Assembly: GCA_032718475.1 (NCBI GenBank)
Contig: JAUCBJ010007272.1
Location: 1 to 48,879 of the forward strand
Length of the DNA stretch: 48,879 nt
Reading direction: 5' to 3'
Source: Nemertoderma westbladi
Lineage: Eukaryota > Animalia > Xenacoelomorpha
The notes below the pieces were generated by a model. The model made no database searches. It worked only from the letters and a program-made list of their open reading frames with translations, and was not told the origin of the DNA. Each line of letters opens with the position of its first letter. The first letter of the stretch is position 1. The translations under genes were made by a program, and so were the position numbers. Positions 1 through 48,879 of the stretch are shown one piece after another.

Positions 1-1674
1 AGATCGAAATTATCGCACCGAGAATTTATCATCTTTGTGCCCACGAATCTATTGTTGCAATTGTAATCTCCTTTGCTGCCAAACACGGCCGCAGATTTGC
101 GGAAACGTAATACTTAAGTCATAGTAGCTTGCCATGTATCCACTCGAGTGCAACAGGTCAATCAGTTCTCTAGATCCAAAACGATGGTGAACTTGTAATG
201 CCAAGCCTAGTGTAGTTTGATTATATATTTTAGCAATAAGGGATTGATTGTGAAATGCAAATTGACTCTATAAATATTACCATACGAATACTTATCGTGA
301 TATATTAGTGAGAGTAATGAACTGCTTGTGGATGATATCATGTTGTTGTATGATAATGTATTTGAATTATTGTAGAACTTGCGATGAGATTCATCTTCAA
401 GTTGCTTTATTTCAGACGTTATTTTTTGGACTAAGGAGTTAATATTACTGTTAATATTATTGGTTGAGGGACGTTGATCTGCTTTCAGTGGAAATTGAAG
501 CCTTGTTTTAAAACAAATACCACTTGCACGCCTTCTGCATGCAGTACAAAAAATCTTATCACCAAAATGAGCTTGAATTTTATTGATTAGATTTGTGCGT
601 TGACTGCCTTGTAGAGCTGTGACGGTGTCTTCTTCTGTACCAAATGAATGGAGGGAAGATATACTGTATATATGCCGAATATCTCACTAGAATCCCAAAT
701 TTTAATTTGGTCTTTTTCAAGTTTCTCGACCATTTTTATGAAGGCCTTCTCGCTCGGTTTCTCCACCCTAACATCTTTTAACATCTTCTATATCTATAGT
801 TTTTATCAAGGCCGCCATTGAGTTCCTTTTACCAGTGAAGGCTTTATAGCAATCATTCTGAAACTTCGCGCCACTTGTAATGACATCACCACAAACGGAA
901 CCTAAGCGAAATTCGACTTTTCCTACCAGTTCATCTACTCGAAGCCCTCGTAATTTACATATTCGTAGGAGTTCATCTGCACCTCGACCGTCTGACACTC
1001 AACTACTCTTCTCCATCGTCCGGTATTCTTTGGATATTTCTTGAGACTATTTCTCACCGCAAATAATACAACTCCTCGTGGGGCGGGTGGTAAAACGTCC
1101 TAAGTCTAAAAAAGTTGTTCTGAGAAAACACGTTTTTTGTTTACTATTTTAACAAAAATGCACATTTACACTGTTTTATTTCTCTTTCTAACTTTAAAAG
1201 GGTGTTGAATCGTTTTCTGATACCAGAAATACAGATAAACAGCCTCCTTGTAGGGCTTTTTGACAAATTTGCAACATAGGACGTTTTACCAATTTATATT
1301 TTAATGCGACATAGGACATTATATAACCAATCTTTTTTATGTTTATAACATAGGACGTTTTACCATCTTAAATATTTATGCGACATAGGACATTTTACAA
1401 ACTTTTTTCCAAGAAGTTTCGCAAAGCCCCCCCCCCCCCCCCCCCCCCCCCTCCGAATTATTAGGAGTAATATACAATTATACAAATAAATGTTTTGTTG
1501 TTGTTTAATATTTATTGTTATTTTTCAATAGTTGTATTGTTTATAACAAAATTATCTAAAGATAAACCAACATAAAGTTTAATCACTTTCAATTTCGTCA
1601 TTTCCCGCAACTATGATATCATCATTCACGAATTGAGATTCCGACAGTGTTTCGTAATATGCCCCGTTTGTTTT

Positions 1675-4124
1675 TTATATAAGACCTTGTTGGCAAATAT
1701 CAAGTAAATCTTTTTTTTTCTTTAGACTAATCTTACGGGGACCAGTGAAAGCTAGAGACAGAGATGGGAGATTCTTACCTGCTGCATAAACTTCTTTACC
1801 TGTAGCTTTTCCTTTAAAATTTTGCTTTTTCCCCTTTCCTTTACTACGTAGATTGCATCTGTCTCCAACTTTAGTTTCAGCTTTTGGTTTAATTTCAACA
1901 ACTTTAAATGGTTCATCCTCAGCACTAAAGCTGTATTTAAACTGAATGATGTTAGTATTTGTTTTCTGAAACCTCATCCATTTGACCTTAAGCCAGTTAA
2001 CATACTGTTTTTTCTGTTTTTTACAGCTCCGTTTATTGATCATTTTACCAATTTGGTCACCGACCTGTTCACCATTACATTCACCAATACGTCCACCCCT
2101 TTCTTCAACGACCTGTTCACCACTCCGTCCACCAATACATCCACCCCTTTGTTCAACGACCTGTTTACCACACCGTCCACCAATACATCCACCCCTTTGT
2201 TCAACGACCTGTTCATCACTCCGTCCACCAATAAGTCACCCCTTTCTTCACCGACCTGTTCAAAACTCCGTCCACCAATACATCCACCCCTTTCTTCAAC
2301 GACCTGTTCACCACTCCGTCCACCAATACATCCACCCCTTTGTTCAACGACCTGTTCATCACTCCGTCCACCAATACATCCACCCCTTTCTTCAACGACC
2401 TGTTCACCACTCCGTCCACCAATACATCCACCCCTTTGTTCAACGACCTGTTCACTCACTCCGTCCACCAATAAGTCTACCCCTTTCTTCACCGACCTGT
2501 TCAAAACTCCGTCCACCAATACATCCACCCCTTTCTTCAACGACCTGTTCACCACTCCGTCCACCAATACATCCACCCCTTTGTTCAACGACCTGTTCAC
2601 CACTCCGTCCACCAATACATCCACCCCTTTGTTCAACGACCTGTTCACCACTCCGTCCACCAATAAGTCTACCCCTTTCTTCACCGACCTGTTCACCACT
2701 CCGTCCACCAATACATCCACCCCTTTGTTCAACGACCTGTTCACCACTCCGTCCACCAATACATCCACCCCTTTGTTCAACGACCTGTTCACCACTCCGT
2801 CCACCAATACATCCACCCCTTTGTTCAACGACCTGTTCACCACTCCGTCCACCAATACATCCACCCCTTTGTTCAACGACCTGTTCACCACTCCGTCCAC
2901 CAATACATCCACCCCTTTGTTCAACGACCTGTTCACCACTCCGTCCACCAATACAGTCTACCCCTTTCTTCACCGACCTGTTCACCACTCCGTCCACCAA
3001 TACATCCACCCCTTTGTTCAACGACCTGTTCACCACTCCGTCCACCAATAAGTCTACCCTTTTCTTCAACGACCTGTTCACCACTCCGTCCACCAATACA
3101 TCCACCCCTTTGTTCAACGACCTGTTCACCACTCCGTCCACCAATAAGTCCACCCCTTTCTTCACCGACCTGTTCAAAACTCCGTCCACCAATACATCCA
3201 CCCCTTTCTTCAACGACCTGTTCACCACTCCGTCCACCAATACATCCACCCCTTTCTTCAACGACCTGTTCACCACTCCGTCCACCAATACATCCACCCC
3301 TTTGTTCAACGACCTGTTCACAACTCCGTCCACCAATACATCCACCCCTTTCTTCAACGACCTGTTCACCACTCCGTCCACCAATACATCCACCCCTTTC
3401 TTCAACGACCTGTTCACCACTCCGTCCACCAATACAGTCCACCCCTTTCTTCACCGACCTGTTCACCACTCCGTCCACCAATACATCCACCCCTTTGTTC
3501 AACGACCTGTTCACAACTCCGTCCACCAATAAGTCTACCCTTTTCTTCAACGACCTGTTCACCACTCCGTCCACCAATACATCCACCCCTTTGTTCAACG
3601 ACCTGTTCACCACTCCGTCCACCAATAAGTCTACCCCTTTCTTCACCGACCTGTTCACCACTCCGTCCACCAATACATCCACCCCTTTCTTCAATGACCT
3701 GTTCACCACTCCGTCCACCAATACATCCACCCCTTTCTTCAACGACCTGTTCACCACTACATTCACCTATTCGTTCACACCTTCGTTCACCATTCACCTG
3801 TCCACCACTCCCTACACCAACCTCTACACTGATCTGTTTTTCGACTGTATCATTGACACTAATGTCACTTATTACACGACGGTTAACAATAAGAACCTTA
3901 CATAGTTTCTTGAAATCGTAGATATCACTTTGTTTTAACCAAGTGATCTTATATGGATTATTTCGCCTCGCTCCCAGAATTATATTTGTCCAATCATTAG
4001 GAACTTCTACTACCTGATTAGATTTAGCATACTCTATTGCGGAGTGCATGCTGTCCCCTTCCATATAGCTATGTCCACTTTCGATTTTTATCTTTGAATT
4101 AGTTCTGTCTAGAATACTAAACAT
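1675..4124 (-). pseudogene. Sola-like transposase C-terminal half, split by the tandem repeat; N-terminal catalytic part missing
   Basis: ORF pieces 3414-4124 and 1675-2043 carry consecutive transposase motifs on either side of the minisatellite. Confidence 0.7.
2053..3800. repeat. 48-bp minisatellite, about 35 copies
   Basis: Unit TTCTTCAACGACCTGTTCACCACTCCGTCCACCAATACATCCACCCCT with a few recurrent variants; gives 16-aa periodic translations in several frames. Confidence 0.97.
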
Positions 4125-5575
4125 TGCGACATTTTGGTCTTTCTGGAATCACTAAATGCCATTCAGCAACAAATACTAACTATTAATAGTAATGGAACTC
4201 CTGTCTTGACTGACCTTTAACGTGACAAAACGTCCTATGTTTCACTTTTAATTTGTTATTTGTAATCGTTTTTTCGACTTAGGACAACTTACCACCTTAA
4301 GTATAAAGTTAGGACGTTTTACCATCCGTAGCCTTAACTTAGGACAACTGAAAATTTGCAAATAACTCCGTTAAACTGTTATTTTATCACTAATCCTTTG
4401 GTAGAAAGGAGGGAAATTCAATTTTATACCCGATTCACTCAAAACATGAATTTTGAGAAAATTTGACTTAGGACGTTTTACCACCCGCCCCACGTCCTGT
4501 TAAAATCAAAGTTTTCATTGGATCGCAACCGTTTAGGAGCTTTGATACCATTTTGGGTATCATTACCACTTCCATTTTGAGATGGCATATTTTCGCAATA
4601 TTTTTCAATAAGAAATATCACAGAATTGTTCTAGAACAATAATTTACAAACACATTACACTAAATTTTTTATTTAAAAACAAATATTTATTTTTCTGGAG
4701 CATTTTTAAAAATACAATATTATTTATTATTATGCGTTAAATTGTGATGCAATAAATTACGTGTGTTTTTCCATATTTAAAAAGTAACAATTAATAATTC
4801 ATAAATAAAGGCAAAAGAAAATATGATTTTTAAAGCTACTAGCTAGTACAAAAATTTAGCCCATTGCAATACCCTTGTAAAATACTACCACATTTCCAAA
4901 ACGTAACTGTTTGATGTAAAACATGATATTGAAAAAATGATATTTAAAATTTTGAAAAATAGCTATTTTTATTAAAAAGTGTAAAAAAATATTTTTTCTA
5001 GAAAAAAGTTTTATTTAGTTAAATAGCTTATATTAGAATATAGAATATATTACTAGTTTTAGTAATATATTCTAGAACATTAAAAAAAAGTAGTGGAATC
5101 CTGAAAAGTGAGCATATATACTATACTATAATGCCGTTAGTTAGAGGCACTACTGGAGGAAGGGCGATCTATACAGACAACACACTTCCTCCTATATGAC
5201 AATGATAATGGTTAAAACAAAAAATTACACACCCTGCCCGTATCGGTAGTGTATTTTAAGTATTAATTTTCAGTGACAATTACTGCTTACTATTAAACTT
5301 ACACTATAAAACTATTCTGGAACATCAGTTTATATCACAATTGCTCTCGAAACGGCCTCTAACAAGGTTCTTGTTGTTTTGAGCGAAAGTGCACACTTAA
5401 AATTCGAATAAAAAAAATTGCTCAAACTAATTGTTCCGGAAATTACTCGATTTCGTATTGGGACAATACAAACTATCATTCAAAGAAAAAAAATTGGGTC
5501 CGTACGCTACTTTAAGGTTGTTGAATTAGGTGACTAAGGGCGTCTCCTGGACTAATCATAACTGATCGCGGGTAA

Positions 5576-6985
5576 ATGCTTGGAAGTATGGATATGAATC
5601 CATTCGATACGTTGCCAGACGAAATGTTATTGCATATCCTCAACTACCTCCTCGAGTTTGATCTGTATCGCTTCTCTCTTGTGTGTCACCGTTTCTTCAA
5701 TGTTGCTAATGATCGAACGTTATGGAAGCGACTCTATCGATATCTCTACGAGTATGATGCACCCCTCATAATGCCAGAATGGGGATCATTTGACTTCCTT
5801 CACGAACCGTTTCCTGATAACCAGTGGAAAACGAGTCTCTTCCTGCTTTACGGATGTGTCCATGTGTCTTCCCGACTACATTCTGAGGTTGGACGGAGTC
5901 GACATGTAACAGCTGTGGAAACCATTGAGAGTGCAGTTACACTTGCCAACCCAGACTTCCCCCTCGTGTTGGTTCACCCAGGGACCTACCAGTGTAATAT
6001 ACGTCTCGAATCACCAGTCTGGATACTTGGTGGGGCATCTGGCACGACAGATGCTGTAGGATCAGTTTCATCCCATCAGAGTACCCCATCCTTGAGCAAC
6101 ACATCTTTGCCAATGGTGGTTGGCGCGCCCTCATACCCCATCACTGCTCCTCTCAGAGCCGGCACAGAGCGGATCACAGATCGGGTGACTCTACATCCAT
6201 TGGACCATGAGAATGCGGCTGTTAGCTTCATGGAGGGATCAGGTCGCTCTTACTTAGGTTATGTCGGAATATGCGCCACCCTCATCCCTCCATCGCCGCT
6301 GCGACCACAGATAGGTGATATCAAATGCATTTATATATCCAACGCATCGCCGCGGATAGAATGTTGCATTACGCAAAAGTCAGAATTGGTTGGAATATTT
6401 GTGAGTGGCCCACGGGCCAACCCCAAGGTTATGCGCTGCTGCATCAGCGAAAGCACAGACTATGGTATACTTCTGGATGACGCTGCGACAGGGACTTTCT
6501 TGGACGTTGAAATAATTGGTACGGGGGTTGGGTTTGGGGTGCTACATGGAGCCAACCCAGTGATTCATAGGGCCCACATCAGTGATTTGATTGTGGGCAT
6601 CTTGTGCAGCGATGATGCGTTGGGATTGTTTCGGGACTGCAACATCCACAACTGTAGGGATTTCGGGATCAAGGTGAACAATTGGGCAAATCCTACCGTA
6701 ATTAACTGTGATGTGCATGCCGAAGATGATGATGATAATGATACCATTGGCGTGTGGATATTCAAAAAGGGGAAGGGTAAGTTCATTGCCAACAAAATTT
6801 ACAACTGTTTTCAAGGAATCTGTGTCACGCAGTTAGGTAACCCAATCGTCAAGTACAATGAGATATACAATCAGCTTCACGGTGGCCTTGTTGTATGTTT
6901 AAGAGGACTTGGTCTGTATGAAGACAACTATATTCACAACAATAAAAAGGAATGTCAGCGGAATTTGGCGGCTCATGGTCACTGA
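5576..6985 (+). CDS. FBXO11-like F-box protein with parallel beta-helix (PbH1/CASH) repeats; intronless, lacks the C-terminal repeats and UBR zinc finger
   Basis: F-box LPDEMLLHILNYLLEFDLYRFSLVCHRFFNVANDRTLWKRLY followed by EYxxPxxxPExGxF...NQWKxS..LYxxxHV as in FBXO11; beta-helix repeats (ANPKVMRCCIS, ANPTVINCDVH, GNPIVKYNEIY). 469-aa uninterrupted ORF. Confidence 0.85.
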   Translation: MLGSMDMNPFDTLPDEMLLHILNYLLEFDLYRFSLVCHRFFNVANDRTLWKRLYRYLYEYDAPLIMPEWGSFDFLHEPFPDNQWKTSLFLLYGCVHVSSRLHSEVGRSRHVTAVETIESAVTLANPDFPLVLVHPGTYQCNIRLESPVWILGGASGTTDAVGSVSSHQSTPSLSNTSLPMVVGAPSYPITAPLRAGTERITDRVTLHPLDHENAAVSFMEGSGRSYLGYVGICATLIPPSPLRPQIGDIKCIYISNASPRIECCITQKSELVGIFVSGPRANPKVMRCCISESTDYGILLDDAATGTFLDVEIIGTGVGFGVLHGANPVIHRAHISDLIVGILCSDDALGLFRDCNIHNCRDFGIKVNNWANPTVINCDVHAEDDDDNDTIGVWIFKKGKGKFIANKIYNCFQGICVTQLGNPIVKYNEIYNQLHGGLVVCLRGLGLYEDNYIHNNKKECQRNLAAHGH

Positions 6986-7434
6986 TTTGTGTATAATTGT
7001 AGTGCAAGGTTGTTAATTAATTATGTTTACTGCATTAATTTCGGATATATGGTGCAAAGAAGCAATTGAGTATGGCATACATTTAGTATCAATATTCAAT
7101 AATTTAATACGAGTGATATTATTGATTATCAATGATTTCGGGCATTTCGATTGGCGATTGACATAGATATTATTAGTCGATTCTAATAATGTTCTTCAAC
7201 TTAATTATTTCGCTTGATATTATTGGTTGATATAAAACATGCCCCCCTTGCTAGAGATTTTAGAAATGTGTTTTGTTTTTTATAGCATATCTTGTGCATA
7301 TGTATTTGTGCACATGATAATGTATTTGAATTAATTATTTTAATTATAAATAATATTAATATAATAATAATATAATTAATTATAATTAATATAATATAAT
7401 AATAATATAATATTAATATAATTTAATTATTTGA

Positions 7435-8396
7435 ATCTTCAAGTTGCTTTATTTCAGACGTTATTTTTTGGACTAAGGAGTTAATATTACTGTTAATATT
7501 ATTGGTTGAGGGACGTTAATCTGCTTTCAGTGGAAATCGAAGCCTTGTTTTAAAACAAATAACACTTGCACGCCTTCTGCATGCAGTACAAAAATCTTAT
7601 CACCAAAATGAGCTTGAATTTTATTAATTAGATTTGTGCGTTGACTGCCTTGTAGAGCTGTGACGGTGTCTTCTTCTGTACCAAATGAATGGAGGGAAGA
7701 TATACTGTATATATGCCGAATATCTCACAAGAATCCCAAATTTTAATTTGGTCTTTTTCAAGTTTCTCGACCATGTTTATGAAGGCCTTCTCGGTCGGTT
7801 TCTCCACCCTAATATCTTTTTTTCTTCTATATCTATAGTTTTATCAATGCCGCCATTGAGTTCCTTTTACCAGTGAATGCTTTATAGCAATCATTGTGAT
7901 ATGTACTTCGCGTCACTTGTAATGACATCACCACAAACGGAACCTAAGCGAAATTCGACTTTTCCTACCAGTTCATCTACTCGAAGCCCTCGTAATTTAC
8001 ATATTCGTAGGAGTTCATCTGCACCTCGACCGTCTGACACTCAACTGTTACTCTTCTCCATCGTCCGGTATTCTTTGGATATTTCTTGGAACATTTCTTA
8101 CCACAAATAATACAACTCCTGTTAAAATCAAAGTTTTCACTGGATCGCAACAGTTTAGGACCTTTGATACCATCACCACTTCCACTTAGAGATGGCATAT
8201 TTTCGCAATATTTTTCAATAAGAAATATCACAGAATTGTTCTAGAACAATAATTTACAAACACATTACACTAAATTTTTTATTTAAAAACAAATATTTAT
8301 TTTTCTGGAACATTTTTAAAAACACAATATTACTTATTATTATGCGTTAAATTGCGATGCAATAAATTGTGTGTTTTTCCATATTTAAAAAGTAAC
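7435..8396 (-). mobile_element. Second partial copy of the Academ-like element, without the Sola insertion
   Basis: High-identity direct duplicate of about 396-1076 plus 4499-4788. Confidence 0.85.
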
Positions 8397-8407
8397 TATA
8401 TGTATTA

Positions 8408-8687
8408 CCCTATTATTGAGTTATTTTCCCAGTTATTTAACCCGCGGGCAGGAAACAACCCGAGGGCGAAGCCCGAGGTTGTTCCTGCCCAAGGGTTAAA
8501 TAACCGGGAAATAGGATAATAATAGGGCAAATAAAAGCCTTCAGCGAATAAAACTGTAATAATCACTTCTGTCTTATCCTTCAGCAAATTAACCTAATAT
8601 AATAACCTCGGCCTGCGGCCTCGGTAATTATACAGGTTAATTTGCTTCTGGAACGGCATCAGTGATTATTCAGTTTTATTCGCTTCA
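8408..8687. mobile_element. Non-autonomous double-hairpin element of uncertain class
   Basis: Two long imperfect palindromes: 8408-8527 (centre CCGAGGGCGAAGCCCGAGG) and 8544-8683 (centre CCTCGGCCTGCGGCCTCGG). Confidence 0.65.
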
Positions 8688-9970
8688 TAGTCAAGTAGAC
8701 AGTACCGACCACCGTTCAAATAGGGTATGACTGCAGTTTTTTTTGCTGAAAGTGTTAACTTGTATAAACCATTTGAAATTATGTTATATTTCGCATAGTC
8801 CGCATTGAGCAATTTTTTCTAGAACACTATTTATCTTAACGACAGATGTTTTACATAGCAACAATAATTAATTAACCCGCAGGGGTATATTTATCTATTT
8901 AGACACTGGTCAATCATAAATAAGGAGAAACCAAGCTCGAGAAAATAAAAATGTAAGGAATAAGGATTATGTTTGCAGTTATGAGTTACAAATTTTGTAA
9001 CATTGCAGTGTTATGGCAAACACTGTTACAGGCAGTGAACTTGTAATACATACAAGGCTCGGTGTGCAATTTGGAGCTCATCACTGTGGCCAAGTAATGC
9101 ACCGACATACCTGTCTGTCAGGAATATATGCTGTCAGCACCCGAACTCTCGCTAGACATGTATCCTCAAGAACTGGTGGATAATATGTTGGAAATATGTT
9201 AATTCGAATGTGGACTTTGTGGCCGACGCATTTTGGACAGAATGGCGCAGGTTTATCCTTTTCGAAGTACTGTAGCAGTGGTTAGCCAAACTGAGATGTT
9301 GTTTCTGTAAGGTGATGTTCGGTATTACCAGTGGACCGTGAAATAAAAGGTGAAAGACTGTCGATGAAACAACTTCTGCATTTGCAGTAATTACTTTTAG
9401 TTGAATGTTTGATAATATATATATTTACACGTTATCACTGTCCTTGTTCGCACACTTGCAATAAAAATTATAAGCCCAATTTACAAATTGCTCCCACATC
9501 CAACCAAACTTTGTAGGTTATAGTGGCGGCTGCCGGCTGCATATTAAATACAGCCGCTCTCCAGAATAATACTTGCGAGCCCGCTCTTCTTATATTCATT
9601 CTTGACTGCTGCAGTTTCCTTTAATTCTAAATTTTACATCTGAAATAAATAATAATTTCATTATATTTTGTGCAAGATAATTCGCAATGCTAGGTTAGCT
9701 TTGCAGGAATTAAAAGTTCTAGGAATTCGAATAATATATCAATATCTGTGCATTATACAATAGTAAAAAAAGCCAATCAAACAGTCGGACTGAAGCATCT
9801 CTTCGAAGATAGGGAGGGCCTTTAGTCGCAATCAAAATTCATCCCTCTCCAGGGAAAAATCGACGCAAATAACAGCTGGTTACTCCCAAAAATAAAACTG
9901 TAACCTGTTCTGTTGACTTTCGTTTATCTATTTGGTTAGAATAACGTGCCACTATAACATGCTTCTGTCT

Positions 9971-10088
9971 CCCTCTTCAGTAGCTGCTACCCGAAGGTAT
10001 GACTGGTGCTACTCGTATCCCAAGGTTTGTTCCCAGTAATTCAACAGGTACGCATTTTATCGACCCCAGTCAATGAAAAAAGGTCGAG
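9971..10088 (-). mobile_element. Degenerate fragment of the SINE family seen at 26197-26457
   Basis: Shares TAGCTGCTACCCGA...ATCCCAAG...TTTTATCGACCCCAGT with the intact copy. Confidence 0.7.
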
Positions 10089-10089
10089 C

Positions 10090-11030
10090 AGAATGAGAAC
10101 CAACCTGTTGAAACTTAGAAAGACACTAAATATTGCTACAATGAACGCACGCACTCTAAAACTGCTTAGCAAACATTATTGCAGCTCTGGCAATGGAATA
10201 TTACATCGACATCATTTGTATTCAAGAATATCAGATTAGTCATGAGCCATCAAGTATAATGAATGACATTTGAAATGGACGTTTATAACGTCCATCCACT
10301 TCCAGTCTGCAAATTCAGCAGAAAGCAATTCGGTCAAAGTTTCAATTGGTTGAGTATGAATTCTCCTAAGTCCATTTACACTTCTGACACTAAACCCCAT
10401 CGAATATAAAAATTCCAGGATCATAAACTAATATAATGGCATTTAACTGCGAGGCATACAGTAGTCAGCTCGTCCAACCTAATTTGTTCGGACCAGACCA
10501 GACTGCAGAGCTCAGACTCAGTTTGAGAGCCAGTACACTCAGGACAAGCAAGCGAATCAACTATGACTGGGAGAAACTCAGAACTGACAATGCAGTAAAG
10601 GAAGCTTACACAGTAAAAAGTTCAAAATCGCAAGAGAGAAAAGATGTTAAGATACTCCTACTCCAAAGTAAAAACTGAACAGCCAACAGCCGAAAACATC
10701 AACAAGGTTGAAAAACAACTAGGCACCTGCCGAACTCCAAAGAAGTATTAAAAGCATGTCCAATTATAAAGCGAGTGGATTAGGTGAAATCCCTGAAGAG
10801 GTATGGAAAACATGAGTGCTAAAAAGACAATTTTCGGATGATTGCAACCGGATGTTAAAAGGGGAAAATTCACCACCAATTTGGACTAAAGGTCAACTAA
10901 AGCCTCTCCCCAAGAAAGGAGACCTCGGCATACCAACAAACTATCGTGGGATCTGTCTGCTTGTGGTAGCTGAGCTGCCAAAATATACAATAAAATGATT
11001 CTATATAGGATTAGGCCTCACATAGAGAAT
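10090..11030 (+). mobile_element. Decayed RTE-clade LINE fragment (family B), nested in the Academ-like element
   Basis: LNIATMNARTL endonuclease start, NCEAY...LRLSLRA, and PLPKKGDLGIPTNYRGICL RT motif; many stops. Confidence 0.75.
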
Positions 11031-12861
11031 GTTGCTCTTTTATGTTGCGTTTTATAAATAAATACAGTTGAAAAAATATTTCTATCATACCAAAAACATC
11101 TGCCATATTTTAAAATAAATAAATAAAATCTGAAATATTAAAAAAAAAATACAATAATATTGTATAAATGTTGGGTAACGGCAATATGTTCCAGAACCTT
11201 TATATGTATCAAAACTTAAAAATAGCTACATAAAAAGTATTATAAAATGAACAATAATGCTTGATAGGGCCGTGGTGATGGAGACGTTTTAAAATTCTTT
11301 TCTAACAACAATTGTAAAGCGAAAATACAAATCTTTTTAAATATAAGTATTATACAATATTCTATATATTAAATGGTGGTGTACATTAAGTATATTACCT
11401 TTAAAATTGACGTAACAACTTCGATAGAATCGGGTTCCCAAAATAGTTAGGTCTTCAAGCTCACCATCTCCCAAATCCAACGGAATCTTCAAATTTCCAG
11501 CTACTGTAATTCTTCGTATCGTGGCAATCTTGTTTCGCAAATGGCAAAAGTCCTTTCTCATATTGCTTTCGCTGCATTTTTCTAGCGTTTCCAACTTTTG
11601 GATTTTTTGGATCTAACGCCTTACATAAGGCGGTAGATCCAGATAAGGCAATCTTTCTCAAAACTAAATGTCACTATTAATCACAATATTTTTTAATTAT
11701 TTTAGTCAAAGCACTAGTCGCCTCCAAATCTCTTTAAGGTCATTTTCATTGCCTAAATGTGACTTATTACTGCAGTGTTTTGAATCATAATAAATTGTCA
11801 TTGCCTAACTAAATATAACTTATTACTGCAATGTTTTGAATCATAAAAACATAATATTCTAGAATGTTTAATGTTGTTGCTAACACATTCTCTACATAGA
11901 TTAACATTTTTTTGGTAATTTTGTTATGATTTTATCCTCCAAACAAACGGCAATAAAAAAAATTGCTCAACCTTTCCCAAAGTCTTTATAGCGAAAATTT
12001 ATTGTTATAATGTTGAACAACATCATGAGCAAATAAAATTGCAGTCATACGCTGGAGAACGGTTCGTCAGTAAAATGTACCAAGCGTCTACTCGACTATC
12101 AGGTTATTATTTCCGTATATTAACTCTAGAACATTGCAATATTGTATGTATGTATAACCGTTCTTATCTTCAGCTGAACGATTAATATGTTATCAAAACA
12201 TATTATTTTAGAAATTTTATTTATTTTTTATACCATAATTAGATCAATAAATTATAATTCTACAAGAAAAAATGTTGACTTGTTTCTCTCTCTATCTCTC
12301 ACATTATTCCTCGGCTGGTTTTACAAGGTTTTGTAATTTTGTTAATTTTGCTCTTTTAGAAACATTTGCACCCAAGGAGCTAGAAATACCTGTGAGTGAT
12401 GGAAGAGAATCATGTGGACCACTGGACGGTATAATAGGATACTGTGGCACCGACTATTACTTCGGATCAGCTAAAACCTGGGAGACCTGGTATTACTGCA
12501 TATACCCTCTTATGTAGACAGCCACCGACCTAAGTGTATATTCATTGGTTATGTAAAATAACTATCAACAATTGGGGTTTTTCCATTATTCGTCATATTT
12601 TTTTTAGGTTAATTTGAATATGTTTCCACTGCTTTAGACTGACTGAGCGGTACTGTGCAGATGCAAACAAGGTAATAACGGATACAATTTAGCTATTTTG
12701 ATTTTATTCATTTATTAATTATTTGTTTTAGCTATTAATTACTGTTTCATTTAGTTTAATATTAATAAGATCGCATGAAATGTGACACATAAATAGATTA
12801 TTATCCTCTGGACTTATTATTTTAGTTATAATTTTTATTTTCGTTGTTTACTCTTTGGTTA

Positions 12862-13065
12862 CTAAGCGTTTAAACAAGGTGTCCCTGACGATACGATAAA
12901 GTTTTGGATCTGGCCGTTATCATTGAAGAAAACAACATATCGTCCAACATCACCTTTGCAATGAATTAAATCCACATTGTTGCCAGTTAGTGTCCCACAA
13001 GGAGTTGTACCACTTCCACCAAGACCGTTGAGGAGTGCTGGGTCAGTGTTGTTTGTCAGATAAAT
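12862..13065 (-). CDS. Lectin gene exon 6 (C-terminal half of F-type lectin domain, ends in stop)
   Basis: Acceptor TTTTGCAG|ATT in phase 0; IYLTN...CG...IHCKGDVGRYVVF matches the second half of an FTP domain. Confidence 0.8.
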   Translation of the reverse strand: MYLTNNTDPALLNGLGGSGTTPCGTLTGNNVDLIHCKGDVGRYVVFFNDNGQIQNFIVSSGTPCLNA

Positions 13066-14159
13066 CTGCAAAAATACATTGTTGAAGATTACGTTGTTGA
13101 AAGATGCGTTGTTGACGTTGTTAAATTGTTGTATTTAAAATGATTTTGTAAAGTGGCTGCTTGAATATTTTAATAAATAATTATTTAGATGTTGGTCAAT
13201 GTAGTAATTTTACATGTATATATTTTGGTAACTATTAATCAACTAGAAATAAATATATAAATTAACGCAATTCATATACTGGTCTGCGTTACATTAACAA
13301 TTTTTCTTATTTTGCAGACCCATTTTTAAACTCTCCTAAAAAATGTTTTTTTGGGAGGGAGAAACTCTGCCGGATAGTTCTGAAAGATGACAATTACCGA
13401 AAGCTAACAAAAGTTACTGAAAGTAATCGAAAAGGTTAAAGTCGGGGTGAAAGATATCCATTCACTGATAGGGTGCACATTTCTCACTTTCTTTGTTCGA
13501 TGGCATTCATAAACAAAAGTGATATGGGCTTTAATTCAAATAATTCCCTTTTAAATTCAAATATTCCATCGCGAAATATTAATTCACGAAGAGTAAGCTC
13601 TCTCTAAACTACAAGAGTGCTAGGCTTGTTCATTAGGTCTGACCTGCATTCCATTACTTGATTACCAGTAGGCTACTAGTACTACAGTCCCTACCCTGCC
13701 ACACCATCAGACCAGCTACCCCCTGACCATGTGGGGGCGCATTACAGCATTGATGATGGTCTATTCATTAAAAACTCTTATAATATTTAAAAAAAAATCG
13801 ATTCTGGTACTGATAACACGGCGATAGTAAAACCTGTAGGCCTCACCACTGCACCATCCCTTGAATACCAATATATATGTATTTATATCATTCTGCTGCA
13901 CATACAGCAATATATTATAACATGCACAATGTATATAAAAAAAATTATAAAAAATTTAATCGGTTCAGCGACTCACCGCAACAAATAGCGCAGCTAGTGC
14001 TATTGGGGTGAGCCACAATGGACAGCAGGATTAGGGGTGGGAAGGATTTTCGGAGAGGGACAGGAATGGGGGGAATGGGGGGGGGGGGGGGGGGCGGTGC
14101 TGGTGGATTGCTTCACGAATACTATTTTGATTGTTGGTTAATGATGTTGAGGATGATCA

Positions 14160-17100
14160 TTGTTCTATAAATTTGTTAAAAAGTCATAGTCTTAAAATTC
14201 AATTCAAAATTTAAATTCAAATTAAATGTTGCTATGAATCAAGGAGGACTTTTTTTGGTTCGTATCTCGACGGGCACCGAGTTCCAGATTATTGGCCCTC
14301 GAAAACTCACGGAACGTTGATAGGAAGCGAGGTGAAAAAGTGGAATGGTAAAATCACCACAGGCGGAGGAGCGAGTGTAATAGTTGTCAATTGTGGATCA
14401 TTTCTGGAAAAGTTTACTAAGTAATGAAGTGGTACTTATAAATTTTGAGTGAATATCGTGCATGAAAGTAGCAATGGAAAGTTCGTAGAGTTTGTTGAGT
14501 GGTAGAATTTTAAGTTGTTTGTATATGGGTAATGAGGAAGCCCGGTAGTGTGAAAAGGTAATACAAGGAATTAGTTTGTTAACGTTAGTGTGCAGTGGTT
14601 TAAGTAAAGAAGAGTTGGAGCTACCCCGTAGTATTATACCGTACTTGATGTAAAGATGAATTAGTGTAAAATGTAGAGTTCGGAGGATGTTAAGAGGAAA
14701 GATATGTTGAAGTTTATAAAAGATACTGGTAGATTTATATATTTTCTTAAGTACGTATTTAGTATGTGTTTTCATTGCATATTATCATCTAACCAAATAC
14801 CCAGTAATTTTGTATTATTTTGTGTATATTATATATTATGTATGTTATAATTTTGTGCGGTTTGTTTAATTTCGGTATCATTGATTTTAATTGGATGGTT
14901 GATTTTGTTTGTAGTGGCAATATTGGAAAAAATGGTGTATTCGTGTTTTTTTTAATTAAGGAGTAGTCTGTTATCAGTTAGCCAGTCATTGAGTTTTGAA
15001 AGTTCGTTGTTTGTGGTAGAGACTAGGAGGTCAATGTTTGAATGGGAGTTGAATGGAGTTGTGTCGTCGGCAAAAAGTGTGCGAAGTAAGTTGGGCAAAT
15101 CATTAATAAATATGGGGAAGAGTGTTTGGGCGAGACAAGATCCTTGTGGTACACCACATGATATCGGTAATAAAGTAGAGTTAATGCCGTCAATTGAGAC
15201 AAATTGGTTCCGATTGGATAGAAAATTCGAAATTAGTTTAAGAGGAATACCTCTAACACCATAGGGATCAAGTTTCTTTATAAGGATCTTGTGGTCTACA
15301 GTGTCGAAGGCCTTTTTAAGGTCAATATAAACTGCACAAGTTTTCTGATAGGAGTCGAGCATAGTGTAAATTTTTTCGCATATTGAAATCAATTGAAATC
15401 ATATTGAAATTTTATCGCATGCGAAGTGGAAGTTTTGGGATGGAAGCCGTATTGAGAGCTAGTGATTAGGTTGTATTTGTAAAGGTAAGACTGTAATTGT
15501 TCGTTTAAAATTTGTTCTAGAATTTTGCTGAAAATGGGAAGTAGAGATATGGGACGGTAATTGTTGGGGTCAGAAAGGTCATCCGATTTGAAAAGAGGAA
15601 TAACTTTGGCAATTTTTAAGGAGTTGGGAAAGAAGCCAGCAGAGATTGAAATATTAAATAAGTAACATAAATGGTGAGAAAGCTGTTCAGCTGCTATTGT
15701 AATGAGTTTAGGAGGAAAAGGATCATTGGAACTGGAATTTAATTTAAGGTGAATAATTCTATACTGTAGTTCAACCAGTGAAGTTTCCATATTTCCATAA
15801 TTGTGGCGACTTTGAGATAAAGATATAGATATAGAGTTTCTGGTAGGTAAAGTATTCTGCAGTTTAGAACCTACTGTTGCAAAATATGAATTAAAGGCGT
15901 CAGTGATCTCCCGGGGATCAGATATAATTTTTGTGTCCGAATCAGTTTTAATGACTAGTTTTTTTGGAGATGATCTCGATGAACATTTTTGTAAAACAGA
16001 ATTGATGATAAACCATGATTGCGAATATTGTTTGAGTTATTGTCAAATTGTTGAAAAAAAATATTTTTTTCAGCTGCTCTCAGAGTTGATGTTAGTCAGC
16101 TACGGTAAAAGGTGAACCATTAGTGATTGGTTTCGGTTTTATTTTTTAGATAATTACGGAACAGTTTGTCCTTTGTGTGAATGGATTTGAGTAAGCTGTC
16201 ACTACTACTACTACTAGGATCGGCATGCTGCATTGCAGCTGCATTTTTAAGACTGCTGTGCCGGCTTGTCGACAAAATTACGCCGCCACAACTCCCTATC
16301 ACCCATGACATTTGCTAGATCATCCACATCTTCAAGGCCAGTGTCCTTTAAGATGCGTGTCAAGAAAGTCATGGGCTGTCCACCATGCTTATTCACTCGA
16401 TGAGGCCGCCAAAGCACAAGATTATGCACTGGCTGGTCCTCACCGCGAAAGCAATGTCCTGCAAAGTGGGGGCGATTTTGTTCTAGTGTAAAGCTTGGGG
16501 GAACCAATGAGACACCTCCAATGTTATATAGTGTCTGGTTGGATATGTGTGCATTGTGCATTGCATCTGTGTCACCGTCAACAGTAGACACAAATGTTGT
16601 CGAACCATCGTATACTGATCTGATTGCTGCAATAATTTCATCAGGAATCCCATATAATGAAAGTATGCCGAACATACGTGAGCGAGAGACTGAATCAAAG
16701 GCCTTGAAGAAGTCAACAAAGATAACAGCCAGATGCCTGTCTTTCTTTTTTGATAACTCTTCAATTATCCTTCTAAGTGCCAAAATTGTCTCCATGGTCC
16801 CACGACCTTTACGGAACCCATTCTGATTTCCACGGAGCAGTCTCTCAATGGGATCCCTGATGCGATTTAATAGAATTATATTGTATAGTTTTGCAGCAAT
16901 CGAGATCAATGAGATTCCCCCAAAAGAACCACAGAGTGTTAGGTTGCCCTTCTTGGGAACTGGCACCAACTTATTTGTTTTCATTTCTTGTGGGACTCTT
17001 GTTGTTCGGTACATGTCTACTATGATGGGATAGATGAGCTTTAAACACTCAGGTATTTTAAAGACCTCATGGGGAACACCATCTACTCCACTGGCACGAT

Positions 17101-18120
17101 TTGTCTTAATGCTCTTTGCAGCAGCCTTCACTTCTGCAAAGGAGATATCACCAATGGGAATATCTGGGAGTACAGACTCCGACACTTTTACTTCTATAAA
17201 GTTATCAGGCAATACCCTGTCATTATTGAGGAGCTTTTCAAAGTGGGCCTTCCAACCATTGAGGCGATCGGCTGGTGATTCAGCCTTAACCTTGGTGGTT
17301 GGTTGGCTTTTTCGACCAGCAAGCAAGTTCATCGATCTCCATGCCTGGGATGATTTCATTGATGGCATCAACCTGTTGGTTTATTAGCTCCTGTAAATTA
17401 ACAGAGTACTGCCTGTTCAGGGACCTAGATGCAGCCTTAACTGCATTCTTGGCCGCTGTAGTCTGTTTGAGTCGAGACTCTTTCTGCGCCTTGTAGAGGT
17501 CATTTTGGCATTTCTGAATTTTGTTGTCAGTCCAGGGGGCCCGTTTCCTGTTTCGAGGGTATACAGGAACTGTTTCTGCAGCTGCTAACTTAACTGCCTC
17601 TGTGAAGGCAGTATAGCCCTCACAGTGATCTGCCGCCTCAGAGGCAAGAACCTCATACCTGTTACTCAGCTGTAGTGTGAAGCTGGATCTCACACTTGGG
17701 TGTTGGAACAGAGAGGACCAGTCATGCCGCGGCAAGGCAGATTTCGTTGTTCTGCTAGCACGCAGACTAAGTCTTACCTTGGCCACAATAAGGCGGTGAT
17801 CACTGGAAAAGGGTCGTAGTGTAAATGCATTACAGTCTTGTATAGAGCTCTTGTAAAGCTGTCACTAATCCAAGGTTTAATCGGTCGATTTTTGTGGTTA
17901 TAAATTTTAGTAGGTAAATTGTCAGTACAATATTTTCGTAAAGTCTTTGTAAAAGTGGTCAAATTTTAAATGCAAAGGAATTGATTCGTCCATGTAAGTC
18001 CAATTGGACGTTGAGTTAATATCCCGAAGAAAGCGTTTAGAATCGAATTTTGAAAAGTCATAAGATGTTCGAGGTTTTGGATTGTTAAAAACACAATAAA
18101 TTTTTGAAGGATGATGAAAG
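14160..18120 (-). mobile_element. L2/CR1-group LINE, 5'-truncated and decayed, split by an RTE insertion
   Basis: KPWISDS|LLKSIHTKDKL, NYRPISLLPIFSKILE, DLKKAFDTVDH, GVPQGS, LFADDT, LPIYKQLKIL; frameshifted. Boundaries approximate. Confidence 0.88.
16205..17855 (-). mobile_element. RTE-clade LINE copy (family A) with the RT core internally deleted
   Basis: 12-bp TSD AAGCTGTCACTA (16193-16204 / 17856-17867); (TAG)n tail; PVPKKG, NQNGFRKGR, FVDFFKAFDSV; the QGD..FADD segment present in sibling copies is missing. Confidence 0.9.
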
Positions 18121-19203
18121 TCGAGTTCTGAGTCCCACAATCTGGAACTCAGGACATTCAGATACTTTCAAAGAATCGCTCACATATATTGCTGTCCTAC
18201 CTCGTCTGGAATTTCCACCATGACAATAACTAAGAATTGGTGGAAAATTTACCAGTACTCAGTTTGTACTGTAAGCCATCCTTCAGTGTAATGCAGTAAT
18301 GCGCCACCATGCGGTCAGACAGTAACCGGACTGAATCTGATGGTAGCAGAGTACAGGAGTAGGGAGGGCCCCAGTACTGCTACTGCAGTAGCCTAGTCTA
18401 GCATTGTATTACAACAATCCTTACTGCTGTACTGCATCGGTGAATGTAGTATGTTTCGCTAATGTTTATTTCAAATTAAACGGCAAATATTTGAATTAGA
18501 GCCCATATCTTATTTGTTTATGAATGATGTCTGAAGTTTGAAAGTGCAAAATGTGACCCCTATCAGTAGATGGATAGCTTTCGCCCCTGCTTTAACCTTT
18601 TCGATAATTTTCGCATTACTTTCAGTAGCTTTCGTTAGCTATCGATAAATTGTCCTCTTTCAGAACAGTATCCAACTCTGCCTGGGTGAACCTTAATTAG
18701 CAGTGAGATGCCAAGTAGTAGTAACTGTAGTAGTAAAATAAATATCTACAATAACATATGAAATTAATTACAAAAATATTTTACACATGTAGGCCTAGAA
18801 AACTTAATGTTCGCAGGAGTGCTAGAGAAAGCTGGAAGCCTAGAATGACAGGTGTATTTTCAACTGCTGTAAACAATGTACATTATTATAATATTGTTTA
18901 TAGCTTTCCAGCTATGTGCACCTTGGTCTTAATATACTCTACTGGGTAAATACAATATTAGGCTAATTAGTGTAATGGCTAATAAGTATGCCAATGTTTC
19001 AGTGATTAGACCAGACAACCATAAACAATAATTATACCCTACATGATTGAGAAGACCGCCATGAACAGCCTAGTAAACAACAACAGGTGGGATTAAATTA
19101 TTTATGCCTGTTTGGTGATACATAGTACTGCATTACGGTAAACACTACTGTTCTAGTAGGTTGCCAGAGCTGTTGTTTAGAATGCCCTGGTTCAGTATCA
19201 TAC

Positions 19204-19445
19204 CCTGGCTCCAGCTGATCGCGCCCCGCAGCAATCCACTCTATTGTAGAAATGAACCTGTCCCACAGCAACATTCGCCTGAAGATCAACCCACCACCAT
19301 TCTGCTGCATTGATGTTTGTACCGGTACAGGAGCCAGCCGCCCAATCACCATTAGTATTACCATCGACTGCCATTGATGGGTTTACCTGTATCGATTGGG
19401 TATATATACTACTTTGACCTGTTGGTTTTCCTCTGGCTATGTTTC
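19204..19445 (-). CDS. Lectin gene exon 5 (F-type lectin/fucolectin N-terminal part)
   Basis: TTCAG|GA phase 1 to AGG|GTATGA phase 0; NIARGKPTGQSS...AVDGN...WWWVDL...YNRVDCCGAR. Confidence 0.9.
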
Positions 19446-19779
19446 CTGAATATTTAAAATAAATAATTATATTATCATATGAAATGAAATGAATCATGAG
19501 AAACAATAATTTAATAATAATCTAATTAATTTATTGATTGTGATATAGTCATCTAACTTGTTTTATGATAATAATTGTTCGAGGTTATCATACTGTAGTA
19601 ATTAGCGAAACACAGGCTTCAAAAACTAACCTGTGATGTACCTCAAGAAGTTAATGGTGCAATTCACCAAATATGTGTTTTGTGGCTTTAAAAACTTCAT
19701 TTAATTTAACTTAAGGGAAAGGAGCAGGTTACAGTATCGGTTTTGTTAACCAAAACAATAAACAAAACCAACTGACACT

Positions 19780-21258
19780 GATACTCAGATAGTCCACCTA
19801 ATTCCAATGTTCCAGGGAGAAAAACAGTACAACCCTAAGGATCTGTTCTCTGCCTCTGCTAGCCCAGATTCCAGTCGATATGCTTGGGTGGCTCCTTGGC
19901 CACAACCCAGGTGAGGACCCTCAAATACGTAGCATCTCAAGCGCAGTTTCAATGCTGCAGGCCGATTATAGTTGAAGCCCATGACCTATAGACACTAAGC
20001 ATAAGCTTTCTCTTATCACAGTGGGTATTCAGGAACATCGAATGCAGACTGGACAGACTGATGAGGTTCTGATTAAGGACATGAGGGGCGGTTGGGGACT
20101 CGCCCTCGCATCAGCAGATGATTGTGGCAATGGTGTAATTGGTCTATTGATGAATCCAACTGCACATGCAGCATTGGACAAAATAGTGCAAATCTCTAAC
20201 TGCATCATCTGTTGCCACTTCTCATATTCTGGAAGACTGGCTAAGAAGTTTCCTAAGGTGGTTCTGATTGTGTGCTACTCTCCAACTAGTGTTGCCCCTG
20301 TAGAGAAGGTGGAAAACGAACTGGAAAGCTATGGACTCATTGTGGACCCAGTGGTCACAAGTCCCAGATAGACCATATTCTGTTTCACCAGAAATACAGG
20401 AGCTCTATACAAGACTGTAATGAATTTACACTTCGACCCTTCTCCAGTGATCACCACCTTATTGTGGCTAAGGTAAGACTTAGTCTGGGTGCTAGCACAA
20501 CAACGAAATCTGCCTTTCCGCGTCATGACTGGTCCTCTCTGTTGCAACAGCCAAATGTGAGATCCAGCTTCACACTACAGCTGAGCAACAGGTGTATGAG
20601 GTTCTTGCCTCTGAGGCGGCAGATCACTGTGAGGGCTATGCTGCCTTAAGAGAAGCAGTTAAGTTAGCAGCTGCAGAAACAGTTCCTGTATACCCTCAAA
20701 ACAGGAAAAGGGCCCCCTGGATTGACAACAAAATTCAGAAGTGCCGAAATGACCTCTATAAGGCGCAGAAAGAGTCCCGACTCAAACAGACTACAGTGGC
20801 CAAGAATACAGTTAAAGCTGCAGCTAGGTCCCTGAACAGGCAGTACTCTGTTAATCTACAGGAACTTATAAACCAACAGCTTGATGCCATTAAAGATGCT
20901 CACGACGGCAGGTAATCATCCCAGGCATGGAAATCGATCAACTTGCTTACTGGGAGGAAAACCCAACCAACCACAAAGATTAAGGGAGAATCATCAGCTG
21001 ATTGCCTATTTTGGAAGGCCCCCTTTGAAAATGACATGGTATTGCCCAATAACTTTATAGAAGTAATAGTGTCTGAGTCTGTACTCCCAGATATTCCAAT
21101 TGGCGATATCTCCTTTGAAGAAGTGAAGGCTGCTGCAAAGAGCATTAAGACCAAGCATGCCAGTGGAGTAGATGGTGTTCCCCCCTGAGGTCTTTAAAAT
21201 ACCTGAGTATTTAAAGCTCATCTATCCTATCATAGTAAACATGTTCAGAACAACATCC
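19780..21258 (+). mobile_element. RTE family A 5' portion (AP endonuclease and linker), decayed
   Basis: GIQEHR and VCYSPTS endonuclease motifs; near-identical to the reverse complement of about 16990-17855. Left boundary approximate. Confidence 0.82.
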
Positions 21259-21260
21259 CA

Positions 21261-22582
21261 TACTACTAGGATCGGCATGCTGCATTGCAGCTGCATTTTT
21301 AAGAATGCTGTGCCGGCTTGTCAACAAAATTGCACTGCCACAACTCCCTATCACCCATGACATTTGCTAGATCATCCGCATTTTCAAGGCCAGTGTCCTT
21401 TAAGATGCGTCTCAAGAAAGTCATGGGCTGTCCACCATGCTTATTCACTCCATGAGGCTGCCAAAGTACAAGATTATGCACTGGCTGGTCCTCACGGCGA
21501 AAGCAATGTCCTGCAAAGCGGAGGCGATTTTGTTCTAGTGTCAAGCTTGGGGGAACCAATGAGACACCTCCAATGTTATATAGTGTCTGGTTGGAGATGT
21601 GTGCATTCTACTTGACACAATGAACCCGGCGTAGCATTCTTGTGAATGTGCCATCCAGATATTTGGTGTCCTCAGCAGTTAGAGTCCAGCATGGACTCCC
21701 ATAGAGGAGTACTGGAACTACTGCTGCTCTAAATAACCGGACCTTAAGTTTCCGATTAATTCTCGGTGACTTCCAAATCCTGGAAAGCCTATTCAAGACT
21801 GCCCATGCTTTTCCCTTACGTATTCGAAGGTCCTCACCTGACTTCCGGATCCATGATCCCAGGTAACAGAAGTCATCCACATGCTCAAGCATACCATCTT
21901 TTGAGCTTATGCTCATCCGATCAGAGACTTGCTGAGGACTTTCAAAGTTAACTGTAAAAATTTTGGTCTTTCTGGAGTTAATAAAAAGACCAACACTAGA
22001 AGCAGCATGTTCTAATGAGCTGAGGAGCCGTTGGGCTCCCTCTAGTGTTTCTGAGAGTACTCCTAAGTCATCAGCAAAGTCTAGATCAGTTAGGTACTTG
22101 GCAGGATTTCCTCGACTTCTGGAGCCAGTAGGTGGAGTTATCATCACCCCATCATCATTATGATGATCTAAGGACATGCGTAGAACATAGTCAACAACAA
22201 TTATGAACAAGAATGGTGCAAGTGTGTCTCCCTGGAGGACGCCCCATAACACTTCAAATGGTTCTGTGTCACCGTCAACAGTAGACACAAATGTTGGCGA
22301 ACCATCGTATACTGATCTGATTGCTGCAATAATTTCATCAGGAATCCCATATAATGAAAGTATGCTGAACATACGTGAGCGAGAGACTGAATCAAAGGCC
22401 TTGAAGAAGTCAACAAAGATAACAGCCAGATGCCTGTCTTTCTTTATTGATAACTCATCTAAGTGCCAAAATGGGCTCCATGGTCCCACGACCTTTACGG
22501 AACCCATTCTGATTTCCACGGAGCAGTCTCTCAATGGGACCCCTGATGCGATTTTATAGAATTATATTGTATAGCTTTGCAG
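21261..22582 (-). mobile_element. RTE family A 3' portion with RT core
   Basis: GVLQGDTLAPFLF, LDFADDL, FCYLGS, VPVLLYG; (TAG)n tail at 21261. Confidence 0.9.
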
Positions 22583-22785
22583 TAGGGGCAGAACCAGTTT
22601 GAGTTTGAGTTTTGGAAGTTAGTGTAGTCTTTTCGGGAGAGGGTCAGCGAGATACATTTTAAGTGTAGCCATTGATTGCAATGGTCGCAACAGAGTGCCT
22701 GGTGATTCTGCCTTACCTCTGAACGGCATATTTGACAAGGGTGGTTCTGATTAATCGTGATGCTTATTGGTTTGCGGATAGCCAT
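22580..22785 (-). pseudogene. PHD-finger fragment typical of the N-terminus of CR1/L2 LINE ORFs
   Basis: CQIC...CCDHCNQWLHLKC...WFCPYC (C4HC3), cut off by the RTE copy. Confidence 0.7.
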
Positions 22786-23924
22786 TGAAAAAAAAGTAAT
22801 TAGTAGAAATAGCGGCTATACATGAGATATGAATATACCTTACATATGAGTATTGAGTAATACTACAAATAGATTATTTATTTAATTAGTTTAATCAGTT
22901 ACATACATACATACCTACTGCGTTACATCCTACTGAGTTATATGTTTTGATTTCAAGCAATATGATAAAGATTTGTAGAAAAATTTGGGGGGGGGGGGGG
23001 GTGGGTCCGTGTCATCAGAAAATGACACTATATTACGGGTCATGGTGAATATGTTCAAGGTCCGGATGGTATAAAATAATATTCTAGACGTCCATCATGT
23101 ATTTGTTTAGGCCTTCCAGAAATTTTGATGTTTCCGTAGTTCTACCTATAATAAGTATTAATAAATAATATTAATAAAGTTTGCAAAATTTCGCAAAAAT
23201 GGCCAAAGAATTGTTCAAATTCGTTGCCCTAATGGATGATTATGAGGTAGTAGCTGTATCATAAAAGGTAGAAGCTAGCTATTTTGTGAGTGTCCATGTT
23301 AGTATTATATTTACAAATAAATTTTGTTCTAGAACTAATACATTTAGTTACAGAAATTTAATTGTTTTTGTATATGTTTTGTTACATATAAATACACTAA
23401 GAGGCAACTCTATTCAGCAGCAGTAAGTATTTCTTACTTACATATTACGAATAGTCCTAACTATAGAATTATCCGATGAGTCAATTATTTTAAATAAACT
23501 ATTAATAGAACTATATCTGATATGAACAACCGTTGGTAAGTTTAGATTACCAAATGCCATAGTAATACTCGTAGTAATTCTAGGTAAGACAGTGCTAGCA
23601 TTGTGTGGCACATAATAAATCCAAATGTTTAATTGTTATCAAAATATTTGGCATAATAATATGCTATTCGAAATATTGTGGTTCTCATCGACCTTAGTAC
23701 AGTGAGTACAGTACTAGTGATTGTTTCTACACAATGATTAAATAATTATATCTATAATAATATGAGGTATGGGGTTATTTGAAGAACAGTGTTAGCTGTA
23801 ATTTGATGTATTTTCGGTTTTATATTGACATAGTTTGTAACAGTCTTCTTCATAACTTTCAATCCAGTTTATTTATTATTAGTATTACTGAAGGTCATTT
23901 AATAAGGTCTGTATTGAATCTAAC

Positions 23925-24086
23925 CTGGATCCACCTCGCAACGTTTGTTACTGCCAATACAAGAAGTCACTCCTATGGGTCTTTGTGGTGTATCACATGT
24001 TCTTTTCGCGATTACGTTTTGATTGTCGGTGCACTCACTTTGTACATCGTTGTCCCATTTTCCCCATTCGCCCCATATGCCATCAC
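23925..24086 (-). CDS. Lectin gene exon 4 (thrombospondin type-1-like repeat)
   Basis: TTTTAG|GT to CCAG|GTTAGA, 162 nt, phase 1-1; DGIWGEWGKWDNDVQSECTDNQNVIAKRTCDTPQRPIGVTSCIGSNKRCEVDP. Confidence 0.85.
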
Positions 24087-24195
24087 CTAAAATATATTAT
24101 CATATATAATTATCATTATTATTATTCGCAACATGAAAAAAATAGCTGTTATAGTTAGATAGAACAGAATGCATATAATGCATAATTTTACAATG

Positions 24196-24588
24196 TGCAC
24201 TTCACGAGGATGCTATGCCGGGTTCATTGTGTCAAGTACAATGCACACATCTCCAACCAGACACTATATAACATTGGAGGTGTCTCATTGGTTCCCCCGA
24301 GCTTGACACTAGAACAAAGTCGCCTCCGCTTTGCAGGACATAGCTTTTGCCCTGAGGACCAGCCAGTGCATAATCTTGTGCTTTGGCAGCCTCATGGAGT
24401 GAATAATCATGGTGGACAGCCCATGACTTTCTTGAGACGCACCTTAAAGGACACTTTCCTTGAAGATGCGGATGATCTAACAAATGTCATGGGTGATAGG
24501 GAGTTGTGGCGGCGCAATTTTGTCGACAAGCCGGCACAGCATTCTTAAAAATGCAGCTGCAATGCAGCATGCCGATCCTAGTAGTAGT
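24196..24588 (+). mobile_element. RTE family A short 3' fragment
   Basis: Matches the family 3' end and finishes GCCGATCCTAGTAGTAGT. Confidence 0.88.
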
Positions 24589-25059
24589 GAAATTCTTGAT
24601 AACATCAGTGTGCCAATAAACAGGCATTTCCTTTTGAATAAACTTATTATCCATTGCATTAAACTCATTTGCTTTTAAACGCATTTAAACTCATTAAACT
24701 CAGTTGCTTAAACCATTTGAACGGAGTATGTTGGGACCTGTAGATGAGCCAAGGCATTCGATAAATACCTTCTCTACCAAAATTTCTAGGATATGGTGAT
24801 GGCAAGATAAATTATGAAGATTCAATTTCATAATTTATTAATTACTGAATCATTACACATGCTCCACTGTTTCCCCCAGTATTAACAGCAGTGGTATTAA
24901 AAGACATTGCCTGAACCTGATCTGAAACTCTCCAATCTTCTAAAGCATCAACAACAGCTGCAGAAATCAGTTCACCAGTATCAGATGATAGGTTTGGGAT
25001 AGGTCGGGGTTAGAGGAATGGGAGGTGTGGTACTATTTTATTGGAAATCTCTCTGTATG

Positions 25060-25270
25060 GATGTCGCTTACATTTCCTTTGGCAATGACATAGTTGGCAT
25101 CAAGAGACACCTTCCCCAAGTTAGATGAACAAGGTTATGGATGTAAACTTGGTGACGTCTGGCTGGGCGTCGTCTCTTATGCGGATAGCATCCTTATAAT
25201 GGTGAGGTCAGCTGCAGAAGCACAACATAACGTTGCTGTCATCACTCGAAGTCCACAAGCCATTAGCCTA
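25060..25270 (+). mobile_element. Old LINE RT relic
   Basis: GCKLGDVWLGVVSYADSILI resembles a YADD motif region. Confidence 0.45.
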
Positions 25271-26196
25271 GATGTTTTTCATTACTGGATGTACAGCTTG
25301 ACTAAACTTAAAGGGTGTGAAACACACACGAATATTATGGTACTTCAATGTGTCCGTCAATTCTCCCTTCGGGCAAGTAATGGGCATATTGTGTTGTGTA
25401 ATCATATCAGCTATAGACGCTGGTGAAAGGGGGGGGGGGGGGGGGGGGGGGGGTAGGGCATTCAGTATCAAAGGCCGGAGTATTATATATATTACAATAT
25501 TATGTATATTATATAATATTATATTTATATATATATAACAAAATATAAATTACAATTCTATGTTTTCTACAGTACTATTTTGCATATATATTTTATTGTT
25601 TATTTTATTTTATTTATTTATATTTGATTTTATTCGTTTTGTTCGTTAGTTTTACCTGATGTACTACACATATTATTATGCCATCATTTATCTTATGTGT
25701 CAATGTAAACCTTATTGACGTGCTGTTTAATGGTTCACCTAGACATATTTTACTTTAAAGATAATATAGTGTCGGCTTGACCGACTTCCTTATGTTAATA
25801 ATTAAAAAATGGTGCTAATGATCGCATACACAAAATGTGTGTTAAATTGGTTTGAAAAATCATCATTTAATAGCATCATCAAGAAATATCATAATTTAAA
25901 GGAAATGAGCAGGTTACAATGGCGGTGTTTTCTAACTAATACAAAATAATGAGTCTTTATTTCTCTTGCGGTCAATTTGCGCCACTATCTGTCAGCTTGT
26001 GTATGACGTCAGTGACTGATCTTACAACAAGTTTCCTCAATAATAAATTTATTTTCGTCATATCCTGCTTTTTTGTTTGAGTGCGCTCATCTCATCTGCT
26101 CTTTTATGACCTTTGCGATTATTGACTCATAGGTTGTACATGTACAAATTTCGAGTTGTGCCAGGGTAATTGATTTATTATCTTTTATTACTGTTC

Positions 26197-26457
26197 AAGC
26201 AAAGCAAGCAAGGCCGGCCGGCAAGCAAGGCAAACAGTCGGCCGAGGCCGGAGGCGACCCGAAGGTTCCTCTTTCGATAGCTGCTACCCGAGGGTAGGGG
26301 TGGGCGCTACTCCAATCCCAAGATTTGCTCCCAGTTATTTAACTGGTACTCGTTTTATCGACCCCAGTGGATGAAAGGCTGAGTGGACCCTGGCGGGGCT
26401 GAACCTACAACCACTAGAATGCAGGCCCGGCGCTCAACCAACTGAGCTACCCCGCCG
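26197..26457 (-). mobile_element. tRNA-derived SINE, full length
   Basis: Head GGCGGGGTAGCTCAGTTGG (A box) and GGTTCAGCCC (B-box-like); core CTCAGCCTTTCATCC...GGTCGATAAAACGAGTACC resembling a conserved SINE core; TTGC-rich tail; 10-bp TSD ATTACTGTTC (26187-26196 / 26458-26467). Confidence 0.88.
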
Positions 26458-26719
26458 ATTACTGTTCTCCATAGCTTTAATTTGGACGAAATGGGGCCAA
26501 ATTCAATAGTGTCAGTTGAATGTTCCAAAAAAAAACGTTATTACACCATATATATATATATGATATGCAACAATATATAAATATTGCCACTTTCCAATTA
26601 TTGCTAAATAGCTCCATTTTTACAACATACGTTTTGAGTTAGATATCAAACAATTAATTGATATATTTATTCCAAATAAATTAATAAATCTATTAAATTT
26701 ATTTATGTTTGCCACTAAC

Positions 26720-26780
26720 CGCTTTTATATCGAAGATTGCAACTGTCTTCTCCATCGGGTTGCTGGTGGTTACAGAGACA
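26720..26780 (-). CDS. Lectin gene exon 3 (61-nt Cys-containing linker)
   Basis: CAACAG|TGT to AGCG|GTTAGT; CLCNHQQPDGEDSCNLRYKS; phase 0 to 1, exactly bridging exons 2 and 4. Confidence 0.72.
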
Positions 26781-27173
26781 CTGTTGAATAATGTAATTTT
26801 AGATATGGCCATTAATTGAAATTGTTTGTAACTAACTATATTAAATATTATTTTATATAAATAACGGGATCTATATATATTAATATTAATTATTATAATT
26901 AATTTAATTACTATAAACACAACAACACAACAATTTGATGGTGCATCAAAATGTATAACTAAATAAAGTTTTCATATTATTTAAATTATAATACTGCAAT
27001 TACATCGGGAGTAAAAGCACCATGAGGGGTGTATATGTACATCAAAGACGTTCGAAAAATCATAGAAATAAGAGAAATTAGTTCTTATATTTGACTATAT
27101 GTTCTGTTATGGTTGGCGCAATTTCGATTCTCCCAAGTCGACTACGTCTTGTAGGGTTATTATTGTAGTGCTG

Positions 27174-27609
27174 TCCATGGTGGGCTCTAACTGCTGTGAG
27201 GACACCAAATCTCTGGATGGCACATTCACAAGAATGCTACGCCGGGTTCATTGTGTCAAGTACAATGCACACATCTCCAATCAGACACTATATAACATTG
27301 GAGGTGTCTCATTGGTTCCCCAAACTTGACACTAGAACAAAGCCGCCTCCGCTATGAAGGACATTGCTTTCGCCATGAGGACCAGCCAGTGCATTATCTT
27401 GTGCTTTGGCGGCCTCATGGAGTGAATAAGCATGGTGAACAGCCCATGACTTTCTTGAGACGCATCTTAAAGGACACATGCCTTGAAGATGCGGATGATC
27501 TAACAAATGTCATGGGTGATAGGGAGTTGTGGTGGCGCAATTTTGTCGACAAGCCGGCACAGCATTCTTAAAAATGCAGCTGCAATGCAGCATGCCGATC
27601 CTAGTAGTA
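27174..27609 (+). mobile_element. RTE family A short 3' fragment
   Basis: Family 3' end with TAG tail; probable 12-bp TSD ATTGTAG(T/G)GCTG (27162-27173 / 27610-27621). Confidence 0.87.
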
Positions 27610-27789
27610 ATTGTAGGGCTGACGTCGATAATTGGTGGCTGCCCAAGCAAGTTTCAGAAGTGATATTTCAATTTCCCAACACGTTTTCAGCTTTAGGAGC
27701 TCCTTCTTTTCCAACTTCATTTCCAGTTTCCTTTCCAATCAGATACCTAATTTACGGTTTGACATGTAAGTCTTTGACTTTTAGTTGCT

Positions 27790-29420
27790 ATTTAATTTGT
27801 ATCTTGAGGAAATCTTAATATCTTCTAAATTTCATATTCAGTATCTTTCTTGCCATGATACATACTATTGCCGAATAGGTTTCTGAGGAATATGCTTTTA
27901 TTATATTCAGACAGATAGAAGTTGCAGACTGGTCTTTATCTATTGATTGTAGTACATCAAAATGGTTTTGAACTTTTACGGTATATTCATCCCCTTTACT
28001 GCAGTATATTTCTCGGTTTCTCAAAGATATAAAAAATATACACATTATAATAATTAATTCGCTTGCTTGTCTTGAGTTTACTGACTCTCGTACTGAGGCT
28101 GATCTCTGCAGTCAAGATTATGACGTTCTAACACAGATTGGGTTGGACGTGCTGTATCGTATACTACTACTACTAGGATCGGCATGCTGCATTGCAGCTG
28201 CATTTTTAAGAATGCTGTGCCGGCGTAGCATTCTTGTGAATGTGCCACCCAGAGATTTGGTGTCATCAGCAGTTAGAGCCCAGCATGGACTTCCATAGAG
28301 GAGTACTGGAACTACTGCTGCTCTAAATAATCGGACCTTAAGTGTCCGATTAATTCTCAGTGACTTCCAAATCCTGGAAAGCCTATTCAAGGCTGCCCAT
28401 ACCTTTCCCTTACGTATTCGAAGGTCCTCACCTGACTTCCGGATCCATGATCCCAGGTAACAGAAGTCATCCACATGCTCAAGCATACCATCTTTTGAGC
28501 TTATGCTCATCCGATCAGAGACTTGCTGAGGACTTTCAAAGTTAACTGTCAAAATTTTGGTCTTTCTGGAGTTAATAAAAAGACCAACACTAGAAGCAGC
28601 ATGTTCTAATGAGCTGAGGAGCCGTTGGGCTCCCTCTAATGATTCTGAGAGTACTCCTAAGTCATCAGCAAAGTCTAGATCAGTTAGGTACTTGGCAGGA
28701 TTTCCTCGACTTCTGGAGCCAGTAGGTGGAGTTATCATCACCCCATCATCATTATGATGATCTAAGGACATGCGTAGAACATAGTCAACTACAATTATGA
28801 ACAAGAATGGTGCAAGTGTGTCTCCCTGGAGGACGCCCCATAACACTTCAAATGGTTCTGTGTCACCGTCAACAGTAGACACAAATGTTGTTGAACCATC
28901 GTATACTGATCTGATTGCTGCAATAATTTCATCAGGAATCCCATATTATGAAAGTATGCTAAAAATACGTGAGTGAGAGACTGAATCAAAGGTCTTGAAG
29001 AAGTCAACAAACATAACAGCCATTGATAACTCTTAAATTATCCTTCTAAGTGCCAAAATGGGCTCCATGGTCCCACGACCTTTACGGAACCCATTCTGAT
29101 TTCCACGAAGCAGTCTCTCAATGGGATTCCTGATGCGATTTAATAGAATTCTATTGTATAGCTTTGCAGCAATCGAGATCAATGAGATTCCCCGAAAAGA
29201 ACCATAGAGTGTTAGGTTGCCCTTCTTGGGAACTGGCACCAACTTATAGCTCAGATACTGAGGCTGATCTCTGCAGTCAAGATTATGATGTTCTAACACA
29301 GATTGGGTTGGATGTGCTGTATCGTATGCCTCACAGTTGATAATGCTGTTTCTCCACCTTTTGCTGATAATGACGTAGCCCAACTGCTCGGGTATTAAAA
29401 GGTCCACAGCTTCCAATTAC
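27790..29420 (-). mobile_element. Decayed RTE family B fragment interrupted by a family A copy
   Basis: KRWRNSIINCEAY and GACAAGCAAGCGAAT are shared with the 10090-11030 element. Boundaries approximate. Confidence 0.6.
28163..29255 (-). mobile_element. RTE family A copy with a 72-bp flanking duplication
   Basis: RT core QGD/FADD and TAG tail; direct repeats at 28091-28162 and 29256-29327 with 2 mismatches. Confidence 0.9.
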
Positions 29421-29532
29421 ACTTTTCCTTTCACTTCATACCCGTACAATTTTTATGTTAATGTATTAAAAATAATTATCTTTCTGTTCTGACCAAATTG
29501 ATTTATCACTTCATGTGCTAAACCTTGTTGTT

Positions 29533-30113
29533 TGTGACGGGCAAGGGCGTCCCGACCGGGTAAATCGATATCGATGATACCTACGCTTCGCTGTGTTTAT
29601 GGTCACTGTTAAAGTTGAAGGCAGTAGGCCGGTAAAACACAAGAGTTATTGGTTTATCGTTGTTAATAATAGCTGATATGTGTATATGTACCTGTAGACA
29701 AATTAATAGCACAATCAATAGACACTACGGGCGACGGTGGAAAACCGTCCGACATCCACAGTAATTAATAGCCAACTGAACACAATTGATTTAGACCAAC
29801 AGATATATGGATACTATGTGGAAACCCACCACACAGTCCCACCTACATGGCGACCGACCAATGGATACACGTTATACTTGCCAGATGTGTCCCCCCCCCC
29901 CCCCACCCCAATGGTTGGTTTTTCCCCACTTCTGTCACCCCATGTTCCCTCGGCCCTTTGCTAGACTCTCCCCTGAGATGTTTTATTAACCATCTCCCAG
30001 CTAGCATTGCATCACCTCATATTCCTTGGTATGCAATATCATATTGGGTGTAATTCGTAAATCAACCCCCCTTCTCCCGGTAGGTGGCGTGCAGCGGTAT
30101 GGATCCGCTAACA
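29533..30113. mobile_element. Solo LTR (581 bp)
   Basis: TGTGACGG...CCGCTAACA termini; 5-bp TSD TTGTT (29528-29532 / 30114-30118); no coding content. Confidence 0.75.
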
Positions 30114-30438
30114 TTGTTTATAAGGACTGACAACAACACTAATTAATATTATTTTAATAAGAAAAGCTTAATATTATTTTACTAAAACTTTTAGTACTTA
30201 ATGTATGTTAATGCATTCCTAAATTAAAACATCGGTCAACATAAACTTGAATAAAAGGCGACGATATTTTCTACGAATAGACGAAACATAATAACATAAT
30301 AATAATAATACTATATAACGAACACCCACCGGCCCAAATTAAGTCCAGACATTGCATAGGGGTGTATCATAACATACTAATTTACACAGTCCTATAACAC
30401 CATATATGAATAAACATTATTAGTACTTCTTAACTTAC

Positions 30439-30625
30439 AGGTAGTTTATTGTCCAAAGATAAGCTGGTATCATCTGCGGTGTTATAATCACCAACAGCCA
30501 TGTAGTCGAATGATTCACTGCTTACAAGATCATTTGCGTCAGCGAGTTCTGCATATTGGTCATTCAACTGGCAGATTTTATTATTATCGCTTCGACTAAG
30601 ATTAATAGATCGACATCGTTTATTA
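30439..30625 (-). CDS. Lectin gene exon 2 (second half of PAN/Apple domain)
   Basis: TTTTATAG|T to CCT|GTAAGT, 187 nt, phase 2 to 0; NKRCRSINLSRSDNNKICQLND...FDY. Confidence 0.85.
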
Positions 30626-30688
30626 CTATAAAAAAAATTGTTTTAATAATAATTATACATTAATGATAATTAAATAATTAATAATTAT

Positions 30689-31853
30689 TGTAAAAGCTTT
30701 TATGGGATAACTGATACGTTTGCCTTTGCTGGCCAGTTCCCCCCCGGTCGCTAGAATACTCTAAAAGGGATCTATAGTTAAAATAGTGCAAGCTACCAGC
30801 TTATTGGCTGATGTGCTGTACGGAGGTATCTGGGCTCCGTTTAATCGGCCAACCAGCTTAGGGAGGTTGCCTCAGCCCTGCTGCCCGTGTCGGCCAATAG
30901 AATTTGAGTGGGCGTTGATTTCGACCTATCCCAGAGCTACTGAACTGAATTTCCTATCTCTATGCTCATCCTCTGTGTTGGACGGGAGCTTCGGGGAATA
31001 AGGGTAGTTGGTATCCTCGTATAGTCAGCTAGTCATATGATTCTTCATATGATTCTGTTGTTGTGTTCCCATTTTTCGCCATAACACCGGCTTTTTGGGA
31101 AGAACTCTAGTAAAACTGCTTAAATTATCGAAAGTATAACTGTTATCTAATCAGCTAATCATATTGTTTGTACTGTTATTTACCGTCAGTTTATTAATTG
31201 TATCTATTTGTTGATGAATTATTGCCCTTTGGAGAATACGGATAAATCACCCAAATTTCCCAATTTTCTTGATACACTACAGGTTAGAGAGACAGGCTAT
31301 ACATAACAATTGCGATTTATATCAATGTGGTGTGTATTGAATCTAATGTTATTTAGCAGACCCTACATGAGTCAATTGCTGCTCTCTTTATGTGTGATCA
31401 AATTTACTGACGGTCGGCAGAATAGTGTGCATGATTGTGATTGGTAACAAAGCATTTCCTAAAGAATGCGCCTTATACTTTAATCATAAGCAGTATCGTT
31501 GCGTTTAGTATAAGTCCTAGTTCTGTTTAAATAGATAGAGCGCCATGTCCTAAAGGAACTGTTAATATTTCCCGAAAGCCAATAATATCTGTCAGAAATT
31601 AATTATTAACGATCTATCGAATAATACAATAGGTTTACACTGCAACCTTACACTGCAATAATAAAATTTAAGCAGCCGAATTCAGCCTCCCGGGTGTAGA
31701 TCCATCGGGTGAATGATCGCGCATGGGCTGGCTTCGGGTAATGTTTTGTTTATTAGCATAAAATATTGTCGTATGCTAAAGGTGTTTTAATTAACTAAAA
31801 GACATATAAATTTTGGCAGGTTAAACTGCTAAAGGTCTTCAAAAGCGCGAACA
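30689..31853 (+). repeat. 5' LTR (1165 bp)
   Basis: TGTAAAAGC...GCGCGAACA; direct repeat of 44726-45889. Confidence 0.96.
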
Positions 31854-31919
31854 ATAACAGTTAACGATCTTATTGCAGTAAGCAATAAGGTTGCAAAATA
31901 CCGTAGTGACCGGTAAACC

Positions 31920-32050
31920 TGAACCGGTACTTCTGTAGGTCAGTAGGCCCAACTGCCAGAACCGGTACTGCTGTAGGTCCGTAGGTCCAACTGCCAGAAC
32001 CGGTACTTCTGTAGGTCTGTAGGCCCAACTGTCCTAACCGGTACTGCTGT
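31920..32050. repeat. About 38-bp tandem repeat (~3.5 copies) in the element leader
   Basis: GAACCGGTACT(T/G)CTGTAGGTC.GTAGG(C/T)CCAACTGCCA units. Confidence 0.85.
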
Positions 32051-34090
32051 ATAAGTACATTAGTATTATTCGAATTTGATTAGTGCATACCGGTAGGCTG
32101 TTTAAGAGATTAGGGACTGTATACCCCTTGTTTCTTTTGGAGCTTACTTATTTCTGTCGGTTTTATTTCCTAGTAAGTTAATATTGAGCTGAAGACGTGT
32201 AAGTCTGCTCAGATTGTTCAGATAATTGTAGGCTGAACTGCTGTCTGACTGTTGTTGGGTTTGGAGAGATTACGGCATGTGTAGAGTTTGTCTGATAAAG
32301 TGCCGTTAGTAAGTTGGGGCAGCCATATGCTGTAAGGTCAATCCCCTCTTAAAGAATAAGTCGTACTACCGTGTTAGAACGCATACTAACTAACTGTTTC
32401 AGAATCTGCATATACTGTAGTTTATTTAGGCTTGATCGTAGTCTGCCAGTGTTTTAGCCTGTGTTTGTTTGTGTGGTCTGTTCAGGTACCGTAATAGTTA
32501 TTACTCAGATATTTTGTAGGCTGGATTGTTGTCTAGCTATTCTTAGGCCTGAAGGGATTGCTGCGTGTGTAGAGTTGGTCTGATAAAGTGCCGTTAGTAA
32601 GTTGGGGCAGCCATATGCTGTAAGGTCAATCCCCTCTTAAAGAATAAGTCGTACTACCGTGTTAGAACGCATACTAACTAACTGTTTCAGAATCTGCATA
32701 TACTGTTGGCTTGATAGTAGTCTGCCAGCGTTTGGTTTGTATTTTGTTTGAGTATTCTGTACGGGTAGCGTAATATTTATTATTCAGAGTTTATGCGATT
32801 ATTCGCAACATTCATGTCCCCAAGTTTATTCCTACAGTAATTGTGCTTGTTATACATACCGTTATAGTTAAATTAACCCCTGTACTACACGGGCTGCTTG
32901 GCGTAGGACAAGACTGGTGACTTTGTGCTCTGGTCACTCCAGCAGATGCCGCGGTTCTTTTAACTGTTCAAGTATATTTAACTACTGATTATTTGTTATA
33001 CCGGTACTTGTACCTAATTTAGGGTTTAGCGTACAGTGCTTCCGAGAGTAATTAGTGTGTAGGCAGTATATTTGTGTTGTAAAGTGGTTGATAGGCACAT
33101 TCGCTAGCTCTATTAACTTCTAGGTAGGAACACTCCGTGATACATAACGTAGTACCTATAGCAATACGGTTATAGGTCGTCAGGCGGTGGTATTTTCCTA
33201 TCTGGACAGTGCAGTATATTTACTACTACTTATTATTTCAAATACCGTAGTACCCTGTCCGTTGTAATAAACCAGAAATCTAACCCTTTGTTAGGCTGGT
33301 TTGTAGACTTCCTGTAAAATTACCCTAAAAAATTCGTACGTAATATTTTGTTGTGTTTAATTAGAGAATTAATCTCACCCATATCGTAAGTAATTTGTAG
33401 TATTAAGTAACTTAAGTAAATTAGAATTATCAGTTTTAGTGTCTCAATAAGTAACACTTCACTGAGAGCGTACAGCTTCTGTGTAGTGACTCCCCCAGAA
33501 ATAATAACATTTATTTCAAATATTGACAAAACCCATTTTTAACGGGTATATAAATATTATAAATCAACTCAAACGATTTATAAATAGTAGGCCTGTCATA
33601 CAACAACTAGGTCTCAATATCAGTTGAACTACTGCTTAAATAACGGTAACAAAGTAAGTTAAAGTAACTAAGTAACCCTAAAATATTCAGGAATTCAATT
33701 ATTCTAAAAATAATTGACATACCATAGGCTTATTATATTTATCTCTATAAATTTGAGCTGAAATCATACCGGTACTCTGTAATTAATCTAGTCTGTAATT
33801 ATACTTATATATACTATAAGTGTAAGCTGTATGCCGGTATTCACTATAGGCCTACTATATATTTATATATATTTGTGCTAAAATTATATACCGGTACTCT
33901 GTGACAAATCTAGTCTGTAATAATACTTATATATATTATAAGCATACCGGTATTCTAATATATTGTATATATATCACGTTACACCGAGTAACGGTATCGG
34001 TAATAAATCGCTAGGCTTGCGGTCATACTGAATTACCAGACTTGCTTTAACTGAAACTATAGTAGTAGGCATTCAACTGTATAGCTAAAC

Positions 34091-37000
34091 ATGTCTGACA
34101 CTCAGCAAAACCTGTCAGACAGTCTGATCGATACAACTATCTGTGACACAGATAGGAGTGTGGAGCGATTAAGAAAGGAGTTCAGCTCCCCTCCTACTGC
34201 AAAAAAGGTCATCCCTCCAGTAGTATCAGACCCTAGGCTAATCCACCATAGGTCCATCATAGGCGCTCGGGCACAGGTCAAACGGAACCAAGAGGCAGTT
34301 GTCCCATCGCAGCAACATCTTGGTCAAGAACCTACTTCCCAGCGACCCGATAGCTCCAGTAGTTCGGATACAGTAGAGCTGACCCCCGAAAGCGGAGTGC
34401 AGATAGCTGCTACAGTCTACTCGGACCCCCTTCTTACCCTTCCTGCTGCAGTGCTAACTACTATATACATTGCGGTGGAGGAACATCAAGCCGACTGGGC
34501 GAGAAATAAGCGAGCGACCCAAAATAATTATGCGGGATACGCCAGGGAAGAATTGATGTCTATTGTCGAGTCACAATGGAACTTTCCCGGACTCGGACTC
34601 CCGTTGGATCTGTCCGAGGCTACTTGGGAAGATATACACAGGATGGGAGTGACTAAAGATACAATGGATCCAGCTGTTTGGAAGAGGTCGGCAGCAGGAT
34701 ATGTGCAGGGATTCTTCGGCTCCTTGGAGCGATTGGAAGAACAACTGTTTCGACAACCTCAAGGACCTCAAGAGCAGGAAGAGCTGCTATACCAAATACG
34801 CGAAAGAACCCTACGCATACGACTAATCCTCTCATCCTTTGAGGAAACTTCCAAAAGAAGACAGGACACGTCGCTGCAGGTTGCTGTCAAAACTTGGTTA
34901 CATCGGGTAGATCTCAAAGTACAGGAAACGGCCCAGTGGAAATCCCAGCTGGCTGAGAGATCAACCTGTGAAGAACAAACTGATGTCACCCTTTCTCAAG
35001 CGGAAAGCGAAGAGACCGCCGAGAAACCGCGAACTAGAGACGCTATCGACATTTATTTGTCCGACTATCAGCGATTCCTAGGAGACGAAGAGTTGAGGAG
35101 ACGGCTGTCTGGACTTTCCCCTAATAGTGAAGGAACCAAGCTTGTGTTGGACTCAATCGATGCCGAAATGTTAGCTGCAAACCAAGCTGAATGTGATGAA
35201 AAACTCCGCCTCACTAGAGTCCGAGAAGAACAAGTAAAGAAAGAACTGATAGAGAAAAGAAAGGTAGCAGCAGCAGCGGCGGCGGAAGCAGAAGCAGAAA
35301 GAAAAGAAGCAGAAGCCGAAAGAAAAGCGGCAGAAGCAGAAGCAGAAAGAAAAGCGGCGGAAGCCGAAAGAAAGGCAAAAGCGGCAGAAGCAGAAGCCGA
35401 AAGAAAAGCGGCAGAAGCAGAAGCAGAAGCAGAAAGAAAAGCGGCGGAAGCCGAAAGAAAGGCAACAGTGGCAGAAGCAGAACGGAGAGCGTCTGAGGAG
35501 ACTATCCAACTAGAGTTGGAAAATCTGCAAGAGACGCAAGACAGTATAAATAAACAGTTTACTGCTAATCAGATGCAGATGATGAGAAAATCTACTCCCA
35601 AGCGCCAGGGATACACATCCTCGGAGGAAGGCGATACTACCGATCCTGAAGGCGGAGGAAATAGATCTCATCTAAGTAGGCGTAGAAAAACATCTTACCG
35701 TCGCAAATTGCCTGATTTACCCCCAGCTGTTAGAAGACAGCTAGCTAGCACAGACTTGAGTAGTATAGAACCTACAGCCCAAAGTATTAAGGTCCAAAGA
35801 CTCTCTACAATAGTTGATGAGCCTGAGATAATTAGGCCTGTCGTTCCAAAAGTCACTTCTGTGTTAGAGACCCCTGTACTTCCAGAGCTTAACTCTAAAT
35901 TCCCTTTACATAGTACTACACTGCCTGTACCCGGTGGAACAGTCCAAGAGAATATCCCTGTCCAGATAGCAGAGAGAGAAATTAAAAATTTGTCTCCCGT
36001 CGTCCCGCGTCAGCCCGCTACTATGTTGGCGACTCCCGCTTCGGCGGTTGAGTGGGTGGAAGAGGGACGGCGTGGGATGAATCTTCTGCTGGGACAGATG
36101 CAGGAGACTGTCCACCAACTTAAGGGAACAGTGAGGGAAAGTAGAGCAGAGTTGCAAGAAGTGCAGCAAAGTATCGCGCTAGAACGCGACAAATTAGTCA
36201 ATATACAAAAGGGCATACCAATACCCCCTGTAACATTGTGTCAACCTGTTAGGTCTGAAGTATTACATGCGCAAGGTGTGGAGCCTACACGCATCTATAC
36301 TGCTAGTGAAGTTGAAACTCCTATAGCAAACCCTATTAAGGGTGATTATAGACCTGTTATTAATGATATTCCCTATAGACCTGATAATGATCCGAGAAAT
36401 TTATATACCGATAATTCGATATTAAATAACACGATGGCCCAAGAAAGCTTTACGCGTCAGATGGCTAGAACAGAAGACCGCCAAGCGGTCAAAGTGGGAG
36501 AGATCGTCAAATTCAATGGAGATGAGATGAAATGGTTACCTTTCAACGAATATTACAAAGATAGCATACAGAACTCTGTACTATCTAACGGAGAGAAACT
36601 TAGATTCCTCATCAAGTGCTTGGAAGGACCTCCTAAGTTAATGGCGTTAAAGTTTATTGGACATCCAGAAGGATTAAGACAAGTTTGGGATACATTAAAC
36701 ATCAGGTATGGTAACAAGGATAACATAGCTAAGTATTTGTATGCAAAATTAGTAGCCCCCCGACACTTCCTTAGTAGTGGGATTATAGAGTTTTCCGATG
36801 AAATTCAAGAGATCTGTAGACAACTGGACTGGTTAGGTAAGTCGCATGAATATCAGAGTTCCATGGTTATTGGAGCCGTAGTCTCTACTTTACCAAAGGG
36901 TGGAGTATGTACACGCTGGGACAAGAAAGTGTTGTACATGAATGAACAACAACGAAGAAGTCCTACCATGGCTGATCTCATGTCCTTCTTAGATAGTGAA

Positions 37001-38566
37001 GTAAAATTACAACTCATAAGGCAGTCCAGAGAGAAAACATCGGAAAATAAGGTAAGTGAGAAACCCGTTTCTAGGAGAAGGATAATACCAGTGTGTTATA
37101 CTGACGACGGCGAAAGCCAAGCTTCTCAAGAAGAGGACAGCGGGAAAGACACAGCAAAATCTTACTATGACAACAAGACCTATAAAGACGTAAGTAAATA
37201 CAAGTCTCGAACCAGTGACAGGAGAGAACAGGTAACAACAACTCCTCCTACGTCTCCTAAGAGAATTCACGGAAGAAAGCCCGAAGAAAGAACGAGAGTG
37301 CAGAACGTTAACCAAGTTAAGGTGAGTAACATCAAACCAAAATGTGCGCTGTGCGACGGGCCCCACCATTTGAGTGCGTGTGCTGAATTTCTAAAGAAAT
37401 CCCTTGTAGACAGACGTACAGTCCTGTGGAATAAGCGGTTATGCTATAATTGCCTCAGATCAGGACACCAACGGCGAACCTGTTACTCCGACATAAAGTG
37501 TGCAAAGTGTGGCGCGAAACATCACATCTTGTTACACAGTGAGTTCGAACGAGACAAACTGAGTCAGGTAAGTGAGCCCGAACTACATGTCCAATTCAGT
37601 GATGTAAACGACACTGATCAAGAATCTGAGATGGAAGGATTCTATACTGACGAATTCTCCGACGCCAACGAATCCTGTTATCTAATCAATACCGCAGTGT
37701 ATCGAGCACTTACTTATGAAAAGGACACCAACAATGAGTTTCCCCCAACTACTTTTGCCAAACAACCATCTTGGAAAGCTCCAACTTCCAACGTAGGAAT
37801 CAGAGAATTTCCTGTAGTGCAGGTAAGAGTTCACGGTCTTAACAAAAGTTACATAGTGAACGCCCTCCTTGACTCCGGCAGCACAGGAACATTCATCGAT
37901 CAAGAACTAGCCGAAGATATCTTTGCTGGACAACCCAAGTTCCGGACTAAATTGAATATGTCAGGAATTATGCAGGTTTGGAAATCTACCCTAACGGCAG
38001 ATTACTATGTAGGTGTGTTGTCCACCCCCCAGGATAAATTAGGAGCACAAGGTATAAGGTCGGTAAAAATGGTGGCTATAAAGAACTTCGCTACTACCCA
38101 AGCAGACCTTTATAATTGGGACGAGGATGAGAGCATCCAACATCTTAAGATACCTCGATTCCAGACAGATTATCCTGGAGTGCAAATACTCATCGGCCAA
38201 AACGCGCATGAGGCGCTCGAGACATTGGAGAAACGGCCTGCTCAACCGCAGCCACTACAAACCTATGCGGTAAGAACTAGAGTAGGTTGGAACTTCACTG
38301 GCCCTTCCCGTAGAACTCTCAAAGAGAGATTACCTCAACAACAGGTATACCAAGTAAAGGGGGAAGTGGAGAGCAGTGATGTGGACGATCCAACTGAGGG
38401 AACACCATACTCCTCAGATAATGACGATATAAACTCCAATGTAGATCAATGGAGACATTGCCTTGGGACGATTAATCCAGCCGACATCGCTTCCAGAGGA
38501 GCAACTCCTCAAGAACTGATAGATACTCCAGGCTGGTTAGGTGGATCCGACTCCTTAAGTAAATAA
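34091..38566 (+). CDS. gag-pro: BEL/Pao Gag-protease polyprotein (DUF1759-like Gag, three zinc knuckles, aspartic protease), ending in an RNase H tail relic
   Basis: KFNGDEMKWLPF...EKLRFLIKCLEG; CALCDGPHHLSAC / CYNCLRSGHQRRTC / CAKCGAKHHILLH; ALLDSGSTGTFI; AVRTRVGW; then WRHCLGTINPADIASRG. No RT motifs. AEAERKA coiled-coil repeat at about 35266-35490. Confidence 0.93.
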   Translation: MSDTQQNLSDSLIDTTICDTDRSVERLRKEFSSPPTAKKVIPPVVSDPRLIHHRSIIGARAQVKRNQEAVVPSQQHLGQEPTSQRPDSSSSSDTVELTPESGVQIAATVYSDPLLTLPAAVLTTIYIAVEEHQADWARNKRATQNNYAGYAREELMSIVESQWNFPGLGLPLDLSEATWEDIHRMGVTKDTMDPAVWKRSAAGYVQGFFGSLERLEEQLFRQPQGPQEQEELLYQIRERTLRIRLILSSFEETSKRRQDTSLQVAVKTWLHRVDLKVQETAQWKSQLAERSTCEEQTDVTLSQAESEETAEKPRTRDAIDIYLSDYQRFLGDEELRRRLSGLSPNSEGTKLVLDSIDAEMLAANQAECDEKLRLTRVREEQVKKELIEKRKVAAAAAAEAEAERKEAEAERKAAEAEAERKAAEAERKAKAAEAEAERKAAEAEAEAERKAAEAERKATVAEAERRASEETIQLELENLQETQDSINKQFTANQMQMMRKSTPKRQGYTSSEEGDTTDPEGGGNRSHLSRRRKTSYRRKLPDLPPAVRRQLASTDLSSIEPTAQSIKVQRLSTIVDEPEIIRPVVPKVTSVLETPVLPELNSKFPLHSTTLPVPGGTVQENIPVQIAEREIKNLSPVVPRQPATMLATPASAVEWVEEGRRGMNLLLGQMQETVHQLKGTVRESRAELQEVQQSIALERDKLVNIQKGIPIPPVTLCQPVRSEVLHAQGVEPTRIYTASEVETPIANPIKGDYRPVINDIPYRPDNDPRNLYTDNSILNNTMAQESFTRQMARTEDRQAVKVGEIVKFNGDEMKWLPFNEYYKDSIQNSVLSNGEKLRFLIKCLEGPPKLMALKFIGHPEGLRQVWDTLNIRYGNKDNIAKYLYAKLVAPRHFLSSGIIEFSDEIQEICRQLDWLGKSHEYQSSMVIGAVVSTLPKGGVCTRWDKKVLYMNEQQRRSPTMADLMSFLDSEVKLQLIRQSREKTSENKVSEKPVSRRRIIPVCYTDDGESQASQEEDSGKDTAKSYYDNKTYKDVSKYKSRTSDRREQVTTTPPTSPKRIHGRKPEERTRVQNVNQVKVSNIKPKCALCDGPHHLSACAEFLKKSLVDRRTVLWNKRLCYNCLRSGHQRRTCYSDIKCAKCGAKHHILLHSEFERDKLSQVSEPELHVQFSDVNDTDQESEMEGFYTDEFSDANESCYLINTAVYRALTYEKDTNNEFPPTTFAKQPSWKAPTSNVGIREFPVVQVRVHGLNKSYIVNALLDSGSTGTFIDQELAEDIFAGQPKFRTKLNMSGIMQVWKSTLTADYYVGVLSTPQDKLGAQGIRSVKMVAIKNFATTQADLYNWDEDESIQHLKIPRFQTDYPGVQILIGQNAHEALETLEKRPAQPQPLQTYAVRTRVGWNFTGPSRRTLKERLPQQQVYQVKGEVESSDVDDPTEGTPYSSDNDDINSNVDQWRHCLGTINPADIASRGATPQELIDTPGWLGGSDSLSK

Positions 38567-38680
38567 GAAGAAGAATGGCCTCCTCATCTTACCACAGCAG
38601 AAATTAGACAGGCCAAGGGAGCGGAGAAAGTAACACAACAACTCAATCGCCCAGCTAGTCGTTTATGTTTACTGGAAAGA
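38567..38680 (+). pseudogene. Pol relic: end of the RNase H region fused to the extreme C-terminus of integrase
   Basis: After the stop the same frame reads EEEWP...LNRPASRLCLLE, matching the BEL ...WP and RPxxxLxxL terminal motifs. Confidence 0.7.
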
Positions 38681-40393
38681 GACCGAAAACTGTCCGGAAA
38701 CTATGGAAGGCAAGATACTCTTCCTACGACCACTTCCCTAATCCGACAAATATCTAGGGACTCCATAACGTAATAACATATGGAGTGGGCGTGTGACTAT
38801 ATCATTTTATATTTGTTTTTATTTTATATTTATGTATGTATTATTATGTACGTTATTATAATCGTTTTTATTTAATTTTATTTAGTAAAATGTTATTTTA
38901 GAATATTTAGTAAATTAGTGCAATATATTAGTGTTTATTACGTATTTAATTACTTGTAATATATTTAGTGCGAAGGCAAGAAATAATTATTTTCTCTTTC
39001 CTTACTGTCCGTATTATATTATAAATGCGAGACTATAGTAAGATGACATGTCAGTACTTCTTAAAGTACAATAAAGCCACTACTATATTTAAGTATTATT
39101 GGTAGGCAGAGTATTAGGAATGCAAAGTTCAGATCCTCGTGTCTCGGCTAAACCAAGCTCTGGGTAGACCTTGGAAACGACTTGCCTCTTCACACTGACA
39201 TTGCTTCGTGCGATATTGCTCTTCTACCTTATAACAAATAATACATATAGTAGCGTGATGTCCCTCTAACAGTAGCGTAAATCGCAAATAAATCTGTTAA
39301 ACTTTTTGACCATCTGTAATTCTAGTCGATTAAGATATCGTGGCACCCACCGATATACTTGAAAAACAAATTCTAGAATCAGTGGTTAACATCCCCAGAC
39401 AAGTTCTGGAATAAATCGGTGCCCATCCTAAATATTAATTTAATATTTATTAAAATCTGTAAAATCCCGATCCTTTAAAATTTCTAGTCAATTAAGATAT
39501 CGCAGTATTTACCGATATTCTTAGAAAGACTATTTTATAGAATTAAGGATCCTAAGTCCCCAGATATGCTCTGGAATAAAATTTGTGTCAATTTAACATC
39601 AAATAATAAAATTCACGGGAATAAATTTAAATTCATATTCAAATGAATTTCATAAATTGTCATTTTGTGCAATTTATAACATTCCCAAAATTCCAGTAAT
39701 TAATAGATCATGGGAGCGGAGATTCATATTGAGTGTACTAGAGTGCGAGAATCTCCAACATATAGTCAATAGCCGATAAAATTTATAAAATCATGCATAA
39801 AGAGGATATTGACAATTAAAGAATTACTATTAAATAGCATCCCAGATCTGTATGCATGAGAATTACCCTAATTCTACCGCTAGTTTTCCATAATGTCACC
39901 ATGGCAACACCCACGCTAGAATTAGAAGCAAGTTAAAGGAACAATAAAAAGCTTGCCCATTGCGTAGCATAAGAGTATACATAGCGCACTATTAGTATCC
40001 AAGGATACATAGTAATAACGTGACATTCTGGAAGACACTGACTAACGGACAAATGGTATGCATGTGTGCAGTAAGTAATGATTGTATGGAATTTGTGCGT
40101 TTATAGGTGAATGTTACTACTAAAGTGTGTTTACAGTAGCTAATCGCAATTGTAAAGTAGCCCTAACTCTACCGAGATAACCTCAAGTGGATTCAAGCCT
40201 TTGGGACGGACAGTGGTGGGACTTGTGCCGGTTATCGTTGTCGTGCTGTTGCTACATGTTGGCGTAAACACCGCGACAACGGTACATCGGCGCTGAGAAA
40301 CCCACTGTCCGGGGGCAAAAGCCTAGTAGGCAGCGACGCTCGCTTGCCTAAAATATTAACTCCTATTGATATTAATAAACTCAGATAGCAGAT

Positions 40394-43300
40394 ATGACGG
40401 AATTGATAGAGGATGACCTTGGTATCAGGGAGCGATATACTCTACCTTTGCAAGCGTTTGTGGATAGCTTGATACGCGGTGAAGCCGATCCGACTATTAC
40501 GGAGGACGATGGTCGTTATATCGAACCGCCGATGTCCCAGGAACAACTTACGCGTGAATTGGACTATAGAAAATTCACCGCTCGCTATACGAATCGTAAT
40601 GGTACGTATATGGACTTCTTAACTACCGGCCATCCTACCGATTTACATGATACGGAAGATGTAGACACCGAAAGGGAAATGGTTTTATTTAAATATCATG
40701 CCCAGCGGAATCGTAATGATAAACCGAGAATAGAACACGAGAACTCTATTCGCAACCTACTCGACAGAGAAAACGTTGAAGAACCCGATAAGCGTATCAA
40801 CTTCAACGACTACTTGGAATTTTTGAGAGAAACCTATCTCAATATTGCCAGTCAACAGAACCTAGAGACTCGATATCCTCAAGGTATACATCACGATCCC
40901 ATGGTAGAACTCAAACGACTCTATTTCACCATGATGTATCTTACCGCAGATCGTCCACTGCCTGTTGTCCCGGACAGCTTTGAACAAATGGAAGAGTATT
41001 GCAAAACTGGAGAACGATCACCCGCGTTTCCTCTGCAGGACGTACGTCTTTGGTATTATTGTGACTCATGTCCTAGACCTAACCAGCAAACGGAAAGACA
41101 TAAACATCCGCGGAGACGTTGTGCTAAACACAGTTTTACGCGTTATACTTACGGGAGTTTCGAGCGAAACCTGTTCGACGTATCACCTACGATCGCCCGT
41201 CTAAAACGATCGCTAAATAAACCCATGATCAGAGTTCCGGAATACTCGGTCAGGCCTCCCCATTTCCCCGTGAGACCTCAAACTCTTGATCCTAACAGTA
41301 TCACTGATCCTCCCGAGTTATACTCACTGTTCAAAGAATTGGTGTTACCCGAGCAGTTAATCGGTGGTGTTCCAGCGGTAGGTTCGTTAGATATTCGACC
41401 ATCCTATTTAACCGGATTGGGACGCGGGCATCTAACATCGCCATTTAATCCTTACAATCGGCCAGGATTAACTCCGATACAACCTGCCACGGAAGTCGAG
41501 GAGAGTGTCATCAGAAACGCTCTAGACGCCATCCGACAGAAAATCGGAAAGGGAACCCAGGATTTTCTAGAGAAACGTAAATTACAGCAGCAGATCCAAT
41601 CGGTCAAAGAGTTAGCCTTGCCGCAGTTTGATAGAGAAATCCAAAACCTCGAAGAGGACATCGAGCTTGGACGTACGTATTCCCTACAGGAGTTTCTAGA
41701 AGAACGCTTACAGAAACAAGCGGAGGAAAATCAACTAGAGGAGAAACATACGGAAATGGATGAGAGAGAAGAAGCCGCTTTAGCCCAACCCGAAGTTCAG
41801 ATACTCATAACCGATCTCTACTCTAAAACCGTCCGTCATCCCTCGATGGTTCCGCATTTCGGAGACAAACTTTTCGCAAAGATACAACCCCAACCGGTTG
41901 ATATCAGCATAAGATCGCAAAATCTTATCGCTGACGCTCCTATGCTACAGCGTCCGCCAATCGAGGCCGCTCGAGTTGACGGTATACTCGTTGAACCTCC
42001 GGACAATCGAGCGGATCTTGTCCGTCGTATGGTACACGATGTCAACATACGTGCTAGACCTTTACAGAACTCTTTTTATGGAATTAAAGATCACCCTTAT
42101 TACGTTAATCTGACTCAATATTATATGGTAAAACCAGAAGATCCGACGCATAATTTAAAGTTTCTACCACTAATAAATCCTCTGGACATTGTCGAACTCG
42201 AACAATTACAAAAACATCTGGATCAGTTAGTAAAGGTAAACTCATTTCGAAAACCATATAACGTTTCTCGAATAGAGAAGGATACAGAACCTCCTTATAA
42301 TCTCGATGGATTTATTAAAACTCGATTAGTCCATTGGAATCTAGACGTATTATTCGAGGAGGAGAAAATACAAAGATATGGAAATGTGGAGACGTATACC
42401 ACTCGATACATGAAGTATAGTGATCTCCCTGACGCTAATCAATGCGCCACCTTGTGGCATCCGGTAGGGATGACCCTCGAGAACGCCACCAAAGAGTGGA
42501 ATGAAACTCTTAATATCATTGAGATGTATGGCGTTGTTACTTACGATAACGAAGGTAGCGTTCCAATCAGAGAATTAGGAACTACGCGCATGATACATAT
42601 ACGCGGATTAGCTGGTTCCACTCACGTGTTTACGCGAGCGTGTTCCGACGTGATCGATTATTCCTTTGAAACTCTCACCGATACGCAAAAGAATCTCCGA
42701 CATGGACAATTCGAACTCGCGCAGCGTTACGTCATTGACACCGAACGCAAACCGGCCATGGGTATCGATGGATCGATGTTACCCCAGCCCGTTCTCGAGA
42801 TGTTATTCAACGAAAGAATCATTAAAATCGGCTCAGCTGTTTACGGAGATCTCCAAAACGACTTTCGGAATATGGAAAATATCCCCTATCCTTTCGTGGA
42901 TACTCAGCTGATAGCTCCTTGGGCCGAAGGCCGAGGTTTCTTTCGCACCATGTATGCTAATGCGTCTAGCAACATTACAAAGGTGCAACGAACTTCCATC
43001 GGACATCTTGCTTTTCAGGAATACGGATGGAATTTCAAGGTCGGAAATCCCATCAACTATCAACAAGTATACGGAGACCATTATTCTCGATTATACTTTG
43101 ACGGACCGTTGACCGCACCTGGCGCCGTGTATAGCTTCATGAGTGTTCCACTCCGCCCCTCCTTAGCTATCTACACGATCTTCGAAAACACCGCACTTTC
43201 CGGTTGGCTAGCCGATGTGTGCAGTCGTACTATACGCGCCCATCCATTAATCCTTGGGACCAAACTCGCTAAGCTAGATGAACATAATAAATTCATCCGC

Positions 43301-44647
43301 TTTGAATGTTTCCGACGGTTTTTAACCCCGTTTCGCAACGTGGATAGCCAATTCAAAGACCGCGCTTTGACCAAGCTCAGCTTAAGAGACTCGGCTGCGG
43401 AGAAGTTAGATAGCGCTGGATTTGCTATTTTCAAAGACATTTGTATAATAAACATGCACTCCTCTGTTATCCAAAGACCTCGAATCCCCACAGGTTATTC
43501 GGTCGTGGAAATTCAGACAGTAGGTCCACTTGAGGAGACGGCCATGCCTACCTCAACTATACAAGGGGAAGACGAACCCGTATGTTTAGAATCTGAAGAG
43601 ATTCAGCCCCCCACGTCTCGGAGTAGCGATAGCGACTACATATTGGAATGGTATCAAGGTCCACAGTGTCTTACTGCGTATGATTATCGCTATGCCAATT
43701 ATGTTTCTCGACAACGTTGTCGGCTGTGCGCATCGAGAGACCATATTACGTCTATGGACACCAACGATCTCTGTTCCTATTTCCACGAGCAACCGTCGAT
43801 GGAAATCTATTGTGCATATTGTCGGCTTAATAATTTGCACATTTTTGCTGTCTGCCCCCAATTTATGACTCAATGCCATCATTGTCAATTAAAAGGACAC
43901 GCCAGCTTTGATTGTCCCTTTAACCATGATTTAGAGAGCGTAGATGAAATGATTGTACTACGTTATATCAGAGCTTGGGAAGCGAACGCTGATTTACATT
44001 GTGATTCACGCCATCGCTATTACCCTGGACGCGCTTACGAAGGAGTTTATGCGTTCCATCCTTATTTGTTTGCCTCCGTCGAGCAGAAATCACGCCTATC
44101 AAGTTACGAACTACTGAAGCGCGTTGGAGAATGTATTTCAACCAAATATGTACGCAAATTTCTCAGGAGCATTAATCCGAGTGACATCAATTCTTACAAC
44201 TTAATAAACTTTATCCGTCAAGATCCGGCCTATGGAGACTTATTTGTCAACTCACACCCCGAGTTACAGGAAGTATATCGACGGCCTTACGAGTATCGAG
44301 CCCGCGAACGCGAGTTGGAAAGAACCATTAAACCAAGGAAGTTTCTAACTACCTATGGTCCACCCACGGCCCTCGTTCAGACCACTCGTAAAGGACCCGT
44401 AAGAGCGGCTGTCTTGAAACGAGCTCTCAAAGCCGTTAGACCCCTCTCCCCGGACGTGGATGTCAATCAACCCGGTACTTCGACCGGCGGATATACCGAT
44501 CGTAATCCCATACCTTCTGATGCAATCATATTGCACCCTTCACCCAGGAGTTATAGCCCTCCTCGTAAAGTGGCTCGCCCCAAAGAGAAAAGGACTCTTG
44601 CTAGCTTTAAAAAACTGCGTAAACGCCGTCCGCGCAAGAAAGACTAA
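40394..44647 (+). CDS. 1417-aa accessory protein with a DEDDy-like 3'-5' exonuclease domain, Cys/His zinc knuckles and a basic C-terminus
   Basis: VVTYDNEG (D718/E720), LPQPVLEMLFNERIIKIGSAVYGD (D819), FVDTQ, PLRPSLAIYTIFE (Y927/E931); CRLCASRDH, CAYCRLNNLHIFAVC, CHHCQLKGHASFDC; KKLRKRRPRKK. The ORF is certain; the domain call is by motif recognition. Confidence 0.8.
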   Translation: MTELIEDDLGIRERYTLPLQAFVDSLIRGEADPTITEDDGRYIEPPMSQEQLTRELDYRKFTARYTNRNGTYMDFLTTGHPTDLHDTEDVDTEREMVLFKYHAQRNRNDKPRIEHENSIRNLLDRENVEEPDKRINFNDYLEFLRETYLNIASQQNLETRYPQGIHHDPMVELKRLYFTMMYLTADRPLPVVPDSFEQMEEYCKTGERSPAFPLQDVRLWYYCDSCPRPNQQTERHKHPRRRCAKHSFTRYTYGSFERNLFDVSPTIARLKRSLNKPMIRVPEYSVRPPHFPVRPQTLDPNSITDPPELYSLFKELVLPEQLIGGVPAVGSLDIRPSYLTGLGRGHLTSPFNPYNRPGLTPIQPATEVEESVIRNALDAIRQKIGKGTQDFLEKRKLQQQIQSVKELALPQFDREIQNLEEDIELGRTYSLQEFLEERLQKQAEENQLEEKHTEMDEREEAALAQPEVQILITDLYSKTVRHPSMVPHFGDKLFAKIQPQPVDISIRSQNLIADAPMLQRPPIEAARVDGILVEPPDNRADLVRRMVHDVNIRARPLQNSFYGIKDHPYYVNLTQYYMVKPEDPTHNLKFLPLINPLDIVELEQLQKHLDQLVKVNSFRKPYNVSRIEKDTEPPYNLDGFIKTRLVHWNLDVLFEEEKIQRYGNVETYTTRYMKYSDLPDANQCATLWHPVGMTLENATKEWNETLNIIEMYGVVTYDNEGSVPIRELGTTRMIHIRGLAGSTHVFTRACSDVIDYSFETLTDTQKNLRHGQFELAQRYVIDTERKPAMGIDGSMLPQPVLEMLFNERIIKIGSAVYGDLQNDFRNMENIPYPFVDTQLIAPWAEGRGFFRTMYANASSNITKVQRTSIGHLAFQEYGWNFKVGNPINYQQVYGDHYSRLYFDGPLTAPGAVYSFMSVPLRPSLAIYTIFENTALSGWLADVCSRTIRAHPLILGTKLAKLDEHNKFIRFECFRRFLTPFRNVDSQFKDRALTKLSLRDSAAEKLDSAGFAIFKDICIINMHSSVIQRPRIPTGYSVVEIQTVGPLEETAMPTSTIQGEDEPVCLESEEIQPPTSRSSDSDYILEWYQGPQCLTAYDYRYANYVSRQRCRLCASRDHITSMDTNDLCSYFHEQPSMEIYCAYCRLNNLHIFAVCPQFMTQCHHCQLKGHASFDCPFNHDLESVDEMIVLRYIRAWEANADLHCDSRHRYYPGRAYEGVYAFHPYLFASVEQKSRLSSYELLKRVGECISTKYVRKFLRSINPSDINSYNLINFIRQDPAYGDLFVNSHPELQEVYRRPYEYRARERELERTIKPRKFLTTYGPPTALVQTTRKGPVRAAVLKRALKAVRPLSPDVDVNQPGTSTGGYTDRNPIPSDAIILHPSPRSYSPPRKVARPKEKRTLASFKKLRKRRPRKKD

Positions 44648-44725
44648 CTGTTTAGAGTATTTTTATATTTTAGAAACTGTGATTTTGTATATTTTATAGA
44701 CTTAAATCCCATTTTCTGGGAGCGG

Positions 44726-45889
44726 TGTAAAAGCTTTTGTGGGATAACTGATACGTTTGCCTTTGCTGGCCAGTTCCCCCCCGGTCGCTAGAATACTCTA
44801 AAAGGGATCTATAGTTAAAATAGTGCAAGCTACCAGCTTATTGGCTGATGTGCTGTACGGAGGTATCTGGGCTCCGTTTAATCGGCCAACCAGCTTAGGG
44901 AGGTTGCCTCAGCCCTGCTGCCCGTGTCGGCCAATAGAATTTGAGTGGGCGTTGATTTCGACCTATCCCAGAGCTACTGAACTGAATTTCCTATCTCTAT
45001 GCTCATCCTCTGTGTTGGACGGGAGCTTCGGGGAATAAGGGTAGTTGGTATCCTCGTATAGTCAGCTAGTCATATGATTCTTCATATGATTCTGTTGTTG
45101 TGTTCCCATTTTTCGCCATAACACCGGCTTTTTGGGAAGAACTCTAGTAAAACTGCTTAAATTATCGAAAGTATAACTGTTATCTAATCAGCTAATCATA
45201 TTGTTTGTACTGTTATTTACCGTCAGTTATTAATTGTATCTATTTGTTGATGAATTATTGCCCTTTGGAGAATACGGATAAATCACCCAAATTTCCCAAT
45301 TTTCTTGATACACTACAGGTTAGAGAGACAGGCTATACATAACAATTGCGATTTATATCAATGTGGTGTGTATTGAATCTAATGTTATTTAGCAGACCCT
45401 ACATGAGTCAATTGCTGCTCTCTTTATGTGTGATCAAATTTACTGACGGTCGGCAGAATAGTGTGCATGATTGTGATTGGTAACAAAGCATTTCCTAAAG
45501 AATGCGCCTTATACTTTAATCATAAGCAGTATCGTTGCGTTTAGTATAAGTCCTAGTTCTGTTTAAATAGATAGAGCGCCACGTCCTAAAGGAACTGTTA
45601 ATATTTCCCGAAAGCCAATAATATCTGTCAGAAATTAATTATTAACGATCTATCGAATAATACAATAGGTTTACACTGCAACCTTACACTGCAATAATAA
45701 AATTTAAGCAGCCGAATTCAGCCTCCCGGGTGTAGATCCATCGGGTGAATGATCGCGCATGGGCTGGCTTCGGGTAATGTTTTGTTTATTAGCATAAAAT
45801 ATTGTCGTATGCTAAAGGTGTTTTAATTAACTAAAAGACATATAAATTTTGGCAGGTTAAACTGCTAAAGGTCTTCAAAAGCGCGAACA
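44726..45889 (+). repeat. 3' LTR (1164 bp)
   Basis: By eye differs from the 5' LTR by 2 substitutions and a 1-nt indel; preceded by PPT 44718-44725. Confidence 0.96.
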
Positions 45890-46423
45890 ATTATTCAATA
45901 TTAAATTAATTTTATTAAAAATAATCTTTACTAAATTTTTTAGGAAACATTAATATACGTTAGAGTAAATGTAATTCATTAATTTATTGTATTTGGAAAA
46001 TATAACAGTAACTACTATACTACACACACATAAATAAAATAGAAAAACTGATTACACTAGTACAATTATTGAATAATTATTTCATTAAACTAAATAGAGT
46101 ACTTGACTAATGTTTTAAACTAAGCAAGTTATATAAGGAATTATTTTTTTTATTGTGAGTTTCAACAACTAACAGATAGAGACACAATTAATTTGGTTGC
46201 AATGGGAAGAAGTCCAGGAGAAGGTCACAAACGGTCAGATACCTATTACATTATAGTAAGTAATAGTAACATTTTTTAAGATTTACATAAGTTTGACATA
46301 GTAACAGCTTTTGTCCGGCTGTGAACGATTTAACAAATTTTTTATTAGTAAGCTAACACACTAAAGTAAATATTTCAAAATTGTAACGAAATTGCCACCA
46401 GGTACAGTTAGTGCTGAACTCAC

Positions 46424-46695
46424 CTCAAACATCTCCGTGAACAGTCAATGACTGACCGAACTTTCTGAGTAGTTATTACGTGGTTGATTAGTTTCGTATT
46501 AGCCAGGAATGAATTTGGCCCCTTTCCAAACTGCCAGTATCGCTGACAACTGGTACTAGTCTGATCCACATTGGAGTCAGTGCATGACGATAATGTCGTA
46601 ATGAGTGACAACATGAAAGTAGTCGAATACAATAGGACTATTCCATTGAATTTAATATTAATGTTTACATACATTTTTCCATGGTTTTGGTACAT
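46424..46695 (-). CDS. Lectin gene exon 1 (signal/TM segment and first half of PAN/Apple domain)
   Basis: Hydrophobic GIVLLYSTTFMLSLITTLSSC; KLINHVITTQKVRSVIDCSRRCL; donor AG|GTGAGT in phase 2 joins exon 2 to give CLSNKRCRSIN. The start could be at 46695 or 46674. Confidence 0.85.
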
Positions 46696-47489
46696 TATTT
46701 TTACGACATAGAATGTAGAGTAGATAGGCCCCTACTAATTCCAAGGCTCCTAGAATCTTAAATGCGACTAAAATTGACATGATTTGACAGACACTATAAT
46801 AAAGTAAAATATATGTTTACGTCTATTTATATTTTGTGGGCATTAAGTAACGCATTTCAGCATTGTAATGCAGATTGATCAGAGATCTCTAGCTGCGATA
46901 CATAGTGAAAGTGCCGTTTGTTTTGATTAAGTTTTTGTTTAAAGGAAATCACGGATCAAGCAGTGGTGGTAACAGACTCCGGAGGTTTATTTCAGAGTTT
47001 TGGCCGTCTTATGCAGATTACTACCATTTTTCTGGCAGTATAAGTGTTAGACTTTCCATGCAGTACTTCTACTGTAGTTGGTCACACTAGCCCGATGCCT
47101 AATCTAGGTGGGGCTGTAAAACTGTTGCATCCTACAATTATTTTACATTCTGATGTCCATGAAAGACACCGGGGGAATCCGATTCGGAATTGAATTCTTG
47201 ACATACATAGAATTCATAAACACACTGACACTACTTACTGCTTATATATATATGTATATTACGTAATTATTCAAATATTATGTGTCAAATTAATATCAAA
47301 TATACACTGCATAAATTCTAAGGTAGGACCTAATAATATGTCTCGATTCATAATTCTAACTTAGGACATTTCAAATAATATTTCTCGACAAAATAGTAAT
47401 GATCAGATCTAAAAACACTTGGGCCTAATATAAATGATAATTAAGAAATATATCTAGCTGAGACCTTAAATTCAGTTATCGCGGTGTTA

Positions 47490-48350
47490 TATGCATACAG
47501 GGACAGGAGTTATGTAAATATCTTGTTTAATTTAGACGTGAAGCTAATACTTCGCGGAATTTGCATTTCCAGATAGTCTGCTATTCCTTGTATATTATAT
47601 TCAAGTCTAAGATCTGAGGTTAGTGGGCAATCGGATATTACGTGACTCTCATCTTGGATTGATTTCCCATCGCAGGAGCATACCCGTTCCTCTCTTGGAA
47701 GTCTTGCCCACCTGTCTCTTTCCACACGTAGGTTGTGCGAGGAAAGTCTAAAGCGTGTCCAATCCACTCGCTAGTATTCTGGAACGTTGTATCCACGTGT
47801 CGAATATATGTCAGGTGTGGACAAGCTATTGTTCAGGAGTTTGTATGCTTGCCGCTTTGATGACGTGCTAATCGCGATCGGTTGCTGCAGTTTAACCCGC
47901 TCCCATTGTCGCATACTTCCTGGTTCGTCTAAGATGCTGACGAGGTCGTTGATATATTTACTAGAACTGGTCTTGTTGCTTAGGGCTATCTCAATACAAA
48001 TGTGTATTGGATCTACTAGTGAAGATCTATCCAAGATCGACTTGATGAATCGAGATTGGCGTTCTTTGAAATAAATTGGTGCGGATGGAATGCCTGATTC
48101 CACATATACAAGATCATTGCATGTTGTTTGGCGAACTCCTAATAACCTCTTCACCATTATATACAACCTCCGCCTCTTTTGATTTCTTCCACCATGTCTC
48201 GCATCCGTAAAAAACTCCTGCTGTGGCTGCTGCGTCAAAGACCTTCTTCTTAATCCAGAATGGTGCCTGTTCGTTGTTTTTCAGGAACATGGAGAATTTC
48301 AATATATGATATTGTTTAGATTTCAGATGCGATGCGATAAATATTAACAT
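47490..48350 (-). mobile_element. LINE 3' fragment (RTEX-like post-RT region)
   Basis: LLGVRQTTCNDLVYVESG and RFRLSSHNLRVERDRW...CSC...DESHVISDC; frameshifted. Confidence 0.75.
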
Positions 48351-48394
48351 TTGGGAATAAAATAAATGTAATTGCTAAACTACAGTTTTATTGT

Positions 48395-48879
48395 GTATTA
48401 TAATACTATACTTTATTATAATACTATACTTTATTATAATACTTATACTTTATTATAATACTATACTTATATTATATTATACTTATACTTATACTTATAA
48501 TACTATACTTTATTATTATACTATACTTATATTATAATACTATACTTTATTATAATACTTATACTTATACTTATATTATACTATACTTATACTTATACTA
48601 CTATACTTTATTATAATACTATACTTATACTTATAATACTATACTTATACTTATACTTATACTTATACTTATACTTATAATACTATACTTATACTTATAC
48701 TTATACTATACTTATACTTATACTACTATACTTATACTTATAATACTATACTTATACTTATATATACTTATACTTATACTTATACTACTATACTTATACT
48801 TATAATACTATACTTATACTTATACTACTATACTTATACTTATACTACTATACTTATACTTATACTTATACTTATACTT
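48395..48879. repeat. AT-rich compound microsatellite (TATACT-based)
   Basis: Reiterated TATACT / ATACTATACT units running to the window end. Confidence 0.95.

Follow-up and report, generated by a model that had tools for sequence, protein, structure and literature searches.

The LTR element at positions 30689 to 45889 of the analysed window, a stretch of 48,879 nucleotides from Nemertoderma westbladi, is probably a young insertion of an apparently very abundant BEL/Pao-derived family whose copies have two deletions in common and which, while encoding its own Gag and protease, borrows reverse transcriptase (RT) and integrase from rarer, undeleted relatives. Its outline is given by the following features.

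30689-45889 (+): whole LTR element, 15.2 kb, BEL/Pao-derived
30684-30688 (+): left target-site duplication ATTAT
45890-45894 (+): right target-site duplication ATTAT
30689-31853 (+): 5' LTR, 1165 nt, TG..CA, with AATAAA at 31660
44726-45889 (+): 3' LTR, 1164 nt, TG..CA
31918-32706 (+): 5' leader repeats, comprising tandem units of 38 nt and a duplication of 193 nt spaced at 288 nt
44718-44725 (+): short purine-rich tract preceding the 3' LTR

The LTRs begin with TG and end with CA, and the insertion is flanked by a short target duplication of the BEL/Pao type, for which 5 bp is the typical length; the left and right copies of ATTAT match perfectly. Alignment of the LTR pair reveals three differing positions, namely two substitutions and one 1-nt indel. 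Both the perfect duplication and the approximately three differences in 1165 positions had been noted in a preliminary description of this DNA. Its attribute "very recent" for the insertion is better replaced by "young" in view of these LTR differences and of 17 ORF places at which this copy is unlike nearly all others (among the 40 variant places listed of 2977).

Clearly, the core of pol is missing. A six-frame motif scan of the whole element revealed neither RT nor integrase motifs, a Pfam search of the element proteins yielded no RT, RNase H (Peptidase_A17) or integrase domain, and the RT motif YxDD is covered by none of 77 tblastn matches obtained with 35 full-length BEL/Pao polyproteins. 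As described earlier, pol is reduced to two short relics.

38431-38432 (+): deletion junction 1, loss of RT and RNase H, about 510 amino acids net relative to the protein P0046
38432-38631 (+): pol relic 1, end of the RNase H region plus linker
38631-38636 (+): deletion junction 2, loss of integrase, about 500 amino acids, the protein mapping being weak here
38636-38773 (+): pol relic 2 with in-frame tail, last motif of the integrase region

The alignment of relic 1 starts at 38432-38435 in nine of the 12 relatives listed. Both relics lie in the ORF1 frame and in BEL/Pao order, and we therefore regard the element as BEL/Pao-derived rather than as an autonomous member of that group, whose named clades rest on PR-RT-IN phylogeny (PMC3118150).

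The deletions are not confined to this copy. Contigs from public sequencing runs were placed on the element, for which a likeness of at least 80% was needed, and the junction region (38230-38830) was examined in the runs X1, X3 and X5, in which it is covered by 5379, 1325 and 93 contigs, respectively, with unbroken depth in 29 of 29 bins in each run. The share of contigs diverging into unlike sequence of at least 20 letters amounts to 0 in X1, 0.01 in X3 and 0.12 in X5. Junction 1 is bridged by X5 record 19 with 15 differences in 141 nt, junction 2 by X5 records 22 and 23 with 20 differences in 157 nt and 15 in 131 nt. In addition, X1 and X3 contain contigs with 32 letters on each side of 38431, and X3 contains contigs with 31-35 letters on each side of 38633-38637. 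The assumption that an otherwise ordinary, autonomous BEL/Pao family is represented here by one decayed member, owing to a private deletion or to assembly collapse, is highly improbable in the light of these data: internally deleted copies are common in general and this copy does carry a private stop codon, yet contigs merely 87-89% alike to the reference cross both junctions in independent studies, and only 0-1% of the contigs diverge in the deep runs. Copies bearing pol and less than 80% alike would escape placement, yet they would then constitute a separate family. Hence the junctions near 38430 and 38600 are common to the family, and the possibility raised at the outset that they are private or an assembly artefact is excluded. 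The altered relic motifs, which had been adduced for a loss of pol before the insertion, contribute little: at 38463 and 38464, within the relic motif, other letters account for 63% and 37% of the X1 depth, so that the alteration is partly copy-specific and motif decay is weak evidence.

The family appears very abundant. In X1, 117,529 contigs were placed on the element, and one 197-nt contig in X3 shows a depth of 14,039 compared with 53 in the flank bin, so that this variant alone gives a ratio of about 260, which is a ratio of depths and not a copy number, against the 397 copies of the largest BEL/Pao family in PMC3118150. Of 6802 contig pieces, 25 are listed. In run X4 (organism B) the internal region has low depth and the flank is uncovered; run X7 contributes a single contig of depth 3 in the junction region.

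The element contains two long open reading frames, both of which are uninterrupted, as had been reported.

34091-38566 (+): ORF1, Gag-protease, open from stop to stop over 34085-38566, 1493 amino acids
about 36512-36898 (+): DUF1759 in ORF1, E 7e-12
37343-37534 (+): three zinc knuckles in ORF1
37865 (+): protease DSG motif in ORF1, the aspartyl protease match being weak
40394-44647 (+): ORF2, 1417 amino acids, open from stop to stop over 40379-44647, 1422 amino acids
42542 and 42845 (+): DEDDy-like exonuclease motifs ExoI and ExoII in ORF2
about 43811-43915 (+): zinc knuckles in ORF2

In ORF1, a Gag of the BEL/Pao type (DUF1759) bearing three zinc knuckles precedes an aspartic protease, and DUF1759 or Peptidase_A17 is carried by 38 of 39 protein-search matches. 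Between the two relics, ORF1 is closed by a stop codon at 38564-38566 that is peculiar to this copy, nearly all of the depth in four runs showing another letter in that codon. To judge by the variant tallies, which are small, non-random subsets (40 of 2977 variant places and 12 of 271 indels), the Gag-protease frame looks constrained across copies. Among the places listed, those of intermediate frequency fall on the third codon position in nine of 14 cases in ORF1 (p 0.017); among the indels listed, both of those in ORF1 comprise 3 nt, and all ten 1-nt indels are non-coding. For ORF2 the corresponding third-position count is four of six (p 0.10, not significant). The relics, unlike ORF1 and ORF2, do not look constrained, with 11 of 30 such places on the third codon position.

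These observations bear on two further explanations. Were the element a pure parasite receiving even its Gag from a helper, both ORFs would be passengers which are open owing to recent deletions and a burst of copying. The ORF2 third-position enrichment, not significant taken alone, an ORF2 form skipping 40757-43565 which is seen in one run, and the doubtful ExoIII motif agree with this notion. We nevertheless consider it unlikely since, despite a divergence of up to 10-20% among copies, the indels listed either lie outside the ORFs or leave the frame intact, and since the third-position preference of the intermediate ORF1 variants is not matched in the relic region. Domestication of a Gag or exonuclease gene by the host, for which the two long open ORFs and their apparent constraint might speak, is scarcely conceivable given near-identical LTRs, a fresh target duplication, hundreds or more of diverged copies and the several independent insertion sites implied by the depth ratios.

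ORF2 encodes what is best described as a DEDDy-exonuclease-like plus zinc-knuckle protein whose third catalytic motif is uncertain. Its N-terminal half contains no recognised domain. Alignment with P0066 and P0067 reveals the D-x-E of ExoI and the D of ExoII, and there are Atlas feature matches to DNA_pol_A_exo1 clusters (0.93). At the place aligned with the Y-x3-D of ExoIII this copy has no acidic residue, a Y-x3-E being found 14 residues further on. Pfam gave no exonuclease match for the ORF2 protein, PDB sequence searches found no exonuclease, the alignment profile matching retroviral nucleocapsid zinc knuckles only, and a word search with ORF2 produced none among 7993 candidates. A profile-free scan of 1.84 billion representatives returned two weak relatives. 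Two AlphaFold models are of unusably low confidence, with mean pLDDT values of 29.6 and 29.1.

The message for ORF2 may be spliced in a manner resembling that of retroviral env, which is made from a spliced message.

31282-31284 (+): likely splice donor CAG|GT within the 5' LTR
40175-40176 (+): likely splice acceptor AG, preceded by the branch-like word CTAAC

Joints 31274 to 40175 and 31282 to 40194 were observed in run X5 only, with short sides of 22-23 letters; this run is labelled 'DNA?' and includes coverage of the left flank, and the run search listed no RNA run containing the element. A GT-AG joint linking the LTR with a point shortly upstream of ORF2 suggests a spliced ORF2 message, which would lead from donor 31282 to acceptor 40176. 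Its product may serve as an RNA-binding, exonuclease-like accessory factor, for instance by processing RNA ends or by weakening small-RNA silencing.

By the established biology of LTR retrotransposons, a family which lacks RT and integrase and nevertheless produces TG..CA insertions flanked by a target duplication must obtain both enzymes in trans. The present family, showing such an insertion, therefore likely borrows them. The junctions common to the copies and the absence of RT and integrase support the earlier proposal of a helper-dependent lineage with its own capsid and protease, the exonuclease named in the same proposal being a predicted one. Candidates for the helper are seen among the minority contigs. 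Among the 19 loose ends listed of 185, one at 38431 is formed by seven X1 contigs (median 61 letters), one at 38631 by five X3 contigs and three X5 contigs (median 193), and one at 38636 by two X3 contigs (median 88) and also in X1. Furthermore, both X1 and X3 contain a contig some 557 nt long, of low depth, whose match is confined to 38441-38589 (82%). The contigs departing exactly at the junctions are candidate undeleted helper copies. It is possible, though on balance we would not expect it, that the helper belongs instead to a BEL/Pao family which is distant or has died out, and that these contigs represent subfamilies with different filler. Three protein searches found no close pol-bearing protein, the matches being distant BEL/Pao polyproteins of 20-53% local identity, and the wheat Sabrina partner has almost no sequence in common with Sabrina (PMC9744471). 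Against a distant helper, loose ends occur within a few bases of the position which protein alignments independently give for junction 1, and on both sides of junction 2. Scans of metagenome and viral contigs revealed no relative of the element, a bacterial RNase D locus (L001) from the contig scan being discarded as such. RT-bearing ORFs elsewhere in the window were also rejected as helpers, having no sequence in common with the element and no BEL/Pao polyprotein match.

With undeleted relatives as helpers, full-length RNA would be packaged in particles mixing the family's Gag with helper Gag-Pol, and helper RT and integrase would make the new copy. Priming, the least certain step, may be Tf1-like self-priming, needing helper RNase H.

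31854-31863 (+): primer-binding-site position, no TGG-type tRNA site
31137-31146 (+): candidate self-primer, 10-nt stretch complementary to the 10 nt that directly follow the LTR
31865-31893 (+): predicted 12-bp leader hairpin, both arms of which also show complementarity to LTR 31641-31661 next to the poly(A) signal

The complement, found post hoc, is reached in 13 of 5000 resampled LTRs, or in 34 of 5000 with offsets of 0-3 nt. A fold containing the 10-nt duplex offers no independent support as its start at 31137 was chosen beforehand, and the leader pairing differs when the fold starts at 31186, where TCAGT, which we take to be initiator-like, would place the RNA start downstream of the 10-nt stretch. 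Taken together, the sequence hints at a putative Tf1-like self-priming from the LTR complement. A literature search found no description of self-priming for BEL/Pao elements. The full scheme, in which the family without pol supplies capsid, protease and a spliced anti-silencing exonuclease/zinc-knuckle protein, RT and integrase come from a rare sister, and both families self-prime, is rather doubtful.

The two-component type of retroelement as such is already known from plants (PMC9744471, PMC11302176). The closest known counterparts are RLG_Sabrina_SA of wheat and the DEDDy ORF3s of rotifers. PMC9744471 describes RLG_Sabrina_SA (with RLG_WHAM; partner RLG_Wilma) of wheat and barley as semi-autonomous and cross-mobilised, a high-copy LTR family with a population lacking RT and integrase and an intact Gag-protease ORF. 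Here, too, a population beyond one copy lacks both enzymes, the contigs that depart into other sequence at the junction region making up 0-1% in X1/X3 and 12% in X5. RLG_Sabrina_SA is a plant Gypsy element, 8.1-8.3 kb long, whose primer site is of the tRNA-Asp type, whereas the present element is BEL/Pao-derived, 15.2 kb long, and has two in-frame pol relics, a second ORF of 4.25 kb and no primer site of the tRNA type. The pair RLG_Quinta/RLG_Cereba (PMC11302176) and the TR-GAG elements (PMC8704663), for one TR-GAG of which transposition has been observed, resemble it as Gag-keeping non-autonomous partners; they are plant elements with Gag only and without protease or accessory enzyme gene, while our element carries protease and ORF2 besides Gag and hence differs from the single Gag-only ORF of TR-GAG. 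An RNase D-like DEDDy exonuclease ORF at the env position is found in ORF3 of the bdelloid rotifer elements Juno and Vesta, which keep pol and are not BEL/Pao (PMC5408684). Unlike that ORF3, ORF2 comprises 1417 amino acids, zinc knuckles and a long N-terminus without recognised domain. An exonuclease ORF reportedly occurs in BEL-group Cer elements of C. elegans. Tf1/Sushi, Tj1, Tcn1 and TAR (PMC4600332, PMC6317226) share the complementarity of the sequence after the 5' LTR to an LTR stretch rather than to a tRNA end, their self-priming being that of Gypsy and Copia lineages. In our element the primer-site position likewise shows no TGG-type tRNA site and complementarity to the LTR, with a 10-nt duplex.

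A semi-autonomous Gag-protease family in BEL/Pao, or one with an accessory exonuclease gene, was not found in the literature outside subscription papers, Repbase and supplements. Surveys based on RT would miss such a family despite its apparent high abundance. The family offers a natural test of why an element retains Gag in cis but leaves pol to a partner, and of the role which DEDDy exonucleases play in retroelements.

The element has the following extent:

30689-45889, LTR element, delimited by an LTR pair and a target duplication

Its LTRs (1165 and 1164 nt), which begin with TG and end with CA, differ from each other by two substitutions and one 1-nt indel, and the target duplication ATTAT is present on both sides, as the preliminary description with about three LTR differences and a perfect duplication had stated. 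The only long ORFs within the element are ORF1 (34091-38566), coding for Gag-protease, and ORF2 (40394-44647; 1417 amino acids). ORF1 comprises a DUF1759 domain (E 7e-12), three zinc knuckles and a protease motif, and its relatives in two protein searches (39 matches out of 5540 candidates and 26 out of 3451) are BEL/Pao polyproteins, all of them distant. The N-terminal half of Gag harbours a low-complexity Ala/Glu/Arg/Lys repeat (35218-35503) whose length varies among copies. Outside the element, the window contains a tandem array of about 37 units of 48 bp with higher-order similarity (~1900-3900) and an open ORF of 469 amino acids with F-box and right-handed beta-helix (5576-6985; host gene or retrocopy), both bracketed by a duplicated segment of ~690 nt (393-1076 and 7435-8120, 96% identical). 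Several truncated retroelement copies in both orientations (15389-29250; 88-96% identical; RVT_1 and DUF6451), probably of a LINE, are unrelated to the LTR element. A degenerate TATACT-type simple repeat (48370-48879) reaches the window end.

The claimed absence of RT and integrase is confirmed, as a motif scan of all frames of the element reveals neither motif and the RT motif is covered by none of the 77 tblastn matches obtained on the window with 35 chosen full-length BEL/Pao polyproteins (more than 1500 amino acids and a YxDD motif). In the alignment with the related protein P0046 the protease-end match extends up to residue 645 and the first pol remnant, relic 1 (38432-38631), starts from residue 1204, with 43 codons in between in the window. 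The distance from relic 1 to the final integrase-region motif amounts to about 500 residues in P0046 and about 20 codons in the element. Relic 1 starts at 38432-38435 in nine of the best 12 of the 35 relatives, directly at junction 1 (38431/38432; loss of RT and RNase H). Since the protein alignment of relic 2 (within 38636-38773) is weak (scores 19-43), junction 2 (38631-38636; loss of integrase) is not fixed by proteins alone.

Parts of the window are contained in seven of ten listed rows of public sequencing runs, from four studies. Contigs matching 30200-44725 number 117,529 in run X1, 30,301 in X3, 781 in X4 and 1226 in X5; at the junction region there are 5379 (X1), 1325 (X3), 93 (X5) and 1 (X7), and the share continuing into unlike sequence is 0 in X1, 0.01 in X3 and 0.12 in X5. 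According to the variant table, contigs of X1 and X3 extend 32 letters to each side of 38431 and those of X3 31-35 letters to each side of 38633-38637. In X5, junction 1 is spanned by contig record 19 (89% identity) and junction 2 by records 22 (87%) and 23 (89%). The shared junctions agree among three studies, one run possibly having the same source as the window. Because such diverged contigs span both junctions, pol loss is older than the diversification of the family, and the supposition that it preceded the insertion holds. With the junctions shared in X1, X3 and X5, the deletions are not private, and the element very probably represents a semi-autonomous BEL/Pao-derived family, not a single broken copy.

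A 197-nt contig of X3 reaches a depth of 14,039 compared to 53 in the flank bin (~260-fold), and the conservative depth ratio in X1 is 66-184; as depth is no copy number, we put the family only at hundreds of copies or more. The largest BEL/Pao family given in PMC3118150 numbers 397 copies. The indel table lists 12 of 271: ten single-nucleotide changes, all outside coding sequence, and two of 3 nt, both within ORF1. At the places listed, third codon positions account for 9 of 14 intermediate-frequency variants in ORF1 (p 0.017), 4 of 6 in ORF2 (p 0.10) and 11 of 30 in the relic region. These tallies, no equivalent of dN/dS, are suggestive of ORFs kept under constraint across copies, and only so because they derive from listed places, two of which in ORF1 reach intermediate frequency in one run only. 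"Very recent", as the insertion had been called, is correct insofar as this copy is young (LTR divergence 0.17%), but its decay has already begun: it is unlike nearly all other copies at 17 of the ORF places listed, 7 of these differences falling on third codon positions in a neutral-like spread, and the stop codon ending ORF1 (38564-38566) is not common to other copies.

Pfam detects no exonuclease domain in ORF2. In the Atlas, 42380-43300 has 170 features in common with DNA_pol_A_exo1 clusters (score 0.93), ten of the ten best matches belonging to one family or clan. Two ENA proteins (E 9e-7 and 3e-4) match ORF2 in both the exonuclease-like portion and the zinc knuckles. The zinc knuckles resemble those of retroviral nucleocapsid; in the alignment the ExoI and ExoII acids are in place while ExoIII is doubtful. 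From these similarities we infer a putative nuclease activity. An architecture of exonuclease plus zinc knuckles, together with the C-terminal motif of ORF2, recurs in the ENA proteins P0066 and P0067-P0071, whose contigs measure at most 9-11 kb; with ORF2 they form an accessory protein family that apparently has no name so far. Rotifer LTR elements carry DEDDy ORF3s (PMC5408684; also PMC6338049, PMC5718144); the word "exonuclease" does not occur in the main text of a BEL/Pao survey (PMC3118150).

Two joints, seen in X5 only, leave the LTR near 31282 and resume at about 40177; at these places the window offers a CAG/GT donor and an AG acceptor, the latter with an upstream CTAAC word. ORF2 is rather likely expressed from an env-like spliced message, a reading kept at this level because the joints have short sides of 22-23 letters and the label of X5 reads "DNA?". 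A further X5 contig (depth 2918; short side 112 letters) omits 2809 nt of ORF2 within 40756-43566, including the exonuclease-like domain, and reflects either alternative splicing or a variant of reduced length.

Downstream of the 5' LTR no primer site of the TGG type is present. The 10 nt directly adjoining this LTR are complementary to 31137-31146 within it, a geometry fitting Tf1-type self-priming (PMC4600332, PMC6317226); in a post hoc test, 13 of 5000 resampled LTRs also reached this complementarity. Self-priming would require transcription to start at 31137, against which an initiator-like word at 31186 argues, and we consider it unlikely. Two 10-nt leader segments (31870-31895) are complementary to LTR 31641-31661 at the poly(A) signal, possibly a switch masking 5'-LTR polyadenylation; they can instead pair as a local hairpin.

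Loose contig ends coincide with the junctions in some of the 19 shown of 185. Among those shown, seven X1 contigs end at 38431 (median 61 letters), five of X3 and three of X5 (median 193, one at depth 839) at 38631, and at 38636 two of X1 leave and two of X3 enter (median 88). The match of a contig of ~557 nt, at low depth in X1 and X3, is limited to 38441-38589 (82%). Such ends and such a contig are as expected from undeleted relatives, which would give candidate helpers. Two protein searches and a scan of metagenome and viral contigs found no close pol-bearing protein relative. Available portions of PMC5443660, PMC3601003, PMC2774666, PMC13524379 and PMC3286476 describe neither BEL/Pao self-priming nor a pol-less Gag-protease BEL family; Repbase-type catalogues could contain one. 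Gag-only cases are RLG_Quinta (PMC11302176) and TR-GAG (PMC8704663). In wheat RLG_Sabrina_SA the Gag-protease ORF is intact while the whole population of 5397 copies is devoid of RT and integrase, its probable mobiliser being RLG_Wilma (PMC9744471). Unlike an autonomous BEL/Pao element, the family described here operates as RLG_Sabrina_SA does, without belonging to it, and a helper would supply its missing enzymes.

Follow-up and report, generated by a model that had tools for sequence, protein, structure and literature searches.

A predicted DEDDy-type exonuclease with zinc knuckles at the env position of a BEL/Pao retroelement from Nemertoderma westbladi

Why retroelements carry DEDDy-type nucleases has been a question since 2017, when a report on rotifer elements could show neither activity nor selection for such proteins (PMC5408684). 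The window analyzed here, a stretch of 48,879 nt from Nemertoderma westbladi (Xenacoelomorpha; assembly GCA_032718475.1, contig JAUCBJ010007272.1, positions 1 to 48,879 of the forward strand), raises this question again. It holds an LTR retroelement with an additional reading frame, ORF3, which lies between a gag-protease ORF upstream and the 3' LTR downstream, and which a preliminary description had proposed to encode an intact exonuclease. The reading frame, its place between the LTRs, its motifs, a homologue of the same architecture, and an excess of synonymous differences among copies are found together, and of this combination we are as good as certain. The parts of the element are as follows, in window coordinates.

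30684..30688, no strand: target-site duplication, left copy (ATTAT)
30689..31853, + strand: 5' LTR, 1165 bp, TG...CA, 99.74% identical to the 3' LTR
34091..38566, + strand: ORF1, BEL/Pao Gag plus aspartic protease, with its stop inside the pol relic
37343..37537, + strand: triple Cys-His box of Gag (CX2CX3HX4C, CX2CX4HX4C, CX2CX3HX4H), by motif
37865..38197, + strand: protease LLDSG and LIG motifs, by motif
38456..38677, + strand: short pol relics, without Pfam support
40394..44647, + strand: ORF3, 1417 aa, stop-free, intronless, at the env position
44718..44725, + strand: short polypurine tract
44726..45889, + strand: 3' LTR, TG...CA
45890..45894, no strand: target-site duplication, right copy (5 bp, ATTAT)

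The two LTRs differ by 2 substitutions and 1 indel. ORF1 matches the Pfam families DUF1759 (E 7e-12) and Asp_protease_2 (E 0.0025), with no Pfam match for RVT or integrase, and the short pol relics presumably resemble the closing portions of a BEL RNase H and of an integrase. A triple Cys-His Gag, DUF1759, LLDxG and LIG protease motifs, LTRs, a target duplication, and a polypurine tract are all present, the first of these being described as a Pao/BEL hallmark in PMC554778. An RT-RNase H-integrase pol, on which placement by RT phylogeny rests, is absent from this copy. Because RT and integrase are missing, the element is classed as a non-autonomous derivative, and its copying would rely on the RT and integrase of an autonomous relative. 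The carrier is a very young, recently mobile, high-copy, non-autonomous BEL/Pao family.

The start of reverse transcription in this element may also be unusual, because a tRNA-type primer-binding site (PBS) is absent and a short complement lies inside the LTR.

31854..31863, + strand: primer-binding-site position, without TGG
31137..31146, + strand: candidate self-primer, 10 nt in the LTR, the exact complement of the 10 nt that directly follow the LTR

No TGG occurs within ~100 nt after the 5' LTR, and therefore this is not a canonical tRNA 3'-end primer site; no 18-nt PBS able to pair with the 3' end of a tRNA was found there. Shuffled LTRs matched the 10-nt complement as well in 9 of 2000 cases at offset 0 and in 15 of 2000 at offsets 0-3, in a comparison made post hoc. 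The predicted pair probability of the self-primer is 0.81-1.0 if the RNA starts at 31137.

ORF3 itself can be divided into an N-terminal part, a predicted nuclease domain, zinc knuckles, and a basic tail. Its protein is referred to below as P0001 and its homologue as P0003.

40394..42400, + strand: N-terminal ~670 aa, without family assignment by Pfam, ESM Atlas, or PDB sequences
42476..43243, + strand: predicted DEDDy-type 3'-5' exonuclease domain (aa ~695-950), from profile, homologue, and Atlas comparisons
42545..42553, + strand: ExoI, D718-x-E720, aligned with P0003 and RNase D in a setting-dependent register
42848..42850, + strand: ExoII, D819, within the LP..IIKIG...D segment, in register in 72/72 alignment settings and by hhalign
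43172..43186, + strand: ExoIII, Y927-x3-E931, from BLAST with P0003, with Glu where RNase D has Asp
43718..43915, + strand: three CCHC-type zinc knuckles, by motif and profile matches
44560..44644, + strand: basic C-terminal tail, NLS-like by sequence

Translation of the + strand bore out the stop-free frame of 1417 aa, and a run of this length would arise by chance at its base composition with a probability of ~1e-33. The GC content of ORF3 is 45.4% vs 45.9% for gag. Hydropathy reaches a maximum of 1.27 over 19-aa windows and the N-terminus is acidic; on hydropathy and N-terminal composition neither a signal peptide nor a transmembrane segment is seen. The lack of a transmembrane segment or signal peptide therefore rules out an env identity, as the preliminary description had held, and the NLS-like tail that it had noticed is present as a sequence feature. 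The N-terminal ~670 aa, which contain a Cys/His cluster at aa 203-246 (41000-41131) and a charged stretch at aa ~375-465, gave 0 matches in Pfam, ESM Atlas, and PDB sequences.

What kind of protein is this? Residues ~700-945 very probably belong among the DEDDy 3'-5' exonucleases, as tests that are weak but concordant suggest. The NCBIfam RNase D profile matched aa 798-843 at E 0.0015, with a score of 17.8 bits vs a curated cut-off of 298.95; all family scores of ORF3 fall far below such cut-offs, and P0003 scored 11.9 bits vs a cut-off of 23.6. The ESM Atlas, which involved no hand-made alignment, gave a score of 0.92 with PF01612 in 25 of 30 matches, at 155-156 of 256 shared features, below the 170 usual for same-family matches; a score of 0.9 is also obtained with 4-10% of shuffled proteins. 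With a two-sequence profile, 36 of 301 bacterial genomes were recovered at E<=0.05, 34 of them at the ExoII segment, and the locus was RNase D in 28 of the 30 fetched. Comparison with RNase D by hhalign yielded a probability of 95.7 (E 1e-8) over 56 columns, and identity to RNase D domains is about 16-22%. A Pfam search of the ORF3 protein gave no exonuclease match, and PDB sequence searches did not recover this domain, their matches being confined to the knuckles. The exonuclease called intact at the outset is so in the sense that its motif residues are present.

The ExoI DxE, the ExoII segment, an FVD motif (aa 834), the YxxxE, and the three knuckles were all found where they had been placed before. 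Each of the 72 MAFFT settings keeps ExoII in register with RNase D, but only 8 of the 72 do so for ExoI plus ExoIII, and in those 8 alone are all five residues (D718, E720, D819, Y927, and E931) aligned; one run gave an alternative register with D755 and Y913, in which ExoI has no Glu and ExoIII no acid. The domain has two insertions relative to RNase D, and the ExoII His column, almost invariant in RNase D, is occupied by Gly/Ser. The Gly after the ExoII Lys is, as we take it, reminiscent of WRN/EXD-type enzymes. An HRDC domain was not found by Pfam searches of ORF3, and orthology to Rrp6/RNase D was rejected for want of HRDC and of the ExoII His. His and Cys are separated by a long spacer in the first knuckle (CX2CX4HX9C), and the other two read CX2CX5HX4C and CX2CX4HX4C; their profile matches are to retroviral nucleocapsid (E ~1e-3) and Air2 (E 0.2).

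Structure prediction with two sequences in AlphaFold produced no usable fold (pLDDT 29). An alignment-guided model (pLDDT 48), in which D718 and E720 lie on strand E45-52, was guided by RNase D rows whose register had been chosen by the analyst, so its structural matches are partly circular. Foldseek returned nothing at E<=0.001, either in the main search, where the top five rows were Egalitarian chains (best E 0.008), or against viral models. VIA-align reached a best Z of 8.2 to DEDD nucleases at an rmsd of 5.2, with Egalitarian absent from its 50 rows and with Z scores tied among DEDDy subfamilies. The topology predicted by this low-confidence model is RNase H-like, with which the Atlas features agree, and of the pattern first likened to WRN, EXD, Mut-7(Nibbler), and Egalitarian the DEDDy type stands, with no nearest subfamily singled out.

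The homologue P0003 was the sole match among 1.84 billion representatives (E 4e-7, 30% identity). It shares the five residues listed above, that is, DxE, the ExoII Asp, and YxxxE, including the Glu at the fourth-acid position, and it has three CCHC knuckles in the same domain order; the acidic residues are kept at 25-30% overall identity. Word-index searches, confined to a limited range of protein lengths, found 0 relatives among 2628 candidates with P0001 aa 640-1200 and 0 among 3671 with alignment A1; because the latter missed P0003 too, their sensitivity is low. With P0003 as the query, P0003 alone was returned. Locus scans for ORF3 relatives gave 0 of 369 in metagenomes, 0 of 129 in viruses, and 0 of 138 in prokaryote genomes; a degenerate ExoII pattern hit 37 loci, none of them real, and phage and plasmid tblastn and PHROGs returned noise only. 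Rotifer proteins were not among the results of the ORF3 and P0003 searches.

ORF3 is kept under purifying selection. Among copies in public runs that are 80-99% alike, the 40 listed of 153 nuclease-domain differences comprise 32 synonymous and 8 nonsynonymous changes, 33 of the 40 at third codon positions (pN/pS 0.07-0.10, p 2e-11), and the five catalytic codons are free of them. Among the differences listed for this domain there is no indel at >=10%. The top-ranked differences of the whole element stand at 7:7 in ORF3 and 8:8 in gag. Neutral evolution, the outcome that would have undercut a function, is thus not what the copies display, with pN/pS at ~0.1 in the nuclease domain. We consider it likely that the predicted exonuclease is catalytically competent.

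We tentatively read ORF3 as an accessory gene for a nuclease that trims the silencing RNAs of the host, or the precursors of such RNAs, and give this whole chain of steps somewhat less than an even chance. ORF3 would be expressed as a separate protein, its zinc knuckles would bind single-stranded RNA, and its metal-dependent DEDDy-type 3'-5' exonuclease would act in trans. The substrates would be host small RNAs or their precursors, and escape of the element RNA from silencing could result from their shortening. Action in trans gains support from contigs that skip most of ORF3 (40756-43566 in X5; 42134-44488 in X1). Roles of the related nucleases mut-7 and EXD1 in small-RNA pathways are discussed in the rotifer report by Rodriguez et al., who favour processing of the element's own RNA (PMC5408684). 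A more far-reaching scenario seems to us unlikely: an active nuclease, gained independently by a BEL/Pao lineage, would destroy the piRNAs or siRNAs of the host or trim them wrongly, and such an element-encoded enzymatic suppressor of small-RNA silencing would explain the amplification of the family, with priming from its own RNA instead of a tRNA also possible.

An active nuclease might instead serve its own element, co-packaged through the nucleocapsid-like knuckles and used in reverse transcription to trim primer overhangs, the 3' ends of RNA, or the ends of cDNA, an explanation that we judge rather doubtful. The likeness of the knuckles to retroviral nucleocapsid agrees with it, as do the missing tRNA-type PBS and the 10-nt LTR complement, which may signal unusual priming. 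A benefit in cis would also explain why the gene is retained in a family without RT and integrase, and a role on own nucleic acid was proposed for the rotifer DEDDy ORFs (PMC5408684). However, since ORF3 stands apart from Gag, its packaging cannot be taken for granted; some contigs lack the nuclease domain, and the majority of BEL/Pao elements replicate with no gene of this kind (PMC8742986). Self-priming of the Tf1 type, moreover, is described as relying on cleavage close to the 5' end of the RNA, a step that calls for no 3'-5' exonuclease.

If catalysis is dispensed with, ORF3 could be an RNA-binding scaffold like Egalitarian or EXD1, for example in germline RNA localisation or protection. 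The Egalitarian chains that head the Foldseek result were solved with localisation signals, including that of the I-factor retrotransposon, and Egalitarian can do without its putative catalytic residues, which are placed at ~15 A from the RNA (PMC13186709). The Glu at ExoIII and the large insertions in the domain point the same way, but the model is of low confidence, VIA-align did not place Egalitarian among its rows, a LOTUS-like domain was not detected by Pfam or ESM Atlas, and the acidic residues persist between P0001 and P0003 despite their divergence; we regard a scaffold as improbable. Least probable is a passenger ORF3, captured from a host or virus and without a role for the element, or a DEDDy likeness confined to a short chance segment. 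The scores are low and come mainly from ~50 residues around ExoII, and a young insertion alone could account for an intact ORF. Against this, the strong synonymous excess largely excludes a passenger, ORF3 is intronless with the base composition of gag, the domain order is kept in P0003, and the Atlas offers independent support.

Should host small RNAs be the target, as in the reading we prefer, ORF3 would be a counter-defence enzyme of a kind rarely met in animal transposons; should the target be the element's own RNA, a step would be added to LTR replication. The word "exonuclease" has 0 occurrences in PMC3118150, PMC13524379, and PMC554778. BEL/Pao literature and family searches agree with the earlier statement that the exonuclease is not a standard BEL/Pao domain, and no BEL/Pao DEDDy ORF is described in the literature listings and passages searched, where genes of this type appeared for unrelated rotifer retroelements only. 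An exonuclease-like extra domain may already have been noted in the Cer (BEL/Pao) elements of C. elegans in about 2000-2001, in which case the BEL/Pao carrier would have a precedent. Novelty is in any case lowered by the published DEDDy ORF3s that occupy the env position in the bdelloid LTR retrotransposons Juno and Vesta and are shared with Athena/Terminon elements (PMC5408684). Repeated acquisition by unrelated LTR lineages suggests a general advantage, and the present ORF3 adds a different superfamily, a recently active high-copy family, a purifying signal, and a defined, expressible domain of ~250 aa.

In comparison with Belpaoviridae and BEL/Pao elements (PMC8742986; PMC554778), the carrier is alike in its TG...CA LTRs, DUF1759 Gag, Cys-His box, LLDSG and LIG motifs, and short polypurine tract, but lacks RT, integrase, and a tRNA-type PBS, measures 15.2 kb rather than 4.2-10 kb, and has a predicted nuclease where their third gene is env-like. 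Cellular DEDDy nucleases (PF01612: RNase D, WRN-exo, EXD1/EXD2, Nibbler/Mut-7, and Egalitarian) share with ORF3 the ExoI DxE, the ExoII Asp, the DTQ strand, PL-x6-YxxxD/E, and the predicted RNase H-like topology, whereas ORF3 has two insertions, the ExoIII Glu, and a fusion to knuckles. The Juno and Vesta ORF3s (PMC5408684) are likewise separate ORFs downstream of pol that replace env, are DEDDy/RNase D-like, lack a transmembrane domain, and retain the catalytic positions, with function only predicted in both systems. Their motif is DEED, in contrast to D-E-D-E here, where the carrier is BEL/Pao and the protein has 1417 aa, three CCHC knuckles, and a 670-aa N-terminus without assignment. Distinctive of the present ORF3 within this known arrangement are the BEL/Pao carrier, the absence of HRDC, the ExoIII Glu, the 670-aa N-terminus, and the evidence for selection, which at this locus is purifying, whereas the sequenced rotifer env and GDSL ORFs vary near-neutrally (PMC5408684).

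The reading frame at the env position belongs to an insertion bounded by long terminal repeats (LTRs). These direct repeats start with TG, end with CA and differ by only two substitutions and one indel, and ATTAT lies on both flanks; the 15.2-kb insertion is therefore very recent. The LTRs and other features of the window are located as follows.

30689-31853 and 44726-45889: the two LTRs
15389-17380, 21255-22561 and 28118-29247 (-), 24201-24588 and 27197-27616 (+): several copies of a single non-LTR retroelement, all truncated, with RVT_1 matches and short trinucleotide tails
5576-6985 (+): single long ORF for an F-box and a right-handed beta helix, likely a host gene
1898-3900: strongly C-skewed tandem array of 48-bp units, 37 of them in register
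48370-48879: short-period AT-rich array at the end of the window

The gag and protease frame (ORF1, 34091-38566, +) encodes DUF1759 (E 7e-12), a triple Cys-His box and the protease motifs LLDSG and LIG, a set that matches the Pao/BEL hallmarks in PMC554778. An Ala/Glu/Arg/Lys tandem repeat in Gag (35218-35503), likely a coiled coil, varies in length among copies. The leader is long (2.2 kb, 31854-34090), with 38-bp tandem copies at 31918-32051 and duplications of 288 bp (32218-32788) and 122 bp (33721-33942). Because the reverse transcriptase and integrase core are absent, this copy is non-autonomous. Only short relics follow the protease. They probably represent the RNase H end and the integrase end, although neither has Pfam support. 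The element is present in four public runs from four studies under two organism labels, in which 118,876, 30,717, 795 and 1,251 contigs aligned to it, many only 80-95% alike. These numbers, which give no copy number, indicate a large and diverse family. Joining contigs skip most of ORF3 (40756-43566 in run X5, 42134-44488 in run X1), and deletion derivatives without the nuclease domain thus exist.

ORF3 (40394-44647, +) runs for 1417 codons without a stop, which has a chance probability of about 1e-33. All motifs named in the preliminary description were found at their positions, and its view that the product is not an envelope protein held, given a maximal 19-residue hydropathy of 1.27 and an acidic N-terminus. 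The N-terminal 670 aa were assigned to no family by Pfam or ESM Atlas. An additional Cys/His cluster there (aa 203-246, 41000-41131), also lacking a family match, is possibly a zinc site. Ahead of ORF3 lies an AT-rich 1.8-kb gap (38567-40393) with AG dinucleotides immediately 5' of the ATG; it may hold an internal promoter or a splice acceptor.

The same description had called the protein a DEDDy-like exonuclease. Pfam and PDB sequence searches miss the domain, but weak signals from NCBIfam, profiles and ESM Atlas concur with the assignment. A full HMMER pass with aa 601-1217 over 1.84 billion representatives returned one match, P0003 (648 aa, E 4e-7, 30%). In this distant homologue DxE, the ExoII segment, YxxxE and three CCHC knuckles follow one another as in ORF3, and it matches PF01612 weakly itself (E 0.2). 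NCBIfam gave RNase D at E 0.0015, far under its cut-off score. A profile of the two sequences found matches (E<=0.05) in 36 of 301 bacterial genomes, and in 34 of these the match lay at the ExoII segment; the 30 loci retrieved comprised 28 RNase D genes, one chemoreceptor and one short, unscanned frame. With 21 of these 28 RNase D domains aligned, hhalign gave a probability of 95.7 over 56 columns, and their HMM scored ORF3 at 26.6 bits versus at most 1.8 for 500 shuffles; the two tests are not independent, because the query itself had picked the sequences. ESM Atlas, an independent test, gave a score of 0.92, PF01612 in 25 of 30 matches, and 155-156 shared features, typical for a distant relative. 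We consider it very probable that the domain has the predicted DEDDy fold. The best named ESM Atlas clusters for aa 680-1030 were viral (giant-virus 3'-5' exonuclease proteins of ~360 aa) and the first match was an unnamed fungal cluster; with no alignment behind them, they are only a lead on origin.

Alignment to RNase D by MAFFT kept D819 in register in 72 of 72 settings and all five catalytic residues in 8 of 72, and in an alternative register from one run ExoI lacks its Glu and ExoIII its acid. We prefer D718/E720 with Y927/E931 as the putative active site because P0003 keeps these residues and their flanks; both proteins have Glu as the fourth acid. AlphaFold unaided produced no usable fold (pLDDT 29). 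A run guided by RNase D rows, placed in the preferred register, reached a mean pLDDT of 48, with a core near 60-80. Foldseek then ranked Egalitarian, EXD2 and RNase D at the top, with no match reaching E<=0.001. In VIA-align, Nibbler scored Z 8.2 (rmsd 5.2, 173 aligned), level with many DEDD enzymes. The modeled structure is compatible with the DEDDy assignment, in part circularly since RNase D rows guided it, and the comparison singles out no subfamily.

ORF3 is element-borne and under constraint. Neutral evolution does not fit the 40 best-supported of 153 differences in 42500-43240, no random sample, of which 33 fall at third codon positions and 32 are synonymous against 8 that are not (pN/pS 0.07-0.10; binomial p 2e-11 versus a transition-weighted neutral share of 0.28). 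These 40 leave all five catalytic codons untouched, and among the listed differences no indel reaches 10%. The synonymous excess may stem from autonomous subfamilies. Across the whole element the top-ranked differences are less skewed (7:7 in ORF3, 8:8 in gag), and most are sites where the window copy departs from nearly all others.

ORF3 is predicted to join a DEDDy nuclease to nucleocapsid- or Air2-like knuckles, and would act as a separately made, RNA-directed 3'-5' exonuclease. We tentatively favor a role in countering host silencing, because ORF3 lies outside Gag-Pol, because the element can apparently do without it in cis, and because related cellular proteins act in small-RNA pathways. 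Close to this stands the possible, if doubtful, alternative that the enzyme processes the element's own RNA or primer. A non-catalytic scaffold is unlikely, although Egalitarian offers a model for one, since it can do without its putative catalytic residues (PMC13186709). Less likely still is a passenger gene.

The first ten bases past the 5' LTR (31854-31863) contain no tRNA-type TGG and exactly complement 31137-31146 within the LTR, a candidate self-priming pair replacing the tRNA primer-binding site. LTR shuffles matched as well in 9 of 2000 cases at offset 0 and in 15 of 2000 at offsets 0-3 (p about 0.005-0.008), and the LTR contains a complement to 21 of 12,800 internal 10-mers; the pair was identified post hoc and is nearly palindromic. 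Its folding probability is 0.81-1.0 if the RNA starts at 31137, and the pair does not form if the start is 31100. It is preceded by a U5 stem-loop, and a hairpin of 12 bp comes after it, at about 31866-31895. The arrangement resembles Tf1/Tj1 self-priming; in the accessible portions of PMC4600332 and PMC6317226, the self-priming lineages named are gypsy and copia, BEL/Pao not among them.

The literature searched, with Repbase, Dfam, supplements and early Cer papers outside its scope, yielded no DEDDy ORF in BEL/Pao. An additional, exonuclease-like domain may already have been mentioned for Cer elements. Belpaovirid third genes in the ICTV profile are env-like only. ORF3 is a real feature, and a DEDDy ORF3 at the env position is already known from bdelloid retroelements: PMC5408684 describes one in the Juno and Vesta LTR elements and in Athena retroelements, as restated in PMC5718144, PMC6431247 and PMC6338049.
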